Sequence record: MK308675.1
Strand: one strand, 5' to 3'
DNA length: 64,000 nt
In this document: positions 1 to 64,000 of the stretch, piece by piece
Position numbering within the stretch: position 1 is the first letter of the stretch
Layout: each line of letters begins with the position of its first letter
The notes under the pieces: model-generated
What the model saw: the letters and a program-made list of their open reading frames with translations, nothing else
Database searches by the model: none
What the model was told of the DNA's origin: nothing
Position numbers and translations under genes: made by a program

Positions 1-27
1 TTTTTTTTTACGTGAGATTACTTATAG

Positions 28-46
28 GTAATATAGGTTTTAAAAA
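28..46 (-). promoter_or_regulatory. phiKZ-type early (virion RNAP) promoter firing leftward out of the window
   Basis: Minus strand reads TTTTTAAAACC-TATATTAC-CTATAAG. The core at 28-35 matches the phiKZ early consensus TATATTAC exactly and has an upstream AT tract. Confidence 0.75.
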
Positions 47-58
47 CGGCAGAAAATA

Positions 59-86
59 CAGCTAGTCCCCGCAAGAGGACTAGCTG
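59..86 (-). terminator. Intrinsic terminator hairpin after the portal gene
   Basis: Inverted repeat cagctagtcc...ggactagctg 11 nt past the portal stop, followed by a T-rich run on the minus strand. Confidence 0.7.
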
Positions 87-97
87 GTATCTTTATC

Positions 98-2476
98 TTA
101 CTCGGCTGGGAACTCAGGGAACTCTTCCTCTTCCTCATCAAGGAATGGGTCAGGTTCTGGCTGTGCTCCAAATCCGGTTTGTTGGCCACCGAATTGCCAC
201 GTAGGCAGAGGCCCTTGAGAAGGTTCAATCTGGCCGTAGTCTGCATCATCCTTATTAGGGATGCCGTCTTGGTCGACGTCAGTCTCAGCTAAAGCGTCTT
301 GCTCAACCTTACCGAGTTTCTCATCAGCTTTCATTAGGCCCTTAACAACTTCACCGATTGTCTCAAGGATACCGTCATGGTACTCGTTGAGTTTATCGGC
401 GATAACATCGTCATCTTCAGAGCTATGTAAACGTTGAAGTTCAGGTAAGATGTTTTCCGTACGCAAGTATTGGCGTTTGAAGTGTGCCGCGAATAGAGCG
501 CGGATTTCTTCAAGGGCATTACCTGTAATGTCGGCATTAATCAAACCACGTAGCATGGTATCTGAAATGTGTGCTTCCATTACGTCGTCAATGAAATCAG
601 CATAACGACTGTAAGCTTCGATTTGTTGCTCTAGACGAACTTCATCTGCTTGAGGCAGTTGTAAGTCGATTGCATCTAGGAACTCATCTACTTCATCTTC
701 ACCTACTGCGTCTTTAATCATCGAGTAAAGAGAGTTAGAGAGATAAGTAAACTTACGGATACGGTTACGCATCAGTTCACGGAAAATCTTCTGCTCACCC
801 ATACAGGTCTTGGCAAAGAGTTGGTTCTCAGTCAAAGTGTTGATTGCGAAGTCACCAGCCAATGCTTGGTCAACTGCTTCTGCTGGTACAGAGAAGCCTG
901 CATATTGAGCACGTTTAAGTTGCTCTGCTAGTTCGTCATCCACACGCTGAATGTTACGCTGTACGTCTTCTACTTCCAGTTTAGTGTTAGGGTAACGGTC
1001 ACCGCCGTCTACATTAACACGGATACCGGAACGACGTAGTTCGTCCAACATAGACGTTGCTGAGAATGTACCTAACGGAATCGAACGGTCAGTAATGCGA
1101 CCATACTCCATTAACATGGTACGGACTTGCTTAGGTGCATCACGGACTTTATCATCCAGGGTGATGTTCAAGCTCTGTTGTGGGATGTTGTTAGTAATCT
1201 GACGGATAAGGTCAGAGAACATAACCACTGCACGCAGAGAAGTATATAGCTGAGTTTTCTCAAGTAGAGAAACGCCCATACCTAGCGAATCGTAATCGAA
1301 CGCCATGTAGTCAACCATGTACGCAGGGACATATAGAAGACGAGTCTTCTGCTGTGCCATCGCACGAGAGAACATCAACCGATAGAAAGGTTCATGCTCT
1401 TTCAGTTTAAAGAACTGGCCATCGCCTGTCTCTTTAATCGCTTCAACGATTTGCTTCTCTACTTCTCTCTCATAGAGAGCCATGATTTCTTCAGCTTTAG
1501 AACCATCGCGCAAGTTCTCATCGAAACCCATTTGCTTAAGCGCTGAGTATTCTTGAGTAGACTCGCTTTCCATAGCCGCAGTCAAACGCTTGTTAAGTTT
1601 CTCGAAGTAGTTCGAGTCTTCTACGTTTGTTGCAATGTGTCCGTGCTCATCTAACTGGAAGATGTATCCGTTATGGATAGACGGGTCTGTTGGGTCATGG
1701 AGCGGGAGACATGAGTCTTTAGATGCTTCGAATAGAATTGGTTCGCCTTCTTTCTCTAAGTCCTTGCGGTTAGAGAAAAGAGAAACTAGGTTACGTTTCT
1801 TATTGCGGACAATAGGAGCAAACCCGATAGATTCCATTGCAACTTCAGTACGGCGGTTCTCTGCTTGCTGCTTACGGATAAGCGCTTCTCGAAGAGCATT
1901 AACGTTATCGCTGAAATCAGAGATACCTAATGCACCTAGCTTAATCTTACGCTCATCGCTAACAAACTTAGTGTGAGTCTGGAAGAAAGTAGAATCCAAG
2001 CTTTCCATGGATATTTCTTCCTGTCCTTGGATTGCTTGGTCTAGTGCGTTAGGTGGAATCATCACATAGATGTGTGCACCGTACATGAACAATGCTTCGT
2101 TGATGTAACGAGCCATGTCCTTTTCAAAGCGCGTATGTCGCTTCAAGAACTTCTCTACTTCAGTCAAACACTTATGAGCTTTCTCACTAGGTTCGTAGAG
2201 GTCCTTGTCAAATTTAAGTTTAAGCCCAACTTCGACAAAGTCACGTGGAGATAAGATACCAGAAGTTTTAAGTTCCATTACCTTATTGAACTCGGGGAAG
2301 AGCTCCATCATGCCTTTAACGTTGTTGAGTTGGTCGGTGGTTTCGTCGAGTATGCCTTTGACCTGCTCGAACTGTACCTCACTGTTCTGGCCCTGTCGTT
2401 GTTGCTCTGCCCTTTTAGACGCAACAATGGACCTTAGAGGAATTTCCCACTGACCTTCATCTTTATCACCGGCCAT
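98..2476 (-). CDS. Portal protein (phiKZ gp129-like)
   Basis: 792 aa. Portal-like core (AFDYDSLGMGVSLLE...NITLD...YAGFSVPAEAVD), N-terminal S/A-M-E processing sites and an acidic C-terminal tail. Divergent from the gp128/gp127-like pair, as in phiKZ-like phages. Confidence 0.8.
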   Translation of the reverse strand: MAGDKDEGQWEIPLRSIVASKRAEQQRQGQNSEVQFEQVKGILDETTDQLNNVKGMMELFPEFNKVMELKTSGILSPRDFVEVGLKLKFDKDLYEPSEKAHKCLTEVEKFLKRHTRFEKDMARYINEALFMYGAHIYVMIPPNALDQAIQGQEEISMESLDSTFFQTHTKFVSDERKIKLGALGISDFSDNVNALREALIRKQQAENRRTEVAMESIGFAPIVRNKKRNLVSLFSNRKDLEKEGEPILFEASKDSCLPLHDPTDPSIHNGYIFQLDEHGHIATNVEDSNYFEKLNKRLTAAMESESTQEYSALKQMGFDENLRDGSKAEEIMALYEREVEKQIVEAIKETGDGQFFKLKEHEPFYRLMFSRAMAQQKTRLLYVPAYMVDYMAFDYDSLGMGVSLLEKTQLYTSLRAVVMFSDLIRQITNNIPQQSLNITLDDKVRDAPKQVRTMLMEYGRITDRSIPLGTFSATSMLDELRRSGIRVNVDGGDRYPNTKLEVEDVQRNIQRVDDELAEQLKRAQYAGFSVPAEAVDQALAGDFAINTLTENQLFAKTCMGEQKIFRELMRNRIRKFTYLSNSLYSMIKDAVGEDEVDEFLDAIDLQLPQADEVRLEQQIEAYSRYADFIDDVMEAHISDTMLRGLINADITGNALEEIRALFAAHFKRQYLRTENILPELQRLHSSEDDDVIADKLNEYHDGILETIGEVVKGLMKADEKLGKVEQDALAETDVDQDGIPNKDDADYGQIEPSQGPLPTWQFGGQQTGFGAQPEPDPFLDEEEEEFPEFPAE

Positions 2477-2592
2477 CGGTAATCTCCTTATATAAAAGTC
2501 TATAAGATTCTTCGTTCTACCTAATTGGAAACAACGATTTTGCTTAATTGGAAGGCCCTAATCTAATAGGGGTTTACCCGGAGATTATACCC

Positions 2593-4683
2593 ATGTTAAG
2601 TGAACAGTTTGACCTTTACTACCAAGAGACGAAAACTCTGGTAGATTCATTTGTTTTTAAGTTCGATATTCAGAACACAATGTTGAACAACTATATAAAA
2701 GCTTTAGGCCATATTGTTGACGAAGACCCAAGAACTTGGAAATACAATCTAAACTTAGCAGGCGAGTACCATGCGCTAGATGCACCAATGACGGTTATAT
2801 CGTCGGATACTCAATCGGAAATATCTTTCGATAAGAACACGCTGCTTTTACACCCAAGGACGAAGGTTCGTCACGCAAGGGGACAAGATGACTTTACTAA
2901 GCTTGTCGCCCGTTATCCTAATCAGGAACTTCTCATTAACGGTATTGGTCGTCCGATTGCAATGGACGATGTTATTGCCGCCAGAGACTTCCAGCTTTTA
3001 GATTACAACCGCACTCTGATTGCGGCAAATGAAACGACTCTAATAGCTCGTATTCAGAAATGGGTTGACAACCATGTCGACCGAAATTGGAACCCTGACT
3101 TTGCCACTTCCAATCCGCTTTACCCTGCTTCCTTTATTGCTACCATGGCCCAGCTTTTGGTGGGCGCTGTTATGGTTATCCGTTCTGAGTTAGCCCATAC
3201 AAGTGAAGCATCACAATACGAAATATGGACTTATCTAAGTAACCACTATGGCTTAGATGAGTATCGTAACTTTTTAACCCTACCCCAATCCCTATGGTTG
3301 TACCGTAACATCGTTGACATCCGTAAGAATGCGGGTAAGACGAAGAAGCTAGAAGCGATGCTAGAGAACCTAGCTAAGCCATCTGGTTTGAACATTTCTA
3401 AGGTTGACTTTATTCAGTTAGATGTTGGCCTCTTGGAGACTAAGAAGAGAACCAGTTCTTTTTCTTTCTCTGATTATTTCAGTGACGAAGTTTCATTAGC
3501 ATCAGGTAACTTATTTAACTCCGAACAACTACATGAACTTATTAGCGACCAAGCACCTTACAACCCTACTACTTTAGATACTGACTCTGAGGAAGCATCT
3601 AAGAAAGGTAACGCGTTACAAGATAACCGATTACCTACTAAGGTTTTACGTGCCGATGAAGACGGTAGTCTGAAGACACAGACCGTGACCAACTTACCGA
3701 TGAAGGTGAACTATTGGGTTTACCTAGCACATTTAGATAAGTACACGCCTGACTTCACAATAGACATCCCTAACGCAGGTTCCATTTTCTTGAGTGCTAA
3801 AGAAGCATTCATTCTTTACGTCTATGCTGCAAACACCGCTATCGGAAACCCGATGGTAGAAATACCGGCTGTGACAGTCAAGTCTGTTATTCCAGTTTCT
3901 TATCCTATTGCAACGGACCTAGAAAGGTTTGTTCCGACAGAGTCAGCTGTGGGAGGAACAGACATAGCGAGACTGCTAGACAACTTAGTGGAGATAAGAG
4001 AATGTAACTCCATGAATGAGTTCACTCGTTTCGTAGACGAGATACTCAATCAGGAATTGCGTAAAGACTTAGAAGAGAATCTCTTCCAAGACCCCGTAGA
4101 CCGTTCCGTCATGCGAGACCTTTCCAACGCCCTTATTACTGACGTAGAGGTCCCTCTAGTCGACACAGTAACGCGTTATGATGATTGGCTGTATGATAAC
4201 GGTATTGATGCGGTTTCTCTTACACAGCAAGACTGGTGGGATATCTGCTCGACTATTCTTTCAACAGTGGTCGATTATACTGGGGACAATACTTCAATCG
4301 GTGCTCGTCAGAGAGCAATGGTTAAAATCTTAGATTCGTTAACTTCCTACGATGTCTTTATCTTAGGCGGTGAAGGTACAGGTCGTTCTCGTGAGCTGAA
4401 CTTCCCGAACATGTTATTACATCGCGTACACTTTGATATTCCTATCAGTGAACGCATTATAGCTGGGGAAGAAATCTCTCCTCGGTCTGCCGTTATGGTA
4501 GAAACAACAGCGACTCTTAAAATTGAAAACGGTCTGGAAGTGAACGTAGCTCCGCAGCCTGCCGTAGAACAAAGAATCGAAAGCGGTGAAACCGTGAACT
4601 TTGAAATCGACCGTGACAGTACCTTCTTTATAGATGCTCCGGTGCCTTCAGTTCGCCTAGTTAGTGTCGACCCACTTCCGTAA
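2593..4683 (+). CDS. Virion structural protein, probable baseplate component (phiKZ gp128-like)
   Basis: Long ORF (the track starts at TTG 2548; ATG 2593 has a GGAG Shine-Dalgarno). Motifs WKYNLNLAGEYH and WLYRNI...NAGK, plus synteny opposite the portal. Confidence 0.6.
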   Translation: MLSEQFDLYYQETKTLVDSFVFKFDIQNTMLNNYIKALGHIVDEDPRTWKYNLNLAGEYHALDAPMTVISSDTQSEISFDKNTLLLHPRTKVRHARGQDDFTKLVARYPNQELLINGIGRPIAMDDVIAARDFQLLDYNRTLIAANETTLIARIQKWVDNHVDRNWNPDFATSNPLYPASFIATMAQLLVGAVMVIRSELAHTSEASQYEIWTYLSNHYGLDEYRNFLTLPQSLWLYRNIVDIRKNAGKTKKLEAMLENLAKPSGLNISKVDFIQLDVGLLETKKRTSSFSFSDYFSDEVSLASGNLFNSEQLHELISDQAPYNPTTLDTDSEEASKKGNALQDNRLPTKVLRADEDGSLKTQTVTNLPMKVNYWVYLAHLDKYTPDFTIDIPNAGSIFLSAKEAFILYVYAANTAIGNPMVEIPAVTVKSVIPVSYPIATDLERFVPTESAVGGTDIARLLDNLVEIRECNSMNEFTRFVDEILNQELRKDLEENLFQDPVDRSVMRDLSNALITDVEVPLVDTVTRYDDWLYDNGIDAVSLTQQDWWDICSTILSTVVDYTGDNTSIGARQRAMVKILDSLTSYDVFILGGEGTGRSRELNFPNMLLHRVHFDIPISERIIAGEEISPRSAVMVETTATLKIENGLEVNVAPQPAVEQRIESGETVNFEIDRDSTFFIDAPVPSVRLVSVDPLP

Positions 4684-4703
4684 CCCTATAAAGGAACTTT
4701 AAA

Positions 4704-5540
4704 ATGTCTCAAGCATATACTTCCGTTAAAACTATTTACGGCGCAGCATTAGAAGCATCGCGTCGTCCAGGGAATAGTTTTACTCCTCTTCAGCACAGTA
4801 CACTAAACGAACACTTTAATATTGAGTTCGGTACTTCTTACCCAGCAGATGCTCAACCTGAAGTGCAGTACTTAGCTATCGGTCGTGGCGGCCACCGTAA
4901 CGTACCGGGTGGTAGTGGCGAGTCACTAACTGACAACCTACAACACCAAATCGTTAACGCGTGTTTGTTCGACCATCTTCCTTTCTTGCTCGTTCCTGTA
5001 GGCAGCGATATCTCTTCTTCTGAGCGCGATAAGTATCGCCTTCGTCGCGTAGAGAATCACGGCGGTTCAGATTACATTGCATACTACTTGAAGAAGATTG
5101 ACCAAGCAGTATCGACTCCAGTAATCAAAGAGTTGACTATCACAGATGGTAACATCACGGAAGACGTTTATACGCCAACGACTACTCAGCTACAGCCTAC
5201 TCCGGTTTCGATGACTAACGGCATCGTGAATACAGCAACGGGTAAACACATCGCTATTGATACTCCGTTCCCTGTTGTATTGAGTTCAGATGACGTGTCT
5301 AAGATTCTAGACGCTGTTAACATCATCTACTCTGATGCTCGTTACGCTGTAATCTCTGAGATTGGTATCGTGTCAGCAATCGACGCTAACGTAACAGCAG
5401 CATCTGACGGCGTTAACTACGTAGAAGCTCTAGCAGCACAAATCTACAACCACATCGGTACTAACATTCCTCTTGCTCAGCAGCAGCAGGGTGTAACCAT
5501 GAACTTCACTATCGGCACATCAATGCCTTGGGTACAATAA
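4704..5540 (+). CDS. Virion structural protein (phiKZ gp127-like)
   Basis: 278 aa. STLNEHFNI, YLAIGRGGH, LPFLL and KYRLR...YIAYYLK motifs typical of this family, plus synteny. Confidence 0.65.
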   Translation: MSQAYTSVKTIYGAALEASRRPGNSFTPLQHSTLNEHFNIEFGTSYPADAQPEVQYLAIGRGGHRNVPGGSGESLTDNLQHQIVNACLFDHLPFLLVPVGSDISSSERDKYRLRRVENHGGSDYIAYYLKKIDQAVSTPVIKELTITDGNITEDVYTPTTTQLQPTPVSMTNGIVNTATGKHIAIDTPFPVVLSSDDVSKILDAVNIIYSDARYAVISEIGIVSAIDANVTAASDGVNYVEALAAQIYNHIGTNIPLAQQQQGVTMNFTIGTSMPWVQ

Positions 5541-6121
5541 TGCTATATCCTTTACCGAAGGGTAGCACGTACAGAATAGTTGCAACTGACCCCGGCTCTA
5601 ATACAGCCGGGTTTGTTTGTGTCGAAGTAGATGTGGACAAAAGAACATATCATGTTATCGAAGCGATTACCGTAAAAGGTAATAACGTACTTAAACGTTT
5701 CGGTGAACTTAAGGAGCTCAATGAGGAACGCTTCATGAGAAACTTAGGTTATGGTATGGACTATGAAAACTTCCTAGTAAAACACGACCCTTTCTCAATC
5801 GCATCGGAGGCTCCTTATAAAGGACGCTTCGTAGCCGCGTTCAAGGCTCTAACAGAACAGATTACTGTACTGCGAGCTTTCCTATGGAAATGGGACCGTA
5901 CTAAGACCTTCCACCTTTATGAACCCTCAGTCGTTAAGAAAGCGATGGGTGTAAAGGGTGGCTCTAAAGATAAAGAAGATATGCGCAGGGCCCTTGCAAA
6001 AAGAACTGACATATCTTATGGCGACGGAATTTCTCTTGATGTCTTAGACGAACACACAGTCGATGCTGTGTGCGTTGCAATTCATCATTCGGAGAAGTTA
6101 AACTTATGGCCACAAACTTAA
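5540..6121 (+). CDS. ruvC: RuvC-like Holliday junction resolvase
   Basis: IVATDPGSNTAG (catalytic D), ASEAP (E), PSVVKKAM and DEHTVDAVCVA (D..D) give the RNase H-fold RuvC signature. The ATG overlaps the upstream TAA (TAATG). Confidence 0.85.
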   Translation: MLYPLPKGSTYRIVATDPGSNTAGFVCVEVDVDKRTYHVIEAITVKGNNVLKRFGELKELNEERFMRNLGYGMDYENFLVKHDPFSIASEAPYKGRFVAAFKALTEQITVLRAFLWKWDRTKTFHLYEPSVVKKAMGVKGGSKDKEDMRRALAKRTDISYGDGISLDVLDEHTVDAVCVAIHHSEKLNLWPQT

Positions 6122-6507
6122 AGAGTATGGTCTTAAGCTACGGAACGTATACTACCGGTCTAGGCGTAGGCAGCGCCGTCGGGAGAACCTCTGAGGAAGT
6201 GGAAGCGATATCGAAAGCAGCAGAAGCGGCTTATGCGGTTGACCCTACCACTCACTTCGTATTAAAGTGGTTCCCTGAGGCAGTTGCTCGTGGTGACCTG
6301 TATGTACTTGACGGTGGCTTATTCTACCAAGGAATCTCCTTTACCGTTATTTTCGGTATTGTAGTCAGTATCATTTCGATTGCTGGTTTAGTCGGGCGAT
6401 TCTATTTCGACTGGTCTATTGCTCGCATTAATCGTAAGATTAAGGAAGCAGAACTAGAAGACTTAGAAGAACTCGAAGAATGGAGTTCCTCGGAAAAGAA
6501 AAAATAA
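6106..6507 (+). CDS. Small membrane protein, possibly holin-like
   Basis: 133 aa from ATG 6106 (GGAG SD). One clear hydrophobic helix, ISFTVIFGIVVSIISIAGLVG, followed by a highly charged C-terminus. Confidence 0.45.
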   Translation: MATNLKSMVLSYGTYTTGLGVGSAVGRTSEEVEAISKAAEAAYAVDPTTHFVLKWFPEAVARGDLYVLDGGLFYQGISFTVIFGIVVSIISIAGLVGRFYFDWSIARINRKIKEAELEDLEELEEWSSSEKKK

Positions 6508-6516
6508 ATGAAAGAT

Positions 6517-6547
6517 ACCTCTCCCTAGCTATGTGCTAGGGAGAGGT
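6517..6547. terminator. Bidirectional terminator
   Basis: 13-bp stem acctctccctagc/gctagggagaggt between convergent genes, flanked by A- and T-runs. Confidence 0.8.
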
Positions 6548-6554
6548 CTTTTTA

Positions 6555-9290
6555 TTAATGTTTCGCTACAGCGAAGAACTTAGGTGCTGCTGGAGAACCC
6601 ACAGCTAGAACTTCAACGATTTCGCCCGCATGAGTAACAACATGGAAGTAGTTGTCTTCTACTTGCTTAGCGCGCAGTTCTTTAAACGTACCTGAAAGAG
6701 TACGGTAAAGAGTACGGTCTGCATCGTAAGATAGACGACCTAGAGGAATAGATTCTTCTACTGCTGCTACGACTACGTGAAGGTCACGAGTACGCTCAGT
6801 GATGTGGATAGAACCTTCTTCGTCACCGTTAGAATTAGAGAAGTTAGTTAGACCAACTAGTTCTGTCTCGATGATTTCTTGTAACTCACCCGCAACTTCT
6901 TCACCGTGTGCCCACTCGATTACTGACGCATGGTCTGCGTAGAAACTAGTTAGGGTACAAGTTGGGATTGGAGACGAGATACGGTAGCGTAGGCTTTCTA
7001 CGATTAGTTTAGTGAAGATAGCATCACAGTAACGGAACGCACTTGTTTTACCTGAGTCTTTCAGAGCCTTCATTAGCTGAATGAAAGATTGAGATACGTA
7101 AACGTCATCGCCTTCGTACTCTTCATCCGTATCACGTGCTTCTGCTTGCTGAGCTGCAAGTTCACATTGCTCACGGTAAACAGCTAGTAACTCTTCAGGG
7201 ATGTCAGTCATTGTAGGCACTGTTTCCAATGTGAAGCGATGAATCTCGATAGATTCAGACTTCTCATCAGCTACTAGCGCTAAACGACCTAACTCACCCC
7301 AGTCACTTGCCAGACCTTTGTTCTCACTGAACTCTACAGCGAATGCCTTAGGTAGACCTTGCTCAGTAAACTCAGCTAAGTCTTCCGCAGTACCTTCACC
7401 TTCTTCTAGACGCAGAGTGCGCTCGAATTGACCTAAGTGTGCTTCACGGTCCATCCATTTTTCCTTATCGATTAATACTTCGTAAACCGAACCTTCGTCA
7501 TCGTGACCGACTACGACAGTTTTCTCTTCTTTATAGATACCTAGGTCAGAAGCGAATGTGCTGCCAGCGTCTGCACGTAAACCGGTTTGGGTACGTTCAA
7601 CTACGTGGATTACTGTTCCATCGTTCAGAGTCAACGGAACACTGTTTTCTAGTAAGCTAATCACCTTAGTCTCTACAGCGGGAGCCGGTGCATGTGCATT
7701 TTGTGGAGTTGGCTGAGATGCTGAGTAAGGTGCTTGTTTTTCTGCCATACGGCGCTGACCGCGAGTACGGCGAGCCGAAGTCATTGAAGTCGGCTCTGCC
7801 GCAGCAGGTGCCGGTGCTTGACTGTATGCCGGGTTAGCTTGATATGGTTTAGATTGTGCTGCTGGCGTTGTACCTGCGTTACCTTGCGTAGAACTGTAAA
7901 CGTACGCAGGCTTCGATGGCGCAGGTGCTTGAGTACCGCCAAATTCAGCTGGGTTTAAAAGATTGTTTGCGATGCCGTATTCAATCCATTGAGCTTCAAT
8001 CTCTGGATTCCATTCTACGAAGTTAGGCTGGTAGCCTGGGTAAGCATCGTTAAAGATAAGTAGTGGCTGACCGTTAGGTAGGAACATCAACTGGCCATTG
8101 TCTTGCGCATGAATAACTGCAACTTTAGGTAAGAAGTTGTCCGCTAGTAAGAACGGAGAGCCATCACGGCATACCATTGGTACGCGAGCTTCTGCGCAGT
8201 AAACTTCTACTAGGCGTGGCTGTTGGTTATGGTTGTACATTGTAGTTTCCTCTTTATTCGTTGTGGCGGATGATACGCCTAAGTTACGTTTAGGTAGATT
8301 AGATTTACGTTGGTCCAAGACAGAATCTTCTTGTTCGACAAACTCAGGTTCAGCATATCCTGCTCCTAAGTTATCCATGCCGTCGTCGAAAGTATCTGGC
8401 TCAGGTGTTCTTACTGGTTCTGGTTCCATGTCCAGAAGGTTAGACATCGCTTCTAAAGCTGTCACGCGTTTCACTGGTGCAGTGTTTCCTGTTGGGGCAG
8501 CTACTGTGTTTTCACTGCTCACACCAATACGTCGCTGTGATTGTATTTTACGAGCACGGAACGCTTTATCAGCTTTGTTCTGTTCTCGTCTTTCTGCTTC
8601 ATCTATAGCGGCCTGTACTGAAGGGTCGAGGTTTTCCATGGGCTCTTCCGGTATTTCTAACGTCTTTGGCAACGTTCCTATATTTCCGTTTGCTACATCA
8701 CTTAATGTCAACGACGAAGTATCTTGTCGTTCACGAAGCTGACCATTAAAACGCTCATACGTTTCATTTCGTTCCTGTACTGACAGAGAGAAGAACGCTA
8801 GAGCTTTCGCTGCTTGTTCCTGTCCCAACCTAGCACGTTCGGTGTACTGGGCTTTATACTCCGGTGCAATCCCACTGAATAAGGCAGGCTTACGTACGAA
8901 GATATCAGAAAGTATGCGGATTGCTATTTCCGCTGGAAACGATAAGTCATTCTGTAATATAGGTGTAGGATGTTGTTCATCTGCTCCTAGCATTAAGTTC
9001 TCGTAAGCTACAGTTTGAATGAGCTGTTTAGAGAATAGTAATCCTTCAGGTGAGGTGAACGGTGAGTGCATGTCCGGCTCTTTGATGGCTTCATAGACAT
9101 CAATGAGTGGAGAACCGTACTCGTAAAGAGTATCGGCCATGGCATTCACGCCTTGACAGATATAGTCACACAGGACACCGTCTGCTTGACGCACTGGCGT
9201 TAAGCGTAGTTTGGAATCACAGAACCCTTTATTAAGGGCATTGGCAAACTTTAAATCGTAGCCGGGTGTATCTTCGAATATTTGGTCCAT
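6555..9290 (-). CDS. Large hypothetical protein with central Q/P/A-rich disordered region
   Basis: About 911 aa open frame directly downstream of the nvRNAP beta gene. No recognisable catalytic motif. Confidence 0.7.
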   Translation of the reverse strand: MDQIFEDTPGYDLKFANALNKGFCDSKLRLTPVRQADGVLCDYICQGVNAMADTLYEYGSPLIDVYEAIKEPDMHSPFTSPEGLLFSKQLIQTVAYENLMLGADEQHPTPILQNDLSFPAEIAIRILSDIFVRKPALFSGIAPEYKAQYTERARLGQEQAAKALAFFSLSVQERNETYERFNGQLRERQDTSSLTLSDVANGNIGTLPKTLEIPEEPMENLDPSVQAAIDEAERREQNKADKAFRARKIQSQRRIGVSSENTVAAPTGNTAPVKRVTALEAMSNLLDMEPEPVRTPEPDTFDDGMDNLGAGYAEPEFVEQEDSVLDQRKSNLPKRNLGVSSATTNKEETTMYNHNQQPRLVEVYCAEARVPMVCRDGSPFLLADNFLPKVAVIHAQDNGQLMFLPNGQPLLIFNDAYPGYQPNFVEWNPEIEAQWIEYGIANNLLNPAEFGGTQAPAPSKPAYVYSSTQGNAGTTPAAQSKPYQANPAYSQAPAPAAAEPTSMTSARRTRGQRRMAEKQAPYSASQPTPQNAHAPAPAVETKVISLLENSVPLTLNDGTVIHVVERTQTGLRADAGSTFASDLGIYKEEKTVVVGHDDEGSVYEVLIDKEKWMDREAHLGQFERTLRLEEGEGTAEDLAEFTEQGLPKAFAVEFSENKGLASDWGELGRLALVADEKSESIEIHRFTLETVPTMTDIPEELLAVYREQCELAAQQAEARDTDEEYEGDDVYVSQSFIQLMKALKDSGKTSAFRYCDAIFTKLIVESLRYRISSPIPTCTLTSFYADHASVIEWAHGEEVAGELQEIIETELVGLTNFSNSNGDEEGSIHITERTRDLHVVVAAVEESIPLGRLSYDADRTLYRTLSGTFKELRAKQVEDNYFHVVTHAGEIVEVLAVGSPAAPKFFAVAKH

Positions 9291-9298
9291 AAGCAATA

Positions 9299-9322
9299 AC
9301 TGGGCAGCTTACGCTGCCCAGT
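9299..9322 (-). other. Intergenic RNA hairpin (10-bp stem, GUAA loop) just before the 911-aa gene start
   Basis: actgggcagc/gctgcccagt perfect stem. No adjacent U-tract on the coding strand. Confidence 0.55.
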
Positions 9323-9331
9323 CCCTATTAG

Positions 9332-10936
9332 TTAAGACAAGTCCCTGATGTTCTGACGCCACGGTTCGAATTCATCTCGGAAGATGAAACGTCCTTCGTT
9401 GTCAACTGGAGTAAATGGATTCAAAGAACCACGTCCCGACGGAGATGCCTTCGTAATGAATGCCCAGCTACAACAGTCAATCATACTGTCGTGCAGTTCA
9501 AACATTGGGTCGGTCATTTCTGAGGACTTCGACTTACCACCACTGCGAGAAGGAATGTGAACAACACGGCCAATCTTAAATAGCTTCTGGTCGGTTGTAG
9601 ATTCAATTACCTGAATCTCTGGATGTCCCGAAGCGATTGTCATCATAATCTTCGGTTTCCATTCACGGTCTAGCTGTCGGTCAATATTGTCTGGTTTCAG
9701 TCTCGCTTTAGCTTGACGCTGAATCGAGAACATGATGTTGAACAACATAGAGCGCACCGGGTACATGACTTCTTCTACAACAGACAGTCGCTTGTTACGC
9801 ATATCTGCAACATTGTTAGAGATTGTCATGTTAGAGAAGTTCGCCATAATGAAGAAGAACAATTCGTTAATCTCCTGCACTTCGATGTTCTGAGCACGTA
9901 GCTTGCGCTGCACTGAACGGTCTAGGTACTGGTGAATTGAATCTAGGTGTTCTTCGACATGTTTGATGGCGTCACGTTCTTCAACTGTTTTCCAGATGAA
10001 TCGAGAAAGCACACGCTTCCACATGAACGGGTCATCAAACTCAGTATAGTCGTAGAACTCTTCTACCCCACACATATCGGTAATATAGAAGATAGAACCG
10101 ATTGCACTCTTAAGAACGCGGTTATTGTAGTCTTCGCGAGGAATCGCTACGCGTAGCCGAGGTGGCTCATATGAACCAGCCGCAATACGACTGCGTGGTC
10201 GCGTACCTGCTGAACTACAGATTACCCATTCACTTTCAGGGAAGTCGACATCGTTTATGGTATCGTCCGTACCGTAAATGATTTCCGTGTTAAAGTAACG
10301 ACGGAATGTCTCAGATAAACCGTGTTCTGCTAGAATGTAGTTTAGTATCTGAGGATGTCGAGTCTTAGGGGCTTCATTCTTTTTGGAATGATGGAGTTTA
10401 GCCCAGTAGTAGTCAATGCTTTCAGTACAGCCATCTGCCAGATAGTAGAACGCTTGACGGTTGAATGTCAGGCGAGCACGTGTAACCGGCATAAAGATGG
10501 AACCGTCTTCAATGGAGAAGAGATGGTCTGTTAAGGTTGGTACCGTATGGTAACGAGAATCGCGCAATAGGAAACAACCATGGCTATCGAAGTATGGTAT
10601 TTCCAAGAAACGCGTCTTAAGCGGACGCCCTTCGAACTTCAGTAAGACTTTAATCATGCGATAGTCATTACGTGCAATTTCAAAGGTGCGTTTATTGCTC
10701 ATTGGTCTCGTATGTTCTGCTAGTCGCTCATAAGGAGTAACCGGCAACCAACCTGCATAAGTAATGCCCGTACCAGATGCCTCTAATGTACGGGACCAAA
10801 TACGTAAGACTTCGTGAACGTAATTCACAAACTTCTTACTCTCTTCTCCTGCAAAGCCTTGAACCACTTTCTGTTCGAACTGCGGCATTACTTCATCCAT
10901 TAGGTCAAGTAAGTCCGGGTCGATTTGTTCAATCAT
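9332..10936 (-). CDS. Non-virion RNA polymerase beta subunit, N-terminal part (phiKZ gp123-like)
   Basis: 534 aa. Aligns by eye with phiKZ gp123: LEIPYF...RDSRY..VPTLTD..FSIEDGSIFMPV, KRLSVVEEV, and the C-terminal SPSGRGSLNPF corresponding to NPDGRGRLNMY. Confidence 0.85.
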   Translation of the reverse strand: MIEQIDPDLLDLMDEVMPQFEQKVVQGFAGEESKKFVNYVHEVLRIWSRTLEASGTGITYAGWLPVTPYERLAEHTRPMSNKRTFEIARNDYRMIKVLLKFEGRPLKTRFLEIPYFDSHGCFLLRDSRYHTVPTLTDHLFSIEDGSIFMPVTRARLTFNRQAFYYLADGCTESIDYYWAKLHHSKKNEAPKTRHPQILNYILAEHGLSETFRRYFNTEIIYGTDDTINDVDFPESEWVICSSAGTRPRSRIAAGSYEPPRLRVAIPREDYNNRVLKSAIGSIFYITDMCGVEEFYDYTEFDDPFMWKRVLSRFIWKTVEERDAIKHVEEHLDSIHQYLDRSVQRKLRAQNIEVQEINELFFFIMANFSNMTISNNVADMRNKRLSVVEEVMYPVRSMLFNIMFSIQRQAKARLKPDNIDRQLDREWKPKIMMTIASGHPEIQVIESTTDQKLFKIGRVVHIPSRSGGKSKSSEMTDPMFELHDSMIDCCSWAFITKASPSGRGSLNPFTPVDNEGRFIFRDEFEPWRQNIRDLS

Positions 10937-10993
10937 GGAGTTTCTCCGTTGTCGTGCCTACAGTTGATTTGTGTGTACGGTAAATAAAGTCAA

Positions 10994-12445
10994 CTAATCT
11001 TCTTTACCGACTCCTAGTGCCGTTAGTACAGCGGCGATGCCACCAATAACAATACCAATGAGTGCTTTCTGAACTGCTGCGTTAGTAAAGAATCCTGCAA
11101 CCACGTTAGTGATGTTGCGTAGCTTACCACCCTTACGGTCTTCTTCAGCTTTCTTATACTTAGCCAGTTCCTTCTTAACCTTAAGTAGTTCTGCTTCCAC
11201 TTCCTTTACTTGGTCAAGGTAAACGTTCACGCGTGCTTGGTCTTCTTCATCGAAGTAGTTGAGAGCGTCCTCTCGTCTTTCGAAGAATGGAAGATGCCAT
11301 TTAGCTCCGTCCTGCGCATTTACCATGATGCCTTTCTTAAGAAGTTGAGAAACATCTTCTACGCCAGAGAGAATCTCCTCGCCATATCCGTCATAAGTGT
11401 AAACCATGGCCATAGTGCTATCGTACGCCTCAGCATCGGTGCAATTCACTTTAGTAACGTGTTTGCCTATGCGAACGTAAACAGAGCCTGAGGAGCCCAC
11501 ACGCTTCGGAATGATAATCTTAATGCCTGTACGGGCCATATAGTTATCTGCTTCCGGGGATGCAAAGCTGAGAGCTTTATTGATAGCGTCTTGGTCGAAG
11601 GAGAAAGTAAGTCCGTGCTCTGGAACAAAATAGCCTTGGTGGGAGTACTTAACCAATCTAGGACTGATTGTGCTCCACAGTACGCAAGGCTTACGCTGAG
11701 AAAGAAGTTCTTCTGCTGTAGCGAATTCACTTTCTTCTTTTAAGTCGAAGTTAAAGTCTAGCAGTTCCTTATTTCTTGACGTACGAGCTTGATGGTCAAC
11801 TACACGAGAGAAACTAATGTCAGAATAGTTAGGGCCCTTCTCTAGAGTATCCTGGAATAGGAAGTCTAGGATGAACACTTCTTTTTCATCATGACGCAAT
11901 GCGTAAGTTAAAGAGTTCTTAGCATCGATTGCGTTTGCTTCACTGACAAAGTTATTGATTGCCTGTAGTTTGATATCCATCTCCGGATTGTCGATTACGT
12001 TAAAGGTTTCTGTAATCGTAACCCAGTCTTCGGACGTTACTCCCTCCCATCCCGCAGTCTCATATTGATGTCTGTGGTCACTATGAGGATTATGCCAATC
12101 GGAACGTTTTAGTTCACGGAATGGTTTTAAACGGATTGAATATTTACGACGAGACTTAGCAAAGTTAGTTACATCGTCTTCCCACTTATTGTGGACGCCT
12201 AATGCGTGATACAGCTGCTTAAGTATTCCCTCTCTATGTTTATCGTCTAAAGGTTTAATCTTCTCTACGATGCCGTCTGCGCGTGTTACGTAGATTGTTT
12301 TCTTAGTGTTGTTGATGATTGTCTTGCCAGAAACCTTAGGTGCGCCGAAGCCACCCTCAGGCCAACGTCGAATCTGGCAGACACTTAGTGAACGGCGGTA
12401 GATTGCCGGGATATCTTTGCGAGATATCATGTCATGTTGCATCAT
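10994..12445 (-). CDS. Hypothetical protein with C-terminal coiled coil and transmembrane tail anchor
   Basis: ATG 12445 is preceded by GGAGG. The C-terminus has EVEAELLKVKKELAKYKK followed by hydrophobic ALIGIVIGGIAAVLTALGVG. Confidence 0.7.
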   Translation of the reverse strand: MMQHDMISRKDIPAIYRRSLSVCQIRRWPEGGFGAPKVSGKTIINNTKKTIYVTRADGIVEKIKPLDDKHREGILKQLYHALGVHNKWEDDVTNFAKSRRKYSIRLKPFRELKRSDWHNPHSDHRHQYETAGWEGVTSEDWVTITETFNVIDNPEMDIKLQAINNFVSEANAIDAKNSLTYALRHDEKEVFILDFLFQDTLEKGPNYSDISFSRVVDHQARTSRNKELLDFNFDLKEESEFATAEELLSQRKPCVLWSTISPRLVKYSHQGYFVPEHGLTFSFDQDAINKALSFASPEADNYMARTGIKIIIPKRVGSSGSVYVRIGKHVTKVNCTDAEAYDSTMAMVYTYDGYGEEILSGVEDVSQLLKKGIMVNAQDGAKWHLPFFERREDALNYFDEEDQARVNVYLDQVKEVEAELLKVKKELAKYKKAEEDRKGGKLRNITNVVAGFFTNAAVQKALIGIVIGGIAAVLTALGVGKED

Positions 12446-12579
12446 GGTTATTACCTCCATCGCTTCCCCCGTGCACTGAGGAAGGACACCAGAATGTCTT
12501 ATAGCGAAATAAGCTTAAGCAAACGTACTTTGCTTATAAACATTCTAAAGTGAAAAAGAAAAAGTGGGTTATAGTGGTT

Positions 12580-12605
12580 TAGTCCTCATCCGAAGATAAG
12601 GACTA
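12580..12605. terminator. Hairpin with UUCG loop (minus) / CGAA loop (plus)
   Basis: tagtcct-c-atc cgaa gat-a-aggacta. The T-run lies on the plus side, so it may not stop minus-strand early transcription. Confidence 0.5.
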
Positions 12606-12613
12606 GGGTTTTT

Positions 12614-12973
12614 TTAAATCGGCAGTTGATAAGTATTACCGCGAGTAGTCTTAACCGTTGCTCGTGAGCCCGCAGGCGATAGTTCCAGAAGAACATCGTA
12701 GACGTTAGTCTTTACAAAGCCGGCAAGTTTTTGACTTCGCGAGATTTTCTCGCCAAGGTCAAGTGTAGCTAACGTTTCGTCGGTTGCAAAGCAAGTGTCG
12801 ATATTAGATACTTTGTCGAGTATCCATACGCCATTAGGGATGTTGTAGTATAACTTCATTGTTATGGTATGAATCATGGCGTGGCTTACCATACGCTGAA
12901 GACGCGGGCCCATATCGTTAATGAGGGCCGTTACTTGCTCGCGTTCAAGTTGGTCTAAAATAGAATCTTCCAT
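12614..12973 (-). CDS. Hypothetical protein, probably early-expressed
   Basis: 119-aa ORF starting about 40 nt downstream of a TATATTAC promoter. Confidence 0.65.
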   Translation of the reverse strand: MEDSILDQLEREQVTALINDMGPRLQRMVSHAMIHTITMKLYYNIPNGVWILDKVSNIDTCFATDETLATLDLGEKISRSQKLAGFVKTNVYDVLLELSPAGSRATVKTTRGNTYQLPI

Positions 12974-13010
12974 AAGGTTTACCTTTATTTATTATGAGAA
13001 TATCGTAAAG

Positions 13011-13030
13011 GTAATATAGGTTTTACTTTC
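13011..13030 (-). promoter_or_regulatory. phiKZ-type early promoter
   Basis: Minus strand GTAAAACC-TATATTAC-C (core 13011-13018), upstream of the operon that contains the nvRNAP beta gene. Confidence 0.8.
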
Positions 13031-13053
13031 GTTTGAAATAAAGAGCTTAGAAT

Positions 13054-13081
13054 CCCGCCGACCCCTAATGGAGTCGGCGGG
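13054..13081 (-). terminator. Terminator after the major capsid gene
   Basis: 9-bp GC-rich stem cccgccgac/gtcggcggg 36 nt after the stop codon. Confidence 0.65.
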
Positions 13082-13117
13082 CTCTAGGCAACTTTGTTTC
13101 TCTTATACTAAAAGAAA

Positions 13118-15241
13118 TTAGATTTCTTCAGTAAAGATACCATCCAAGTTTAGAACGTCGATGCGCGCTAGGATTGGACAAGTTACAGCGAATTCCTCGC
13201 GAGGCACTACGATTGTTTCGTTAGAAACAGCACCGTTACGAGTTACTTGCGCTTTGTGGATTAGTGAAGGCATGATTGGGTGTACACCGAATGTATGCGC
13301 ATCAGCACCGTCAACACCTGTACGACGTACAGATAGGTAAATCTTACCACGTAGACGGTCATCCAAGCTTGAAGCAATGTGGTAGTTACGGCCGTTACCA
13401 AGAGTACGGTTGTCACCGCTGTTCATTAGTAGGTTCGCAATTTGAGGGTCAGTACCAACAATTACTTCGAAGTTAGCTTGGCTACCAGTGAACATCTCTA
13501 GAGATGCTAGGTAACCTGAGTCTAGTAGCATCTTGTTAGCTAGCATTGTAACACCAGCAGCAAGAGCACCACGTAGCTCGTCCATTGAACGGCTAGAACC
13601 GAAGATTACTGTTTGAGTAACAACGTCTAGTTTACGCTCTAGGAATGTAGGTTTGATACCTGCAAGTGCACCGATAGCTGGTGAACCGTTTAGGATACCA
13701 TCAGTCGCTTGGATTTGCTCTTCTGTTTCTAGAAGTTTAGTAACAGCATCGTTAGAGCTACGTACGCGACGAATCATGTTCACAGCTTCCATTGTAGCCT
13801 GGTTACCAGGTACAGAAGTTGGAGCGATGATAGATAGTGGAGATTGCATGCGAGCAGGGATACGGCCACGGAAAGTATCAGATACGTCGATAACTGTGCC
13901 TAGTTCACGCATGTTTGAGTTGGTACGAGTAGCTTTAGGCTCGTAACCGATACCAGTGATACCAGCGCCGATTGCAGCTTCAAGAGCAGCTTGCTCAGTA
14001 GAACCAACTTGAACCTTACCGTTAACGTAAGCAGCGCCAACTTTAGCACCGTTGAAGTTAAGTTTAAGGTTACCTTGAACGTAAGAGAATAGACCACTTA
14101 CTTCAAGTTCTAGTTTGAATTGCCATGGGTCAGCAGCAGTTACACCAAGTGTAGTTGCAAGACCTAGAGCAGCTTCTAGTTTGTCACCAGCTACAGACTC
14201 GTCTGTAGATTTAACCCATACGTCGCCACGGAACATTACTTGTAGGTCGCGAGTTGAGCCTTCTTGTGTTGCTTGGAATAGAGCACCACGGTGACCGTCT
14301 AGGTTGATAGCTACTACTGCGTTGTTAGAACCGTTAACGATTTTAACGTAGTGGCGACCTAGAGACATTGCTGGGTCAACAGTATCAGTTTCGTCTTGTG
14401 CACCAGCGTTTAGAAGAGCTTCAGAAGTAGAAGCAGCTAGTAGGTCAACGTCTACGCCATATTTAAGAGGACGTACTTCTACGTTTTGACCGCCAAGAGT
14501 TACAGTACGGTTAGGTACATCTGAAGTCGCTACAAGGATACCAGCTTTAGCAGTAGTTGCGATAGGCATGATAGCTGTAGAGTGACCAGCAAGGATGTTG
14601 AAGTCGATTAGCGCGCGAACCGCAGATTGTTTCTGTAGGTCATATGCTGAACCGTTAGCGTTACGTGCTTTCTTAGTGTAGATTAGAGGGTTAGTCACGT
14701 CTACGTCAACACCGTTTTGAGTAGGTGCTAGTACAACTGTACGGAAGAAAGTTTCGCTGAATGGGTTTGATGCTGCCGCTAGTGCGTTAGCTACTACCGC
14801 AGTACCTAGGAAGCCTTCGAATTTGAAGTCGTCGTAGCCTTCCATTGAGATTTCAGTAGAGTCACCGAATACTCGAACGCCTTCACCAGCTTTCTTAGCG
14901 TGGATAACTGCGTCAGTGTAAGCAGCAGGGTCTTGGTATGCTAGAAGCGTAGTAGTCGCTGCGTCCATACCTGCTTGAACACATGGGTGCTCTTCGCTAA
15001 CACCTAGGTGCTTCGCTAGCTCTTCACGTAAACCTTTGTTTACTAGAGCTTCAATTACGCTTGCTTCTGTGTCAGCTAGGCGGATTTGTTTGTCGCCGCC
15101 AAAATCTAGGCTTTCGAAACCAACGATGTTTTGTACTGTGTCAGTACCCAGTTGAAACTCTTCCAGTTTGTGTGATGCATCGATTGCATCTGCGATACGA
15201 CTGAAAGGGGTTTGACCGCGTTTCTTGTCAAAAATAGCCAT
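13118..15241 (-). CDS. Major capsid protein (phiKZ gp120-like)
   Basis: 707 aa with strong codon bias. Propeptide ends in ISME|G (residue 134); the C-terminal IIVPRE..AVTCPILARIDV is typical of phiKZ-family MCPs. Adjacent to gp119-like and DnaB genes. Confidence 0.9.
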   Translation of the reverse strand: MAIFDKKRGQTPFSRIADAIDASHKLEEFQLGTDTVQNIVGFESLDFGGDKQIRLADTEASVIEALVNKGLREELAKHLGVSEEHPCVQAGMDAATTTLLAYQDPAAYTDAVIHAKKAGEGVRVFGDSTEISMEGYDDFKFEGFLGTAVVANALAAASNPFSETFFRTVVLAPTQNGVDVDVTNPLIYTKKARNANGSAYDLQKQSAVRALIDFNILAGHSTAIMPIATTAKAGILVATSDVPNRTVTLGGQNVEVRPLKYGVDVDLLAASTSEALLNAGAQDETDTVDPAMSLGRHYVKIVNGSNNAVVAINLDGHRGALFQATQEGSTRDLQVMFRGDVWVKSTDESVAGDKLEAALGLATTLGVTAADPWQFKLELEVSGLFSYVQGNLKLNFNGAKVGAAYVNGKVQVGSTEQAALEAAIGAGITGIGYEPKATRTNSNMRELGTVIDVSDTFRGRIPARMQSPLSIIAPTSVPGNQATMEAVNMIRRVRSSNDAVTKLLETEEQIQATDGILNGSPAIGALAGIKPTFLERKLDVVTQTVIFGSSRSMDELRGALAAGVTMLANKMLLDSGYLASLEMFTGSQANFEVIVGTDPQIANLLMNSGDNRTLGNGRNYHIASSLDDRLRGKIYLSVRRTGVDGADAHTFGVHPIMPSLIHKAQVTRNGAVSNETIVVPREEFAVTCPILARIDVLNLDGIFTEEI

Positions 15242-15291
15242 TTTAATTTATCTCCAGCTAGAGTTCGATAAAGTTTGTCTTTAAAAGACTG

Positions 15292-15795
15292 TTAACAATT
15301 CTTTAAATAGGTTCGCCATACTGGTGTTTGCATTACTGCGTCCAGATTAGGCAGGATATAAGAGAGAGCATTAAGTGCATTCTCAAGTGTACCCTTTTCG
15401 TTCGTTTCGTCTTCGAAGAAGACCAAGCATCCGTCAGCGCTTGCTACACAATTAAGCTTACGGAGTCGCTGGTTAGTTTCTTGAGGACTGACGCTGCCTT
15501 CACGCATGAAGACATCCCAAGCTTCGTCATCGTCCATTCGAACAGGATGAGGGTCGTCGTCACTAAAGAAAGATTTCGTTGTAAAGCCCATGTTAGAGAA
15601 TAGACTGTTACGTATCATTCGGTCTGTTTGAAATCTGATTAGTGCGACGTCTCGATATTCCAAGACATCTGCTAGGTTGGTCAAGCCTTCACTACCATCC
15701 AACTTAATGCCGTATGCCTTTAAGGCTTCGACGAAGGTCTGGTTAAGAAAGACAACATTCATAAGATATTTTCCTTTGGAAAGAAAAAAGCCCAT
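15292..15795 (-). CDS. Conserved virion-associated protein (phiKZ gp119-like by synteny)
   Basis: 167-aa ORF between the MCP and DnaB genes. The start could be the internal ATG (MNVVF). Confidence 0.5.
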   Translation of the reverse strand: MGFFLSKGKYLMNVVFLNQTFVEALKAYGIKLDGSEGLTNLADVLEYRDVALIRFQTDRMIRNSLFSNMGFTTKSFFSDDDPHPVRMDDDEAWDVFMREGSVSPQETNQRLRKLNCVASADGCLVFFEDETNEKGTLENALNALSYILPNLDAVMQTPVWRTYLKNC

Positions 15796-15912
15796 TTTCC
15801 CTACACTATTAGTTTATTTTAACATATGTCGTATTTTTTAGCCTGTGAAAAAATAGACGCAGTCAAAATACGATAGTTAAAACTTTACTAAAGTATTATT
15901 AGGAAAACAGAA

Positions 15913-17490
15913 ATGATTAATGAAAGTCCAAACCTAGTATTGGTTAAGGCAATAGTCGGTGAGTTTATTAACCGCACCTTGCCGCAGCCAAATGGTAAGC
16001 TTGAGACTGTCACGGATAAAGCACTGGCATTAGTTAAGATGCCTGCTGATACCATGGGCGACGGAAGCGAAGGAGAAATCGCTCACGCCCTCCGCACGAC
16101 ATTAGACTGGCTACGTACCCTACCAGAAGAAACTACTGTTAACCCAGTCGACTTAGTAGAGCGCGTGCGCATGAACTGCGCTTTCGGCTCTGACTATATA
16201 GATTCGCTAGAACGCCAGATAATCTTAGAGGACGATGCCTTTAAGAACGGTGAGCGAGTCAAGACTATTATTTCCGAATTGCAGTTCGCGTTGCGCAATC
16301 AGGAATTCTCCCAACTATTTAAAGACGCAAACAAACAAGTTAACTTTAATCGCGATGGTATTAATATTCGTGAGTTCGCTAAGCAGTTCACAGAGAACCT
16401 TCGTGAGTTTGAAAACGATGACCAATCTGCCGAGAAGGCTGGCTTTGGTGGCGGTCTTTCTACGGAAGACCTAGATAGCGTTGTAGAAGCACTACGTAAG
16501 TCTCAAGAGTACGTTTCCTCAGAAGGTGCTCTGAAAACAGGCCTTAAAGGTCTTAACAAGCTATTAGGCGGTAATGGCTACCGTCGAGGCGAGCAATTCA
16601 ACTATGGCGCGCTGACGCATAACTATAAGTCCGGTATCCTACTAGACCACTGTCGTTGGTTCTGTCGTCACAATACTCCTCACTTGTTAGACAAGAACAT
16701 GAAGCCGATGATTCTGCGTATCTCTTTCGAGAACAAACCAGAGCAGGACATCCCTCTTATGTACCGTTCTCTATGGGAGCAGGAGAACCAGAAGAAAGTA
16801 GACTTTGCTAAAGTCGACCCGCAGAAAGCCGCTAAGTACATCATCGACCGAATGAGCGCTACCGGCTTTGCTTTCGACATGAAGTGTTATGACCCGAACC
16901 AATTTGACGTTTGGGACTTAATCGATGTTCTTGCACAGTACGAGGCTAAAGGTTATGAAATCGCCGCAGTTATCATTGACTACCCTGAACTCATCACTAA
17001 GAAGTACACAGGTAAGTCAGCTAAGCGTACCGACGAAATCATCACGTATACTTTCGAAGTTCTACGCAACCATTGCTTCCCTCGAGGCATCACGCAAATT
17101 ACAGCGCACCAGCTTTCTACAGAAGCGCAGAAGCTAGCACGTGAAGGTACGTCTAACTTTGCTAAGAAAGTAGCGACTGGTTCGTACTACATGGGCTGCC
17201 AATCACTGGCAACGAAACTTGACGGCGAATGTATCTTACACATCCATAAAATCGGAGAAGAGTCTTTCCTTACCTTCGCTAGGGGAAAACACAGAGGTGG
17301 TGACCAGACCCCTATCAAACATCGCTCAATGGCGTACAAGTTTGAAGAGTTCGGCGGCATCTGTGACGACCTAGACGATGAGAGTGCTGACGGTAAAGCA
17401 CTTTACAGCTTCGCCGGTATCGATGGCGGCCATACTGAAGACGGCAGTGGAGACACTGGAGGTATGGTGATAGACTCGTCTGACTGGTAA
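15913..17490 (+). CDS. dnaB: DnaB-like replicative helicase (phiKZ gp118-like)
   Basis: TGLKGLNKLLGG.GYRRGE, variant Walker A GALTHNYKSG, ISFEN, Walker B VIIDY and ITAHQLS. Confidence 0.9.
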   Translation: MINESPNLVLVKAIVGEFINRTLPQPNGKLETVTDKALALVKMPADTMGDGSEGEIAHALRTTLDWLRTLPEETTVNPVDLVERVRMNCAFGSDYIDSLERQIILEDDAFKNGERVKTIISELQFALRNQEFSQLFKDANKQVNFNRDGINIREFAKQFTENLREFENDDQSAEKAGFGGGLSTEDLDSVVEALRKSQEYVSSEGALKTGLKGLNKLLGGNGYRRGEQFNYGALTHNYKSGILLDHCRWFCRHNTPHLLDKNMKPMILRISFENKPEQDIPLMYRSLWEQENQKKVDFAKVDPQKAAKYIIDRMSATGFAFDMKCYDPNQFDVWDLIDVLAQYEAKGYEIAAVIIDYPELITKKYTGKSAKRTDEIITYTFEVLRNHCFPRGITQITAHQLSTEAQKLAREGTSNFAKKVATGSYYMGCQSLATKLDGECILHIHKIGEESFLTFARGKHRGGDQTPIKHRSMAYKFEEFGGICDDLDDESADGKALYSFAGIDGGHTEDGSGDTGGMVIDSSDW

Positions 17491-17585
17491 TCAAAAAAAA
17501 AAATAAGGGGGCGTTAGAGTCCCCCATTGGAGAAACGAACCACGCGACGCCTTATCGCATCGGGATTCTTTTAAGGAGCTTTCCC

Positions 17586-17834
17586 ATGGACACATGTCCT
17601 TCTATTAATCATATTGACAATTCTGAATTTGAAGGTCTTCAAGAAGCCTCAGCTGAAGAAGTAAGTCTGTTTCAAATCTTAGATAACATCTCCACACTAG
17701 GAGACGTTCATAGGCCACGTGACGAAAAGAGCATGGCACAATATATTGCTGCGGTGCAAGGCGAGTTACGTAAAGTAAGTAAAACACATATAAGCGATGG
17801 CCATAAGGTATATCGCGTAGAACAGGAAAAGTAA
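17586..17834 (+). CDS. Hypothetical protein
   Basis: 82-aa ORF with an AAGGAG SD, co-oriented with the glutaredoxin gene. Confidence 0.55.
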   Translation: MDTCPSINHIDNSEFEGLQEASAEEVSLFQILDNISTLGDVHRPRDEKSMAQYIAAVQGELRKVSKTHISDGHKVYRVEQEK

Positions 17835-17838
17835 AGTT

Positions 17839-18078
17839 ATGTTAATTGCAATTTTTGGTCGTCCTAACTGCCCGTACTGTGATAAGGCAAAGGCCCTAGC
17901 TGAAGAACTAACGTCACAGGGTCACAGCTACATCTATAAGGACATTCAAAAAGAAAACATCTCTAAGGCTGAACTAGCACGTATCTGCGATAAGCCAGTA
18001 GAAACCGTCCCACAGATTTTCGTTAATGGTCAGCACATTGGTGGCTATACGGAAATGGAAGCTAAATTCAAAAGCTAA
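17839..18078 (+). CDS. grxA: Glutaredoxin (GrxA-like)
   Basis: 79 aa. IFGRPNCPYCDKAK (CPYC), TVPQIFV and HIGGY motifs. Confidence 0.95.
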   Translation: MLIAIFGRPNCPYCDKAKALAEELTSQGHSYIYKDIQKENISKAELARICDKPVETVPQIFVNGQHIGGYTEMEAKFKS

Positions 18079-18106
18079 AAAAAAAAATAGCTTTGCTAAT
18101 AGTTTA

Positions 18107-18127
18107 GAGGAGGCTGTTAACCTCCTC
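18107..18127. terminator. Terminator between glutaredoxin and the convergent small ORF
   Basis: gaggagg/cctcctc stem followed by cttttc. Confidence 0.55.
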
Positions 18128-18139
18128 CTTTTCGAGTGG

Positions 18140-18289
18140 TTACAAATCCGTCCTTTCTATACGTCTGTTGTGTTGAAGTTGAGCGAAGAAAAGTCGAGTT
18201 TTAACTTGCTCATGGGACATTTCTGTACCGTCGGAATTCCAGAAACCTCGTTTTGGTTCTGGTCTTTGTGTCTTCGATGCTGTTTGCAT
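18140..18289 (-). CDS. Small 49-aa hypothetical protein (MQTASKTQRPEPKRGFWNSDG...)
   Basis: Strong SD (AAAAGGAG) 7 nt before ATG 18289. The track's 88-aa GTG extension probably includes leader sequence. Confidence 0.55.
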   Translation of the reverse strand: MQTASKTQRPEPKRGFWNSDGTEMSHEQVKTRLFFAQLQHNRRIERTDL

Positions 18290-18363
18290 TGGTTGACTCC
18301 TTTTGTTCATCGCAGCCGGTGGTGACGGATGTGATGATTGGATTGATGCAGGATTGCAATAAG

Positions 18364-18381
18364 GCCATATAGGTCTTAAAA
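18364..18381 (-). promoter_or_regulatory. Variant early promoter
   Basis: Minus strand TTTTAAGACC-TATATGGC has the same architecture as the TTTTAAAACC-TATATTAC sites, with two core mismatches. Confidence 0.45.
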
Positions 18382-18417
18382 CATCAACAAAGTCAATAGA
18401 AGACACAGTATAAAGAT

Positions 18418-18449
18418 ATACTCCTACTCCTTTCGAGGAGTAGGAGTAT
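18418..18449. terminator. Terminator, member of a repeated hairpin family
   Basis: atactcctactcct TTCG aggagtaggagtat, a 14-bp perfect stem flanked by A- and T-rich runs. Confidence 0.8.
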
Positions 18450-18454
18450 TCTTT

Positions 18455-19804
18455 TTATTTCTTTAAGTGTAAGATTAAAGTACCGTCAGTGCGGTAAAGG
18501 TTGTCTGTGAAGAACTCGGTATCTGGTGCTTCTTTAGAACGGAAGCCCAGCACTGTACCGAAAGCTTCCTGGAGTTCGCCAGCATCTTCATAGATGAACT
18601 TAACCGGCATTCCTGGGACAACGTACTTAGGCATACAGTTACTCCAGTCACACGTTAGTAACACGCCCATACCTTTCATCATCTCAGAGGTCTCTACGAA
18701 CGGGTTCTCTGTCATTCCTCTCTTAGAGAGACGAGCGTTAGTTAACCCAGTAGGTTTCTCTTCGATGCTGAAGCCTTGAGTGGTAGTGTCGTAGTTTGGA
18801 GTAGCTTTATTGCTAGAAGCGTCTGACATGCCGTCTATGAGGCTCCCAGACTTCACAAAGCGTAAACCGGTACCGATGTTAGCCGCAACCTCTTCCGTTT
18901 GGTTGAGGACCGTTGTGAGGCCCGTAGAAAGGATTGTGATATCCTTCCCTCTTACTTTAAAGGAGCGTTCCGGGGCTACTAGTTCGTCATTTGGAAAGTT
19001 ATATATTGTTAAACGCTTGGTAGCCTCTCCGAAACGCTGATGGTTGTACAGGGGATAGATAAACCATCTTCCGTCTTGGAAGTATCTATTAATCCCTGTA
19101 CTATAAACGCCCTTATCTTCCTGAATGCGTTTCACTAGCTGAGTCAGCTTGGTGTCAGGAGGAACAATGATAGAACGATAGCGCCTTACGTTATCTGGAC
19201 GAACCATATCTACGCCTCGGACCCCGGCATAGTTTGCACTAGTTAAGGTGGCTTCCGAAGCATTAGGGTTAACACTCTGACCATGTAGGTGCTCAAGCAG
19301 TTCCCCTGGCGTAATGTCGTCGTAGACTTGGGCCACATCTGTCAATCTTTCCGTATTGAGGACAGGCTCCATAAGTTGCATTGTAAAAGGGACAAGCTGA
19401 GCGGATTCGTTATCGAAGTCGTCAGCCATACCTCGGGCGTTCTTGATGTACTTTATCTCGGGCGGATTGATAAGCCACCCGACATATTTCCTTCTCGTCT
19501 GCTTACCGCCAGAAATCTCGATTCCTCGAGCATCCACTAAGGAACGGACAATCTCTACTTGGAGGTTGTCCTTGTACGGTAGCACGAAGCGGAAGAAAGA
19601 TGTGTAACCTAAGTCCATGTGGACGTAGTGTTCGTCACCGAAGTTCTCTTCATAGTTACGGAGGTTATCTATTGCGAAGACGTTGTTCACTTTAAGGCGT
19701 CGTGAGTTCGCAATGATGATAGCTTCCACTTTCCAGAACACCTCCCCTAAAGGGGCGTTTTGAATTGAGTCGAACTCTCGCCTTACTAAAGGGTTGTCTA
19801 ACAT
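18455..19804 (-). CDS. Virion structural protein, probable baseplate hub (phiKZ gp101-like)
   Basis: 449 aa. IIVPPDTKL...IQEDKGVYSTGINRYFQDGRWFIYPLY and PGMPVKFIY motifs, plus synteny with gp98-100-like genes. Confidence 0.6.
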   Translation of the reverse strand: MLDNPLVRREFDSIQNAPLGEVFWKVEAIIIANSRRLKVNNVFAIDNLRNYEENFGDEHYVHMDLGYTSFFRFVLPYKDNLQVEIVRSLVDARGIEISGGKQTRRKYVGWLINPPEIKYIKNARGMADDFDNESAQLVPFTMQLMEPVLNTERLTDVAQVYDDITPGELLEHLHGQSVNPNASEATLTSANYAGVRGVDMVRPDNVRRYRSIIVPPDTKLTQLVKRIQEDKGVYSTGINRYFQDGRWFIYPLYNHQRFGEATKRLTIYNFPNDELVAPERSFKVRGKDITILSTGLTTVLNQTEEVAANIGTGLRFVKSGSLIDGMSDASSNKATPNYDTTTQGFSIEEKPTGLTNARLSKRGMTENPFVETSEMMKGMGVLLTCDWSNCMPKYVVPGMPVKFIYEDAGELQEAFGTVLGFRSKEAPDTEFFTDNLYRTDGTLILHLKK

Positions 19805-19805
19805 G

Positions 19806-20504
19806 TTAGTTTGCTCCTAAGAAAGCAAATGGGTCGCCACCGATATTGATGTCTTCCAAGTTCTGTTCTTCTAAAGGTTTAGGTTTAGCAGTACCTGTTG
19901 TGAAGCCTTCCTCCTCCACCTCTTCTTTAACAGCCATACCTGCGATGGTTGTTCCGCCGAATAGCTCTACGAGAGTACTGAAGCCAGTATCGCCGTATTG
20001 CTCCACCATGATAGTGTCCGACATATTCTCAATAGCATCCCTTAACTTCTTAAGCTTGTCGATGTCTTCTTGAGGAGGTAAGCGGTAGTTACGCATCATA
20101 GACTTAGCTGCTAACATTTCAGTCAGGTAAGCGTCTAAGTTTTCAAAGACGGTAACTACGTCCTCTGTTTTACAGAAGCGCAGAGTACCGAAGCTATCGT
20201 AGACCTCAGCAATCTGCGCGGCAGTAGGAGAAGCATTCTTCAGCGTGTTCATCTTGATGTCGTCGGCAACTTCGTCACCTGTCAAGAATTCCATACCCAT
20301 CATACGACGAGCGACATAGTCGTCTGTATCAGACGTACTGCGCCAAACAATACCGTTCAGGTCTACCTCGTTCTTACGGAAGACAGAATGAACTTCTGGC
20401 AACCCTTCCAGTTCGATGAGGAAGTTGTATTCGGTAAGCTTTAAGCGCATAGGGTATCGGTCGTCAAAGACGCGACAACCATAAAGATAAACTGGCGGTT
20501 TCAT
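19806..20504 (-). CDS. Conserved hypothetical protein (phiKZ gp100-like by synteny)
   Basis: 232-aa ORF in a tightly coupled operon. Confidence 0.55.
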   Translation of the reverse strand: MKPPVYLYGCRVFDDRYPMRLKLTEYNFLIELEGLPEVHSVFRKNEVDLNGIVWRSTSDTDDYVARRMMGMEFLTGDEVADDIKMNTLKNASPTAAQIAEVYDSFGTLRFCKTEDVVTVFENLDAYLTEMLAAKSMMRNYRLPPQEDIDKLKKLRDAIENMSDTIMVEQYGDTGFSTLVELFGGTTIAGMAVKEEVEEEGFTTGTAKPKPLEEQNLEDINIGGDPFAFLGAN

Positions 20505-20513
20505 GATTTCTCC

Positions 20514-21734
20514 TTACAGAAGCTGGATGAGCAACCAACAGATAACCGGGATGCGATAGAAGATAACCATACGGTCGGCTTCGTAGAGCGCTTCGATTTC
20601 TTTAATGACTTCTTCCAGCGTATAGCTCTCCTGACGAAGAACTTTGTTTACTAACACTTCTAACGGCGTCATGGCAGTTAGGTCGTGGTCGTAGAATGCT
20701 TTACTAAAGACGTATGTGTCGTCTCCGTCGTACTCGTTCTCGGTATATGTTACAAGACCCAGTAATGAGGGCTGAGAATGAGGGACAGCCACATAGTCCA
20801 CTTTAGAGAATGCCACAGCACTGTATATGTGTCGGGCCAGGAATTCACGTTTAGTAACTTCGTGAACATAACGGTCTACTCTCCGTAGGTGTGTAGGCTC
20901 GCCATCGGCTAAGATGTCCCATACGGAAGCAAAGGATTTCTTCGCGCGCTTAGAAGGCACGACATAACGCTTCATCGCTGGCAAGTGATAAGTGACCTGT
21001 TCCGGCAAGATGCGTGCCATAAACTCGGTGAGCTTCTCGTCATATACCTTTCGGTATTCACTTACGGAACCGATAGCGGTCTGCGTATCTAAATCGTAAT
21101 ACTCATCCCACCACCAATGAATCACTTCGTTAAGACGCGTAGCGATATCGTAGGATTCCAAGCGCTTCTGTTTAGACATGCCTGGAGCGAGTGGGTCTGA
21201 TGAATCAAAGTAAAGGGTCTCTGCCGTTTTAAGGTCGAGGTTTCTTTGATAGTCGTCAGACATATAGTCCACGAACTCATAAGTGATTTCGTTCGTACGG
21301 TGACCGTAGTAACCAGAACGACGATGTTGCGTTACAGTAAATAGACCCCAGCGGTTATCTGACATACGAGCAATAAACATATCGCCTGCATTAGGTTCCA
21401 CGCCTGGGTACAAGTTCGAAGTACCTGTTAGCGTAGTGATTTGCTGGTCATCCGTATCATGACTCAACGAGTCCGTCTGTAGGATAACGTAATCCTTAAT
21501 ACGGACATATTGCTGGATGGTTCTGGAAAGCCCCATGTCTAATCGCTGAGGGAAACTATTGCCGCCTAGCAACTGAGAGTAGTAAGTGACTTCCCACGGG
21601 TCACCTTCATAGCGAATCTCCGGAGAGATATGTTTCACCTCTGTCTCATAGACGGAGGGCGTGTCTGGTTCCTCGACTACCTTATCGGGTTCGGGAACTT
21701 CAACAATGTCTTCTTCTTCATCAAATAAAGGCAT
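20514..21734 (-). CDS. Virion structural protein, probable neck/head-tail connector (phiKZ gp99-like)
   Basis: 406 aa. YEGDPWEVTYYSQLL and LYPGVEPNAGDMFIA motifs, plus synteny. Confidence 0.6.
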   Translation of the reverse strand: MPLFDEEEDIVEVPEPDKVVEEPDTPSVYETEVKHISPEIRYEGDPWEVTYYSQLLGGNSFPQRLDMGLSRTIQQYVRIKDYVILQTDSLSHDTDDQQITTLTGTSNLYPGVEPNAGDMFIARMSDNRWGLFTVTQHRRSGYYGHRTNEITYEFVDYMSDDYQRNLDLKTAETLYFDSSDPLAPGMSKQKRLESYDIATRLNEVIHWWWDEYYDLDTQTAIGSVSEYRKVYDEKLTEFMARILPEQVTYHLPAMKRYVVPSKRAKKSFASVWDILADGEPTHLRRVDRYVHEVTKREFLARHIYSAVAFSKVDYVAVPHSQPSLLGLVTYTENEYDGDDTYVFSKAFYDHDLTAMTPLEVLVNKVLRQESYTLEEVIKEIEALYEADRMVIFYRIPVICWLLIQLL

Positions 21735-21736
21735 CT

Positions 21737-23332
21737 TTATCTCCGGTCAACACTGATGTTAAAGAACTGTACTGTAGAGCCTCCGCGAGGAGCAAGTTCC
21801 ATAAAGAGCTTGTTAGTCGTAGGTAGCTTACGTAACCAGTACGTGAATGAACGGGCCGTTATGCCAGTTCCGTTGGGATTGTAAAGAATCGACGGGATGT
21901 GCTTATATGCACCCGGCTTGATAGTGCCAGGTAAAGCAGCGTCAATCTCTTTCTTGCTTTCAGTAAGCCTAACGTCTGGGTCATAGAGTTTAAAGAGCTC
22001 TATGGCCTTCTCAGGCATCTTAAGTAGCTTTTCGGTCTCTCGTGCATTGTAACGGGCAATGTCCTTTAGAAGAGAGATACGGAGGTAATTTCGCTTACGT
22101 GGGTCTAATGGGTTCCATACCGTAATGTCGCCATTGGGGTCCAAACTATGTACTACTTGCTCTTCTGTCTCCCCTACGGCGAAAACCTCTAGAGTAACGA
22201 GAGAGAAAGGATAATGTCCCTTATGTTCAGGGAAGTCCTTTAAGTACTGCTTGATTGCCTGAGGCACATACTTGTCTGGGATGTCCCAAATATTGAAAAC
22301 TTTGGTCGGTGCACCCTGACTGACTTTAATCGGTAGAATGGAAACTGTCTGCGTGTGCTGGTTATAGTCCTGAGGGAACCAGTCGTCCCACTCGCGCATA
22401 CGAGAGCCTCCGTCTCCGATAACGAACATAGGGTTCTGTTCTTCGTCATACTGAGAGGCATGGTAAAGCGGACGGTAAGCAGTGTCCTCGCGTTCTACCG
22501 CAGGTATCCAGTTTTGAATGAAGCGCTTAGGGATAGTCTGATTGCGTACAGTTGCTGGAACTTCTATCGTAAGTGCCGTCGGCTTCTTATACTCATAACG
22601 ATAGTTAATCGTTACTTCATAGATGCCGTCGGCATATGCTTTCTCATTATAGAAGAACTCGTCCGTAGCTAGGCCTAGAACATCGTCTTGTTTCTCGACC
22701 ATAATAAGGTCGGTATGCTCCATGTTCTGCGATTGACGCTTCTGTACACCGTGACGGAAACAACGACGTAAGTAGTCGCCTAACTCTTCTTCGTCGGGCA
22801 TGACATTCTGTTTCATTCTCCAAGCTTCACCTAAGAAGTCAATGAAGTCGTGAGGGATGTCATACTCATAATCGATGTCGTGACGCCAGTTTAGATTAGA
22901 GCTACCGTGAGTGATGCGAAGGTCATTCAACCACGACGTTAGCTCTACTTGGCTAGAACAGCGGATACGCAAAGTCATCTCTACCAACGCCGTTGAGTAA
23001 AGAGGCTTCAAAAGGATGCCGTGTTCTTTATCATGGAAGGTAGGTGGATGGTACGCGTTTTGCCAGCGTGAGATATTCACGTGGTCTTCTAGGTAACGCT
23101 CGTTTACTTCAGCAAACACATAAGTCTTGTATTTGGATTCAATAGCGTCGCCATTATTGTTTGTGAAGAGATTACGCACGGCTTTAGATGTACCGGCAAT
23201 TTCTCGCTCATAGCGAATTTGGTATTTTGGTTTGAATGCCGTCTTTGCCAAGAAAGAGTGAATAACAGAATCAGACACTCTTCTTTCGATAGACTGCAAG
23301 GATTCCGTAATCGGCGTGATAATACGAGGCAT
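21737..23332 (-). CDS. Virion structural protein, probable neck/tail terminator (phiKZ gp98-like)
   Basis: 531 aa. N-terminal MPRIITPITE..SIERRV and F.D....I...P.Y motifs, plus synteny. Confidence 0.6.
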   Translation of the reverse strand: MPRIITPITESLQSIERRVSDSVIHSFLAKTAFKPKYQIRYEREIAGTSKAVRNLFTNNNGDAIESKYKTYVFAEVNERYLEDHVNISRWQNAYHPPTFHDKEHGILLKPLYSTALVEMTLRIRCSSQVELTSWLNDLRITHGSSNLNWRHDIDYEYDIPHDFIDFLGEAWRMKQNVMPDEEELGDYLRRCFRHGVQKRQSQNMEHTDLIMVEKQDDVLGLATDEFFYNEKAYADGIYEVTINYRYEYKKPTALTIEVPATVRNQTIPKRFIQNWIPAVEREDTAYRPLYHASQYDEEQNPMFVIGDGGSRMREWDDWFPQDYNQHTQTVSILPIKVSQGAPTKVFNIWDIPDKYVPQAIKQYLKDFPEHKGHYPFSLVTLEVFAVGETEEQVVHSLDPNGDITVWNPLDPRKRNYLRISLLKDIARYNARETEKLLKMPEKAIELFKLYDPDVRLTESKKEIDAALPGTIKPGAYKHIPSILYNPNGTGITARSFTYWLRKLPTTNKLFMELAPRGGSTVQFFNISVDRR

Positions 23333-23370
23333 GTCGTTCCTCCTTTGTCTATTGGATTCGACAGCAATAA

Positions 23371-23399
23371 GTAAGGCTCTCCATAACAGAGAGCCTTAC
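23371..23399 (-). terminator. Terminator
   Basis: gtaaggctctc/gagagccttac 11-bp stem immediately after a stop codon. Confidence 0.65.
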
Positions 23400-23400
23400 G

Positions 23401-24666
23401 TTAGACGCGTACTTGCCACTCGGGGCGAGATGCTTGGATTACCTTGAGTAGTCCAGTACAGTAACGGTACACTAGCTCGTTCTTGACCTTCAGAGGTTCA
23501 TTGAAACAACGAGCATAAGAAGGTACTTGACGGAAGATGCTTACGAGTTCTCTGTCTTGGGCATTATCAGGCACTCTGTCCTTTAACGCCTTAGCGGTGT
23601 TCTCGCAGCGACGTTTGAAGTCGCGGAACTTCTCGTAGTCTTGGCGCAGTAACAATGCTTGGTCTAAAGCTGCTTCAGCAACACGTGCGTATTCAGCACC
23701 CATATGCGTATCGATAGGGCGCATTGTGAACTCATTAATCTTCTTGCGGGTATTAATGGTTTCGAGTTTAACGCGAGGTGCCATGAAGCCTTCCTTAGGC
23801 ATGGACACAGTAAAGCGCTGCCAGCCAGGAAGTCTTTCAGAGGTATGCATCTGCATGTCAAGGTTATTTGTTTCCGTGATGTTACATGCTAGATAAGCAC
23901 ATAGAGCCTTGTAAAGCTCACCGCGGGCTAACTTGACCATATCCATCACAACCTTAGGTTCGGATGTTCTGGAGCCTTCTAGAGTCGTTATAACTTGGTC
24001 TAAGTTCACTCGGTAGTCACGAGGGTCTAAGCCAGAAGCAATAGTAGGCAGCTTGCGCAGAATCTGGTTAATTGATTCCTGTGGCTGCTTTAGATTTTCA
24101 TCTACCAGCCATAGTGCTGCCCCGTTTAGTTTGATGCGGGCATTAAGAAGCTCATTAGCGTTAGCTAGCTGAAACTTAGGTAGCATCTTCTTAAGTTGTC
24201 TTGCGTCCTGGAACGATTTACCCATAAAGGTAAAGCGACGCCCAAGGAAAGCTTTCAGTGTATCCAAGATAACCTGGGTAGCTTTCTTAAGGAAGCGGAA
24301 GACTTCTTGCCACGTGAAACTAATGCCTTCCATGGAAACTTCAAATGAATCCTCTTTACGAGTAAACAGGTCATCCATGGAAATGGTTAGACCGATACGG
24401 TTAAGGTTCGTATCGAGAACCGAATGTGTTAACTTAGCCACGTTTTCATCTACATGACTAAGTTTCTTCAGGTCGTCCAGTACTGAATAAATCATTACCG
24501 TAATGACGTCGACGTGTTCGAGTTCAGCCATGATGGCTTCATCTTCGTAATGTTCTCGAACTTCTTCATCAAAAGCCAAGCCATGAATCACCGCATCTAT
24601 TTCTCCGATAGAGACTGGAGTATCTAAGTTCTCACCCGTCGCTCGGGATAGCCAATCGGTTATCAT
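23401..24666 (-). CDS. Internal head (inner body/ejection) protein, phiKZ gp93-97-like paralogue family
   Basis: Acidic propeptide ending in VSME|G, then an amphipathic helix (WQEVFRFLKK); LPG motif shared with the neighbouring paralogues. Confidence 0.7.
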   Translation of the reverse strand: MITDWLSRATGENLDTPVSIGEIDAVIHGLAFDEEVREHYEDEAIMAELEHVDVITVMIYSVLDDLKKLSHVDENVAKLTHSVLDTNLNRIGLTISMDDLFTRKEDSFEVSMEGISFTWQEVFRFLKKATQVILDTLKAFLGRRFTFMGKSFQDARQLKKMLPKFQLANANELLNARIKLNGAALWLVDENLKQPQESINQILRKLPTIASGLDPRDYRVNLDQVITTLEGSRTSEPKVVMDMVKLARGELYKALCAYLACNITETNNLDMQMHTSERLPGWQRFTVSMPKEGFMAPRVKLETINTRKKINEFTMRPIDTHMGAEYARVAEAALDQALLLRQDYEKFRDFKRRCENTAKALKDRVPDNAQDRELVSIFRQVPSYARCFNEPLKVKNELVYRYCTGLLKVIQASRPEWQVRV

Positions 24667-24675
24667 GCGGTGTCC

Positions 24676-26004
24676 TTACTTTTCTAGGTTCTTCATTACT
24701 GCTTTAGATGCGCCTGCACAAGCAGCAGCATGTAGAGCTGACCACTTCGCTACGCCCTGATAAGCATCACGGATGGTCGTAGTGTACTGCTTAAGTTGCT
24801 CTAGGCGATTGAAGAACTCATCAAAAGGTGCACCGGCAAACTCAGCGTCTTTAAGGTTAGTCAACGCTTTGTTGATTGCCTTGATAAGATACTCACAGAA
24901 ATGCAAGACCGCTTTACCCGACTCGTTAGCCTGACGGTATGCTGCAATGCCTTCATAAGCGCGCTTAGCAAACGCCTTGGCGTCTCCGGCACTTACGTCG
25001 GTAATTGCTTCTGGTGCTTCCTTAGCACCCAACGCATCGCCGAAGTGAACGTTCAGTGCACGCTCTGAGTTCTCAGCAGGTACAGAGAAATAGATTGCTT
25101 TGCCGCCAGGTAGTTCTTCAGTAGAGACGTAAGACTTAGCACCTTTACCTAGACCTAACTTAGCACCGTCTTTCTCAGAGATAGACTTGGTCGCTGCGAA
25201 ACCACTAACGAACGCTTTGTTAAGTTGGTTGGTACTTTCCTTGATGCGGTTGTTTGTTTCAACCAGGTTAGTCTCATCGGCTTTCTCGATGTGTCCTTCC
25301 AGTTCACGAATCGCAGACAAGATAAGCTTACTTGCTTTAGAGTAGCGGTCTGTATAAGTGCGCATGCTACCGGTAAACAGTTTACCTTTAGCATATAAGT
25401 ATTCAACCTGAGGAACCTTAAGAGACTTCTCTTTAGGCTTACCTGTCGGATTGATACCATGTAGCTTGTCGATAGATTTCTCTAGACGAGCAACTTGGCT
25501 TAGGTGTTCATCGTAGAACTTAACACCAGCTGCAATAATTGCTTCAATTGCTTTAAGTAGCACCTTACCGACTTGTACGATAGTTTCTTTAACTGTCTTA
25601 CCTGCCGCTTCTACTTCTAGACGAACTGCTTCGACCTCATCGACGCCTTCCATTGAAGGTAGCTCGTAAGCCTGACGTATGCCTTCTAGGTTAACTGTGG
25701 CGTTGTCATAAAGCGTCATGGCGTATGCTGCGTCTTCACGCGTCATGCTATCGCCTTTAGCTTCGATGAATGCCTCGATGTGGCGAACCGATTCAGCTAA
25801 CGCTAAGTAGTCCGCTTGTACAGATTCATAAACAGATGCCGTAACTTCAGCTTCTGTGATTTCGATGTCGTGTAGTTCGATGTCGTCCACGTTGATTGCA
25901 GTCAATCCTGGTGTGACTTCATCTTTACTACCAACGACAGTCTTTGGCTGGCCAGCCGGAGCATTTACTGCACTAGCAATAATGCTTTTACGAAAGTCTT
26001 TCAT
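24676..26004 (-). CDS. Internal head protein paralogue
   Basis: Propeptide with PSME|G. KFYDEH..VARL.K.I and LPGGKAI motifs are shared with the 26131 ORF. Confidence 0.75.
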   Translation of the reverse strand: MKDFRKSIIASAVNAPAGQPKTVVGSKDEVTPGLTAINVDDIELHDIEITEAEVTASVYESVQADYLALAESVRHIEAFIEAKGDSMTREDAAYAMTLYDNATVNLEGIRQAYELPSMEGVDEVEAVRLEVEAAGKTVKETIVQVGKVLLKAIEAIIAAGVKFYDEHLSQVARLEKSIDKLHGINPTGKPKEKSLKVPQVEYLYAKGKLFTGSMRTYTDRYSKASKLILSAIRELEGHIEKADETNLVETNNRIKESTNQLNKAFVSGFAATKSISEKDGAKLGLGKGAKSYVSTEELPGGKAIYFSVPAENSERALNVHFGDALGAKEAPEAITDVSAGDAKAFAKRAYEGIAAYRQANESGKAVLHFCEYLIKAINKALTNLKDAEFAGAPFDEFFNRLEQLKQYTTTIRDAYQGVAKWSALHAAACAGASKAVMKNLEK

Positions 26005-26077
26005 TGGTTTTCCCTTAAAGGAGGTTTCAGTATAAACACTATAAGATTCATGGACCGAAAGAAATAAAAGGTAAAAG

Positions 26078-26099
26078 GGCCACCGCCGAAGCAGTGGCC
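26078..26099 (-). terminator. Terminator with UUCG loop
   Basis: Minus strand ggccactgc TTCG gcggtggcc followed by ctttt. Confidence 0.75.
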
Positions 26100-26130
26100 T
26101 TTTCTAAATGAGAAACTCAAAGACTAAAGA

Positions 26131-27630
26131 TTACTTGTCGTCATCTTTTTTCTTTTTGTCATCGTCATCTTTACCTTTCTGGTCGTCGTCTTTGTCGTCG
26201 TCATCGCCGTCTTTACCAGGTTTCTTATCTTTGTCGTCGCCGTCTTTGTCGTCTTCTTCAGCTTTAGACTTACCTTTGCCTTTGCCTTTAGCGTCTACGT
26301 CGTCTTCTTCGTATTCGTCAGGCACACCATCGTCGTCTTTGTCATCTTCTTTGTCTTTTTCGCCTTTAGCTTTCTTAGCTTCAACGTCACCTAGGTTAGC
26401 TAGGATAGCGTGTGCAGCTACAGCGTTAGCTTCAGCAGACTGAGTGAACATGCGAGATAGTGATGGGTAAACAGACTTAAGAGTCGCAACAGTGTTAAGA
26501 CCAAGCTCTACAGCTTCCTTAACTTCAGCAACAGCTTCAGCTTCTACGCCTTCAAGTTCAGTAAGAGCTTCTACTTTCTCTAGGATGCTTGCGCCATTAG
26601 CGTGAACGTCGTTTAGAGAAACACCGGCAGCGATGATAGCTTTAGAGTTATCAACAGATGCAGTAGCGAATGTAACGTGAGCTTTAGCAGCGTCAGCAGT
26701 TACAGTTTCGATAGCAGCGCCTTCAACAGCTTCTTCAGCTTCAGCGAAAGTAACTGTTAGGTTACCTGCGTCTTCAGCGTCGTGAGCAGCTACAAGAGTG
26801 TAACCAGCTGGAAGTTCTTTGTCGTTAAGACCGTTAGCCGCTTCGATAACTTTAGCGATTTCAGCGCCGATTGCTTCAACAAGACCTTCTACGCCTTTCT
26901 CTTTAGCAGCTTCGATTGCAGCTTCGATTGCAGCCATAGCAGCAACAGAAGTTTCAGAACCAGCAACAAGTGCAGTAGCTAGACCAGCTAGTGCTTCAGT
27001 GCTACCTAGGTACTGAGTCATGCGAGGTTTAAGGGATGCTTCAACGGCTTCGCCTTTAACGTCTTTAGCGGCATCGATTTGACCGATAGCTTTAGCTAGG
27101 TCTGCAACGTTCTCGCCGTGCTCTGCGTAGAACTTAGTCGCTTCAGCAGTAGCCGCTTCAATAGTGCTTGCGATAACTGCTTTACAAGTAGCGATTGATT
27201 CGCCGTATGCGCCTTTAGCAGCTTGAGTCTGCATAAGAGCTGCGCCGTCCATATCGAAAGATTCCATTGAAGGAACTTCGATAGCGCTACGTAGAGTAGA
27301 TTCACGCTCGATAAGAGAAGCGTGGAACGCTAGAGGTAGTTCAGCTGCTTGTGCAGTACAGCCGCCTTCTGCTTCAGAGCGCTCTAGGTAAGAATGGATA
27401 GATTCCATTGATACTAGATGGTTTTCGAACTCACGTTGAGTATCGCGAGCGAAGATAACGTTGTACTCAGACTCTACAGGAGCAGAAGCGCGAGGTACAA
27501 ACAGGTTAGCCATAGCGTCTGCACCGAACAGTTGTTCTACTACAGTTGCTTGAGGCTGTGATTCAGGAGTAACGTCTGTTTTCTTGCCAGCGTCAATACT
27601 CGCTAGAATCGATTTACGTAAAGTGTTCAT
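26131..27630 (-). CDS. Abundant internal head protein paralogue with D/K-rich C-terminal tail
   Basis: 499 aa from ATG 27630. VSME|S and PSME|S sites, very strong codon bias and a low-complexity D/K tail of about 80 aa. Confidence 0.75.
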   Translation of the reverse strand: MNTLRKSILASIDAGKKTDVTPESQPQATVVEQLFGADAMANLFVPRASAPVESEYNVIFARDTQREFENHLVSMESIHSYLERSEAEGGCTAQAAELPLAFHASLIERESTLRSAIEVPSMESFDMDGAALMQTQAAKGAYGESIATCKAVIASTIEAATAEATKFYAEHGENVADLAKAIGQIDAAKDVKGEAVEASLKPRMTQYLGSTEALAGLATALVAGSETSVAAMAAIEAAIEAAKEKGVEGLVEAIGAEIAKVIEAANGLNDKELPAGYTLVAAHDAEDAGNLTVTFAEAEEAVEGAAIETVTADAAKAHVTFATASVDNSKAIIAAGVSLNDVHANGASILEKVEALTELEGVEAEAVAEVKEAVELGLNTVATLKSVYPSLSRMFTQSAEANAVAAHAILANLGDVEAKKAKGEKDKEDDKDDDGVPDEYEEDDVDAKGKGKGKSKAEEDDKDGDDKDKKPGKDGDDDDKDDDQKGKDDDDKKKKDDDK

Positions 27631-27693
27631 GGTCAATAATTCCTTGTACAAGGTTAAAAACTTAGGTTGATTATCGTCTTAAGAATCTTAATC

Positions 27694-28140
27694 TTAATTT
27701 GGCGGCGGAGCGTCTTCTTTAACGACGTGCAATTTCTGTGCCGCTGAAATGAAGCAGTACATGTACTCGATGCAGCGCATAAAGTCACATTGACTGTTAA
27801 GAGGTAATAACTTGTCTAAAACCTCATTAGGTCGGTTGACCCGCAATGCGAATTGACGGTAATACTCGTCGCGGATTTCTTTCTCTGCTTTTTCACGTTC
27901 TACAATATTCAACAAACGGTTGTCCATTGTTAGAAGATGGGTAGGAGAGAGACGCATTTTACCCGTCGATTCACGGAGCAACTGTTTCATCATTTGGACT
28001 TGAGACCAACGTGTCAAATCCACACTACGGAAGAACTCTTTTCGTAGCTTCGCCAGACAGGTCAAGTCGTCTACTGACATCACGTGACCTGGCTGACAAA
28101 CATGGCGGTAGAGTTCAACAACTTTGTTAGTTGTACTCAT
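27694..28140 (-). CDS. Hypothetical protein (phiKZ gp91-like by synteny)
   Basis: The ATG (MSTTNK) overlaps the end of the upstream gene and has a GAGGTGG SD; the track extends the ORF to 28182. Confidence 0.55.
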   Translation of the reverse strand: MSTTNKVVELYRHVCQPGHVMSVDDLTCLAKLRKEFFRSVDLTRWSQVQMMKQLLRESTGKMRLSPTHLLTMDNRLLNIVEREKAEKEIRDEYYRQFALRVNRPNEVLDKLLPLNSQCDFMRCIEYMYCFISAAQKLHVVKEDAPPPN

Positions 28141-29035
28141 AACCACCTCTTGCACTTTCTTCAGTGTCTTCAATCCAGGCACTTAGTCGATTGATACGGT
28201 TAGTGTAGTAATCGATTTGTTTCTGGATACCCGCAAGCTCTTCTTCAGACGCCCCAGCAGCACGTTGTTCCAAGTAGTATACGGTTGTCTGAAGACGAGC
28301 AACCTCATCTTGAGCACGGTCGTACTTCTTCTTAAGATAAAGATTCTTAAGTTCGCCAATGAAGACATTGATGTCGCCAATGACTGGAATAAGATTTGCT
28401 TGGAATGGGTCAGACGCATTACCTTTAAGGCGACGAATGATATCTTCTTCACCTGGCTGGTAGTTAACGTCTTTGATTTTAGCCAGCGCTTCTGAGATTT
28501 TATCAGGCCCACGTTGGATAGCGTCCAGTACAGCAGCAAGCTTGTACATTTCTTTTTGGTCAGCAGCAGCTTTAGCGTAAGGTTGCTCTTTAGGTTTAAG
28601 AGGCTCGTCTACTTCAAGACGTGCAACGACGTAAAGGAACTTACGGACGTAAGTATCTGCTTCTTCTAACAACAGAAGGAAAGTAAGTAACTGAGCTTGG
28701 TCATAAGTCAATGCTTCTTTAAACACGTCGCGACGGAAAGAGTCTTTGAACAAAGATTCCCACTTCGCACGGTCTGCCATTAGTTTTTCGAACGACTCCT
28801 TAATAAAGGCAGTCGGGTTGCGACCATAGCCTGTTACGTTTAGGCGACGGCTCTTAAAGGTTTCATCAAGCGCTCGGTAGATTGAAGTGTTTGCACCAAC
28901 ACTAGGGTCTAACAGAGTCATAGGGACTGTGTTATCCTTGATGTTGTTCATGATGTCCTCAACACGAGTCATGATGATTTTCTTATCTGTTTTCTCTAGT
29001 AGTCCAGAGAAGACTTTAGACAGTATCTTTTTCAC
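28127..29035 (-). CDS. Head structural protein (phiKZ gp90-like)
   Basis: 302 aa, GTG start. DPFQANLIPVIGD...IGELK...Y and a C-terminal coiled coil (QKQIDYYTNRINRL). Confidence 0.65.
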   Translation of the reverse strand: MKKILSKVFSGLLEKTDKKIIMTRVEDIMNNIKDNTVPMTLLDPSVGANTSIYRALDETFKSRRLNVTGYGRNPTAFIKESFEKLMADRAKWESLFKDSFRRDVFKEALTYDQAQLLTFLLLLEEADTYVRKFLYVVARLEVDEPLKPKEQPYAKAAADQKEMYKLAAVLDAIQRGPDKISEALAKIKDVNYQPGEEDIIRRLKGNASDPFQANLIPVIGDINVFIGELKNLYLKKKYDRAQDEVARLQTTVYYLEQRAAGASEEELAGIQKQIDYYTNRINRLSAWIEDTEESARGGYEYN

Positions 29036-29049
29036 GTTCTACATCCTCG

Positions 29050-30189
29050 TTACATTGAGTACTGTTCGCCTGCTTTGTAAGCACGCATGATTGCATTGAT
29101 GTCCATTGCACCAGGATTAGTTGCAGCTGGAGCGATTTGGTCGTACGAGTAATCACCGTACTCTTCAACGCCGCGCTGATAAATACGAACCAATTCCATT
29201 TCTTGGTCTACGACACAAAGAAGCATAGAACCAGTAAGCTCGAAGTACTTGTGACGGTGACGCTCTTTAGTAAGAGAACCGTTCATGATGCCTTCGATTT
29301 GACGAGCAGTGCGCTTAGTGATAACAATCATGGAAGACGCAATGTTCATCTGTTTCTTGCCGCTTAGGAAAGAACTTAACAGACCACGTTTCTGGCGAAT
29401 CTTCGCCATCTCGTATTGACCATCTTTATCATTGATAAGAAGGTCTAGGTCGTTCTCAATCATATCTACGCCAAGTGCGTAGTCAGCAAATGATTTAAAC
29501 TCACCCGCCATGTAGCGATGCCAACGGCCTTTGTAGCTGTTGTCGCGAGATAAGAACGCTTCAAGCGTCTTAAGCATAGTGCGAGTGTTTAGAGTGCGAG
29601 GATTAAGAGTACAAGTAACTTGAACCTTAACTTTATCTTCGGCATCTAGAGGAACTTCGATTACTTTACCTACCGCTAAGTTAGCTGGTTTAGAAAGGTC
29701 GATAGATTCCATCGATACTTCAATTAGCTCTTTGCGAGTTGGTTCTTGGAAGTCAGCCATGATATCAAGGTTGTCTTCGTCCCACGACTTACTAGCCGCA
29801 ACAGAACCGCCTAGGATGCCGTCAATGCAGAAATCGTCAGAACCCAACATTGCAACAGCAGTGTCGATTGTGTCATGCACATTGTAACGATTGTTTGAAG
29901 TTTGGTCTAAGATAGACATGACTTCGACGTTACCGATTTTAGTAACGCGTTGTACAACAGCTAGGTAATGGCCGATGTAAAGCGCTAAAAGAAGCTGGCT
30001 AATTGATTGAGAGACCTGAGGGTCCATACGAGAAATATCTTGCTCAAAAAGAGCCGGCGGAGACATGCGTGCGTACTGAGAGAACTCAGATAAAGAGCGA
30101 CGAGAGTCAGATGCGTTTAACGCCGCTTTAGCTCCCGCTCCCGCAATAGTCGTTGCTACATTTAGCAGTGTCTGTTCTGGAGTATTCAT
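29050..30189 (-). CDS. Head structural protein (phiKZ gp89-like)
   Basis: 379 aa. VSME|S site, NLAVGKVIEV and RWHRYMAGE...DYALG.D motifs. Confidence 0.75.
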   Translation of the reverse strand: MNTPEQTLLNVATTIAGAGAKAALNASDSRRSLSEFSQYARMSPPALFEQDISRMDPQVSQSISQLLLALYIGHYLAVVQRVTKIGNVEVMSILDQTSNNRYNVHDTIDTAVAMLGSDDFCIDGILGGSVAASKSWDEDNLDIMADFQEPTRKELIEVSMESIDLSKPANLAVGKVIEVPLDAEDKVKVQVTCTLNPRTLNTRTMLKTLEAFLSRDNSYKGRWHRYMAGEFKSFADYALGVDMIENDLDLLINDKDGQYEMAKIRQKRGLLSSFLSGKKQMNIASSMIVITKRTARQIEGIMNGSLTKERHRHKYFELTGSMLLCVVDQEMELVRIYQRGVEEYGDYSYDQIAPAATNPGAMDINAIMRAYKAGEQYSM

Positions 30190-30237
30190 TTTTTTATTTA
30201 CCTGTATAACTGCGCAGTTAAAGATAAGAAGGTTACT

Positions 30238-31275
30238 ATGGCAACCAAGAAAATAGAAACCGTTCGTCGACAGTTAGGTTTCGGTTCACCGGAGTCGAAT
30301 GCTTACAATTTGTTCCACGGAATTAACCACCGAGGAACTGGGGATTTAACACCGACGAATCTTGATAACCACGGGTATGTGTTTTTCACGAAACCCGTTT
30401 TAAATTTAACAACGGACAATATCCGTAAAGTTAGTAAGCTATATTATTTAACTTCACAAGACTCTAATACTAACGGCACAGCTATCAAATGCTGCCTGAT
30501 GCCTAAACGTGAAGGTGACCGATACGAGCCAGGAAATACTCGTTCGGCTGTAATTGATGACAAGAGTGCTTTCATTCCGTTCCTAACAAACACACTCATT
30601 TCCTTCACAGGTTGGCCTGATGAGGTAACGGAATTTATCGACACGGACGAAGGTAACGCGAAAGAAATCCATGGCCATGTAGATGACCGCCCTGAGAACT
30701 TTGGCACCTTTGACTTGTCAGCTACGTTCGTTGCAAAAGAAGGCGACCCGCACATTGCCTTGTTCTCTGCTTGGCGTGAATATATGACCCGCGTAGCCGA
30801 GGGAACAACCATGACTCCTTTCCCTGAGATGATTGAATATGACGAAATCGATTACATGACTCGCCCTTATGTTCTCATCCTAGGGCCTGACCGTAAGCGC
30901 ATTCAAAAGATAGCAGCAGCGGGTGCGGCTGTTCCTAAAGCGGTCACGACAGGTGCTTCGTTTAACTACAACTCCGAAGCGGTATTCTCAGAAGAGAACC
31001 AACAGATAGATGTCCCATTTAAATGCTACGGAGCTATCTATAATGACCCGGCACTAATCGATGACTTTAACTGGACGGTGCAACAGTTTAACCCTGACAT
31101 GGAAGACTCACGCCGAGCAACATCGATGGTTAAGTTGACACCTCGCGAGAAGACGTTCTTTAACTTTTACGGATATCCGCGCATCGAAAAAGAAACGATG
31201 GAATTAGAATGGTGGCTCGATTTTGAAACTTACAATGCGCTACTATTACAACTAGAGGACGAAGGCGATGTCTAA
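30238..31275 (+). CDS. Virion structural protein (phiKZ gp88-like)
   Basis: 345 aa. GINHRG...P.N.DNHGYVFFTKP.LNL and GYPRI...T.ELEWW motifs. Confidence 0.7.
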   Translation: MATKKIETVRRQLGFGSPESNAYNLFHGINHRGTGDLTPTNLDNHGYVFFTKPVLNLTTDNIRKVSKLYYLTSQDSNTNGTAIKCCLMPKREGDRYEPGNTRSAVIDDKSAFIPFLTNTLISFTGWPDEVTEFIDTDEGNAKEIHGHVDDRPENFGTFDLSATFVAKEGDPHIALFSAWREYMTRVAEGTTMTPFPEMIEYDEIDYMTRPYVLILGPDRKRIQKIAAAGAAVPKAVTTGASFNYNSEAVFSEENQQIDVPFKCYGAIYNDPALIDDFNWTVQQFNPDMEDSRRATSMVKLTPREKTFFNFYGYPRIEKETMELEWWLDFETYNALLLQLEDEGDV

Positions 31276-34129
31276 TTACAAGTACATTGATGACTTGGCT
31301 AACCATTTTGCTATTTCGCCCGCTACGACATTTACGCACGGTACGCGAATGCTGAACGATGCGATTGGCGGCGAGGTGGACATAGCTGACCCTAACAACC
31401 CTTTCATCGGCTTGTTGGAAATTAACGCTACACAAGTAGCTGCTCTCATGCAAAGAACGGACGTATCTACGCGTAAACGTTTTGCTAAGCTAGCACAAAC
31501 TCTAACCGACCTTTACCCGCACATGTCCGATGAAGACTTTGCAGGTATCTTCGGTTCGCCTAACTACCAACATGTTATCTCGGTAGGCTTAGGTAAGAAT
31601 CAAATCATTGCAAACGCAGTTGCTGATTCTGGAACAGGACTTCGACACATCCGTATTCCTCGCGATACAATCTTCCGTGCCGATGACCTGCCTTTTACTA
31701 TTCATCAACCTATCGACATTTCGGTGTATCCAAACGGAGAACTGAGAGCAGAATTTGATAGTTCGGTTGAGTCTCCCATTAACAGACGACAATCTAACAT
31801 CATAGAAACTAACATCGGTTTCTGGGAAGGCACAGAGATGTTTGTAATGAACATTCCTTGTGACCAGTTAGATATCCTTTCTGTGGCTGAACCGGTTACC
31901 GCTTCTACGAGCTGGGAGCAGGAAGTGGAGATTGCGGGTAACTTCTTCTATGCTCGAGGTTACTACAGTTCAGATAACATTAACTGGACTGAGATGCATA
32001 CCACGTTCGATACTAATAACTTCGACCCTATCAATCCGACGATGGTTGTCCGTGTAGAAGATGGCTTGGTACGCTGCTTTATTCCAGACGTGTTCATTGA
32101 AGAAGAGCGTGTGGGTGCTTATGCTCGAGTTGACGTCTATACAACTCAAGGACGTATTAACATTGACTTGTCTAATTCAGACTCAGCGGATTGGGAAGCG
32201 GAATGGAACGACTACAGTGGGCTTTCTGCTGGCTACGTGGCTCCTCTGCAAAACATTACATCTCGCATAATTTTCTCTACCCAGGTTTCTACCGGCGGTA
32301 GCGATGCGATGACGTTTGAAGAAATCAAAGACCGCGTTATCTATAACCGCTTTGGTAAGAACGGTGCTTATACAGGCGAAGAGTTACGTCAAGAACTACG
32401 TGAGTTGGGCTATGAGTCTTCTCTACGTAAGGACACTCTGACTGACCGTATCTATGTTGCGTCTAAACGCATCGACGATGCTGTGCTGTTAAGTGACACG
32501 GGACTAGCCACAGGTATCGGCGTAATCTCCGAACCTATTGCTTTCTACACTGGACGCACCGACCTAGCCTACGCTATGCGCAAGCATACAACACGTGCTA
32601 CGATTCTGCCTGCTGCTCTTTATAAAGAACAGTCCGGTGGCGTTAGTATTCTGAGTGAAGCCGAGAAAGACGCATTACATGCTCTGACTCCAAGTGCGCT
32701 TGTAGACGAGCTGAACCAAAACGATTACTTCTACACTCCTTTCTACACTGTGCTGGATTACACAAACACATTGTTTACATCTCGCGCTTATTGGTTAAGC
32801 AGTCCAGAAGTTGTTTATCGTAATGCTCTTGTCAACAACAATGCTTTAGGTTTCACAGCATCGACTACAGACGTTCAGGTCACACACGACACGGACAAGA
32901 TGTCTGTTAAAGTTACAGCGGCCAGACCTAAAGATGTAACTGGCATTCATCTACAGATGACGTTCAAAGGCGATGATGAAGAACTGTACTACGTAACTCA
33001 ACCAGCTACGTACTTGACAGACACAACAATGGAGTTCACGTTCGAGTTCGGAACAACATACGACATTGATTCTTCTCACAACTTTAACACAACGGCTAAA
33101 GATAAGAACCACAGCACTGTAGATGTCCGCATCAACTTGGAACAAGAGTTTGAGCTGTTCTTTATCGTAGAGACTCCTACTTCGACTGCTTCATCTTTCG
33201 ATGATAAGTTCTACTCCGGTGGCTACGGTACAACAGTAACTGCTATTGCGTATGAAAACCTTAAGGCTCGTTTCGGTCGTTACTTAGATGGCCTGTTCCT
33301 TTCTTCACGTACCCTTGTTCAATCGGCAACTTATGAACTTCACTTAGTAGATGTTCCTGAGACTTACCTAGAGAACGTGTACGAGACAGACGCGAATGGT
33401 TACAAGCCATATGTGGATAACGACGGCAACATCACCTTTAACTTGCTACATGCAATCGGTGACCCTAAGCTCGATGGCAATGGCGACCCAGTCTACCTAC
33501 ATCGCGCAGGCGACCCTAAGCTAAATGCTGCTACAGGCGACCCTATCATTGCGAACCCGGAAGACTATTCTCGCGAAGTTCGTCTACCTCTGTTAGATGC
33601 TCGTTTCCTATTAGCAACGGACGAGTCCATTGTAGCGTACAGAGAAGCTCTACCAGCTCGCATTTACGAGTACTTGAGCAAAGACATTGCTGAACTGAGA
33701 AAGAGCGTCCTAGAGCGCACAAACTTGTTCTACGAACCTCTAACTAACCAACAGTCTACTCTGGTTAAAGTAGCGGACGGAAGAGAACAGTCTATGCGTA
33801 CCGCTCTGGCATTCGCGATTGACTTCCAGCTAACTGTGCCGGCTTATGAGAATGACGCATTCCGTGCTGCTCTGATTAGTTCGGCTAAGACCACCCTGGC
33901 AACTATCCTTTCTTCTAACGAAATTGCGATGTCTGTCATTACGTCTCAGTTGAAAGCATTGGCGCCGGATAACATTCTTAATGTGACTGTGTCTAACCCA
34001 ATCGGTTCTACTGGCTATGCTTCTATTCAAGAAGCACTTTCTAGCTTTAGTATCGGTAAGACTATGCGTCTACAGCCAAACGGTCAAACTGTTATTGTGG
34101 ATGACGTTAGTGTTTCGTTCTCGAAATAG
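31268..34129 (+). CDS. Baseplate wedge-like virion protein (phiKZ gp87-like)
   Basis: 953 aa. DPNNPF..LLE and STGGSDAMTFEEIKDRVI (T4 gp6-like GG.D.E motif), plus synteny. Confidence 0.7.
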   Translation: MSNYKYIDDLANHFAISPATTFTHGTRMLNDAIGGEVDIADPNNPFIGLLEINATQVAALMQRTDVSTRKRFAKLAQTLTDLYPHMSDEDFAGIFGSPNYQHVISVGLGKNQIIANAVADSGTGLRHIRIPRDTIFRADDLPFTIHQPIDISVYPNGELRAEFDSSVESPINRRQSNIIETNIGFWEGTEMFVMNIPCDQLDILSVAEPVTASTSWEQEVEIAGNFFYARGYYSSDNINWTEMHTTFDTNNFDPINPTMVVRVEDGLVRCFIPDVFIEEERVGAYARVDVYTTQGRINIDLSNSDSADWEAEWNDYSGLSAGYVAPLQNITSRIIFSTQVSTGGSDAMTFEEIKDRVIYNRFGKNGAYTGEELRQELRELGYESSLRKDTLTDRIYVASKRIDDAVLLSDTGLATGIGVISEPIAFYTGRTDLAYAMRKHTTRATILPAALYKEQSGGVSILSEAEKDALHALTPSALVDELNQNDYFYTPFYTVLDYTNTLFTSRAYWLSSPEVVYRNALVNNNALGFTASTTDVQVTHDTDKMSVKVTAARPKDVTGIHLQMTFKGDDEELYYVTQPATYLTDTTMEFTFEFGTTYDIDSSHNFNTTAKDKNHSTVDVRINLEQEFELFFIVETPTSTASSFDDKFYSGGYGTTVTAIAYENLKARFGRYLDGLFLSSRTLVQSATYELHLVDVPETYLENVYETDANGYKPYVDNDGNITFNLLHAIGDPKLDGNGDPVYLHRAGDPKLNAATGDPIIANPEDYSREVRLPLLDARFLLATDESIVAYREALPARIYEYLSKDIAELRKSVLERTNLFYEPLTNQQSTLVKVADGREQSMRTALAFAIDFQLTVPAYENDAFRAALISSAKTTLATILSSNEIAMSVITSQLKALAPDNILNVTVSNPIGSTGYASIQEALSSFSIGKTMRLQPNGQTVIVDDVSVSFSK

Positions 34130-34140
34130 AACATAAAAGA

Positions 34141-34168
34141 CTCTCCTACTCCTTCGGGAGTAGGAGAG
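34141..34168. terminator. Bidirectional terminator, repeated hairpin family
   Basis: ctctcctactcc TTCG ggagtaggagag between convergent genes; identical to 39619-39646. Confidence 0.85.
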
Positions 34169-34175
34169 AATCTTT

Positions 34176-35621
34176 TTATGCCGTCATGATAGCAGCAGCG
34201 AGTTCTTCAGATGAAGTACCTGCGATGATTTGGAAGCCAGTCTTACCTAAGGTCACAAACTTAAACCCTAGGGCAGCTACCGCATTTGTATCTACTAGCT
34301 CAGTAGTCTTAAGTGTGAAACGAATACGAGTAATGCAACCTTCCACATGCTCAATGTTATCGCGTCCTCCTACTGCCACTAAAATCTTCTTAGCAATAGA
34401 AGGGTTACTAAAATTTGAGGAACTACCTTTCTTATCAGCAGTTAAAGCCGACGTACAGTAGATGCGAGTCTCTTCTTGTACTGTAAGAACCTTACCTAGC
34501 ATCTCAGAGAAGTATGCTACGTATTTAGCCTGTTCAGACACAAGTAGACCGATAGCGGTGTTACAAGCTTGCAGTGTCTTCACTGCGTCACCTGCGATAC
34601 CTACTTGGTCTTCATCCATCTTCTGCGTGATAGAAGTAGTGCGTTTCAAGAAGCTAGAGTGACGCTTCTTATATTTAGAAACCGCATCTTCCATCTTGTC
34701 CATTGCTTTGTCCATGCTGTTACGAGCTTCCTGGATTTCTTTAGTATCTGGAAGTTTACGAATAGCGTCTAAATCAACGAACTTCTTGGTACGCTCTTCT
34801 TTCTGATGCTGGAGCCATGCTCTGCGCTGAGCATTAATCTGCATACAGAACGGAGAAGCTTGCTTAGGCCCTACTTTATAGAAGAACGGAGAAGGCGTCA
34901 TGAACGAGTTGCTGTCGATTGGGCGTGCGCCAGGAACAACAATGCTTAAAGAAGCAGTTGCTGAGTACATTGGCTCGAAAGCTTTCTCAAACTCTTTAAG
35001 TAGAGTATCTTTCAAACCACCTACAGACGAAGAGCTGTCAATGAATGATTTCAGTTCTTTGTATGCCATCTCGTTAAGTTTCTCGCCCACTTCTAAAGCA
35101 TGTACGACGTCGTTAACTGCTTGCTCTAGTACGTCAGGTCCTGAACTGTCCCAAGGTGCAAACGTAGGGTCATACTGAGCAATCTGGTCATCCACGTTAG
35201 GGAAAGCTTGTACGAAGCCATTACGGAACTCTTCAGAGTCTGCGTCTGCGTCTGGAGTCTTAACGCGAGAACCACGAAGTAGCTCTGCTAGCTTACGGCG
35301 AATAGCCTTGATAACTTTCAAGACAATCTCGTACACCTTCTCACCGCCAGCTACAGCTAAACTGAATGCTTTAGCGAAGATAGACTCCATCGCCACTTCT
35401 ACGTTCATTTGAGAATTAAACTCGGTAAAAGCTTTAACTGGATATTCGTCAGTGAAGTCTTTCATGCCGTACGCTGATTCCATAGCAACGACGTCGCCAC
35501 GGTTGATGCCTGAATAAGAAATCTTATCAGCCAACTTAAGAAGGGCCGATAACTCGACCGCTCCGTGTTGTTCATCTAGCGTTGCGGCTTCCAGCTCAAT
35601 ATCGATTTGCTCGAAGTCCAT
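34176..35621 (-). CDS. Internal head protein with C-terminal PTS EIIB (glucose/GlcNAc-type) domain
   Basis: Two VAME|S processing sites and an amphipathic helix at the N-terminus. The last 73 aa (34176-34397) read ILVAVGGRDNIEHVEGCITRIRF...LG...QIIAG, the EIIB type-1 signature with the phosphorylated Cys. Confidence 0.8.
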   Translation of the reverse strand: MDFEQIDIELEAATLDEQHGAVELSALLKLADKISYSGINRGDVVAMESAYGMKDFTDEYPVKAFTEFNSQMNVEVAMESIFAKAFSLAVAGGEKVYEIVLKVIKAIRRKLAELLRGSRVKTPDADADSEEFRNGFVQAFPNVDDQIAQYDPTFAPWDSSGPDVLEQAVNDVVHALEVGEKLNEMAYKELKSFIDSSSSVGGLKDTLLKEFEKAFEPMYSATASLSIVVPGARPIDSNSFMTPSPFFYKVGPKQASPFCMQINAQRRAWLQHQKEERTKKFVDLDAIRKLPDTKEIQEARNSMDKAMDKMEDAVSKYKKRHSSFLKRTTSITQKMDEDQVGIAGDAVKTLQACNTAIGLLVSEQAKYVAYFSEMLGKVLTVQEETRIYCTSALTADKKGSSSNFSNPSIAKKILVAVGGRDNIEHVEGCITRIRFTLKTTELVDTNAVAALGFKFVTLGKTGFQIIAGTSSEELAAAIMTA

Positions 35622-36427
35622 TAGTAATTCTCCTCTTCGGTCTCAGCGTAAGGGTTAACAATTACTTTCTCTTCCAGCATCGCTTCGATGATGTCAATCC
35701 AGTCCGGTTGCTCTGAGTAACCCATGATAATCTGCTTACAAACTTCATGGTGCTGAGGACCGATGTTCATGTTACCCAGGCAGGCTACTACGTAGTCGTA
35801 GTCACGGATATCGCCGAACGTAACACCGTCACGGTTAGTAATCATGAATTCTAACATGCGCGTCACCACGTTCTGGATGACGGCCTTCATGGCGTTTAAG
35901 CGATAAGCCGGAATATCGTCGTCATATTTCTCTTCCATAGCAGTGAAAATGGACTGTACTATGGTCTCTTTAGAACCTGCAATGTTGTTATTGCGGAAAG
36001 AAATACCTGAAAAGATTTCTTGATGTTGGCGAGTATGCTCCAAAAGGAAATCGAAAGCCATGTAATCGTCGCGTTCAGTCAGGTCTTCGACTTCTTCAAA
36101 CACTTGCCAGAAGCGGATGTGGTTACAGATTACATAGCCGGGGTCAGTCCAATAACGAGAACGGTCCTTGTAGATGCGACGTGCTAGTTCAACCACGAGG
36201 TCACAATCGCACATAATCGAACGGGCCATGCGTTTCGCTTCTGCCTTCGCTAGAGGGAACACGCTTTCCATCCAGATGTTATCGAACTGATAGTCGTACT
36301 CGTAATGGTAGATAGGTAGTGACTTTTGAATTTCGAAAGCGGCTAGCAACGTAGACACGCTCATGTTAGGTAATAGGACTGCCGAGTGTTTACGTGCAAT
36401 CTCATTCAATAAACGATATTTGTCCAT
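35621..36427 (-). CDS. Hypothetical virion-region protein (phiKZ gp85-like by synteny)
   Basis: 268-aa ORF translationally coupled to the EIIB-fusion gene (TAATG overlap). Confidence 0.55.
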   Translation of the reverse strand: MDKYRLLNEIARKHSAVLLPNMSVSTLLAAFEIQKSLPIYHYEYDYQFDNIWMESVFPLAKAEAKRMARSIMCDCDLVVELARRIYKDRSRYWTDPGYVICNHIRFWQVFEEVEDLTERDDYMAFDFLLEHTRQHQEIFSGISFRNNNIAGSKETIVQSIFTAMEEKYDDDIPAYRLNAMKAVIQNVVTRMLEFMITNRDGVTFGDIRDYDYVVACLGNMNIGPQHHEVCKQIIMGYSEQPDWIDIIEAMLEEKVIVNPYAETEEENY

Positions 36428-36433
36428 TGCTAA

Positions 36434-37783
36434 TTATCCTTCGAGTTTAGCAGCCAAGTAGTTAAGGTTGCTGTTAGAGAAATCTTCAAGTAGTTGTTGG
36501 CCCTTCAGTGAGCGATATGCTTTGCGGCCAGCAGGGAAGAATGTTTTACCGAACCATTGGAAAACGCCTAAAGCATCTTCATAGTTCTCGAGTAGTTCGT
36601 CGATAGCTTCAATTTCCATCGCTACCATCTTACGAGTATCTCGGTCTTTTGCATCTTTCAAGCGTGCAACGGTTTCGAGACGGATAACTTCTACTCGACG
36701 TTTAGGGTTGTCGTATACCGACTGCTGAATCTTGCTTTCTGCATACATGTTAGAAAGAAGTACCAACTGCACGAATGCGAAACAGACTAGAGCTAGAGGT
36801 ATGCTACCGCCGCCCGACAGAGCCGCTGCTGCAAGGAGCCCGGTATAGAAAGTAGAAGCTAAGTAGATAGTCATGGTTGCTGCAAAGCTAACTGCGTTGC
36901 CCCAGCGAGTACGTCGCTCCGTGTGCCATGCTCTATCTAGCTTGTTCATGCCTTTAGCTAAATGTACGCCCAAGCCCATGCGAGAAACGTATTGGTCAGC
37001 CAGAGATTCCCACGAACGAACTTCGTAGATGTTCAAGCCTAAGTCCGAACGAGACTTTTCGATACATTCGTTGTACATTACAACGCGTAGCTCATCTTCG
37101 TTCTTAGCGTTCAAGATAGCTTTCTCGCTACCTTTACCGATGCCGTGCTCTTGTTGCAGCTCAAAGATGTAATTCATCTTGTCGGCGTTTTCTTTTGCGC
37201 CGATAACTGCTTGAACGAAACCAGTAAGTACAAAGTTAGTGATGGACTGACGGTAGCCCCATTCGTAGAATGAAACTAAATGTCCCAGTTCGTGGAACAG
37301 AATGGCTGCTAGTTCTTCAGACGTGAACTTGTACGGAGTGTTCTTATGGTAAAACTCTGTACCCAGCTTAATGATATGCTCGTAGTGTTCAGGTGCACCT
37401 TCGATGCGACCAGTGGTACGATTTACACGCCAGTGGAAGTTCTCATGTTTCTTCATGAAAACAGTTTGTGCTTTGGTATCGGCTTCCCAGTCGATTCCGT
37501 AGTAATCCATGTAACTGCGATAGAATGGGTGGTCACCCAAAGCTTTAGGGAACTCTACGTAAGCATTGGCTCCTTCGAAGGCACCGATGTTAACTTTAGC
37601 TCCGACCATCGCTGTTACTTTCTCGTCAAGGCCACTCGCCTTGATGTTTCTATCGTTCCAGCCTTCCTGTCGAATCCGGTCGATAGTTTCGACGATGTCT
37701 TTCACATCATCGCGGTCCCATTGGAAATCAATCGCTTCCATGGAGACTTCTGTCTTTGGTAAAAATGCGTTAACACTAAACAC
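36434..37783 (-). CDS. Head protein with HExxH zinc-peptidase motif and hydrophobic helices (phiKZ gp84-like)
   Basis: VSME|AIDFQ N-terminus, AAILFHELGH (37280-37294) and ESLADQY, followed by two hydrophobic segments. Confidence 0.7.
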   Translation of the reverse strand: MFSVNAFLPKTEVSMEAIDFQWDRDDVKDIVETIDRIRQEGWNDRNIKASGLDEKVTAMVGAKVNIGAFEGANAYVEFPKALGDHPFYRSYMDYYGIDWEADTKAQTVFMKKHENFHWRVNRTTGRIEGAPEHYEHIIKLGTEFYHKNTPYKFTSEELAAILFHELGHLVSFYEWGYRQSITNFVLTGFVQAVIGAKENADKMNYIFELQQEHGIGKGSEKAILNAKNEDELRVVMYNECIEKSRSDLGLNIYEVRSWESLADQYVSRMGLGVHLAKGMNKLDRAWHTERRTRWGNAVSFAATMTIYLASTFYTGLLAAAALSGGGSIPLALVCFAFVQLVLLSNMYAESKIQQSVYDNPKRRVEVIRLETVARLKDAKDRDTRKMVAMEIEAIDELLENYEDALGVFQWFGKTFFPAGRKAYRSLKGQQLLEDFSNSNLNYLAAKLEG

Positions 37784-37860
37784 GGTAGTACCTCGAGGTA
37801 TAAAATAATAAGTGTGACGAATTAGCTAGTTGGTCACAAGATTTGACAAAGGCGTACACT

Positions 37861-39612
37861 ATGAGTAATGATTTACAAAGGTCTTGCATGTTTGTTCTTT
37901 ATGAAACAAGCAAAGATTCAAGAACCGAAGACTTACTAATCGTTAAAGAGCGATTACGTAATCCTGAAACTGGTGCTGAGAAACCGTCTCTGCGCCTAGT
38001 AAGAAACTACAAGCGACAGTTCGCTATCACTAAGAAAGCACTGCGTACACACAAGCAAAAGAAAGAGTGGGAGTTCAAAGAGAACTGTGACTTCTACGAA
38101 TGTACTTCTGCTGAACTACCTTTCCGTATTGCTAAGGCGCTAAACAAACACGGCCGTCACTATCGCTTAGGTGACCTATGTGAGTCTCCGTATGTTTACG
38201 GTGCGGACATCTCGTCATCTGTTCTTTACAAACATCACGCTGATGTAGCGAATGCTAAAAAGAATGGTGCGTGGAACCCAGACATGTCCATGGCGGTGAT
38301 GGACTTTGAGACCGACATGTTAAACGGTACTGAATATATTATCTCAGGCGCTGTTTCGTTCGGAGACAAAGCACTTATCGCAGTAACAGAAGAGTTCATT
38401 GAAGGCTGTACTACAGCTGAGCAGATTGAAGAAGAAGTAAATAAGCTTGCACGCCATTACATCAAGAAAGATATGGAAGAGCGCAACATCAAGCTTAAAG
38501 TAACTGTTTGTAAAAACGACTTTGAGGTGTGTGCTCGCCTCATGCAGTTCTGTCACGCATTGAAACCCGACTTCCTAGTATTCTGGAACGCCGGCTTCGA
38601 TATTAAGAAGATGATTGATTCTTGTAAGCGTCATCGCGTTGACCCTGCAAACATTTTCTGTGACCCTGCGATTCCACCGGAGTTCCGTAAGTTTAACTTC
38701 CGCGAGTCTAAGTCGAATAAAGTTATGGCGTCTGGTAAGAAGCTTAACTTCTCTGCGGCTGACCTATGGCACGTTATCGAATGTCCTGCTTCTTTCTACA
38801 TCATAGATGCTATGTCCGTATTTAAGATGTTGCGCGTAGTAGAAGGCATGCGTCGTTCTTACTCTCTGGATGCAATCCTAGAAGAAGAACTAGGCTTTAG
38901 AAAACTTGAGTACGAAGCAGAAGAAGCATCCGGTAACCATAACGTATCTTGGCACCGTGCTATGCAGCGCACACACAAACTTATTTACTTGGTATATAAC
39001 TTGTTTGACTGCGTGTCTGTAGAACTGCTCGATAAGAAGACTGGAGACTTGGCTAAGAAGATTGCTCTTTATGCCGATGGTTCAGAATTCTCTACGCTTA
39101 AGTCTAACCCTAAACGTTTGGCTAACGCGCTACACTTCTACCTAGATGACCAAGATAAAGTTATCTGTACTACTTCAACCAACATGACGGAAGAAGAGTT
39201 CGACCATCTTGTAATCGGTAAGAAAGACTGGATTGTTACATTGGCAAACGAGTTGACGCACAAACACGGTGCAGACATTTGGAAGCCAGAACATCGCGGT
39301 GACTTATTGAGCCGTATCGCAACACACGTTTACGATATCGATATCACCTCAGGCTATCCTTCTGGCCAGTGGGCACTGAATGTAAGTCGTGGTACGACAC
39401 TTGCAGAGATTTGTAAGATTGTAGGACAGCTAGAATCTGAACTACGTCGCTTTGCAGTTAACATGACATGTGTTCAAGCCAATGCTATTGACATGGGCCA
39501 TCAGATGCTAGGGCTACCTAACGTCGGTCAAGCACTAGCAGAATACGCTAAAGATAACGAGTTAGCAGCTAACGACCCTATCTTAGAAGAAGTAATTCGA
39601 AGAGCGGCATAA
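37861..39612 (+). CDS. Split family-B DNA polymerase subunit, 3'-5' exonuclease plus motif A (phiKZ gp82-like)
   Basis: ExoI MDFETD, ExoII WNAGFDI, IDAM..F...SYSLDAIL, ExoIII YNLFD and motif A DIDITSGYPS. The later polymerase motifs are absent, consistent with a split enzyme. Confidence 0.85.
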   Translation: MSNDLQRSCMFVLYETSKDSRTEDLLIVKERLRNPETGAEKPSLRLVRNYKRQFAITKKALRTHKQKKEWEFKENCDFYECTSAELPFRIAKALNKHGRHYRLGDLCESPYVYGADISSSVLYKHHADVANAKKNGAWNPDMSMAVMDFETDMLNGTEYIISGAVSFGDKALIAVTEEFIEGCTTAEQIEEEVNKLARHYIKKDMEERNIKLKVTVCKNDFEVCARLMQFCHALKPDFLVFWNAGFDIKKMIDSCKRHRVDPANIFCDPAIPPEFRKFNFRESKSNKVMASGKKLNFSAADLWHVIECPASFYIIDAMSVFKMLRVVEGMRRSYSLDAILEEELGFRKLEYEAEEASGNHNVSWHRAMQRTHKLIYLVYNLFDCVSVELLDKKTGDLAKKIALYADGSEFSTLKSNPKRLANALHFYLDDQDKVICTTSTNMTEEEFDHLVIGKKDWIVTLANELTHKHGADIWKPEHRGDLLSRIATHVYDIDITSGYPSGQWALNVSRGTTLAEICKIVGQLESELRRFAVNMTCVQANAIDMGHQMLGLPNVGQALAEYAKDNELAANDPILEEVIRRAA

Positions 39613-39618
39613 TAGAAA

Positions 39619-39646
39619 CTCTCCTACTCCTTCGGGAGTAGGAGAG
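39619..39646. terminator. Bidirectional terminator, repeated hairpin family
   Basis: Exact 28-nt copy of 34141-34168, between convergent genes. Confidence 0.85.
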
Positions 39647-39658
39647 TCTATATGACTG

Positions 39659-40984
39659 TTAGTCTTTGCCTGCAATCATGATAACGTAAACGTTAAGCGC
39701 TTCGATAAGCGTACGCAGGAATCGCTCAGATGACTCTAAGTAAGAAACCGCGTTCATGTGAGACTTAGGAATAGAACGAATCATTTCCTGAAGAATCTGA
39801 ATGTCCTTATCGTTACGGCCATTGTGGTAACGTTTAAGGTCTTCAGCTGCATCACGTAGAATGTCACCGCCACTTGCACCGAACGTTTCTAAGTTATCCT
39901 TAGCACGACGGATTTCACCAGCGATTTGTTCACGCTTAGAATCTAGTTTAGCTGTGATAGCACGTAGCTCTTCTAGGTCACGGTAGCTTAGCTTAGGCAT
40001 GCCCTTAGGTAGACGAGAAGGTACGTTAGTATCTAGCTTGCCTTCAGTGTAAGAGAACATAAGCGTATGCATCTTGATAAGGCCAGAGCGCTCAGGGATA
40101 AATGTAGGGTATACGTCGCCCAGTAGCTTGCGCCCAGTCTTAAGATACTTACCGCGTAGACGTAGCTTAGCAATAGAAGCTAAGTCAGCCTGTTCGATTT
40201 CTTTGATGCCTTTGTTCAGAACCCAGTCGAAGTCTTGGATATCGCGCATAGTCATAACCGTGTTAATAACACGCTCATACGCAGTGCGGTCCATAGAAGA
40301 CGTTAGGTCGTTGAAGAACTGAAGCACAGATTCACATTGTGAAACTAGGTCACCGTACTTACCGTTTAGAACGAACTTAGAAAGAACGTTTACTTCACCA
40401 CGGTATGCTGGCGGGATAAGAATAGTCACGTCTTCGCTAATCATTGCTTTGTCTACTACTCGACCGTTAGGGTCAGTAAAGACATGAGCACCTGCACCGT
40501 CCAAGCTTTCTTTCTCTTCTGGTGTCATCTTAGCACCTGGCTCTAAGCCAAAGCGTTTGATTGTCTCTTCTGCTTCTTCTACGCGCTTCTGGAATGCAAC
40601 CAACTTGTCAGCTGCTTCTTTGTTCTTTTGGAACAATAGCTCAGATACCGCTGTAAAGAGCATACGAGCTCGACGGATAAGACCTTGGATAAGTTTAGCG
40701 ATTGCATCGTAAACACGCGCAGGGACGTCGCTAAGACCTTCCATGGCTACTTCTGTCTCAGCCACTACATCGAACTCACCAAATAGCTGGGAGATAGAAG
40801 TGTAACCAAGTTGAGTAGCGACTACTTTCAATGACATTTCTGCTTGAGCGCGAGTACGCTCATTAACGTCGTTTTTGCTAAACCACTCTAAGACCGTTTG
40901 AGTAGTTGCTAACGCAGCATCAACGTTCTTAATCTCGCGGTACAGCCGGGCTTGCTCAAGCTCCGCTGAAACAATGTTACTCAT
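39659..40984 (-). CDS. Internal head protein paralogue
   Basis: 441 aa. Propeptide ending in VAME|G, followed by an amphipathic helix (VYDAIAKLIQGLIRRARMLF). Confidence 0.65.
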   Translation of the reverse strand: MSNIVSAELEQARLYREIKNVDAALATTQTVLEWFSKNDVNERTRAQAEMSLKVVATQLGYTSISQLFGEFDVVAETEVAMEGLSDVPARVYDAIAKLIQGLIRRARMLFTAVSELLFQKNKEAADKLVAFQKRVEEAEETIKRFGLEPGAKMTPEEKESLDGAGAHVFTDPNGRVVDKAMISEDVTILIPPAYRGEVNVLSKFVLNGKYGDLVSQCESVLQFFNDLTSSMDRTAYERVINTVMTMRDIQDFDWVLNKGIKEIEQADLASIAKLRLRGKYLKTGRKLLGDVYPTFIPERSGLIKMHTLMFSYTEGKLDTNVPSRLPKGMPKLSYRDLEELRAITAKLDSKREQIAGEIRRAKDNLETFGASGGDILRDAAEDLKRYHNGRNDKDIQILQEMIRSIPKSHMNAVSYLESSERFLRTLIEALNVYVIMIAGKD

Positions 40985-41032
40985 TTTTTAAACTCCGGAA
41001 TTTATACTAAATAAAAAGTTTTTGTGCACATT

Positions 41033-41356
41033 TTATTTGTCCGCTGTAGGTTCCGCACAGTGTGCCGGTCGCACTTCGGTGAACTCTTTATCGGCTAAAA
41101 GCGTATTGAGTCTCCTGACTTCATACAGACGGCAATCTATTAACTCTAACTCCTTAGCTTGAAGGATGGCCCAGTTAAGGATGTCGTGTGGTTCGAAGCC
41201 TTGAGCCAATGGTCGCTCTGGTCCGACTAACAGCGTAGGGTCAATTGGTTCCTTTACAGGCGGAGGGCTCAGCCAGTCCATTGCGGCACAACTCGATAGC
41301 AACGGCACTAGGGTCAAGAGCAAGAACAGTTTCAGACACGGGAATCTCTTTAACAT
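41033..41356 (-). CDS. Outer-membrane spanin (o-spanin, Rz1-like lipoprotein)
   Basis: Signal peptide with lipobox LLSS|C and a Pro-rich segment (PPPVKEPIDP); overlaps the 3' end of the i-spanin. Confidence 0.8.
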   Translation of the reverse strand: MLKRFPCLKLFLLLTLVPLLSSCAAMDWLSPPPVKEPIDPTLLVGPERPLAQGFEPHDILNWAILQAKELELIDCRLYEVRRLNTLLADKEFTEVRPAHCAEPTADK

Positions 41357-41654
41357 TTTTCTCTATCTCTATATAACGGGTTTCGACAATGCGTTCGGTC
41401 TCTTTGACGTTCGCGTTCGTTTCACGTTCTAAGGTCAGCTGTTTGTTCAGTTCTTCGATTTGAAGTTCTTTCTGTTCGAGCTTACTCTCAAGAGTCGTGA
41501 CTTCCTCCACTTTACCTAGATAGGCATTAGTGAGAAAGATTGTACTTAGAAGAAGTATGACAATAGTACCGATAGTAATCGGCGTCAGATATTGCATGAA
41601 CTTCCCTTTTACCAATGACCACATAAGGGCCTCCTTTTTGATATAAAAGGACAA
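41241..41654 (-). CDS. Inner-membrane spanin (i-spanin, Rz-like)
   Basis: N-terminal TM (ITIGTIVILLLSTIFLT) and a periplasmic coiled coil; 116-nt overlap with the lipoprotein gene. The true start may be an internal ATG. Confidence 0.8.
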   Translation of the reverse strand: MSFYIKKEALMWSLVKGKFMQYLTPITIGTIVILLLSTIFLTNAYLGKVEEVTTLESKLEQKELQIEELNKQLTLERETNANVKETERIVETRYIEIEKNVKEIPVSETVLALDPSAVAIELCRNGLAEPSACKGTN

Positions 41655-41655
41655 G

Positions 41656-41679
41656 CTCCCCTGCCCGAAGGCAGAGGAA
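41656..41679 (-). terminator. Terminator with UUCG loop
   Basis: Minus strand ttcctctgcc TTCG ggcaggggag followed by a T-rich run. Confidence 0.6.
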
Positions 41680-41686
41680 CTTAATC

Positions 41687-42982
41687 TTAATCAGCGCGGA
41701 TATTTACAGCACGGCGCAGACGAGAGATGATTCTCTCCGCACGGCTATTGGCAAGGTTCATGCCAAACACTTCCCAATCCATAATTGTCTTCTTACCTTT
41801 GTCTGCCATTGTAAGCAGAGCGTAGTAAAGAGACTGGAATTCAAGCACGCGTTCTTTAGATAGGCCTTTCTTAACCGTATCGTTAACGCGACGCATTGCA
41901 CTGACGTCGTTAAAGCAACCACCTTGACCGCGATGTTCGCGAATGATGTCCAACAAGCGACGAATGTTTTCGATGGCCACCGCTTCGTCTTCTTCGCCTG
42001 CAATTAGGTTGATGAACTGATTAGCCAACTTAGCTTGCTGAGAAATTAACTCATCGTCTTTAGTTGGGCGGCGCGGGTTCATGATAACCACGTACTCTTC
42101 CAGAAGTTTCCAAGGAACTTTACGTGCGTTCTCTAGTGCTTCCGTGCGTTTACGTGCGCGGCGCTGTTCTTGAGTTTCTTTAGGTGCTTCAGCAACAGGT
42201 TCTTGCTTAGGCGGTTCAGGTAAGTCACCAGGACCTTTAATCGGTTCTGGCTCAACGAACTTAGCTTCGTTTACCGTTTCTTGAACACAGACATCACAGA
42301 ACTTAGAAACAGAACCGTTGTTGATGTGGAACTGCTTAAACTCACCTGGGTGTTTCTCACAAGGTTCTTCTACGCCAGAGTCAGCAATGATAGTGCCGTT
42401 TTCTTCCACACGAACTAGACGAGCTTTAGCACCCAGGAGCTCAGCCACTTTAAGTGTCGCTTCTGGGTTTTCCATTTCTAGTTTCTTCTGTGCCATGAAA
42501 GCTTCTGCTTCAATGTGACACTGCGGACAATCTGGAGCAGCGCTTCCGTTGCGTGTAACAAGAGGCCATTCGCCGCCATGTGCTGGACATGCAACTAGAG
42601 TAACTTCTGGTTCTTTGTCTTCATCTTCTTCTACTGTAGAAGAAGCAAGTACTGTGCCTTCGGCATCAACCACGTTTACTTCGCCGCCTTCACCTTCAAC
42701 TACCGTGCCTTCGGTTACGTTACCTTCAGCGTCTACTACGCCGACTTTGTCGCCAGCTTCTACTTCTACTTCAGGTCCCTGTTCGCCTTCCACGACGAAC
42801 GGTAATTCATCAACGTGCTGGAACACTGTAGTTTCGCCACGCGCTTGCTGGTTCTGCTCCGGAACTTCTTTCTTTTCCGTTTCAGCTTCGCCTAGAATCT
42901 CTTTCATTTCGTCGTTTGCGTTCGTAGCCGCTGCCTTGTTTTTATTGCGATTACGGTTACGACGAGTTTCACTCTTACTCAT
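41687..42982 (-). CDS. Hypothetical protein with acidic disordered N-terminus and two C-x2-H...C-x2-C zinc motifs (phiKZ gp79-like by synteny)
   Basis: 431 aa. CPAH-x16-CPQC and CEKH-x17-CDVC, then a helical C-terminal domain. Confidence 0.65.
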   Translation of the reverse strand: MSKSETRRNRNRNKNKAAATNANDEMKEILGEAETEKKEVPEQNQQARGETTVFQHVDELPFVVEGEQGPEVEVEAGDKVGVVDAEGNVTEGTVVEGEGGEVNVVDAEGTVLASSTVEEDEDKEPEVTLVACPAHGGEWPLVTRNGSAAPDCPQCHIEAEAFMAQKKLEMENPEATLKVAELLGAKARLVRVEENGTIIADSGVEEPCEKHPGEFKQFHINNGSVSKFCDVCVQETVNEAKFVEPEPIKGPGDLPEPPKQEPVAEAPKETQEQRRARKRTEALENARKVPWKLLEEYVVIMNPRRPTKDDELISQQAKLANQFINLIAGEEDEAVAIENIRRLLDIIREHRGQGGCFNDVSAMRRVNDTVKKGLSKERVLEFQSLYYALLTMADKGKKTIMDWEVFGMNLANSRAERIISRLRRAVNIRAD

Positions 42983-43038
42983 TGGAGTTTCCTTTTCAAG
43001 TTTTCAATAAGACACTTAATTCGGTCTTAAAATATTTT

Positions 43039-44292
43039 TTAAACGATGTCTAGAACTGGGTCAAAGTCGACCGTCTTAGAAGCAGTACCGTGGAACGCGG
43101 CTAGAGAGATAGACATGAATACGTTACACATCTCTGCCATACGCGGACCTAGGCCGACGTTAGAGTTAACTTCTTTATCGCCCATACAACGAGCACAGTA
43201 GCCACGGTTCTTAGTCTTACATGCTGTTGGGTCACGTAAGATAATTTCAGTACCGATGAGTTTAGCAAACTCTTGTTCAGAGATAGGCTCATCTCGGCCA
43301 ACGATATAACGGCCCACTAGGTCACGCCCAGCTTCAACAAGCTCTGGCTTACCGACCATAGTACGACAATCGTCTTCTGCAATCTTCAAGTTCTGGAATA
43401 CACGGTTAGAGAACTTAGCTGCTTCACCGCCCAATGCCGTTGAGGCACCACGGTCATATGAACCGGAACGCAGGGAGTTGATAATAGCTGGTAAGTCTTC
43501 CGCAGCATAACCTTCGCCCAGCGAGCGAGGAATGTAATCCATTTTCGATGGGTCATCGAGCTTAGCCAGACCGCCCTGAACATGGAATAGTTTCTTACGG
43601 ACAACCGCGTAGGCTTTATCTTTCAAGAAGAACTTAGACGCATCGTCTCCGGCCATGTACTCACGGTCGGCTTCAGTAATAGCCTCATCAATCATCGCTA
43701 CAATTGCTGGGTCGTCGAGTTGGTCTTTGAACTTCTCTAAAAGCTCATCACGAATCTTCAATGCTTCAGGTGAAGCAGTTAGTGCCTTAGGCGTGTATGC
43801 TGAAACTGTAATCTCAGCAAATACCGTAATGTAGTTCATTGCCTGCATTACTTTAAGGTATTGTGGAACGCTTAGGGATTGGTCTAGCAGTGCTGCTGAG
43901 ACTCGTTTAGAGAGAAGCTTCTTGTTAATCTTACCAGCGACATATGGAAGAACTCCTTCCGAACCCCACTCGAAGATACAAGCATTAATGATAGCTTCAC
44001 CGTAGTTAGTTTCAACTGGTTCACGGACACAAGACAAGAAGTCTTCTGTAATAGTGAAGCGTTCTTTGATAGGAAAAAGGGGCTGACCTTCTTCCCAACC
44101 AGTAATCTCTTCCTGTCCACCTTCGATTTCTGGGTTGTGGTAAAACCATTTACCCTCACGAAAGCCCGGGACGTTAACGCCTACCGCCTTGTCGCGATTA
44201 GGTAAGGACAGAACACGGAATAGCCAAGCACGGTGACGGTAAAGGCCGTCACGCATAGCTAGCTTAAAATAATCAAGCTTATTAATCGCCAT
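43039..44292 (-). CDS. Virion RNA polymerase beta' subunit, C-terminal fragment (phiKZ gp80-like)
   Basis: 417 aa. SLRSGSYDRGASTALGGE, EDDC, LRDPTACKT...YCARCMG (beta' zinc site) and FH.T motifs. Confidence 0.85.
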   Translation of the reverse strand: MAINKLDYFKLAMRDGLYRHRAWLFRVLSLPNRDKAVGVNVPGFREGKWFYHNPEIEGGQEEITGWEEGQPLFPIKERFTITEDFLSCVREPVETNYGEAIINACIFEWGSEGVLPYVAGKINKKLLSKRVSAALLDQSLSVPQYLKVMQAMNYITVFAEITVSAYTPKALTASPEALKIRDELLEKFKDQLDDPAIVAMIDEAITEADREYMAGDDASKFFLKDKAYAVVRKKLFHVQGGLAKLDDPSKMDYIPRSLGEGYAAEDLPAIINSLRSGSYDRGASTALGGEAAKFSNRVFQNLKIAEDDCRTMVGKPELVEAGRDLVGRYIVGRDEPISEQEFAKLIGTEIILRDPTACKTKNRGYCARCMGDKEVNSNVGLGPRMAEMCNVFMSISLAAFHGTASKTVDFDPVLDIV

Positions 44293-45109
44293 CAGTAAAA
44301 GCTCCGACTAGATGGTCAAACGCCATCATGATGCTTGGGTAAGTAGGTGCGTCACCCGCTGCATCGTTAATTAGTTCACGCGCTGTTTCTACGAGTTCCG
44401 ATTTGGGTATCGCCGATGCAATACATGCAGCAATGGCTTCTTTAGCCACGTCGTTGGCTGTAAGCGTTGAAGCAGCTTTTGCAAAAGTCGTGTAAGCCAC
44501 GGCCCAAGAAATAGGAAGCTGGGATACTTCGACTACTTTGTCGTAGATAACGCCGCCAGTGCCGTCAAGGAAGTTAGCCAACTCAACTTTAGTGTTGTCA
44601 CGTAAAGCAAGGGTATCTTCAAACAGCTCGGCATTGTTTAACATAGACTTCATTCGCTGGATAAGCTTCGCGTCTACTTCTTCGATGCGCCATTCGTACC
44701 AAACTTCTGGCTTTTCACTGATTGCACTTAGCACGTCGATAAGAAGAGTTAAGTCTTCTTCTGCTTCCGAATTCGATAACGCTTCCGTAACCACGTCTAG
44801 GTTATTCAAATCTTCGGTAGCTAGTAAAGTAGAAAGGATTTCCACTTTAACAGATAAGTTAATGTAGTCAGGCGCGTCTGCTAAGTGGACACCCATTAGC
44901 ATGAGTAACAAGTCTAAGTGTTTCTCATAAGCCGCCATCATTGTTAAGCCTTTTTCTAAGGCATCCAAGTTATTTAAGTTCTCTGGTTCAGAGACTTCAA
45001 GTTGGTGGTCGGTGTAGTTTATTTCTTCGAAGATTTTCTCTAGATTAACTAGTGTTTCTAAATCCCCAATTTTCAATACACCTTCGTAAACCGCAATTGC
45101 GTCAAACAT
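44282..45109 (-). CDS. Hypothetical acidic helical protein
   Basis: 275-aa ORF overlapping the vRNAP gene start by 11 nt. Confidence 0.6.
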   Translation of the reverse strand: MFDAIAVYEGVLKIGDLETLVNLEKIFEEINYTDHQLEVSEPENLNNLDALEKGLTMMAAYEKHLDLLLMLMGVHLADAPDYINLSVKVEILSTLLATEDLNNLDVVTEALSNSEAEEDLTLLIDVLSAISEKPEVWYEWRIEEVDAKLIQRMKSMLNNAELFEDTLALRDNTKVELANFLDGTGGVIYDKVVEVSQLPISWAVAYTTFAKAASTLTANDVAKEAIAACIASAIPKSELVETARELINDAAGDAPTYPSIMMAFDHLVGAFTDGD

Positions 45110-45200
45110 TGTAATACTCCTGTATCCTAAACGATTCGTTCTTTATATACACTTAATCTGTATCTAATGTAGTTAAAAACTTTTTATATGGAGCTTACCA

Positions 45201-45530
45201 ATGACTGGTAAAACGCAACAGGCGACATGGGATGACGTCCATGTTCAATCTAACCTTTGTCTTGTAGGTATACAAGGCTGTCACTCGCTGATGGAGAAAC
45301 TTACTCCATTGCCTCTAAGTGCAGAGTCTAAATCCATTCTTGCTGATTGTTCGACCCAGCTCTTAAGTCTCTGTGAAGAACGTGAGCGCATCATGTCCAG
45401 AGGCGTTAAAGCAGCGAATGCTCATGTAAGCCCCGATGACTTCATGAAGCTCTACAACAAGTACGGTGAAATCGCAGCGTGTAATCGCGGCATTGATAGC
45501 ATCCGTGTTAAACTTTCCAACATAGTGTAA
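45201..45530 (+). CDS. Hypothetical protein
   Basis: 109-aa ORF with a GGAG SD; first gene of a plus-strand unit. Confidence 0.6.
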   Translation: MTGKTQQATWDDVHVQSNLCLVGIQGCHSLMEKLTPLPLSAESKSILADCSTQLLSLCEERERIMSRGVKAANAHVSPDDFMKLYNKYGEIAACNRGIDSIRVKLSNIV

Positions 45531-45542
45531 AGGAAAAGGAAA

Positions 45543-47144
45543 ATGGAAAAAGACGAATTTGATTTAAGCTACCAACCGGAAGCCCTTCCGGAACAGGAGC
45601 AAGAAACAAAGGAACCTGAAGCCCAACCGGTTAACTTTGAATATGACGAGCTGGATATGCCGGAAGGCTACCAGTTTGTTTCGCCGTTCATGGAAGCTAA
45701 CGAAAGCGACATGGCGGAGATTGCCCTGCCCGGTTCTGAAACAGACGTGAATCATTTGGCTCACCTAATCCACGAAATACGTTCAGACGAAACTCTGAGC
45801 ATCGAAGATAGACGAGCGACTGAAGAATACCTTCGTCAGTTGTTAGGTCAAGGCACGCTAAGTGAACGCTATGGCGCTCTGCATGAAGGCAAGACTACCT
45901 TGGCTCAGTACCTAGCCATAGATGGACGCCGCGTTGCTAACTCGCGCATTGGCTTTAAGACCGAAGACGGCACTCGCTTACGCGGTGCTGCTGCGCGTTC
46001 TCGCATGCAGGCTAAACTAGGCACAGGTACTCCTGTGGTTTGGCGCATGTGGCACTCAGGTTTCTCTGTTGAAATGGGTAACTTTGCTCCAGGTGAAATC
46101 TTTAAGCACCAGGTCGACTTGCTTACTGCGGTTGAGAACATCGCTATTAAGACTAACGGCCAAATCCTTTCTGCCGACGATGCGTACTATGTAACTAAGA
46201 TGACCGACTTCTGTATCGAGCACATCTATAACTGTACCATCAAGAACTGGTCACATGACGTTATCCGTCAGCGCCTAGATGTTCGCGACATCTACACTCT
46301 TCTTTGTGCAGGTCTTGCAGCAATGTACCCTAACGGTTATCCGTTTGTTCGTGACTGCCGCTTTAAGATAGATAAAGAGAAAGCCTGTGACTGGTCTACT
46401 CTTAAAGGTCTGGAAGATGTTCGCAAGATTACCCGTCTAGACTTCCGTCTACTTACTTGGGAAGACAGTGACAAGTTCACTCCTGCGCAAGTACGTCTTG
46501 TTAACATGCCATGGGACTCTGTGACGGTCAAGGACCTAGACGACTACCGCGATAACCTACCGGAACAAGTAGTTACCACAGGTGTTCTCAATGAGAAGAC
46601 TGGCGGTGATTCTATCTGGCGTGCGGTTATTCGTGCACCGTTCTATTCTGACTATCGTCGAGAAACTCTAGAATGGGTTTCTGACGTAGAGCTACAAGTT
46701 GACCGTGCTCTAGCTAATGCCCCTGATACTTCTCCTGAAGCTGCTAACGTTCTGCGCCGTCAGTCGATTGAGTCTTACATCAAGCGCATTACTGCACAGC
46801 GTCACTCTAGCTGGATTCGCGAAATTGTCGAGATGGAAGGCACCAGTGAGATTCTTTACGGTGGCGAGAACGTTGGCAAGGAAGGTTTGATTAACCGTAA
46901 AGAAGTCGTAGAGCGTTTAGCTGACATGTCTGAAAACGGTGAAGTCTGTGCTAACCTTATTAAAGCGGTAGAAGACTATAAGGCGGAGAACACATTCTCG
47001 TTCGTGGCTATTCCTAACTTCCAGTGTCCTACTTGTAAGAAAGGCCAGTCTGAACCTAAGGCTACACGACCACACCTAATCCCGATTCCGGTGACTCACT
47101 ATTTTTTCGCTATAACGGTATCGAATTCCGGCCAGAGAAACTAA
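45543..47144 (+). CDS. Conserved protein with C-terminal CxxC, possible tail/baseplate assembly chaperone (phiKZ gp77-like)
   Basis: 533 aa. YPNGYPF, IPNFQCPTC and IP...FF end motifs. The chaperone role is inferred from resemblance to T4 gp26/gp51-type proteins. Confidence 0.55.
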   Translation: MEKDEFDLSYQPEALPEQEQETKEPEAQPVNFEYDELDMPEGYQFVSPFMEANESDMAEIALPGSETDVNHLAHLIHEIRSDETLSIEDRRATEEYLRQLLGQGTLSERYGALHEGKTTLAQYLAIDGRRVANSRIGFKTEDGTRLRGAAARSRMQAKLGTGTPVVWRMWHSGFSVEMGNFAPGEIFKHQVDLLTAVENIAIKTNGQILSADDAYYVTKMTDFCIEHIYNCTIKNWSHDVIRQRLDVRDIYTLLCAGLAAMYPNGYPFVRDCRFKIDKEKACDWSTLKGLEDVRKITRLDFRLLTWEDSDKFTPAQVRLVNMPWDSVTVKDLDDYRDNLPEQVVTTGVLNEKTGGDSIWRAVIRAPFYSDYRRETLEWVSDVELQVDRALANAPDTSPEAANVLRRQSIESYIKRITAQRHSSWIREIVEMEGTSEILYGGENVGKEGLINRKEVVERLADMSENGEVCANLIKAVEDYKAENTFSFVAIPNFQCPTCKKGQSEPKATRPHLIPIPVTHYFFAITVSNSGQRN

Positions 47145-47161
47145 GAGGTACTCTTAGCTCT

Positions 47162-47614
47162 TTGGATGTCGAATTAACGGAAGAAGAAAGGGAAGATGCT
47201 TGGCAGCAGTATTTCGCGATACAAACCCAAGACCCGATAGCGCGTAAGATGATGGCTCGTGAAATCTTTGAGACTTTCTTTAAGATTCACGACCATAATG
47301 TGCCTGACCCGCTCGACCCTTTCCCTCTGGTAACGACTAAACCAAAACGTGCCCAGAACTGGGCGTCTAGAGAAACCATTAAACGGTTGATTGCTATAGG
47401 CGCTCCAGATAAGACAGGCATGAGTCTAAATGAACTCCTCTATGAAACTAACATGTCTGACTTCGAAGACATCATAGAAGCATGTGAGGACGTCATGAAG
47501 AGAGAAAGCGCTACTGCTACTAAACTACGGAATGAATCCGAAGAGCAGATGGCGAAGGTTCTCAATACCATCGAAGAACGAAAGAAAGATAATAATTCAA
47601 GCCCTCTGGCCTAA
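47162..47614 (+). CDS. Hypothetical 150-aa ORF, probably expressed as the -1 frameshift extension of the 533-aa gene
   Basis: Only a TTG start with a poorly spaced SD. The frame is open back to 47060, across the slippery site T TTT TTC at 47102-47108. Confidence 0.55.
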   Translation: MDVELTEEEREDAWQQYFAIQTQDPIARKMMAREIFETFFKIHDHNVPDPLDPFPLVTTKPKRAQNWASRETIKRLIAIGAPDKTGMSLNELLYETNMSDFEDIIEACEDVMKRESATATKLRNESEEQMAKVLNTIEERKKDNNSSPLA

Positions 47615-47624
47615 TGGCCAGAGG
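47603..47624. terminator. Bidirectional terminator
   Basis: cctctggcc/ggccagagg stem between convergent genes. Confidence 0.65.
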
Positions 47625-47635
47625 AGCTTTATTAT

Positions 47636-48148
47636 TTACAGGTCTAGTTGTGGCTCTTGAACGATAGCATCAATCCACTTAAGTGCAAGTGCTTCTTCAG
47701 GCCACTTATAAACATCGCGTTCCAGTTCCTTCAAGATTTCTTCAGCGGGACGACCCCACATCTCAGACATCATGTCGAAAAGAATCTTGTTATAGTGACG
47801 CATTGGACGTAGGCCAGTCTCTGAGCGCTCAGCCATACCGCGAGCTTCATGTAACATGAACTGCGTGTTAGGAAGCGATAGGCGCTTACCTGGAGTACCT
47901 AGGCCAATAACACAGAATGCACCAGCACTCATCACGGTACCGACAGCTACGGTCACGATGTCGCTTTTCGCTTTCTTAGCCGCATGGTACATAGCTAGAA
48001 GCGCAGGGACAGAACCGCCGTATGAATGTACGGGTAGGTAAATGTCTTCACTAGAAATGGAGTCGAAGAATTCGATTTGCTGGATTACACTGTAAGCCAT
48101 GTTATCGTCGAATGGGCCTTCAATGTAGACAGTTCGGTCAAGTACCAT
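47636..48148 (-). CDS. clpP: ClpP-family serine protease (catalytic triad intact)
   Basis: HSYGGSV, VMSAGAF (Ser), KRLSLPNTQFMLHEA (His) and ERD (Asp). Confidence 0.9.
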   Translation of the reverse strand: MVLDRTVYIEGPFDDNMAYSVIQQIEFFDSISSEDIYLPVHSYGGSVPALLAMYHAAKKAKSDIVTVAVGTVMSAGAFCVIGLGTPGKRLSLPNTQFMLHEARGMAERSETGLRPMRHYNKILFDMMSEMWGRPAEEILKELERDVYKWPEEALALKWIDAIVQEPQLDL

Positions 48149-48150
48149 GA

Positions 48151-48720
48151 TTACTCTCCTAACTGTTGTTGAGGCGGACGTGCTGCTTCAATAGGGTTTT
48201 CAAAGTTAGGACGACCCATAACCTGTAGACCCATAGCGATTGCTTCTTCGTAACGGAAGATGTCGTTCTCTTTCATGAAGTCTTTAATGTCATCTGGGGT
48301 GATGCCATCGAATGCTTCAGCGATACGCATACGTGCACGGGCGTTTACTGCTTCTTGGGCAGCGGCACCAATCTCAAGGTCGGTTAACTGTGCATAATCA
48401 GAGCCACGCTGTTCGTAAGGAAGGATAAGAACAGACTCTGTAATGAATGCGTTTTCTTTACCTACAGCGGCTGCTAGCACTAAGTCCATGATGGACAACA
48501 TGTCTAGATAGCGCACCTGAGGCTTAAGAGCTAGGTTCTGACGAATAACATCGTACATGCCTAGTAGAACATGAGGACACACGATAAGGCTTTGCTGTTC
48601 CAACAGTGGCTGGAACGGTTCCTTACCTTCTGTCTCACGTTTAGCATTTAGAGCTTCTACTTCTGCAAAGAAACGCATCAGTGCAAGTGGAGTGCTCAAC
48701 TTGTGACGTTTATGGTACAT
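48151..48720 (-). CDS. Catalytically inactive ClpP paralogue (ClpR-like)
   Basis: 189 aa from ATG 48720 (AAGGGA SD). GMYDVI...LKPQV matches ClpP AIYDTM..IKPDV; TDLEI...MKENDIFRYEEAIAMGL matches TDIEI...[17 protein letters not shown]. The Ser and His positions are not conserved. Confidence 0.65.
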   Translation of the reverse strand: MYHKRHKLSTPLALMRFFAEVEALNAKRETEGKEPFQPLLEQQSLIVCPHVLLGMYDVIRQNLALKPQVRYLDMLSIMDLVLAAAVGKENAFITESVLILPYEQRGSDYAQLTDLEIGAAAQEAVNARARMRIAEAFDGITPDDIKDFMKENDIFRYEEAIAMGLQVMGRPNFENPIEAARPPQQQLGE

Positions 48721-48812
48721 TAGGATATCCCTTAAAAGATGAATAAAAGAACGGCCGGTTCTATTGGATTCGAAGAAAAAAGAAAGAAGAATAGGAGAGA
48801 GCCGAAGCCCTC

Positions 48813-49739
48813 TCATAAATGTTCTGCATATTGTTTCTCTTTAAAGGTTTTAAAGCGTATGCGGATTTTGTCCTTTACGTCTTCCGGGACGTGTACTGCT
48901 GCGGTCAGTTTATCGGCTAGGTCTTTCTCTGTTAGTTCCCAGTAATGACCCATGGCATCTCTTAAGTTAGGGAAGGTTTTAAAGCCGTCTTTATTCTTCC
49001 CCGCTAGCCATTTATCGCCCGACTTCTTAACGCCTAAGATATCGCCTGGTTCGACCCTAGATAGCACATTGAGATATCCGTTTAAAGAAGCTGGGAGGAA
49101 GCAACAGGTGTCTTTAGAATAAAGACGTAGCTCTGGAGCAAGAAGGTCTTTATCGAGCTGGTAAGTCGAATCAGGGATGTTTTCCGTATACCACTTAGCG
49201 AAGTTCTGAAAGTTAAACCAATCAGGATGGACTTCACAATCTTTATATGCTTCGTAGTCTTTGCTGTCTTCTTTATAGCAGCGCTTAAACATATTCATCC
49301 ATGCCGAATACTCAGGCAGATTCTTCCCTCCAACATACTGCTTATACGGGCCATCTCCCAAGAAACCTCTGCCTTCGATTACCGGATGGCACTTGTCTCT
49401 AATCTCTCCCGACTTAAGGCGCTCTTTACGCGTCCACAACTTAAAGCCCGTTTTTACAAACTCTACATGTACTTTTAGGCTGTTCACGTATTCTAAAACT
49501 CGGACAGTGCCATGGTGTTTTGTTTCATGTAGAGTGCCTTCTAGATAAGGGTTATCTAGGCTCTTGTCTCTGACGTCTCCTTTTGATAGTGCCGTTTTGA
49601 ACACTACGTCGATGTTTCCCGTATTCAGGAACTTTACCTTGACCTTATAAGGGTCGTTGTTTTCTATAACCTCGACGGTCCCCGAGCGCTTAGTCTCGTG
49701 TGTAGAACCGACAGGATAAGTGCTTATTTCATATTTCAT
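48813..49739 (-). mobile_element. Free-standing HNH-type homing endonuclease gene
   Basis: Two tandem N-terminal repeats (G..HETK..GTV.V.E....KV.V.F..TG), YSAWMNMFKRCY, W.NFQNFAKWY and QLDKDLL...YSKDTCCFLP, a typical phage HNH endonuclease core. Confidence 0.8.
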
Positions 49740-49764
49740 ATTTCCATCCGAGGGTTAAAAGTAA

Positions 49765-49790
49765 ACAAGAGGGACCGAAGTCCCTCTTGT
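49765..49790 (-). terminator. Terminator with UUCG loop after the helicase gene
   Basis: acaagagggac/gtccctcttgt 11-bp perfect stem. Confidence 0.75.
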
Positions 49791-49795
49791 CTTAG

Positions 49796-51316
49796 TTAGA
49801 TGCCTATTGTCATGCCTAAATCGACTTTCTTGTAAGACTTACATCGTCCAATCAAATCAATCGAGCGCTTATGCTCATAGTTTAAATGCTGAGGGACATT
49901 GCGGTTCCATAACATAAAGAAGTATGGGTCCTTATCCGGGTGTTTACGGATAGGTCTTAAGCGGCCCATGATTTGTCGCTGTAGCTGAGTAGACGAAATA
50001 GCAACAGTGTTCCAACCTACAGACAAGTTCTTGATGTCGACACCTGTACCTGCACCTTTCGGTGTAGAGAAGATGATGTCTCTCTCATAGAGTTCCTCGT
50101 CTTTCGCACCTGCCACGTAACAGCCAATGGTGTGTTCTGGCCAAGCTTTCTTAGCTTCTTCTGCTAGGAACTGAGCCATCTTGATGGTGGCGCAGATAAC
50201 CAGACACTTAGTCCCTTCCAACTGCCTTCTAATAAAGGAGACATCGACACATTCCTTTATGAGTCCCCAGTACTCTTTCTTAAGCTTAGCTTTTCGGAAT
50301 ACTTGTTTCTCGAAGTTAACATGGCTATAGCCCCGTGGACCTTTACCTGTTAAACCGGCTTTCTTAGCAGCATTATAGAATGCCGACCGGACTTGGATGT
50401 GCTGATTTGGCTTGGACTTCCATCGGTCTTCGTCTGGATAAACCCTACCATACATCTTGTTTATAAACGAGTTATCGCTAACGAGTGTAGCGGACAAGAA
50501 CATCATTCTTTCCACATTGGTATACATAACTTGTTTACATAAAGCATGTATCGACTCATGAACTTCGTCTCGGATTATGAACCCTACTTGTAGAAACTCC
50601 ATCAGTTGGTCTGGCGGAACTTCATACGGGAAAGGTTCGTCCTTGTTCTCATAATCGCTAATGTAGTTACGAAGGGTCGTGGCGGAGAAGAAGATGAACT
50701 TGGCTTCGAGCATATCGTGTTTCTGCATGTCGCAGAGTGCACGGATAGCATCACCGCCTTTAATAACGAGAATTTCACTTTGACCGATATCGCAGTACTC
50801 GTTAGCGTCCTTAACCCAAGTCTTAATATGACTCGGTTCCATTATGAACGCTGTTCTCTTCTTCAAGATACAGGCTGTATAGAATCCGCAATACGTCTTC
50901 CCGAATCCCGTATCAGCTTCTAAGACACGCGTAACTTTATTAGGCTCCAAAGCAAACTCTAGTGCCTGAGGCTGTTCATCGCGGGGAGAAAAGGGACTAG
51001 TCCAGTTAATCTCGATGTCTAAACCTTCAGGTACATCCGGTGTCTCCACAGAGACTCGACTTGCATCGAACCCCATGAATTCCAGATGGCTCAATAGGGG
51101 CTCAAAGTCGGCACGAAGTAAACGGAACTCACTGTTGTCGCTGGTTCGAGCAGCGTACACAGCTTTGTTCTCTGTCACGTATTGTCGCGTTCTAGGGTTG
51201 AAGTTCTTTTCTGTCTGTAAGAGATTAGCGCCTATATAAGACTTAATCGCTTTCAGTTCAGATAGGTGTTCTGCCCTGACGCGGATACCGTGAGTATATA
51301 CCCTTATTTGTATCAT
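49796..51316 (-). CDS. Superfamily 2 DExH helicase (UvsW-like; phiKZ gp75-like)
   Basis: Q-motif PRDEQ, ADTGFGKT, RDEVH, FLSAT, GTGVDI and QIMGRLR. Confidence 0.9.
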   Translation of the reverse strand: MIQIRVYTHGIRVRAEHLSELKAIKSYIGANLLQTEKNFNPRTRQYVTENKAVYAARTSDNSEFRLLRADFEPLLSHLEFMGFDASRVSVETPDVPEGLDIEINWTSPFSPRDEQPQALEFALEPNKVTRVLEADTGFGKTYCGFYTACILKKRTAFIMEPSHIKTWVKDANEYCDIGQSEILVIKGGDAIRALCDMQKHDMLEAKFIFFSATTLRNYISDYENKDEPFPYEVPPDQLMEFLQVGFIIRDEVHESIHALCKQVMYTNVERMMFLSATLVSDNSFINKMYGRVYPDEDRWKSKPNQHIQVRSAFYNAAKKAGLTGKGPRGYSHVNFEKQVFRKAKLKKEYWGLIKECVDVSFIRRQLEGTKCLVICATIKMAQFLAEEAKKAWPEHTIGCYVAGAKDEELYERDIIFSTPKGAGTGVDIKNLSVGWNTVAISSTQLQRQIMGRLRPIRKHPDKDPYFFMLWNRNVPQHLNYEHKRSIDLIGRCKSYKKVDLGMTIGI

Positions 51317-51391
51317 TCTAAGAGCTCCTCCTGTTTCCTATAAAAGGACGGCCATAAAGCCATCCTACATTATATTCTACAAGAGTCCTAT

Positions 51392-51988
51392 TTAGTCTTT
51401 AGTAAAGTGGTCTTCTTCACGGAAGATGTTTACTTTATCTTCGTCGAAGTTTTCTTTACTAAAAGGGTTGTACTCTAGCTTTTCTACGCGCTCCCCGGCA
51501 TCTAGGCCTTTCACGCTGTAGTAGTTTACTGCCCACAGGCAATCACCTTGACCTTCTCGGATGTGAATGCCTTCTAGTTCGAAGCCGTCTTCTTTAGCAA
51601 AGCCGATTAGCTCTTCTGCTGAAAGAATCTCATTACGCGCTGTAACGAACTGTAAGCGGTTTGTTGCTCCAGCTGCTGAACTATTACGGAAGAAGTAACT
51701 AACGTCCAGGTGGCTAAACATAGGCTGTTTCTGACCTAGACCGCAGATAAGCTGAGCTACTGATTCTTTACGAGAACCTGCAAGAACTTCGTCAAAGCCG
51801 AACACGTCGTTTGCTTGCTGTGCCAGAAGGCTGAAGTTGAACTCTGCGTCATCATCATCCATGATGCCGTTGCGCACGTTTTCATTTGTCATCGCTGCCA
51901 TTACCGCGAACTTCAAGAAACGAGTGTTTGACAAGTCCTTGTTGTTAGGGTAAGAGATTTGAATGATATTCGCTTGATATGTAGACAT
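51392..51988 (-). CDS. Hypothetical protein
   Basis: 198-aa ORF with an AAGGAG SD and host-like codon bias. Confidence 0.65.
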   Translation of the reverse strand: MSTYQANIIQISYPNNKDLSNTRFLKFAVMAAMTNENVRNGIMDDDDAEFNFSLLAQQANDVFGFDEVLAGSRKESVAQLICGLGQKQPMFSHLDVSYFFRNSSAAGATNRLQFVTARNEILSAEELIGFAKEDGFELEGIHIREGQGDCLWAVNYYSVKGLDAGERVEKLEYNPFSKENFDEDKVNIFREEDHFTKD

Positions 51989-51998
51989 GACTGTCTCC

Positions 51999-52334
51999 TT
52001 AGATTGAGAAGCGTAAGTGTTTAGTAAGTGAAGTCACCATGGATGCCGTAAGCGTGCCGCTAGACCACTCGTCGGTCTTAAAGTGAATAGTCGAGAAGCT
52101 GTCAAATGGCTTAACTGGCTCGGTCGTATGTTCCGCCAGCTTAAAAGACCCGAAGGCATCAGGGTGGCGCAGGAAGAGTTTAGACTCGAGGACGTTGTAG
52201 TAGACCATGAAGGTCCTTTCTGTTCCATCCGTCATCATAGGCACATAGCCCATCAGGCGGTAAGTTCCGCCGGACTTAGGATGGTGCACTAGGATAGTTT
52301 GGTCTAAAGCTCGCTGTAATGTTTTCTTATCCAT
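51999..52334 (-). CDS. DUF1653-like small protein
   Basis: HPKSGGTYRLMG...MVYY......LFLRH...F resembles the DUF1653 pattern. Confidence 0.5.
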   Translation of the reverse strand: MDKKTLQRALDQTILVHHPKSGGTYRLMGYVPMMTDGTERTFMVYYNVLESKLFLRHPDAFGSFKLAEHTTEPVKPFDSFSTIHFKTDEWSSGTLTASMVTSLTKHLRFSI

Positions 52335-52550
52335 AGTAACCTCGCTAATGGATTTGGGCCGACTATTTATAAAGTCTTTTGGCGATTTAGTTCAGAGACA
52401 ATGATTGCCTGAGACATGTCTTCTGTAGTCCACTTACACAAGACATTTTCAAGTTCTTTGTTTACAAACATTGCGGTCTGCGACCTAAGAACTGCGTGAT
52501 AAAGGTAATCTTCGTTTTCCTGCGTTGGTACGGTGAACTCGCCAGGGCCT

Positions 52551-52847
52551 TCATTTGTTTTTTAAGGACTCTTGAAGTTCTTGTTCTTCGTAGCCTTCGC
52601 CGATTGCTTCCGCAAAACAGTTGAATGCTTCGATTGCCGGACCAGCGTCCGCTTCATCAAAGAGTACCATCATGGACTCGATGCTATAGCGTCCTTTCTT
52701 AGCTATTTTAAGATAGCAGGCATCTAAGCTTCGGTCTAGGTTCTCTTTGAAAAGGTCTTTATGGATGACTTCAGTAATCCCTCGGTCCGAGACTTTGACT
52801 AAGTTGTTGTCCGTATCGATAAGATACGCATGCGGGTAATATTTCAT
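52551..52847 (-). CDS. Hypothetical protein (98 aa), possibly extended by a frameshift to 52367
   Basis: ATG 52847 with a GGGG SD; the track's longer start crosses a terminator. Confidence 0.55.
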   Translation of the reverse strand: MKYYPHAYLIDTDNNLVKVSDRGITEVIHKDLFKENLDRSLDACYLKIAKKGRYSIESMMVLFDEADAGPAIEAFNCFAEAIGEGYEEQELQESLKNK

Positions 52848-52875
52848 TACTGTTCCCCTAAAGTAAAAAGAAGTA

Positions 52876-52899
52876 GTCCCAACTCCGAAGAGTCGGGAC
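52876..52899 (-). terminator. Terminator with UUCG loop after nvRNAP beta'
   Basis: Minus strand gtcccgactc TTCG gagttgggac followed by tacttcttttt. Confidence 0.75.
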
Positions 52900-52905
52900 A
52901 TTACT

Positions 52906-54855
52906 TTACATTACCATGTGGTCTAGTTCGTGACCAGGTAGGTCATCTTTATGACGCAGGTAAGTTGCTGGGTCTTGAATCAAGTCTCGGATTCTTTCGA
53001 ATGCAAGAGCTGCACCAAGGCCACGTTTCTGAATTGCTTCTTTCAAGCGGATGAAACGGAATGCTTCACCGCCCACTGGAAGCGCATAACTAGTATCGCC
53101 ACTTGCCATTAATGCACGGACGAATACTTCCACGTGAGTAAAGTTAACCGCAATCTTAGAGGACATGCCATCTAAGAGAGCACGACATGCTGGACCTACA
53201 TGTTCGTAGTCCACAGCGCGAACCGCACCAGGTGCGTTAGGTGACTCTAAGAACTGAGTCGTAATGCGAAGGATTTCCATGATGTCTTCACCGCGACGAG
53301 GAGTCTTGATGAATGGTCGTGTGTAATCCCAGTTTGTCAGACTTACTTCGATGGACTGACCTACAACCTCCCATTGTTCTTCTTTCATGTAAGCCAAGAA
53401 GTCGATAGTCAACGGGGAACCTTTACCACCGATTGACAGGTCGACGTCTAAGATGTCTTGGATACTCCCTGCTCGGTTGTAAGAGATAATCTGAACATTC
53501 TCCAGTTTAGAGATACGCTCAGGCGATAGTTGCATTACATCATCTGCGCTTAGCACATCATTGATACAGCCTACTTGAATCTGAGGAATACGGATAGCAA
53601 ACTTGCCTTCCGTTACTTCTTTGTTCAGCATAACAACGAACTGGTCATCTTTCTTAAGGCGAAGGAATCGAGCGTTGTTTTCATTGATGTCTAAGTGGAC
53701 AGACTTAGTCGATGCCAGTACGTGCTTAGTAGACAAGATAGTCTGCGAAATACGTGCTAGCGGCTCAGTTGAAAGGTGGTGGCCTAGGTTAGTGCCTGGA
53801 GGTGTTGTGATTGCGTTTAAGCCAACACATACAGAACAAGGACGGGTTGGGTCACCATGTGAACACGTAGTGATAGAACGAAGGCGAATAGTCTTACCGA
53901 CTAAGTCATCTTCGTTGCCCCAGATAACAACCGGCTTGTCGTTATCGTCCATGTAGACTTTACCTTTCAGTAGCTTAGGGTCTCCTTCTTCTACTTTCCA
54001 AGGGATAGTTACTTTACCGCCACAGTCACCGTAATGGATGCCACGAATGACGCCACAAAGGAACTGACACATACGGTTATTGTACTCTGACATTTCCAGA
54101 GGACCAGACTGCATATATAGAGAGATAGATGCAGCACGCGATTCACGGAAGTGGTCGTACAGCGTATGTAAGCCGTCAGCATAACCTTCATAGATAGGCA
54201 CTGGACAAGACTCACCGTTGATGTCTGGCACGAAGGCACGGGGACCGATTACCTGAGTGGCCTGGCGACGGTTCAGCAATCCGTTAGCCATGCCTTCTGC
54301 AACTGCGGTGTTACGCAATGGAGACTCTGGGTCTACAATTGCACCGAACACACGGTCGTGTGTATCTTCTACAGTGGCTTTGCCATCACGGTAGTCTTGC
54401 TTAGCATTTACTACAGCTTCAAAGTTAAGGATGTCAACTACGTCTTCGATATCTAGGCTAACTACGTATTCGCCCAGCATGTTGGTCGTATCGTTGAACA
54501 TCTCATTACCAATCTCTACCAAGCGACGGGACATTGTCCAGATGGCTTTAGCGCCTTCGCCGCATAAGTAGTTTGGATGGTGCCCGAAGAAAACATCCCA
54601 GAAGACTTTGCCTCCTATCTTAACGTGGGTGCCTTCGGTAATGATTGCGCGGTTGATGTGGTGGTCAAGGGTGATATCTGCTCCAGGCCATTCCGCAAAC
54701 ATCTTCCAGTAGTAACTGGAAAGGATAGTCGTGCGCGTAGGCACGACCACTGTTTGGCCATCGTCGAACGTTAAGCGGAGACCGCCGTCTGGTAAAGCCC
54801 AGATTTCGTTCTTAGGCATGGCGAGAATTTCTCGAACATGATAATCGACTCTCAT
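52906..54855 (-). CDS. Non-virion RNA polymerase beta' subunit, C-terminal part (phiKZ gp74-like)
   Basis: 649 aa. TTILSSYYW, QVIGPR, SEYNNR...L, DCG, LRSITTC...CSVCVG (zinc site), SQTILSTKH and H.EV motifs. Confidence 0.9.
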   Translation of the reverse strand: MRVDYHVREILAMPKNEIWALPDGGLRLTFDDGQTVVVPTRTTILSSYYWKMFAEWPGADITLDHHINRAIITEGTHVKIGGKVFWDVFFGHHPNYLCGEGAKAIWTMSRRLVEIGNEMFNDTTNMLGEYVVSLDIEDVVDILNFEAVVNAKQDYRDGKATVEDTHDRVFGAIVDPESPLRNTAVAEGMANGLLNRRQATQVIGPRAFVPDINGESCPVPIYEGYADGLHTLYDHFRESRAASISLYMQSGPLEMSEYNNRMCQFLCGVIRGIHYGDCGGKVTIPWKVEEGDPKLLKGKVYMDDNDKPVVIWGNEDDLVGKTIRLRSITTCSHGDPTRPCSVCVGLNAITTPPGTNLGHHLSTEPLARISQTILSTKHVLASTKSVHLDINENNARFLRLKKDDQFVVMLNKEVTEGKFAIRIPQIQVGCINDVLSADDVMQLSPERISKLENVQIISYNRAGSIQDILDVDLSIGGKGSPLTIDFLAYMKEEQWEVVGQSIEVSLTNWDYTRPFIKTPRRGEDIMEILRITTQFLESPNAPGAVRAVDYEHVGPACRALLDGMSSKIAVNFTHVEVFVRALMASGDTSYALPVGGEAFRFIRLKEAIQKRGLGAALAFERIRDLIQDPATYLRHKDDLPGHELDHMVM

Positions 54856-54864
54856 TGTAGTTCC

Positions 54865-56937
54865 TTATTTTCTTTTGCTAAACACGCTTACGAATACTGA
54901 GCCCATTGCACCTAACAAGTTCTTAACGAACTGGATGGTACGGCTACCGCCTACAGGAACAACGCTTCGGTCCAGGTGCTTATGTTCTAAGAATGGTTTC
55001 TCAGAACGAATCGCATTCTCTAAGGAGTTACGAATAGCGTCTGGGTTGGTCGAGTGGTCAACCTGATAAGCTACTGCTTCACCGCCGATAGATGCGCCCA
55101 AGTTACGAATCTCGGATTCACCCCAGCTACGCGGTGGTTGGCGGTTAGTAGGGAAGGCTACTTTAGTACGTTTATTCGTAGTCGCTGGAAGACCATGTTG
55201 CTGTCGTTGCGCAACAGCTACGGCCATAGGTTTAAACGATGACTTATCAAGCACAATCATCTGCTTAGGACCAATCAGTGCCGGACGAATAGTTCGGACT
55301 TCTTGACCGTCGTAGTTGGTGTACGTAATAGGTGACTTGTCTGGTCGACGATATGCTCTTAGCTTGTTAATCAGTTCACGGCCCAATAAGCCGTTATCTG
55401 CGGGGAACAAGTATCGAACATAAGACTCGGAACACATCTCGGTAAACTTGCGTTTCAGTTCATCCGTGTTCTTAGTGCGAACATACTTAGCATGTTGCTC
55501 TGGCGACACAATCTCCAAGAAGCCCATTGCGTGGTCATAGGCCATTGTCCAATCGTCACATTCTAAATAACGCTTCATGTCTTTCGCGATATCGCGGGCA
55601 CAAGCATTAACGTAACGTTCGTATTCCTGACCTAAGTTCATACGGGCAAAGATTGCATTACCAAACTGTACGACGTCACAGACATTACCGTGGTCATCGC
55701 GTGGCATTTGAGAACGTGGACGAATTTCACAGACAACGCCCTTACATCCGTGCAAGTCTGTAAACTTAGCACCGAACTTCAGGTTGTACATCCATGCAAC
55801 TTCAATCTGCACGTACCACTCATCAATCTGTTTAGCTTTGTGAGTAAACTGAACAGTACCAGTATTGTTGTAACCGCTAACTCGTTGTTGGTTGTTCGGC
55901 TGGTCAGCCAAAGCATAAGTGAGTTCTTCTTCTAAAGCAGGTTCCAGAACAGCGTTCTTGTCATTGCTTCGAATCTTGCGATATAAGTCAACCAGTTTAG
56001 TTGAGTAGTGACTCTTGTGGCCACGATAGTTATCCAGCACTTTCTCCATCGTAGGAGGCGTGTAGCGGAGACGCGATGTTGGTGGTGAAGAGAATACTTT
56101 AATGTCAACTACCCGACCGTCTTTACATTCAGGCGGAGCATAGACACACTCATCATAAACAAAGTCAACTTCGTTAATCATGTCTTCCAACATGTAAACA
56201 CAGTCTAGCTCTTCATCGTACTTACGAGTGGCAAAAAGAATATTGTCGTCACGGATAGGCTCCCCCGGACCAACGAATGGCCGGAAGAGTCCATTTTGGG
56301 TATAACACCCTACGAAGTATCGTTCACGTCCGACTTCTACTTCGCGTTTAGCCATTGCTACTGGTTTCGCTCGTTCTAAGAACTCTTCAGAAACAATAAG
56401 GCCATCCTCAATCACTCCGTTGAGAGAAAGGTTAGCTACTTCCGCATTAAGTGCGGTAGTGTAGACACCTCCTTTATTAGCGCCATTTGAGTGAGCTAAG
56501 ATTGTATCCTTAGCAATGGCCATTCCTGGACGCAGTTTTCTGCCGATGTCTGTGACTTTCAGCTCTGCTCCAAATACGTCGTGCGCGCGATAGTACCCTT
56601 CGAGTTTCAACGAGCCCCATTCACCGGTATCGTCATTACGGTAAACGATTGTTTTGGCTGATGCTTCTCGTTGGGCACGGTTCGCAGATACGTGGTGCGA
56701 AATAACGTCTTCGATGATAGCGTTACACGGCATCTTAATCGCCATGGTAGTTTGAGACATCTGTTTCTCATAACCATGGAAGCCGATTGGAATATCCGGC
56801 TGTGCAGGCATTAGGGCCTGCTGCGACTGTGATGACGCCATGTGGACACGCGGTGCTGAGTTAGCTGCAACAAAAGGGTTTAAGGCTTCTGTTGTACCAA
56901 CCAGTTCTGAACGTTTCTTAAGCTTAGTGATTTCCAC
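54865..56937 (-). CDS. Non-virion RNA polymerase beta subunit, C-terminal part (phiKZ gp71/73-like, uninterrupted)
   Basis: 690 aa. LNPFVAANSAPRVHMASSQ, EDGLIVSE, GAKFTDLHGCKGV, RMNLGQ and WGESEIR beta motifs. Confidence 0.92.
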   Translation of the reverse strand: MEITKLKKRSELVGTTEALNPFVAANSAPRVHMASSQSQQALMPAQPDIPIGFHGYEKQMSQTTMAIKMPCNAIIEDVISHHVSANRAQREASAKTIVYRNDDTGEWGSLKLEGYYRAHDVFGAELKVTDIGRKLRPGMAIAKDTILAHSNGANKGGVYTTALNAEVANLSLNGVIEDGLIVSEEFLERAKPVAMAKREVEVGRERYFVGCYTQNGLFRPFVGPGEPIRDDNILFATRKYDEELDCVYMLEDMINEVDFVYDECVYAPPECKDGRVVDIKVFSSPPTSRLRYTPPTMEKVLDNYRGHKSHYSTKLVDLYRKIRSNDKNAVLEPALEEELTYALADQPNNQQRVSGYNNTGTVQFTHKAKQIDEWYVQIEVAWMYNLKFGAKFTDLHGCKGVVCEIRPRSQMPRDDHGNVCDVVQFGNAIFARMNLGQEYERYVNACARDIAKDMKRYLECDDWTMAYDHAMGFLEIVSPEQHAKYVRTKNTDELKRKFTEMCSESYVRYLFPADNGLLGRELINKLRAYRRPDKSPITYTNYDGQEVRTIRPALIGPKQMIVLDKSSFKPMAVAVAQRQQHGLPATTNKRTKVAFPTNRQPPRSWGESEIRNLGASIGGEAVAYQVDHSTNPDAIRNSLENAIRSEKPFLEHKHLDRSVVPVGGSRTIQFVKNLLGAMGSVFVSVFSKRK

Positions 56938-56992
56938 GTGCTTCTCCTAAAGCGTTGTTATCTTATGGAAGGTATTAATCAATACCAGAATT

Positions 56993-57010
56993 GCAATATA
57001 GGTTTTAATT
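56993..57010 (-). promoter_or_regulatory. Early promoter for the nvRNAP beta/beta' operon
   Basis: Minus strand AATTAAAACC-TATATTGC, one mismatch to TATATTAC, 55 nt upstream of the beta gene. Confidence 0.7.
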
Positions 57011-57026
57011 CTCCAAGGATGCTGCC

Positions 57027-57374
57027 ATGGCACTTACAATAGACACGCTTCTGCCTACCGTCGATAGCACGGCTGATGGGTATAACTCGCAGTCTTTCAG
57101 AGAGTCTTTAGAAAGCATGATGCAATATCTAAAGAAACATAGTACCACAACTGTTCAAGTTATGGGCGACTACGAGAACGTACGTTTTAAAGGTGACCTA
57201 GCCGGATGGTTGTTAACGCTTAACATTGGCGAAAACTACCATTGGGTGGTCGCTAGAATGAATGACTTAAGTTCTCCTAGTGATTACGAAGGACTTACTA
57301 AGTCTTTCCGTATTCCAGACACTACTTTAATCGATACGTTACTACAAAAACATCGACAAAAGCTCCGAGCTTAG
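57027..57374 (+). CDS. Small conserved protein (phiKZ gp70-like; possible LysM/tail-X-like fold)
   Basis: 115 aa. FKGDLAG.L....I...YHWVVARMN.LSSP.DY.G and IPD motifs, plus synteny. Confidence 0.55.
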   Translation: MALTIDTLLPTVDSTADGYNSQSFRESLESMMQYLKKHSTTTVQVMGDYENVRFKGDLAGWLLTLNIGENYHWVVARMNDLSSPSDYEGLTKSFRIPDTTLIDTLLQKHRQKLRA

Positions 57375-57398
57375 AAAAAAGAAAACGCTAATAATATT

Positions 57399-57426
57399 AA
57401 TACCCAGACCATACGGTCTGGGTATT
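57399..57426. terminator. Bidirectional terminator
   Basis: aatacccagacc/ggtctgggtatt 12-bp stem between convergent genes. Confidence 0.8.
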
Positions 57427-57442
57427 ATTTATTGCAATCTTC

Positions 57443-59248
57443 TTAGCGGTACGTACCTGCGTACTGGTTGTGCGAGATTGGTTTACGGTAGTCGTTCTGA
57501 TATTGCGGAGCAGACTTACCGTAGCTAGGACCAGTGGTATTGTAGCCGTACGCTTGTTGCGATGGGTTACCATTACCTGGCTGGCCTGTGCTAGGACCGT
57601 AGTGCATTGCATGCGATGCGTTGCCGTGACCCTGATGTCCTGCTGGTTGACCATATGTCGAAGCATGGCCATAAGCTGGTTGGCTGTTCGCTTTAGCGGC
57701 TTGAGTGCGCTCACGACGTAGTTGGTCCACTTCACGTTGTGTTGTAGGGTCCAAGTGAGGAACGTCGCCATTGTACTCAATCTGTCCATCTAGGCCACGA
57801 GCAATAAGGAACAGTTGTTTAGGTAGGTCTTTCTCGAGTAGAACAATTGGCTTGCCCGAACTACGATAGCGCACTACTTCACCTAAGGCATCTTTAAGGT
57901 AGACTTCTTTCTCGCGGCCACCGATTACGATTTCTGAAGTATCACTTTCGCATTGAGGTTTTGAGCGCGCCCCAATAACCGGCATCAGGTTTTCCTGTTG
58001 TGGCTTTTTTGGCATCTCTTGAGCCTCCGCAGCTGCTTTACGGTATTCCGTAGGCGCAGGAGCGGATGCTGGTGTAGATGCTAGTTTAGTTGGTTGTTTA
58101 CGCATGCTCTGACCAAGCAGAGATGTTTTACGCATTGCGTTTGCTGTTTGTGACATGTTTTCTTCTACCGCGTTTAGTTGAGGTGTTTCTACAACAGGTG
58201 CCGCTACTTCCACTGGAGTATCAGCAACTGTCTCTACAGGTGCTGCAACTTCAGGCGCAGGCTTAGACTTAAGTTTGATTTCTACTGGCTTAGCTTTAGT
58301 CGCTTCAGCCGATGCTGCCGATAGGTCTTCAGACTTGCCAGAGGCAGCACCAACGTTACCTTCAAAAGGAACTTTGATTTGTTCTACCAAGTCATCTGCA
58401 TTATCAAGCAGTTCGGTCCAGTCAGTTGGAATACCTAAGTCTTTAACATACTTAGCTCCTAACTTCTTAAGAAGGCCGTTTAGCTGGTCGGCTGTAGACT
58501 TATAAGTCATCAGGAATGATTGGAAGTAAGGTGCAGTATGAGATACTGTGCCTTGCAAGTGAGCTTTAATACCTTGCTCTTCTGTTTGACCTAGAGCAAT
58601 CTCAAATGCTTTCATTACCGTTAGGTACTGAAGCTTAGAAGTTGCTTTAACGCCAAAGATGCGACGGTTCTTTTCGTCACGTTCTAGAACTGGCATAGAA
58701 AGTTCACACCAACGAATGCCGTTTACATCTTCGCGCTTACGGCGGCCCATGTTCAGACGAAGAACCGGACGCTCACCAGCGATAGAAGTGTGTGCACGGA
58801 ATACTTTCTCTGCGTACTCAAGTACTTTATCACGTTGCTTACTGTCTTTAACAGAAGGCATGTCGCCAATGACTTTCATTGCAGAGTTCTTAATCTTGCC
58901 CTGATTCTCATAATCAACAGACAAGTGAATTAGTGCTTCTGCGATACCTACTACCGTAGCGCAGATTTTAGCAGAGCCAAGAATGACCAGACGGTTCATT
59001 ACTTCTGATTGTCCAGCGAATGGAGACTCAGCGAATGGATGGAACTTGATGGTAGTACCGTCTTCTTCCAGGCGTAGAACTTCTTCAGTAGGAAGAACGA
59101 TTGGGAGGTTAGCTTTGTTGCCACCACGGCTAACTGGGATTGTTACTGGAATAACGTCGCTACCGTAGAAAGCTGCTAGATGGCCTTCTTCGTTAAGCTT
59201 CACGTCGAAAGATTCTAGTAGCGCTAAGTATAGGTCAGTAAGTTTCAT
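57443..59248 (-). CDS. Phage-nucleus protein import factor PicA/Imp1-like (phiKZ gp69 homologue)
   Basis: Lies between the gp68- and gp70-like genes. N-terminal L.LY.ALL..., IVLPT...FHPF.E...GQS.V..RL pattern and a long disordered C-terminal half. The identity rests on recalled family motifs and synteny. Confidence 0.7.
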   Translation of the reverse strand: MKLTDLYLALLESFDVKLNEEGHLAAFYGSDVIPVTIPVSRGGNKANLPIVLPTEEVLRLEEDGTTIKFHPFAESPFAGQSEVMNRLVILGSAKICATVVGIAEALIHLSVDYENQGKIKNSAMKVIGDMPSVKDSKQRDKVLEYAEKVFRAHTSIAGERPVLRLNMGRRKREDVNGIRWCELSMPVLERDEKNRRIFGVKATSKLQYLTVMKAFEIALGQTEEQGIKAHLQGTVSHTAPYFQSFLMTYKSTADQLNGLLKKLGAKYVKDLGIPTDWTELLDNADDLVEQIKVPFEGNVGAASGKSEDLSAASAEATKAKPVEIKLKSKPAPEVAAPVETVADTPVEVAAPVVETPQLNAVEENMSQTANAMRKTSLLGQSMRKQPTKLASTPASAPAPTEYRKAAAEAQEMPKKPQQENLMPVIGARSKPQCESDTSEIVIGGREKEVYLKDALGEVVRYRSSGKPIVLLEKDLPKQLFLIARGLDGQIEYNGDVPHLDPTTQREVDQLRRERTQAAKANSQPAYGHASTYGQPAGHQGHGNASHAMHYGPSTGQPGNGNPSQQAYGYNTTGPSYGKSAPQYQNDYRKPISHNQYAGTYR

Positions 59249-59266
59249 TTTTTAAATTCTCCGAAA

Positions 59267-59288
59267 AGGGAGCCCCTAGAGACTCCCT
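59267..59288 (-). terminator. Possible terminator between the gp68- and gp69-like genes
   Basis: agggag...ctccct stem followed by tttt on the minus strand. Confidence 0.45.
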
Positions 59289-59301
59289 CTAGTTAGCTCG
59301 A

Positions 59302-60810
59302 TTAAAAGTTAGACATTGCCGTAGCCATGCCTGGGTCGACGGATTGCGAGAATACCGTATCCAGCATCATGCCTGTCTTATTGGCTGTGTCTAGTAGGTG
59401 GTTCTCGTCGACTGCGATGGTTGATGCAGTCAGACCATCAGCATAGTTAGGTGCTGTGTATACTTCAAGTGGGCGGCCATACAGACCAACTGTGATTGTG
59501 GAACGACCAAATAGGCTACAGTCCATTTGGATGTGGAAGTCAATGCCTGGCTCAGGGATTACTTCAGGGATTACTTCATGTACGATTGTTGCACATAGAC
59601 GGTCGTACAAATCAGTGTCGCGGATAGAATCGAAGATTGGGATTAGGTTCTCAATCGCAATATTAACGCCGCCGTCTGGAGTTGGCCCCCATGCAGTGAA
59701 TGAACACGATACCGTTAGTGCCGAAGTCATTACCGATGGTACTGCGTGACTCAGTGCGTGAGCAAGACGAGTCTCCTCGTTTGCACCGCCCCAACCATTC
59801 ACGTCATTAGCTCGTATCATTTGCGAGTTAGGTGGAAGACGTACACACTGGGTTACTTCGTCTAGGTATGGGAACATGCCCATAAGTTCACCCATAGTTA
59901 AGTAGCCGATTTCTGCGTAAGAAGTACGCTCCGCTAGACGACGGAAAACCGGTGACGTTTCTAGGTCAGCCTCACGTGCCACAGATGCAGCAGTGCCCAA
60001 CGTAAACAACTCATTGTGTTGGCCGTCAGTTTGACGATACGCATGAGAGTAACCAGTCAAGACTTTAGATACCCACTCAGACGACATCTCGTTCTTACGA
60101 GAAGATGCCATACCGTACTCACCATTACCAGAACGGATGGTTGTACGAGTATCATGCACTTGGCCAGGGTTGCTTACTTTACTCTTCTGTAGCGAGTATA
60201 GCGCATCTACCGGACGCATCGCTGTAGCTGATTCAGTTGTGCCAACTGTATAGCCGCCTAGCTCGATGTGCGTAGGGCGAAGAATCTGGTTGATGTTACG
60301 GCCCGTGTAAACAGACTGTGCACCGTAAGTACCTACTGTTTGGCGCTCTGAGACTTTCATATGAGAGTTCACTTGAAGCGTCATGTTGTAGTCCCAGTGC
60401 TGAGAGTTTGCACCGTTACCGATAGTGCGACCAGTATGGTCTGTGTAACCAGTGATTACTTCATCCATTGTCTGTGATGGGGTAGTCACACGGAACAATA
60501 GATAGAAAGCGAAACGGTGGGCATCCCATCCGTTATCAATAGCAATCTTACCTTGAGAAGAATGAGACTGCTGAACGATGTCACGTGCAACTTGGCGGAT
60601 GGCAGCTGCATTAATAGAAATGCCGTCTGCTGTAATGTCACGCAATTTGCGGAACGTGTTATCGTTGAACGTCATTACGTGTGGGCGGTAATGAACTGGG
60701 TTTTCTGCCGGTACTTCGATGAAGAACGCTTTCACCAAGTCTACTTGGATGTTCTGAGAAGCGTGCATGCCTTCAGCGATTGGGTTCAGTTGTTGGGCAT
60801 TGTAGTCCAT
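59302..60810 (-). CDS. nvRNAP sigma-like promoter-specificity subunit (phiKZ gp68-like)
   Basis: 502 aa. VHYRP...F...L.DIT.DG, IAIDNGW...RF.F and EVITGYTD motifs, plus synteny. Confidence 0.75.
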   Translation of the reverse strand: MDYNAQQLNPIAEGMHASQNIQVDLVKAFFIEVPAENPVHYRPHVMTFNDNTFRKLRDITADGISINAAAIRQVARDIVQQSHSSQGKIAIDNGWDAHRFAFYLLFRVTTPSQTMDEVITGYTDHTGRTIGNGANSQHWDYNMTLQVNSHMKVSERQTVGTYGAQSVYTGRNINQILRPTHIELGGYTVGTTESATAMRPVDALYSLQKSKVSNPGQVHDTRTTIRSGNGEYGMASSRKNEMSSEWVSKVLTGYSHAYRQTDGQHNELFTLGTAASVAREADLETSPVFRRLAERTSYAEIGYLTMGELMGMFPYLDEVTQCVRLPPNSQMIRANDVNGWGGANEETRLAHALSHAVPSVMTSALTVSCSFTAWGPTPDGGVNIAIENLIPIFDSIRDTDLYDRLCATIVHEVIPEVIPEPGIDFHIQMDCSLFGRSTITVGLYGRPLEVYTAPNYADGLTASTIAVDENHLLDTANKTGMMLDTVFSQSVDPGMATAMSNF

Positions 60811-60821
60811 GTTTAGTTTCC

Positions 60822-62288
60822 TTATAAGCTAGAGTTAATGAAAAGAGATGCCAGTGACTGGCGAATGTTAGACGCATCACCTAGACCTAACCATTCTGCT
60901 GAGTTGATTTCTTTAGCGATATCTTCAATAGCAATACGGCCTGGGCAAGTGTTGTTGCGAATGTGCGCTGGTTGCAAGTGTGGGTAACAATCCAACAATT
61001 GTTGTTCTACCTCTTTACTTAAACGACGAAGCTGTTGACCGTTTTGAGCTGACTGAGTCATCTCGTGAATATCAATCGGTTGCTTCACGGAAATTAATAG
61101 ACGATAAACGTCATCTAGTCCTTTATGTAGACAGACCATAGCCGCTAGGGCAATAGCCGTACAACGAGCTGGACGAGCTAGGTGTCGATGCATTGCTGGC
61201 GAGATAAGTTTGCGTAGAATCAATGCTGGTACAATTGTGTGAATCTTAGGGTTAGCAGTGAAACGCTCATTAGTTCGCAGCGCATTAGATAAAGAAATAA
61301 CATCTTCGACTGAATCGTCCGGCAGCCCGAGCTGCTGGACAAGGAGCGGAATGTTTTCCAGATAGTATTCAATCTCGATTACTACCATGTCGCTGACGTC
61401 TTGAGCGATACGCCATTGGTCAGCATACGAGTCAGATTCCTGTCCGTTGTTTTGTCCGGTAGGGAACTTGTCTCGATAAGGTCCGTTAGCTAGTTGCTGA
61501 ATCTTATCTTCTAAGAACTTGAACACAAATGCCACGATTGGCACTTTGTTGTTAGAACGTAGAGGAATGATTGTAAAGCGACGCGTTAACGTTAGGCCCA
61601 TGAAAAGAGAATCTAAGTCAGCCTTAGGAATACCGTGCATTGTAGCTACGTTCTTAAGTGGGCCATTTGCTTTAGATTCTGCCAGTGCAGTTAGGTAAAC
61701 ACGCAGGCGTTCGAAAGGTCTCATCTCAGCGAACTTAGAGTTCACGAAAATACGACTAGCGAAACGTTCTTTATGTGCTGTACCGACTTCTTCTTTGACT
61801 GAGTTAATATAAGGTCCCCAGATAGGCGTAATCAGTTTTACTAAGATACAGTAAACTGCCATCTCATGTGCGTCGTGTCGAACATAAGTTGTCTCATCTG
61901 GATTACGAGTACGGTTAACTTCGTCAATGCTTTTATCTGGATAGACTCGTCCCTCAGTAGATGCCCACTGGAAGACTGAGTCAAAGTCGAATACGTCTGC
62001 CATACGGCTTAGGATTCGAGTTAGTTCTTCTTCCTGAACTGACATGCGGATAACGCCGTGCAGAACATCGTGTGCTTCTTTGTAACATTGCCAGAGAATA
62101 TCTAGCTTTTCTTCGGGTAGAGTCGCTAACAGTTCATTCGTCGGACCGAATACTTCTTCAGTCGGAACTGTATTTAGCTTGCCCCAGACACTATAGCCCC
62201 AAGTCAACTCTTCGCCTTTGTACGATGTACCTAAGCGCTTAGCTGTCTTTAAGGTTGTTATCTTAAGGACCGGTTTGTTTCCAGACAT
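60822..62288 (-). CDS. Conserved hypothetical protein (phiKZ gp67-like by synteny)
   Basis: Long ORF. The ATG (MSGNK, 62288) has a GGAG SD and lies downstream of an early promoter; the track starts at 62306. Confidence 0.55.
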   Translation of the reverse strand: MSGNKPVLKITTLKTAKRLGTSYKGEELTWGYSVWGKLNTVPTEEVFGPTNELLATLPEEKLDILWQCYKEAHDVLHGVIRMSVQEEELTRILSRMADVFDFDSVFQWASTEGRVYPDKSIDEVNRTRNPDETTYVRHDAHEMAVYCILVKLITPIWGPYINSVKEEVGTAHKERFASRIFVNSKFAEMRPFERLRVYLTALAESKANGPLKNVATMHGIPKADLDSLFMGLTLTRRFTIIPLRSNNKVPIVAFVFKFLEDKIQQLANGPYRDKFPTGQNNGQESDSYADQWRIAQDVSDMVVIEIEYYLENIPLLVQQLGLPDDSVEDVISLSNALRTNERFTANPKIHTIVPALILRKLISPAMHRHLARPARCTAIALAAMVCLHKGLDDVYRLLISVKQPIDIHEMTQSAQNGQQLRRLSKEVEQQLLDCYPHLQPAHIRNNTCPGRIAIEDIAKEINSAEWLGLGDASNIRQSLASLFINSSL

Positions 62289-62327
62289 TGGGTTTCTCCA
62301 TTTCAATTATGAGGTGGATGCCTATAG

Positions 62328-62345
62328 GTAATATAGGTGACAGAT
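62328..62345 (-). promoter_or_regulatory. phiKZ-type early promoter
   Basis: Minus strand CTGTCACC-TATATTAC-CTATAG. The core and downstream bases match the site at 28-35. Confidence 0.75.
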
Positions 62346-62439
62346 TATTTTGAATAGTCTTCCACTCCAGACTATACGGGCCCTCCGTAAATTTGAGCAA
62401 TAAAGTTAGATGCAGGAACAAGCCCTGCATCTTTATTTA

Positions 62440-63123
62440 TTACCAGCCAGTACTAGAGCCTGAAACTTCAGATTCGCTTTGCGGTTTAGACGCATACTTA
62501 TCTTTGTTTCCGCCGTTACGTCCCTTAGGCTTAAAGTCAGGGTCGTAGTCGTGATAGAATACTTTCGAATATACATCCAGTACGCTATCTAAGAAGCCAC
62601 GAGCAATTAAGTCAGATTGGTGAGCGATGTGTGTGGTCGTCTCGTCATCGTTAACTACGTTGTGCCAGCTATCGTCTTTAAATAGGAACGGTAATACCGG
62701 ACGCTCTTTGTTTCGAATCTCGATAAACAAGTAACCTTCTGGGTTACGCCCATAGACAATGCGTGCCTGCTTGGCTCGCTTACCAGGGACCGTGTTTCCG
62801 TCTTCATCTTTAAGGACGGTCAACGTCTCTAGGATGCGCGTGGTAGGCTCATGCTTACCTACTAAGCTCAACAGGTCATAGAAGATAGAACGCAGTCGAG
62901 GATAACTCGTAGACGCTTTAATAGGCGTCTTATGTAAAGGTTTACCTGTAACCTTGTTTACCTTACCTTCTTCAGCTGGGTGCTCTGACCATACTACGAA
63001 CTGAGGATTACCAGCGTAGATGTCAAACTTCAGGGTAGGACCTTTCCAATCATCCGCAGTATATGGTTCACCGCGCAATACAAGTTTGTTGTGGTCCAGT
63101 GGGGTCTTTTTATATTCAGCCAT
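62440..63123 (-). CDS. Conserved hypothetical protein with flexible C-terminal tail (possible nucleic-acid-binding protein)
   Basis: 227-aa beta-rich ORF ending in a G/S-rich tail. Function not recognised. Confidence 0.55.
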   Translation of the reverse strand: MAEYKKTPLDHNKLVLRGEPYTADDWKGPTLKFDIYAGNPQFVVWSEHPAEEGKVNKVTGKPLHKTPIKASTSYPRLRSIFYDLLSLVGKHEPTTRILETLTVLKDEDGNTVPGKRAKQARIVYGRNPEGYLFIEIRNKERPVLPFLFKDDSWHNVVNDDETTTHIAHQSDLIARGFLDSVLDVYSKVFYHDYDPDFKPKGRNGGNKDKYASKPQSESEVSGSSTGW

Positions 63124-63132
63124 TGTATTTTC

Positions 63133-63927
63133 CTACCATTGAGCCCGGGCCAGTTTAAGACAAAGTTCTCTGACATCTGCATCTACCAACTCACCTAGAT
63201 GCTCGCGCATTCGGGTTTGGGTAGTCGACGTATGCCACTTCTTCTCTAGTCCCAGGTCGATGACTCTGTTCTTCGCTTTCTGACTAGGGCACTTAAAGTG
63301 GTTAGACCCATCGCCGAAGAGCTGTAGTGTGAAGAGGTTAAACGGGAAGTGTTGTAAATCTTCTCGTTTGTTTAATTTACTAAACCATTTGGCCTGAGGT
63401 TTTATTTTGCCTGTGTGGCTTTCCAGTAACTCTAGTTTAGAGAACTTGAATCGGTTAAGTAAATCAAACGGAAACGACGTTATCATCCACGCAGTAGTCC
63501 CTACCGACGGCAGTTCTATATCTGACGTAATGAGCTTGTCGCCTAGCTGTTTAAAGACCACTTCCATCATTATCCGCTCTGCTGTTTCATATGCCTTAGC
63601 GTTCTCTGATTTGGCTTCGACTAGTGCAGCGTGAGGGTAGCGATTAGGTAGTGAGCGATAGGACAAATGGTAGAACTTAGGCGCGATGCCTTGGTTCGTA
63701 CATAGTCCCTCTATGTTCTCCAACTCTTCGAGGAAGTCTTTGAACATATGGACCACCGGAGGGCGGTCCGCGTTTTTCCAGCTGCCCCAGAAGTTTCGGA
63801 ATAACGTACGCACGTTCATCCAAAGGTCCTGGGGTTTGGGTCCGTCTCCAACAATGTGCATCTCGAAAGGTTGCGCTGTTGGTACTGAGAGCGGTAGCTG
63901 GTCGCCCAAGGAGCGCTTAACTATCAT
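63133..63927 (-). CDS. Conserved hypothetical protein, possibly a degenerate PIN/5'-3' nuclease fold
   Basis: 264 aa. LWMNVRTLFRNF, ITSFPFDLL and LLESHTG.IK...W..KL motifs seen in phiKZ-like core genes. Confidence 0.5.
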   Translation of the reverse strand: MIVKRSLGDQLPLSVPTAQPFEMHIVGDGPKPQDLWMNVRTLFRNFWGSWKNADRPPVVHMFKDFLEELENIEGLCTNQGIAPKFYHLSYRSLPNRYPHAALVEAKSENAKAYETAERIMMEVVFKQLGDKLITSDIELPSVGTTAWMITSFPFDLLNRFKFSKLELLESHTGKIKPQAKWFSKLNKREDLQHFPFNLFTLQLFGDGSNHFKCPSQKAKNRVIDLGLEKKWHTSTTQTRMREHLGELVDADVRELCLKLARAQW

Positions 63928-64000
63928 TATGCTGCCTCCAAGATTTCGTCAAGATAGACTAGGGTTACTTCAATCTCTTCTTCCGATATCCCTTGCATTC
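63927..64000 (-). CDS. 3' end of a gene truncated by the window edge (...QGISEEEIEVTLVYLDEILEAA*)
   Basis: Open frame ending in a TAA that overlaps the next ATG (TAATG). By synteny it might be the SbcD/Mre11-like nuclease, which cannot be verified from 24 codons. Confidence 0.5.
   Translation of the reverse strand, partial: MQGISEEEIEVTLVYLDEILEAA

What the first reader, a model, noticed from the sequence alone, without database searches (positions are those of the whole stretch)
34176..35621. Virion-packaged internal head protein carrying an intact PTS EIIB phosphoacceptor domain
Seen: the 481-aa ORF has the local ejection-protein architecture (acidic propeptide, two VAME|S sites, amphipathic helix). 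After a K/G/S linker (ADKKGSSSNFSNPS) it ends in 73 aa reading IAKKILVAVGGRDNIEHVEGCITRIRFTLK...LG...GFQIIAGTSSEEL, with the Cys codon at 34335-34337. Established: the pattern GG..N....CITR.R is the EIIB type-1 domain of PtsG/NagE-family sugar transporters, whose Cys accepts phosphate from EIIA. Dephospho-EIIB(Glc) sequesters the repressor Mlc, and the EIIA(Glc) phosphorylation state controls adenylate cyclase and inducer exclusion. Inference: a soluble EIIB injected with the genome could act as a phosphate sink, sensor or Mlc decoy. It could rewire carbon metabolism and cAMP at minute zero or read host nutritional state, or it could dock the incoming genome or early-infection vesicle on PTS membrane complexes. 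No EIIC or EIIA gene is in the window. I know of no described virion-delivered PTS mimic.
Basis: partly seen in the sequence, partly recalled or inferred. Interest (0 to 1): 0.88.

Follow-up and report, generated by a model that had tools for sequence, protein, structure and literature searches.

The report
Phage head protein carrying PTS EIIB
A giant Vibrio phage has fused a complete sugar-transport signalling domain (PTS EIIB, with its phosphate-accepting cysteine) to the end of a protein that relatives build into the inner wall of the capsid; this is a rare pairing, and it may let the phage touch the host's sugar-sensing system, but no function has been shown.

Summary
[quoted passage not shown] The 481-aa ORF at 34176-35621(-) is identical in four isolates.

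**EIIB domain.** The ORF ends in a complete EIIB(Glc/Nag)-type domain:
- Pfam PF00367, 46 bits.
- AF2 pLDDT above 90.
- Foldseek TM 0.90 and rmsd 0.9 Å to E. coli IIB(Glc).
- Cys429, Arg432, Arg434 and Gln464 correspond to Cys421, Arg424, Arg426 and Gln456.

**Propeptide.** The acidic propeptide, two VAME|S sites and an amphipathic helix are real. The second site aligns with the experimentally verified SQE-122 protease site of PhiKZ gp86.

The protein fails the PF12699 "internal head protein" threshold. By synteny and profile similarity it is the counterpart of PhiKZ gp86 and Goslar gp65. [quoted passage not shown] They were once "expected to be ejected", but ejection has never been shown.

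**Distribution.**
- Syntenic orthologues in related metagenomic phages (376-397 aa) lack EIIB.
- Only one other viral EIIB was found, a membrane-anchored one in Vibrio phage 2.275.O.
- The phage encodes no EIIA or EIIC.

**Function is inferred only.** A host-PTS or Mlc interface is most likely. A purely structural co-option is a serious rival. About 55 copies per virion and the chimallivirus injection vesicle argue against a "phosphate sink".

The parts
34176..35621 (-). Whole gene: 481-aa head-protein precursor (QAX96017.1). It is the positional counterpart of PhiKZ gp86 and Goslar gp65, with a C-terminal EIIB domain.
35385..35621 (-). Acidic N-terminal propeptide, residues 1-79 (17 D/E against 5 K/R). 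It is the likely capsid-targeting module and is removed by the prohead protease.
   Evidence: It is homologous to Goslar gp65 residues 64-152 (hhalign probability 96.4%, E 1.2e-9; PDB profile search E 1.4e-9). The role is inferred from the PhiKZ and SPN3US literature.
35478..35489 (-). Candidate protease site 1: VAME|S, residues 45-48, cleavage after Glu48.
   Evidence: The site is conserved as [SA][LM]E[SG] in most family members.
35385..35396 (-). Candidate protease site 2: VAME|S, residues 76-79, cleavage after Glu79. The mature chain would start at Ser80.
   Evidence: Glu79 is invariant in the family. The site aligns with NVTISQE of PhiKZ gp86 (8y6v_G residues 116-122), which is the verified gp175 cleavage site SQE-122 (PMC5694885).
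35265..35348 (-). Amphipathic helix, residues 92-119, just after the maturation site.
   Evidence: It has the highest hydrophobic moment in the protein, about 0.7. AF2 predicts a helix over 71-117.
34440..35384 (-). Predicted mature all-helical body, residues 80-394.
   Evidence: AF2 secondary structure is all-helical, with low confidence beyond residue 120. Residues 61-162 align with PhiKZ gp86 residues 100-205. Seven homologues of 376-397 aa end here.
34398..34439 (-). Flexible linker ADKKGSSSNFSNPS, residues 395-408.
   Evidence: Residues 392-401 have pLDDT below 50. The linker contains no [SAG]-x-E site.
34179..34397 (-). Complete PTS EIIB (Glc/Nag type) domain, residues 409-481.
34320..34337 (-). 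Active-site loop C429-I-T-R432-I-R434, equivalent to PtsG C421, R424 and R426.
   Evidence: The roles of the residues are taken from PMC13482132.
35621..36427 (-). Upstream 268-aa gene. Its stop codon overlaps the start codon of the 481-aa gene by one base. It sits in the position of PhiKZ gp85. In phage BONAISHI its homologue is fused to the gp86-like gene (ORF98, 638 aa).
36434..37783 (-). Synteny anchor: homologue of the PhiKZ gp84 head protein. It carries an HExxH motif.
   Evidence: BLASTP E 6e-16; phrog_2767
31268..34129 (+). Synteny anchor: 953-aa virion protein, homologue of PhiKZ gp87 and Goslar gp63.
29050..30189 (-). Synteny anchor: homologue of PhiKZ gp89 and Goslar gp61. Goslar gp61 has been shown to be injected.
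   Evidence: BLASTP E 1e-25; Goslar data
39659..40984 (-). Another head-type protein with the same propeptide signature (ETEVAME|GL at residues 76-82).
   Evidence: Its metagenomic counterpart has a weak PF12699 hit.

Best explanation
Identity (shown by homology).
The gene encodes the Yong-phage counterpart of the PhiKZ gp86 / Goslar gp65 head protein. The precursor would be taken into the prohead through its acidic N-terminal propeptide. The T4 gp21-like prohead protease would cut it after Glu48 and Glu79. The mature chain (Ser80 to Ala481) would stay in the capsid. If the stoichiometry of gp86 and gp65 holds, there would be about one copy per asymmetric unit around each non-portal vertex, roughly 55 per virion.

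Lineage-specific addition (shown).
In the Yong lineage alone, this chain has gained a linker plus a complete EIIB(Glc/Nag)-type domain at its C-terminus. All phosphoacceptor and partner-contact residues are present (Cys429, Arg432, Arg434, Gln464). The phage supplies no EIIA or EIIC.

Function (inferred).
The domain still works as a PTS interface. It would either accept phosphate from host EIIA~P of the glucose/GlcNAc class, or dock with its active-site face on a host partner (Mlc or an EIIC). The fusion to a packaged protein would exist to place that interface where the capsid contents meet the host at the start of infection. This would make it a cargo domain, in the way T4 Alt is cargo. With about 55 tethered copies it could act only as a binder, decoy or localiser, not as a bulk phosphate sink.

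My probabilities for each step:
- gp86-type packaged, protease-processed head protein: about 0.8.
- EIIB retains a PTS-partner interaction: about 0.55.
- That interaction takes place after delivery from the virion: about 0.3.
For: EIIB domain:
- Complete and canonical by HMM, sequence and predicted fold.
- The Mlc- and EIIA-facing residues R424, R426 and Q456 are conserved. S428 is replaced by Thr.

Deep divergence with the signature kept:
- No close donor exists. Nothing but the protein itself was found among 5.8 billion proteins.
- The best cellular matches, drawn from the motif-preselected loci of the 185,579-species genome collection, are only 42-45% identical.
- GC3 of the domain's coding segment is within the phage's range.
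- The domain has therefore diverged deeply while keeping the catalytic signature, which argues for selection on that surface.

Head-protein identity:
- The gene order gp84-gp85-gp86-gp87-gp88-gp89-gp90-gp91-IPs is preserved, with strong anchors.
- The family profile hits Goslar gp65 (E 1.4e-9) and PhiKZ gp86 (E 4.8e-4) as the top two PDB matches. hhalign agrees.
- The cleavage site aligns with the verified SQE-122 site.
- The Yong genome has a gp21-like prohead protease, QAX96122.1, according to PMC7765460.
- The VAME[SG] motif is enriched more than 100-fold in window proteins.

Lineage specificity and locus behaviour:
- Syntenic orthologues of 376-397 aa lack the domain.
- The locus accretes domains. 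Goslar gp65 has an extra domain, and BONAISHI ORF98 is a fusion of two genes.
- The authors of the SPN3US study proposed that the locus diversifies through host interaction. A C-terminal truncation of SPN3US gp47 gives normal-looking but non-infectious virions (PMC5694885).

Independent precedent:
- Vibrio phage 2.275.O encodes an EIIB on a short multi-pass membrane anchor, with no EIIC.
- That is the same arrangement that, according to work cited in PMC13482132, suffices to inactivate Mlc by membrane localisation.
Against: - No experiment exists for this phage. There is no virion proteome and no phosphorylation or binding data.
- Cryo-EM of PhiKZ and Goslar places gp86 and gp65 in an interdigitated complex on the capsid wall. 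No linker cleavage site is predicted. The EIIB may therefore never leave the capsid.
- Yong has a chimallin homologue. Proteins injected by such phages co-localise with a membrane-bound vesicle. This would probably keep them away from cytoplasmic EIIA, Mlc and the cytoplasmic face of EIIC. That topological step is my inference.
- Homology to gp86 and gp65 covers only about residues 21-162. The curated PF25617 gp86 model does not hit the protein.
- Only one sequence lineage exists, so selection on the active site cannot be measured.
- Detecting the domain by its signature motif biases the sample towards copies that kept it.
Confidence: 0.45

Rival explanations
1. Structural co-option. The EIIB fold serves only as a small filler or brace domain of the vertex-binding complex inside the capsid, or as a contact with the packaged DNA through its phosphate-binding arginines. 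It has no dealings with the host PTS.
For: [quoted passage not shown] PhiKZ uses a separate beta-rich protein, gp184, to fill the gap between gp86 and the capsomer. Goslar lacks gp184 and gp162, and its gp65 carries an extra folded domain that occupies the place of gp28. gp86-family proteins are resolved as fixed wall components. No ejection has been demonstrated for them.
Against: A purely structural domain has no reason to keep Cys, both Arg and Gln of the phosphotransfer site while about 60% of other positions changed. The 14-residue Gly/Ser/Lys linker is flexible and its start is modelled at low confidence (residues 392-401, pLDDT below 50), which suggests a tethered domain rather than an integrated one. 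Seven related phages manage without any such domain.
Confidence: 0.3
2. Action in the producing cell before packaging. The precursor is made in large amounts late in infection. Its EIIB would engage EIIA~P, Mlc or membrane EIIC in the cytoplasm, to tune sugar uptake and cAMP or to bring assembly intermediates to the membrane. Packaging would be incidental.
For: This avoids both the vesicle-topology problem and the low copy number per virion, because thousands of precursors would be present per infected cell. That estimate is my inference from structural-gene expression. The second phage EIIB, in 2.275.O, lies among non-structural genes and must act inside the infected cell.
Against: It does not explain why the domain is fused to a capsid-internal protein rather than expressed alone or on a membrane anchor, as in 2.275.O. 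No expression-timing data exist for this phage.
Confidence: 0.15
3. Neutral passenger or artefact. The domain would be a recent, functionless capture of the 3' end of a host IICB gene, or an assembly or annotation chimera.
For: EIIB is the C-terminal domain, preceded by a linker, in the best-matching IICB families. A simple 3'-end capture is therefore mechanistically easy.
Against: The fusion is identical in four isolates. The reading frame is intact. No close donor exists anywhere. Codon GC3 is within the phage's range. The deep divergence is incompatible with a recent capture.
Confidence: 0.05

Closest known systems
PhiKZ gp86 (Pfam PF25617; PDB 8Y6V chain G) and Goslar gp65 (PDB 11fg): vertex-binding complex proteins of chimallivirus capsids
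   Same: The gene position is the same, between the gp85-position gene and the gp87 homologue, with conserved anchors on both sides. The N-terminal module and the first ~85 residues of the mature chain are homologous. The protease site aligns with the verified SQE-122 site. The body is all-helical. Goslar gp65 shows that this family can gain an extra C-terminal domain.
   Different: PF25617 does not score on the Yong protein. Similarity fades after about residue 160. Neither gp86 nor gp65 carries an EIIB or any recognisable cellular domain.
E. coli PtsG IIB(Glc) domain (PDB 1IBA, 3BP3, 1O2F, 3BP8) and NagE-type IIB
   Same: The predicted fold is the same (TM 0.88-0.90). The alignment is ungapped over 69 residues at about 32% identity. 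The Cys-Ile-Thr-Arg-x-Arg loop and the Gln are conserved.
   Different: The domain is not tethered to an EIIC transporter. No cognate EIIA or EIIC is encoded by the phage. It is attached instead to a capsid-internal protein. Phosphorylation is untested.
Vibrio phage 2.275.O AUS02926.1, annotated 'phosphotransferase system EIIB' (250 aa)
   Same: It is the only other viral protein with this domain found in the phage genome collection and in BFVD. It also comes from a jumbo Vibrio phage. The EIIB is also C-terminal, also has CITRLR, and also lacks an EIIC.
   Different: Its N-terminal half is a short hydrophobic multi-pass anchor, not a head protein. It lies among non-structural genes. Its EIIB is no closer to Yong's than cellular EIIBs are (51.6 bits against up to 58 bits), so the two acquisitions were probably independent.
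SPN3US gp47 (essential head 'ejection' protein in the gp86 locale)
   Same: It occupies the same locale in a related giant phage. [quoted passage not shown] Its C-terminal part is needed for infectivity but not for assembly. The authors suggested a host-specific function for it (PMC5694885).
   Different: I did not test sequence similarity to it. gp47 has a predicted transmembrane segment and no EIIB.
T4 Alt and the T4 internal proteins (capsid-targeting sequence, gp21 cleavage, injection with the DNA)
   Same: The logic is the same: an N-terminal targeting peptide removed by a gp21-type protease, and a cargo domain carried in tens of copies per head. This rests on established knowledge as summarised in PMC5694885.
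   Different: The proteins are unrelated in sequence. The T4 cargo is proven to be injected and to be enzymatically active. Here both points are inferred.

Membership tests
PTS EIIB type 1 (glucose/sucrose superfamily, PF00367) | HMM match above the curated threshold, over the whole model | tested here: met
   46.3 bits against a cut-off of 27, profile positions 1-34 of 34. Full-domain alignments to the NagE and PtsG IIBC models.
PTS EIIB type 1 (glucose/sucrose superfamily, PF00367) | Split alpha/beta sandwich fold of IIB(Glc) | tested here: met
   AF2 pLDDT 92-98. Foldseek TM 0.90 and rmsd 0.9 Å to 3bp8_C; TM 0.88 to 1o2f_B. The structure is predicted, not solved.
PTS EIIB type 1 (glucose/sucrose superfamily, PF00367) | Phosphoacceptor Cys in the beta1-beta2 turn, with the two flanking Arg | tested here: met
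   C429, R432 and R434 align with C421, R424 and R426. Residue roles are from PMC13482132.
PTS EIIB type 1 (glucose/sucrose superfamily, PF00367) | Phosphorylated by a cognate EIIA, passing phosphate on to sugar bound in EIIC | not testable with these tools
   This needs a biochemical assay.
PTS EIIB type 1 (glucose/sucrose superfamily, PF00367) | Part of, or encoded with, a sugar-specific EIIC (and EIIA) | tested here: not met
   No EIIC, EIIA or HPr family was found in 52 window ORFs. No EIIA(Glc) homologue was found in any Vibrio phage record. The rest of the protein is a phage head protein.
PhiKZ gp86 / Goslar gp65 vertex-binding protein | Conserved gene position in the head-gene block | tested here: met
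   The order gp84-85-86-87-88-89 is preserved. Anchors: E 6e-16, E 1e-25, the gp87 homologue and PF23971 for gp88.
PhiKZ gp86 / Goslar gp65 vertex-binding protein | Sequence homology to family members | tested here: inconclusive
   The family profile hits gp65 at E 1.4e-9 and gp86 at E 4.8e-4. hhalign gives 96.4% and 74.7% probability. The matches cover only about residues 21-162. The curated model PF25617 gives no hit, although it scores 516 bits on PhiKZ gp86.
PhiKZ gp86 / Goslar gp65 vertex-binding protein | N-terminal propeptide removed by the prohead protease at an [S/A/G]-x-E site | tested here: inconclusive
   AME-79 aligns with the verified SQE-122 site. Glu79 is invariant and the motif is enriched. 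Cleavage itself has not been observed.
PhiKZ gp86 / Goslar gp65 vertex-binding protein | Located on the inner capsid surface at the five-fold vertices | not testable with these tools
   This needs virion mass spectrometry or cryo-EM of Yong.
phiKZ-like internal head (inner body) proteins, PF12699 | HMM match above the curated threshold | tested here: not met
   16 bits, E 0.006-0.0075, against a cut-off of 27, and only residues 291-357. A true member lies nearby at 24676-26004 (E 7.6e-41).
Virion-delivered (injected) effector proteins, T4 Alt type | Protein leaves the capsid with the DNA and acts in the host | not testable with these tools
   There is only indirect literature: 'expected' for gp86 and inferred for SPN3US gp47. 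Goslar gp60 and gp61 are shown to be injected, but gp65 was not tested.

The most novel reading that the evidence does not exclude
A virion-delivered PTS mimic. About 55 copies of an EIIB domain, tethered to a head protein, would be released with the genome. At the very start of infection they would bind the host's Mlc repressor, EIIA(Glc) or an EIIC transporter. This would either rewire carbon-source signalling or use the PTS membrane complex as a landmark for the incoming genome compartment. The membrane-anchored EIIB of Vibrio phage 2.275.O would be a second, independent solution to the same task. Together they would define PTS mimicry as a strategy of marine jumbo phages.
Probability: 0.2. 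Interest if true: 0.85.

Novelty: new variant of a known kind. Interest (0 to 1): 0.62.

Why it matters
Head proteins that carry cargo domains into the capsid are known, for example T4 Alt, P1 Dar and virion RNA polymerases. No PTS signalling domain has been reported among them.

If the EIIB is functional, it would link jumbo-phage infection to the host's central carbon-sensing circuit (EIIA(Glc), cAMP, Mlc). In vibrios that circuit also governs chitin use and biofilm formation.

The finding also gives a concrete, mutable handle (Cys429) on the unknown role of the fast-evolving gp86 / gp47 locus of chimalliviruses.

If the domain is only a structural filler, it is still a clean example of a cellular signalling fold recruited into a capsid's inner scaffold.

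Tried and rejected
- **Word-indexed homologue searches.** Searches with the whole protein, the EIIB region and the family alignment returned only the protein itself, plus one known homologue. They said nothing about donors.
- **IMG/VR scan.** The scan with an alignment of the two phage EIIB domains found no viral relative. The peptide patterns used were very specific, so this is weak negative evidence.
- **PHROGs.** No family matched the protein.
- **BLASTP against window paralogues.** Comparison with the 441-aa ORF and the true PF12699 protein showed no significant similarity beyond the site motif. I therefore rejected the idea of a local paralogue family.
- **Small vertex-complex partners.** The gp85- and gp91-position proteins show no BLASTP similarity to PhiKZ or Goslar. 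Conservation of the whole vertex complex in Yong is unproven.
- **Goslar chimallin.** It found no Vibrio phage. The closer BONAISHI ChmA was needed to find the Yong homologue.
- **Helical body.** AF2 modelled residues 120-400 with low confidence, and Foldseek found no gp86 or gp65 match for it. Fold-level orthology of the body is untested.
- **EIIB tree.** I did not build one. The cellular sample was pre-selected by motif and the domain has only about 70 residues, so a tree would not identify a donor. Pairwise scores already show that the two phage EIIBs are not each other's closest relatives.
- **Contaminated 'phage' records.** Many records with EIIB or EIIA hits (the Listeria, Staphylococcus and Enterococcus 'phage' contigs) are unannotated fragments that look like host DNA. 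I ignored them.
Full report
**What is there.**
[quoted passage not shown] This is a 290.5-kb jumbo phage of Vibrio mediterranei, and every CDS in the stretch of the record I inspected (20-50 kb) is annotated 'hypothetical protein'. The ORF 34176-35621(-) is real. It is 100% identical in four separately deposited isolates, so the fusion is not an artefact of one assembly.

**The EIIB domain is genuine and complete.**
- PF00367 matches at 46.3 bits (cut-off 27) over the full 34-position model, residues 411-444.
- NCBIfam IIBC transporter models align the entire ~72-residue domain. The best are the GlcNAc-type model (TIGR01998, 51.6 bits) and the PtsG-type model (45.1 bits).
- phmmer against the PDB returns E. 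coli IIB(Glc) chains at E about 3e-7. The alignment is ungapped, residues 407-475 against PtsG 399-467.
Arg432, Arg434 and Gln464 correspond to Arg424, Arg426 and Gln456.
- A 2026 cryo-EM study lists Arg424, Arg426, Gln456 and Ser428 as the residues around the phosphorylation site that contact Mlc. In Yong, Ser428 is replaced by Thr436 (PMC13482132).
- AlphaFold2, run with an alignment that included 28 cellular EIIBs, gives pLDDT 92-98 for residues 410-481.
- Foldseek superposes the model on the EIIB of the Mlc complex (3bp8_C, TM 0.90, rmsd 0.9 Å) and of the EIIA complex (1o2f_B, TM 0.88).

**The N-terminal architecture is also as described.**
- Residues 1-79 carry 17 acidic against 5 basic residues.
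- VAME|S occurs at residues 45-49 and 76-80.
- VAME[SG] occurs four times in the 20,263 residues of likely window proteins, against 0.036 expected. None of 2000 shuffles reached that count.
- The other two copies of the motif lie in the 792-aa ORF 98-2476 and the 441-aa ORF 39659-40984.
- The strongest amphipathic helix of the protein follows the second site, at residues 92-119.
- The linker ADKKGSSSNFSNPS begins in a low-confidence stretch of the model (pLDDT below 50 for residues 392-401) and contains no protease-type site.

**What the protein is.**
An exhaustive phmmer search with residues 1-405 against 1.84 billion representatives found seven distant homologues.
- All are 376-397 aa long. 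They end where the Yong linker begins and carry no EIIB.
- All come from metagenome assemblies.
- The two whose contexts I fetched sit in the same gene order as in Yong.
- In the alignment, Glu79 is invariant and both sites are conserved as [S/A]-[L/M]-E-[S/G].

A profile of this family finds two top PDB matches: Goslar gp65 (E 1.4e-9) and PhiKZ gp86 (E 4.8e-4). hhalign gives 96.4% and 74.7% probability respectively.

The gene order around the ORF reproduces the PhiKZ block gp84-gp85-gp86-(gp87, gp88 on the other strand)-gp89-gp90-gp91-internal proteins. The anchors are strong:
- gp84, E 6e-16.
- gp89, E 1e-25.
- The gp87 homologue.
- The PF23971 protein in the gp88 position.

In the profile alignment, NVEVAME|S of Yong lies over NVTISQE|A of PhiKZ gp86, ending at residue 122. 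SQE-122 is the cleavage site of the PhiKZ prohead protease, verified by mass spectrometry (PMC5694885; PMC11297242). Yong encodes a T4 gp21-like prohead protease, according to the annotation table of PMC7765460. Its major capsid protein belongs to the PhiKZ gp120 family (PF25620, E 1e-177).

The protein is therefore best described as the gp86/gp65-position head protein of this phage. It does not qualify as a PF12699 'internal head protein': it scores 16 bits against a cut-off of 27. A true member of that family lies nearby at 24676-26004.

Two caveats apply:
- The curated Pfam gp86 model (PF25617) does not hit the Yong protein.
- Detectable similarity ends near residue 160.

**What is known about that family.**
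- The complex is compositionally plastic. Goslar gp65 has an extra folded domain that occupies the place PhiKZ gives to gp28. PhiKZ also uses a separate beta-rich gp184, which Goslar lacks.
- Earlier proteomic and genetic work regarded gp86 as 'expected to be ejected'.
- In SPN3US, a C-terminal truncation of the protein in this locale (gp47) gives normal-looking but non-infectious virions. The authors proposed that the locus diverges through host-specific interactions (PMC5694885).
- I found no direct test of ejection for gp86 or gp65.
- In BONAISHI, the closest cultured relative, the homologue of the Yong upstream 268-aa gene and the gp86-like gene are fused into one 638-aa ORF. This again shows that the locus rearranges domains.

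**How unusual the EIIB is.**
- No close donor exists. Word-indexed searches of 5.8 billion proteins return only the protein itself.
- A motif scan of 185,579 species' genomes gave 63 cellular EIIBs. The best full-domain matches are 42-45% identical and are spread over Actinomycetota, Clostridia, Shewanella and others.
- GC3 of the domain's coding segment is 0.33, within the phage's range of 0.44 ± 0.07.
- Among 50,697 phage records, one other genuine phage EIIB turned up. It is Vibrio phage 2.275.O AUS02926.1 (250 aa), already annotated as 'phosphotransferase system EIIB'.
- In BFVD, only the Yong protein itself and one 250-aa protein match at E ≤ 1e-3. From its length, that protein is presumably the 2.275.O protein.
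- The 2.275.O protein has a hydrophobic multi-pass N-terminal half, a C-terminal EIIB with CITRLR, and non-structural neighbours. Its EIIB is no closer to Yong's than cellular ones are, so the two acquisitions look independent.
- Neither phage encodes an EIIA(Glc). The Yong window has no EIIA, EIIC or HPr family.
- Literature searches found no paper that combines EIIB with jumbo phages or virions.

**How it most likely works.**

*Shown by homology.* The protein is a packaged head-protein precursor. It has a cleavable targeting propeptide and a lineage-specific, intact EIIB attached by a flexible tether.

*Inferred.* Because the catalytic and partner-binding surface survived deep divergence, the domain probably still engages a host PTS partner. 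It would either accept phosphate from EIIA~P, or bind Mlc or an EIIC through its active-site face. The fusion to a capsid-internal protein would place that interface among the capsid contents that first meet the host.

*Limits on this reading.*
- If the gp86 stoichiometry holds, there are about 55 copies per virion. That can titrate a scarce regulator or localise a complex. It cannot drain the cellular EIIA~P pool.
- Yong has a chimallin homologue at genome position 76366-78027 (E 4e-22 with BONAISHI ChmA). Proteins injected by such phages accompany the DNA into a membrane-bound vesicle. By my topological reasoning, this would separate them from cytoplasmic partners.
- The family's resolved position on the capsid wall leaves open that the domain never leaves the head.

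*Rivals.* I therefore keep two serious alternatives:
- A purely structural co-option within the plastic vertex complex (about 0.3).
- Action of the abundant precursor in the producing cell before packaging (about 0.15).

A neutral or artefactual fusion is very unlikely (about 0.05).

**Comparison and verdict.**
- The thing works like a T4 Alt-type cargo protein in its packaging logic.
- By position and partial homology it belongs with PhiKZ gp86 and Goslar gp65.
- Its C-terminus is a bona fide member of PF00367 in sequence and fold, but it lacks the defining transporter context.

The fusion is unreported and rare, with two viral EIIBs in all and only this one in a structural protein. I class it as a new variant of a known kind: a head protein with an accreted cargo domain.

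The interpretation needs three changes: the family assignment is corrected, the 'injected' step is downgraded to a hypothesis, and the 'phosphate sink' idea is set aside on stoichiometry. Interest 0.62.

Noticed in passing
L004:5482-6234 (+) = Vibrio phage 2.275.O MG592671.1 200473-201225: A second jumbo Vibrio phage encodes a 250-aa protein with a hydrophobic multi-pass N-terminal half and a C-terminal EIIB (CITRLR; PF00367, 55 bits). It has no EIIC. A membrane-anchored EIIB without a transporter is the minimal arrangement reported to inactivate Mlc, so the protein could be a phage Mlc decoy.
   Followed up: partly
window 36434-37783 (-): The 449-aa homologue of the PhiKZ gp84 head protein carries an HExxH motif (FHELGH, aligned with HEIGH of gp84) and a long hydrophobic stretch near residues 300-345. 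It may be a zinc-metallopeptidase-like protein packaged in the head. PHROG 2767 lists its function as unknown.
   Followed up: no
window 35621-36427 (-) and L006:11886-13802 (-): The 268-aa gene upstream overlaps the start codon of the 481-aa gene by one base. In phage BONAISHI the homologues of the two genes are fused into one 638-aa ORF (ORF98), with the propeptide/cleavage module in the middle. That suggests a polyprotein cut by the prohead protease.
   Followed up: partly
window 98-2476 (-) and 39659-40984 (-): Two further proteins carry the same candidate protease signature: EEISME|S and EVAME|S in the 792-aa ORF, and EVAME|G in the 441-aa ORF. The local cleavage consensus seems to be [V/I]-[A/S]-M-E|[S/G]. 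The major capsid protein may be cut at SEE-84, just before the start of its Pfam match.
   Followed up: partly
MK308674.1 76366-78027 (-), outside the window: The Yong phages encode a homologue of the BONAISHI nuclear-shell protein ChmA (E 4e-22, 86% coverage). Yong is therefore probably a nucleus-forming chimallivirus. Goslar ChmA was too distant to detect it.
   Followed up: yes
window 13118-15241 (-); 15913-17490 (+); 24676-26004 (-); 20514-21734 (-): Functional names can be given to several 'hypothetical' genes: a PhiKZ gp120-type major capsid protein (PF25620, E 1e-177), a divergent DnaB-like ATPase (PF20307), a true PF12699 internal head protein, and a head-tail joining protein (PF24214 / PF24215). 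A ClpP-family protease (PF00574) and an RNA polymerase beta fragment (PF00562) are also in the window. I did not map those two to ORFs.
   Followed up: partly
phage collection records such as OR848305.1, OR846860.1, OR844993.1, PQ520057.1: Many unannotated records labelled as Listeria, Staphylococcus, Enterococcus or Salmonella 'phage' carry ordinary PTS EIIB and EIIA genes. They look like host-DNA contigs deposited under phage names. They inflate apparent counts of phage-encoded PTS genes.
   Followed up: no

Follow-up and report, generated by a model that had tools for sequence, protein, structure and literature searches.

The closest described relatives of the locus considered here are all cases in which ribosomes slip into the -1 frame. 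In the lambda G/GT and P2 E/E+E' genes the slip occurs on a heptamer close to the end of the upstream gene, so that a major short product and a minor long one have a common N-terminus, and the lambda type of arrangement is conserved across a large group of phages despite sequence divergence (PMC5009743; Xu et al. 2004, cited there). The lambda slip motif is G-rich. In IS3-family elements a -1 slip joins the overlapping orfA and orfB, the downstream ORF having no start of its own, and U_UU.U_UU.C is one of the heptamers found in elements of this type (PMC4066793). In E. coli assays, heptamers of the form H_HH.U_UU.Y belong to the -1 motifs with the highest efficiency, and the tetramers U_UU.C and U_UU.U also tend to shift (PMC4066793). 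The tau and gamma products of E. coli dnaX also share an N-terminus, their ratio being set by a -1 slip at a homopolymeric heptamer; there the shifted ribosome stops almost at once, giving the shorter form, and an upstream SD and a downstream hairpin are used. In T7 gene 10A/10B, a minority of the product gains a C-terminal extension when ribosomes make a -1 slip at Phe codons that lie only a few codons from the stop.

The present locus lies in a window of 64,000 nucleotides (the whole stretch of DNA that was analysed, from record MK308675.1) of Vibrio phage vB_VmeM-Yong XC31, a phiKZ-like Vibrio jumbo phage. Two adjacent reading frames on the + strand, here called ORF1 and ORF2, very probably form one gene recoded by a -1 ribosomal slip, although there is no protein- or ribosome-level evidence for this. 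ORF1 (45543..47144, ATG start) encodes a 0-frame product of 533 aa and belongs to the phiKZ gp077 family. ORF2 (47162..47614), given in GenBank as a CDS of 150 aa with a TTG start, corresponds to the 3' 150 codons of the -1 extension, and is in the -1 frame of ORF1 because (47162-45543) mod 3 = 2. The first of this rightward trio is a small co-oriented gene of 109 aa (45201..45530, +) at the position of phiKZ gp078, and the same small gene is found 5' of the ORF1 homologue in all annotated relatives. No promoter-like site was found on the + strand between ORF1 and ORF2, and directly 3' of ORF2 there is a terminator-like hairpin of 9 bp, 7 of them G-C (47603..47624, +), with the ORF2 stop in its loop and a T-rich tail after it. 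Judging from the sequence alone, this hairpin probably marks the end of the rightward unit, facing a convergent ClpP-like gene on the - strand (47636-48148). The locus lies between the gene for an RNA polymerase beta-type (virion-RNA-polymerase) subunit and a block of ClpP-like and helicase genes, in conserved synteny, in keeping with an initial annotation that had placed the locus away from any tape-measure gene.

Close to the end of ORF1 the 0 frame reads CAC TAT TTT TTC GCT, which contains the slippery heptamer T_TTT_TTC (47102..47108, +) in the X_XXY_YYZ phase, over the codons of Phe521-Phe522, and the -1 shift is proposed to take place here. After the heptamer the 0 frame has 11 sense codons and then TAA at 47142-47144, and the -1 frame is without stops from 47060 through 47611. 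The initial annotation had reported the heptamer, its phase and its position 12 codons before the stop, the open -1 frame running into the 150-aa ORF, and the fact that this ORF has only a TTG start with a GAGG about 12 nt away. All of these points held, the GAGG being 13 nt upstream and inside a hairpin stem. An open overlap of 85 nt is, on its own, nothing remarkable. The sequence TTTTTTC occurs 7 times in the whole window against an expected 17.1 +/- 3.8, so that the motif is avoided, and the presence of the heptamer alone is not beyond chance. Since the heptamer, the overlap and the downstream hairpin are each unremarkable when taken alone, the significance of the site comes entirely from its conservation in relatives.

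It had been proposed that homologous gene pairs be aligned across the Chimalliviridae, and the locus passed this comparison: the homologues keep a T-run in phase, their -1 frame is open, and the -1 length is nearly constant. The same architecture (a T-run slip site that is in phase and aligns with that of the window, with the -1 frame open across it and the downstream ORF in that frame) is present in 31 of 32 related loci, phiKZ included; were the frame free, the chance expectation would be 1/3 per independent clade. ORF1 identity to the window ranges from 17 to 50% across the 32 loci, which come from phages of Pseudomonas (phiKZ, PA7, PhiPA3, 201phi2-1, Noxifer and Psa21), Vibrio, Erwinia, Klebsiella, Serratia, Salmonella, Escherichia (Goslar), Proteus, Xanthomonas, Ralstonia and Burkholderia, together with metagenomes. 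The gene family is present in all sampled clades of phiKZ-like (Chimalliviridae) phages. The sole deviating record, RTH11, has a different frame relation at ORF1/ORF2. The site, its phase, the open frame and the conservation of all three are matters of direct observation.

The codons used at the site point in the same direction. Phe-Phe is present in 28 of the examined loci and is encoded as TTT TTY in every one of them, and the 3 loci that lack it nevertheless keep T_TTT or T_TTT_TTA at this place. The full heptamer, T_TTT_TTY/A, is present in 26 of the 31 conforming loci and a tetramer in the other 5, namely Noxifer, PhiPA3 and Psa21, in which the base before TTT is G or A, and two metagenomic loci with the T_TTT tetramer only; lacking the full heptamer, these five would depend on single-tRNA slippage. 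The T-run itself is 5-8 bases long across the examined loci. All genomes tested use TTT for the first Phe of the site, whereas elsewhere in these genes TTT is the minority Phe codon (101 TTT against 188 TTC; 0/14 in Xoo-sp14). The slip-site TTT is thus fixed against each gene's own bias, with a joint P of ~1e-7 over 14 non-redundant genomes. The best 150 of 1532 family representatives all end 8-26 residues past the site, and not one of these 150 is an in-frame fusion of ORF1 and ORF2. All 29 GenBank records inspected give two separate CDSs, with very different starts for ORF2.

The -1-frame extension comprises 168 codons and a stop (47108..47614, +), and its slip-site-to-stop length is conserved in the family, at 153-176 aa in the 28 loci with a Phe-Phe site. 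By comparison, ORF2 as annotated in the corresponding GenBank records has anything between 68 and 182 aa, and its relatives in the protein database have between 88 and 149 aa. The first ATG, GTG or TTG of the -1 stretch falls anywhere from codon 8 to codon 85 across relatives (85 in phiKZ/PA7 and in AH06, 73 in L012, 68 in Desertfox), and the -1 peptide 5' of any possible start is conserved and colinear from residue 1. PA7 and Psa21 are 42% identical over 84 aa of this peptide (E = 6e-17, computed against a purpose-built database of 17 sequences), and L012, the nearest relative of the window at 50% identity, matches it at 60% over 73 aa. The window's TTG start is not present in L012. From the slip site on, differences between relatives by -1 codon position number 27/16/44 over 73 codons, a third-position excess. 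The same tendency is seen in the dual-coding overlap (47108..47144, +), in which the 11-codon 0-frame tail with its stop coincides with the 12 codons that open the -1 extension: between the window and L012 the substitutions are 2,1,5 by codon position in the -1 frame versus 1,5,2 in the 0 frame, being concentrated at -1-frame third positions. The -1 frame from the site onward therefore bears a coding signature where no start codon exists. Of the -1-frame pieces, 15/17 match phrog_12109. Nothing credible was found for the stretch in Pfam (1/17 members, E = 0.0095) or in the PDB (best E = 0.98), and its single-sequence model was poor (pLDDT 51) and was left out of the fold search.

On the reading that we favour, the majority of ribosomes would read TAT TTT TTC in frame, add the 11-residue tail and stop at 47142, giving the 533-aa form. 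A fraction would slip one base back with two tRNA-Phe on TTT TTC, both of which should be able to re-pair with T TTT TT, and would then read 168 more codons in the -1 frame and stop at 47612. The predicted long form, of ~690 aa, would have the same first 522 residues followed by the 168 of the extension, and the site would fix the ratio of two isoforms of a putative zinc-binding protein of unknown function and unmatched fold. That a -1 product of ~690 aa exists beside the 533-aa protein, and that the gene is misannotated as two, had been suggested by the initial annotation, and the comparison supports it, again without protein-level evidence. Both forms are probably functional, an inference drawn from the short tail, a helix with partial conservation, and from the long extension, of which both length and sequence are conserved. 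Family-wide, the 0-frame tail has L/I at +2 in 90%, R/K at +6 in 82% and R at +13 in 62%. The ribosomal shift itself, its efficiency, the trans-frame protein and the importance of both products are all inferred from sequence. In the literature searched, which did not cover subscription-only papers, there is no published report of a phiKZ or Chimalliviridae frameshift at ORF1.

The ORF1 family includes phiKZ gp077, PhiPA3 gp074, 201phi2-1 gp136 and EL gp047, and ORF1 matches phrog_4585 (2.3e-48). A word-indexed search with ORF1, and then with an 11-sequence alignment, gave only 4 proteins each, the acidic, Pro-rich N-terminus of ORF1 having probably swamped the word filter, and a search for related loci from an alignment of Vibrio-clade ORF1 sequences gave 1 locus. 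An exhaustive profile search was used instead, and it identified the 1532 representatives mentioned above (50% clustering). Cys 272, 282, 495 and 498 are near-invariant in the family, and in 98 aligned sequences F521 is invariant and F522 is present in at least 90%. The AF2 model of ORF1 is confident (pLDDT 85.3, pTM 0.85). There is no match to Pfam and none by sequence to the PDB, in which the best fold match has E = 1.7. A Foldseek search of BFVD gave weak matches to T4-like 'baseplate hub assembly protein' entries (E ~2e-3, target TM 0.43-0.47, ~355 columns), and the homologue is named 'baseplate protein' in 3 GenBank records, which do not state the evidence for the name; the baseplate hub naming is without Pfam or PDB support. 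The protein is probably not in the virion, although the evidence is only indirect: the 201phi2-1 record flags gp138 as found by mass spectrometry and does not flag gp135/136, and the ORF1/ORF2 pair goes unmentioned in the virion model of Goslar, which comprises 28 proteins.

A hairpin over the 0-frame stop, with core ctaagag-gta-ctcttag at 47141-47157, had been noted in the initial annotation as extendable. It is indeed present, and the minimum-energy fold lengthens it outward (47132..47165, +); it covers both the stop and the GAGG, and a role as stimulator was not supported. With a folding energy of -19.6 kcal/mol it is no better than shuffled sequences (z = -1.4, with 18/200 shuffles folding at least equally), and it lies 23-32 nt from the heptamer, as against the usual 5-9 nt. 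A hairpin at a similar distance was seen only in L012. When the 75 nt downstream of the site were folded in 17 genomes, most of the folds did not surpass shuffled sequences, there was no common stem, and the z values were scattered around 0 (-3.1 to +2.3). The non-significant z and the lack of conservation rule out the window hairpin as a family-wide stimulator. Upstream, GGTGA (47091..47095, +), which is complementary to the 3' end of 16S rRNA, lies 6 nt before the heptamer and is in the best 8% of ORF1 windows for anti-SD complementarity. It may be a local stimulator in this phage. Such a match upstream of the site is not conserved, however, its median rank being 0.53 over 22 genomes, and an SD-like stimulator is thereby ruled out as a feature of the family. 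A stimulator is common but not obligatory for -1 frameshifts of the X_XXY_YYZ class. In the absence of a conserved stimulator, and with the window hairpin so distant, the efficiency of the shift could be low.

Other explanations of the locus need to be considered. The phage or host RNA polymerase could stutter on the T-run, giving mRNAs with one base fewer or two more and hence the same long product. In favour of such transcriptional slippage, the site is always a T homopolymer, the frame relation in RTH11 fits variation in homopolymer length, and E. coli genes avoid runs of U7 and A7, perhaps on account of such slippage (PMC4066793); these phages, moreover, transcribe with multisubunit RNA polymerases of their own, for which the slippage behaviour is not known. 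Against it, efficient slippage by bacterial polymerases needs runs of about 8-9 or more, and the 6 T of the window and the 5 T of Noxifer are shorter than this. The run is always in the phase required by a ribosomal X_XXY_YYZ or Z_ZZN site, and of the 5 loci in which the run is short or altered, 3 still have a canonical heptamer, which is T_TTT_TTA in L031 and T_TTT_TTC in both the window and Xoo-sp14. Entry into the -1 frame also requires the loss of 1 base or the gain of 2, whereas transcriptional slippage mostly adds one base. We regard this alternative as unlikely.

Less likely still is that ORF1 and ORF2 are two separate genes, the second being started at TTG 47162 or at an internal ATG, perhaps by coupling to termination, with the overlap and heptamer incidental. 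The uniform GenBank annotation favours this, as do the TTG 18 nt past the ORF1 stop with its upstream GAGG, and the fact that ORF2 relatives form their own families in PHROGs. Yet the conserved peptide begins before the first possible start, the TTG is lost in so near a relative as L012, and the GAGG (47145-47148) is poorly spaced as well as buried in the hairpin stem. Two genes would also leave unexplained the constancy of frame (31/32), the fixed distance from site to stop and the TTT codon bias. It remains possible that a minor independent product is made from the window's TTG or from ATGs further in. Finally, a single gene of 690 aa might appear as two because of a miscalled homopolymer, or might have suffered a genuine frameshift mutation. 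Homopolymers are error-prone and RTH11 is anomalous at ORF1, but 31 genomes or metagenome contigs, sequenced independently and with differing run lengths, are all split in this way, the 150 best representatives from the profile search include no intact fused gene, and the 0-frame tail is itself partly conserved. Sequencing error or gene decay is therefore all but excluded. The ribosomal slip remains the preferred reading. A bolder version of it, which we consider improbable, is that this is an ancient frameshift working with no recognisable cis stimulator, that its efficiency is set in trans, for example by the nascent chain or by those phage factors that are known to bind the ribosomes of the host at an early stage of infection, and that the isoform ratio changes during infection, the site being a regulatory switch and not a fixed-ratio device.

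The phiKZ-like nucleus-forming phages are a major model of phage cell biology and candidates for therapy, and most of their conserved genes are without known function. In all records inspected the phiKZ gp077 gene is misannotated, and it probably has two isoforms. PHIKZ076.4, PhiPA3 gp073, 201phi2-1 gp135, Goslar gp082 and others are probably not genes of their own, each being the C-terminal part of a protein of ~690 aa, and many genomes carry no annotation for the N-terminal half of the extension. The interpretation of knock-out, Tn-seq, proteomic and localisation data from these loci is affected by this. The site is probably new, the recoding mechanism being already known, and with it the few phage recoding events outside tail-chaperone genes gain a frameshift that is deeply conserved and has no evident stimulator.

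Compared with the known systems, the locus resembles lambda G/GT and P2 E/E+E' in its general plan as inferred from sequence, but ORF1 has 533 aa and not ~140, it is not located between tail-tube and tape-measure genes, and its slip motif is T_TTT_TTY. The initial annotation had called the pair 'G/GT-like', and this holds only as an analogy of mechanism, ORF1 being four times larger and not recognisable as a tail-assembly chaperone. No homology of the ORF1 family to such chaperones was found in Pfam, PHROGs gave only 1/11 members matching phrog_3792 (E = 0.024), and chaperone matches in BFVD had E of 0.9 or worse and a probability of 0.14 or less; the lack of significant similarity, the size and the gene position all speak against that identity, which we reject. 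With IS3-family orfA-orfB the locus shares overlapping ORFs, the second without its own start. IS sites, however, are usually accompanied by a stimulator (a pseudoknot or hairpin downstream, an SD-like sequence upstream, or both), and no such element is conserved at the ORF1 site; Pfam revealed no transposase homology. The setting of an isoform ratio at a homopolymeric heptamer recalls dnaX, except that here the shift would make the longer form and a stimulator was not found. As for T7 gene 10A/10B, its product is a capsid protein with a short extension, whereas the protein here has no known function and would gain an extension of 168 aa; the two would nevertheless have in common a slip on Phe codons shortly before a stop, leading to a C-terminally extended form.

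Over bases 45200-47700 the window matches Vibrio phage vB_VmeM-Yong XC31 (MK308674.1) and its three sister isolates without a difference; these are jumbo phages of Vibrio mediterranei (278-290 kb). GenBank lists two hypothetical proteins here, at 45543-47144 and 47162-47614, and the same two-gene annotation is present in every record inspected. The initial annotation had proposed that these form a single recoded gene, joined by a -1 ribosomal frameshift, and its reading of the frames held. The upstream gene (ORF1) encodes 533 aa and the downstream one (ORF2) 150 aa from a TTG start, in the -1 frame relative to ORF1; the 0 frame reads TAT TTT TTC, which puts the heptamer T_TTT_TTC (47102-47108) in X_XXY_YYZ phase; and the -1 frame has no stop from 47060 up to the ORF2 stop. 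After the heptamer, the 0 frame continues for 11 sense codons to a TAA. The motif by itself is no proof of frameshifting. TTTTTTC is under-represented in the window (7 observed vs 17.1 +/- 3.8 in shuffles), a scarcity compatible with a possible avoidance of slippery T-runs.

A comparison across homologues, suggested as a check by the initial annotation, was carried out, and the slip site, the open -1 frame and the frame relation were found in 31 of 32 loci. The junctions were read in the window, in 28 GenBank phages whose hosts span eleven genera, in one IMG/VR contig and in three metagenome contigs, the last three picked for proteins without the Phe-Phe pair that the site encodes. The pair is present in 28 of the 32 loci. 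All 28 use TTT TTY codons for it and place it at an equivalent point of the alignment; the preceding base is T in 25 and G or A in 3, and in each locus the -1 frame is open across the site and holds the downstream ORF. The 0-frame stop lies 8-44 codons past the site, and the -1 stretch, which extends from the site as far as the ORF2 stop, has 153-176 codons. Three loci without Phe-Phe still have a T-run slip site (T_TTT in two, T_TTT_TTA in one) and a -1 ORF. The sole exception is Xanthomonas phage RTH11 (OQ790161.1), where the ORF2-like frame is shifted by +1 instead of -1 from the body of the annotated ORF1, and the annotated ORF1 extends to 627 aa in a third frame; the length of a homopolymer may have been miscalled, or the variant may be real. 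Outside the site, the ORF1 genes use TTT for Phe less often than TTC (101 vs 188; TTT is 0/14 in Xoo-sp14 and 2/21 in PhiPA3), whereas at the site the first of the two Phe codons is invariably TTT (P ~1e-7 for 14 non-redundant genomes, an approximation that treats them as independent).

The ORF1 family is found in 161 phage records, every one a phiKZ-like jumbo phage; the PhiPA3 record names phiKZ gp077, 201phi2-1 gp136 and EL gp047 as homologues. An exhaustive profile search gave 1,532 representatives at E <= 1e-3, of which 951 were at E <= 1e-30. In 145 of 152 family proteins checked (the 150 best representatives and two found earlier), Phe-Phe is followed by 8-26 residues (median 13). Within this 0-frame tail, the 145 proteins have L/I at +2 in 90%, R/K at +6 in 82% and R at +13 in 62%, and in the confident ORF1 model the tail is the last helix (517-532). 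Because the tail is partly conserved and helical, the overlap (47109-47141 in the window) is considered to be dual-coding family-wide. From sequence and model, it is inferred that the short and long products are both likely to be functional. FBKp24, PCH45 and Haymo have longer tails, of 37-44 aa against the usual 8-26.

Independent initiation of ORF2 was considered and rejected. The first ATG, GTG or TTG of the -1 stretch falls anywhere between codons 8 and 85 (85 in phiKZ/PA7 and AH06, 73 in L012, the closest relative of the window, and 68 in Desertfox), and because the first available starts differ among genomes, the annotated ORF2 lengths vary, from 68 to 182 aa in the examined records. The annotated TTG of the window is absent from L012. 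Upstream of the first starts, the protein is conserved and colinear from the first codon past the site: the PA7 segment matches Psa21 at 42% over 84 residues, Noxifer at 39% and PhiPA3 at 40%, and L012 matches the window at 60% over 73 residues (E-values for these comparisons come from a 17-sequence database made for that test). Over these 73 codons, the window and L012 differ at 27/16/44 sites in -1-frame codon positions 1/2/3; the short overlap has few differences, split 2/1/5 when read in the -1 frame and 1/5/2 when read in the 0 frame. The -1 stretch matches phrog_12109 in 15 of 17 genomes, and is predicted with low confidence to be helical.

An accidental or dispensable split is disfavoured because intact fusions would then be expected alongside, and there are no in-frame fusions among the 150 best of the 1,532 representatives, all of which stop only a few residues from where the profile match finishes. 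The long product could also arise if RNA polymerase slipped on the T-run (5-8 T). Such transcriptional slippage is not excluded, but is unlikely, given that several genomes have only a short run and that its phase is in every case the one required by a ribosomal site. The preferred reading remains a -1 ribosomal frameshift.

The ORF1 model has a pLDDT of 85.3 and a pTM of 0.85 (98 aligned sequences). It has no match in the PDB (best E 1.7). Its BFVD matches are members of its own family and, at weak significance (E ~2e-3), entries that carry the name 'Baseplate hub assembly protein, bacteriophage T4-like' or 'Baseplate protein'; a homologue is also called 'baseplate protein' in three GenBank records. 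The BFVD matches hint at a possible role in tail or baseplate assembly, as a lead only, and the hint fits poorly with the Churi phage study, which places the gp077 homologue among the early-expressed proteins (PMC11849849). The 201phi2-1 record does not include gp135/136 among the proteins found by mass spectrometry, whereas the neighbouring gp138 is included. The initial annotation had likened the pair to G/GT-type chaperones; this was borne out only as an analogy of mechanism, and no significant link to tail-assembly chaperones was found. Four cysteines (272, 282, 495 and 498) are near-invariant family-wide, the last two forming a C-P-x-C about 25 residues ahead of the slip site, and we infer from the sequence that they probably make up a zinc-binding site there.

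Local gene order is kept among relatives: two minus-strand genes, one of them for a virion-type RNA polymerase beta subunit, precede a plus-strand trio made up of a small gene, ORF1 and ORF2, and in the Vibrio clade minus-strand ClpP-like and helicase genes follow. Beside the pair, the ClpP-type protease gene (47636-48148, minus strand; Pfam CLP_protease, 3.7e-30) is conserved in the Vibrio clade, whereas the records of the remaining clades examined (phiKZ, PhiPA3, Noxifer, Erwinia, Klebsiella and others) annotate none at this place. Between ORF2 and this convergent gene there is a terminator-like hairpin (47603-47624; 9 bp, 7 of them G-C), whose loop contains the ORF2 stop codon and which might act in both directions. 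Also on the minus strand, the longest ORF at 48151-48816 has 221 aa, with the GenBank CDS starting at 48720 (189 aa), and a further TTTTTTC (48775-48781) sits within the difference.

No conserved stimulator was found among the relatives, either downstream or upstream of the site. The hairpin at 47141-47157 reported by the initial annotation exists, but is no better than chance (z = -1.4; 18/200 shuffles fold equally well); local stimulation by it, or by a GGTGA that lies 6 nt upstream of the heptamer, is possible, though not shown. In E. coli, H_HH.U_UU.Y is among the most efficient -1 heptamers, and U_UU.C and U_UU.U are the most shift-prone tetramers after A_AA.G (Sharma et al., PMC4066793); because that study ranks both kinds of motif high, the canonical sites and the five tetramer-only sites are both covered. 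We found no published account of the site in the literature searched. The mechanism of -1 frameshifting is itself classical, and the ribosomal shift is here inferred; what is new is the case, a deeply conserved one, seemingly without a stimulator, affecting a jumbo-phage gene that is itself conserved and has no known function.

Follow-up and report, generated by a model that had tools for sequence, protein, structure and literature searches.

The locus studied here raises the question of why a phage would encode a ClpP-type protease together with an adjacent, second protein that resembles ClpP but seems to have lost the active site. The sequence (MK308675.1) is that of the giant Vibrio phage Yong, with a genome of 290 kb, whose genes are almost all annotated as "hypothetical protein" in the record. 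The two genes, called R and P in what follows, lie on the minus strand of the stretch of 64,000 nt that was analyzed (the window), the sequence of which does not contain any N.

Organization of the two genes

The genes and the signals found around them are as follows.

48151..48720, minus strand: R, 189 aa, annotation QAX96030.1; predicted catalytically degenerate ClpP paralogue (pseudo-ClpP, "ClpR-like")
47636..48148, minus strand: P, 170 aa; active-type ClpP by alignment, with Ser74/His99/Asp145
48154..48160, minus strand: Shine-Dalgarno sequence AGGAGAG for P, within the last codons of R, read from the sequence
48795..48814, minus strand: terminator-like hairpin GAGAGGGCTTCGGCTCTCTC with a T-rich tail, separating R from the HNH gene upstream, from a consensus scan
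47603..47624, both strands: G+C-rich hairpin CCTCTGGCC-TAAT-GGCCAGAGG, between P and a convergent 150-aa ORF (47162..47614), from a consensus scan

R starts with MYHKRH, and the same start is conserved in its homologues. Its stop codon TAA (48153..48151) is followed by a gap of 2 nt and then by the ATG of P (48148..48146). The first-pass annotation had described a ClpP with an intact triad starting 2 nt after the stop of a 189-aa ORF, with its Shine-Dalgarno sequence inside that ORF, and both the coordinates and the layout match this description. Read from the sequence, the arrangement is one of translational coupling. A programmed frameshift fusing R to P was considered and rejected as unnecessary, since the start codon is an independent one in each relative, with a spacing of its own, and the N terminus of P is conserved as a start. 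The hairpin at 48795..48814 is a putative upstream boundary of the two-gene unit, and the promoter of the unit would presumably lie within the spacer at 48721..48794. At the other end, the hairpin at 47603..47624 is likely a bidirectional terminator that would mark the downstream boundary; both hairpins are pattern matches only.

P is a divergent and truncated ClpP

P matched the Pfam family CLP_protease (PF00574; MEROPS S14) with an E value of 3.7e-30 and 105.6 bits (cut-off, 20.2), and its best match to solved bacterial ClpPs in PDB had an E value of 8e-27, in an alignment that pairs residue 2 of P with residue 25 of the chain. In the alignment, Ser74/His99/Asp145 correspond to Ser97/His122/Asp171 of Escherichia coli ClpP (from MG1655), and the Ser/His/Asp triad is kept in eight of the nine partner ClpPs; in the metagenomic P of L009, the triad Asp is replaced by Asn, a change that has also been reported for Listeria ClpP1.

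The first residue of P is equivalent to approximately residue 23 of mature E. coli ClpP, at strand β1, so that P has neither the N-terminal axial loops nor helix A. A longer ORF is impossible in the sequence as read, the PDB and NCBIfam ClpP profiles are aligned only from position 25 to 31 onwards, and the truncation is common to all nine partner ClpPs. With 103 bits, P also misses the curated cut-off of every NCBIfam ClpP equivalog or subfamily model (at least 249 bits), although it is much closer to these cellular models than to the head maturation model NF045542 (31 bits; cut-off, 120). By these scores, P is a divergent member of the ClpP family and not an orthologue of cellular ClpP. Some weak matches of partner P proteins to NfeD1b_N were also found.

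Other parts of the molecule have changed as well. Helix E, which forms the handle, has a deletion of 4 to 5 residues in P, the QxT motif is absent, and there is no acidic residue equivalent to Asp134 of E. coli (Glu135 of Staphylococcus aureus). In the docking pocket, as mapped by sequence, Phe82 is replaced by Lys, Thr, Arg, Glu, or Asn, Leu48 by Glu in eight of the nine partners and by Met in that of L009, and Tyr62 is variable. The hydrophobic H-site that receives IGF/IGL loops is thus, as far as this mapping goes, not conserved in P.

R is a ClpP-fold protein

As a single sequence, R had no match in Pfam, PHROGs, NCBIfam, PADLOC, or PDB (phmmer), and BLASTP detected no significant similarity between R and P. 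A word-indexed homologue search retrieved only R itself and one relative with 88% identity, to which a profile added only BONAISHI and C-ZP2022. Six real relatives came from an exhaustive HMMER search against 1.84 billion representatives, and tblastn searches that started at the syntenic genes in BONAISHI and pir03 yielded four more phage copies of R; neither the scan of IMG/VR with R nor that with P retrieved any relative. A repeat protein of 3,832 aa (P0005) that reached 2.9e-22 in the exhaustive search was excluded, its score being the sum of 16 repeats of 3 to 5 bits each. The alignment of R is too variable for a pattern scan.

The similarity of R to ClpP, proposed earlier from an alignment by eye, turned out to be far beyond chance, but at the profile level only. 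A profile of 11 R-family sequences (R and 10 relatives) matched PDB ClpP chains with an E value of 1.9e-11. In hhalign, the R family was aligned at a probability of 98.0% (E value, 1.2e-12) with a set made of E. coli ClpP and the partner ClpPs, collinear over residues 1 to 184 of R and starting from β1 of E. coli, and with the partner ClpPs alone at 97.2% (9e-11). Four of the 11 aligned sequences had subthreshold matches to Pfam CLP_protease. ORF86 of BONAISHI matched a Geobacillus phage Clp protease at 2e-4; this ORF had been labeled "Clp protease subunit" from a BLASTP match of 5e-05, with no discussion (PMC6207643).

The AlphaFold2 model of R, obtained with an alignment of 16 sequences, had a pLDDT of 91.4 and a pTM of 0.83, and its 50 best PDB neighbors in Foldseek were all ClpP (probability 1.0, TM of ~0.65), with only 17 to 21% identity to bacterial ClpPs. 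The input alignment contained true ClpPs, a bias that is lessened by an independent model of the R protein in BFVD that agrees with ours (TM, 0.85); a single-sequence AlphaFold2 model was discarded (pLDDT, 40). The predicted structure runs β1-αB-β-αC-β-αD into a handle helix of 25 residues (112 to 136), which is full length and carries the motif QxT-D-L-E-I at residues 111 to 117, and ends in a disordered tail (about residues 170 to 189). Several R proteins have conserved acidic C-terminal tails ending in GE, located on the apical side. R begins at strand β1, as P does, and thus has no helix A and no N-terminal axial loops; its docking-pocket residues are not conserved, in a mapping that rests on the weakly aligned N-terminal half. 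Judging from the profiles and from both models, R is a homologue of ClpP with a ClpP fold; hhalign, AlphaFold2, and Foldseek all gave the result on which the first-pass reading of the 189-aa ORF depended.

R and P do not seem to be close to each other within the family. The profile of P scored R with a nonsignificant E value of 3.4, and the profile of R scored the ClpP of Salicola phage SCTP-2 (1.2e-08) above its own partner P. By profile score, R is therefore closer to canonical ClpP than to P, and a recent tandem duplication is unsupported.

The active site of R is degenerate

The positions of the triad in the R of Yong are Ser76 (or Ile77), Tyr102, and Asn152. The loss of the catalytic residues claimed in the first-pass annotation holds, although the change of the nucleophilic Ser to Ile that it gave depends on the alignment, since hhalign and MAFFT both place Ser76 at this position and only the HMMER-PDB alignment places Ile77. 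For the His position, for which Pro or Tyr had been proposed, it is Tyr102 that aligns, and the Asp position is occupied by Asn152. Degeneracy extends over the family. Among ten members, the nucleophile position has S, S, T, N, Y, G, G, S, S, and T, the His position Y, H, T, S, F, I, A, I, H, and I, and the Asp position N, G, K, Q, K, K, G, T, K, and G, and none of the ten has a complete triad. At the Gly-Gly oxyanion loop, where P has SYGG, the sequence of R is NP(H/x)D-like. Alignments and predicted structure together indicate that R has the fold of ClpP but no functional triad.

The pair is conserved in a clade of jumbo phages

Co-occurrence of the two genes across jumbo phages, which had been suggested as a check on the pair, was complete as seen from R. 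R was found immediately upstream of P in 12 out of 12 genomes or contigs with readable context (only about 12 such genomes are known), with a spacing that varies from −4 to +9 nt. These are Yong, its 88%-identical relative L021, L006, L007, L008, L009, L010/L011, L012, BONAISHI, pir03, C-ZP2022, and sm033. The order RNA polymerase (RNAP) β, β′, helicase, R, P, and three reverse genes is conserved, and identities between R proteins are only 17 to 36% for most pairs. The dN/dS of R between Yong and L021 is 0.14, at a dS of 0.55, which means that R is kept under purifying selection. With a mean pairwise identity of 23%, versus 33% for P, R is the faster evolving of the two proteins, as might be expected for a subunit freed from catalytic constraint and kept for structure.

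The clade is phiKZ-like. BONAISHI codes for virion and nonvirion multisubunit RNAPs (PMC6207643) and for chimallin (PMC10587174), and we found a homologue of the BONAISHI chimallin in Yong at 76.3 to 78.0 kb (E value, 6e-26). R and P are each present exactly once in the Yong genome, where no extra ClpP-like genes were found. A search for an R-like neighbor beside the solo ClpPs of the jumbo phages PBECO4, phiKT1024, and SCTP-2 found none, and the two of these that were scanned (PBECO4 and phiKT1024) are full length, matching the NCBIfam ClpP profile from position 1 to 6. Considering that the solo ClpPs have no R and that the two scanned are not truncated, the combination of a truncated P with R is an innovation specific to this clade.

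Residues at the ring-ring interface

In S. aureus ClpP, Gln132 and Glu135 of the handle contact Arg171 (bioRxiv 10.1101/713214), and the QXT motif and an Asp-Arg oligomerization sensor stabilize the interface between the two rings and the geometry of the active site (PMC9035409). These residues are distributed reciprocally in the phage proteins. The handle acid (Asp134 in E. coli, Glu135 in S. aureus) is acidic in ten of ten R proteins and in none of the nine P proteins, while the partner Arg (Arg170 and Arg171, respectively) is Arg in six of nine P proteins and is never basic in R, where it is an acid in nine out of ten. The acid that neighbors the sensor Arg of P is Lys in six of ten R proteins. 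Helix E is full length in R (which in Yong also keeps the QxT motif) and 4 to 5 residues shorter in P.

Such a split is what would be expected if P and R shared an interface, and as such it is suggestive only. The oligomerization-sensor pair is charge reversed, being Lys-Glu in R versus Asp/Glu-Arg in P, and if the canonical geometry is kept, this could favor R-R and P-P over P-R contacts at that one site. The argument from interface residues therefore cuts both ways, and we dropped the reciprocal residues as proof of a P7:R7 stack because the charge-reversed pair argues the opposite at one contact.

A probable two-subunit peptidase without an unfoldase

The observation that the window holds no Clp ATPase could be extended to the whole genome. 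A tblastn search of the 290 kb with a single query, E. coli ClpX, detected no Clp-type ATPase (best E value, 0.78), a result that is compatible with a very divergent or unrelated phage unfoldase or with a host ATPase docking via a new surface. Considering that there are no gating loops or helix A, no conserved docking pocket, and no detected phage Clp ATPase, an open-pore peptidase that works independently of an unfoldase seems most likely. Our preferred explanation, to which we give a probability of roughly 60%, is that R and P make up a phage-specific, two-subunit, ClpP-type peptidase of this kind, with R as the obligatory noncatalytic partner. P would supply the Ser-His-Asp active sites, and R, a noncatalytic ClpP paralogue, would be a structural or regulatory partner that P cannot do without, in the manner of ClpR in the Clp cores of cyanobacteria and plastids or of the partner ring in bacterial ClpP1P2. 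The complex would cut peptides and unfolded or loosely structured proteins in the infected cell, and would be neither a machine driven by ClpX or ClpA nor a capsid maturation protease. We infer from the sequences the co-assembly of P and R, the stoichiometry (stacked P7/R7 or mixed rings), the independence of ATPases, and the substrates.

A more elaborate version of this model is rather unlikely as a whole. It holds that a clade of nucleus-forming (chimallin-encoding) marine jumbo phages may have evolved a minimal Clp barrel, gateless and independent of unfoldases, in which the dead R templates or activates the handle-shortened P, and in which the apical acidic tail of R (the GE end) would target the complex to substrates or to a location in the cell. 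The phage could then run bulk or selective proteolysis of host proteins, including defense proteins, without any host Clp component.

Alternative explanations

R might instead be a poison or decoy that stacks on or mixes into host ClpP rings through its canonical-looking handle (QxT-D-x-E-x, with a full-length helix E) and stops ClpXP/ClpAP, for instance protecting phage proteins or blocking a protease-triggered defense, with P having a separate role. The canonical handle features are indeed better kept in R than in P, the R profile prefers the canonical ClpP of SCTP-2 to its own partner, and phages are well known to inhibit proteases of their hosts, as PinA of T4 and gp4.5 of T7 do with Lon. 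However, the strict translational coupling and the co-conservation with P in every case point to a joint function, the Arg contacted by the handle acid is present in P, which would be an equally good target, and the identity of R to bacterial ClpPs in the Foldseek alignments is low. We consider this explanation unlikely.

It also seems improbable that host ClpX, host ClpA, or some other AAA+ unfoldase binds to a noncanonical surface of a P/R core and drives it, which would redirect host unfolding to substrates chosen by the phage. This would fit with the proximity of P to cellular ClpP models rather than to ClpP-related prohead proteases (103 versus 31 bits), and the acidic apical tails of several R proteins are a possible docking element. 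Besides, in heteromeric ClpP1P2 cores the ATPases dock on one ring only (PMC9035409). Against it are the absence of N-terminal loops and helix A from both P and R, the polar or charged residues at the H-site of both, the scores of P far under every curated ClpP cut-off, and the failure to detect a phage Clp ATPase. The suggestion in the first-pass annotation that the phage hijacks or poisons host ClpXP/ClpAP is thus unsupported by the sequence, since both subunits lack the axial loops and helix A and have the residues of the docking pocket replaced, often by charged ones. Host ClpP poisoning and redirection of ClpX/ClpA appear to fit the sequence features less well than the unfoldase-independent peptidase.

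A second ClpP-like maturation or scaffold protease for virion assembly is very unlikely. PHROG families of head maturation proteases do match P, if weakly (phrog_94, 1.8e-12), and ClpP-related prohead proteases likewise have no N-terminal loops. However, P fits the cellular ClpP models much better than those for head maturation, and a separate head maturation protease of the T4 gp21/phiKZ type is encoded elsewhere in the genome, at 124531..125337 (phrog_3014, E value of 9e-60; see also PMC7765460). The pair itself lies in the conserved block between the helicase and the RNAP subunits, away from the portal, scaffold, and capsid genes, and ORF86 and ORF87 of BONAISHI are missing from the list of structural ORFs of that phage (PMC6207643). 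With a dedicated prohead protease elsewhere, the R-P pair is not the prohead protease, a role that the first-pass annotation had called unlikely in view of the separate gp175-family protease used in phiKZ-type head maturation. Last, the view of R as a decaying duplicate without function, to which the lost triad and the faster divergence could point, is hardly credible given an ORF that is intact in 12 of 12 highly diverged genomes, a dN/dS of 0.14, a confidently predicted fold, and a conserved translational coupling to P; a role in the virion and a dead relic are both effectively excluded.

Comparison with known systems

Heteromeric ClpP cores with dead subunits are known in cyanobacteria, plastids, and apicomplexans. 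The phage pair resembles cyanobacterial ClpP3/ClpR, plastid ClpP/ClpR, and Plasmodium ClpR in having an active ClpP and a triad-less ClpP-fold paralogue, with the inactive one retained under selection. Being, by all predictions, a dead ClpP paralogue encoded and conserved with an active ClpP, R has the feature that defines the ClpR-type functional class. Unlike those systems, the pair is encoded by phages, and both proteins lack the axial loops, helix A, and a conserved docking pocket; ClpP3/R and plastid cores work with ClpC-type ATPases. With the R profile, the match to chloroplast Clp subunits (7eko_A, 2e-07) was poorer than that to bacterial ClpPs (1.9e-11). Since bacterial ClpPs are the best solved relatives of R, its origin would be independent of cyanobacterial and plastid ClpR.

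Two adjacent, diverged clpP genes are also found in the ClpP1P2 systems of Mycobacterium tuberculosis, Listeria monocytogenes, Streptomyces, Chlamydia, and Pseudomonas, and the structural neighbors of the R model include ClpP1P2 chains of M. tuberculosis and Streptomyces. The products of these genes are active only or mainly as a heterotetradecamer of two different rings (PMC9035409). However, neither subunit of ClpP1P2 has lost its nucleophile or its N-terminal loops, and ClpX/ClpC1 binds to one of the two rings, whereas in the phage pair one subunit is predicted to be dead and both are truncated.

Among phages, the closest counterparts are the solo ClpPs of PBECO4/Asteriusvirus, phiKT1024-type vibriophages, and Salicola phage SCTP-2, which are likewise phage-encoded serine proteases of the ClpP family with a patchy distribution. 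They differ from the Yong/BONAISHI/pir03 clade, which has a truncated P together with R, and are thought to act on host proteins and not in virion maturation (Iyer et al. 2021, PMC7824862). P also has something in common with ATP-independent peptidases of the ClpP fold (ClpP-related prohead proteases, NfeD, and SppA/TepA), serine peptidases of the ClpP/crotonase fold that have no gating loops and work without a Clp ATPase. Unlike them, P is nearer to cellular ClpP, is not fused to scaffold or membrane domains, lies outside the head module, and is paired with a dead paralogue.

Although ClpP was already known in jumbo phages (PMC7824862), in the literature searched we came across no account of a pair of ClpP and pseudo-ClpP in phages, of the dead triad, of the shared truncation, or of the co-conservation. 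If our explanation is right, this version evolved independently in viruses and could serve as a natural "minimal" experiment on the roles of the inactive subunit and of the N-terminal gate. R and P are small, soluble-looking, and easy to co-express, which opens the hypothesis to direct tests of joint expression and peptidase activity. Vibriophages of this clade are under development for biocontrol in aquaculture and corals. A chimallin-encoding clade of vibriophages would have a proteolytic machine of its own, and its targets could be host defense or housekeeping proteins.

Gene neighborhood of the R-P pair

In the Vibrio jumbo phage Yong and its close relative L021, a helicase gene and an HNH homing-endonuclease-like gene are followed by the pair formed by R, the ClpP-fold protein without the catalytic triad, and its partner P, a ClpP with the Ser/His/Asp triad. 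The HNH-like gene is absent from this position in BONAISHI, pir03, sm033, and the metagenomic relatives; it appears to have entered a conserved block as a mobile element. Convergent to R-P, and conserved in all relatives, is a block made up of the gene for a protein with a CPTC motif at its C-terminal end and flanking small genes.

Window 49796..51316, helicase gene
Window 48813..49739, (-), HNH homing-endonuclease-like gene, 308 aa (phrog_953, E 1.3e-37)
Window 45543..47144, (+), CPTC-containing conserved protein of unknown function, 533 aa (phrog_4585, E 2e-48)

C-terminal tails and a deviant partner

Half of the R proteins (5/10) carry a disordered, mostly acidic C-terminal tail, and these tails have similar termini (...LGE, ...QPE, ...EGE, ...EGE, and ...EGEG). 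Since the C-terminus of ClpP comes out on the apical face, close to the docking pocket, this shared terminus could be a binding motif. In the metagenomic relative L009, R has a long acidic tail, and so does its partner ClpP, with an acidic, Pro/Thr/Glu-rich C-terminal extension of ~140 aa; in this partner, the triad Asp is replaced by Asn and the oligomerization-sensor Arg by His.

Window 48151..48210, C-terminal tail of R
L009:4711-5643 (Logan SRR26065854), partner ClpP

The metagenomic protein P0005 (3832 aa, ~16 tandem repeats of ~203 aa each) matched R at E 2.9e-22, only as the sum of many 3-5-bit matches over the repeats, and was rejected; repeat proteins can thus mimic significance in phmmer.

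A chimallin homolog in Yong

Outside the window, Yong codes for a homolog of BONAISHI ORF71 (E 6e-26, 22% identity over 578 aa), which has been reported as the chimallin ChmA.

MK308674.1 76333..78237 (L014:16366-18027), BONAISHI ORF71 homolog

This homology points to Yong being chimallivirus-like and forming a phage nucleus.
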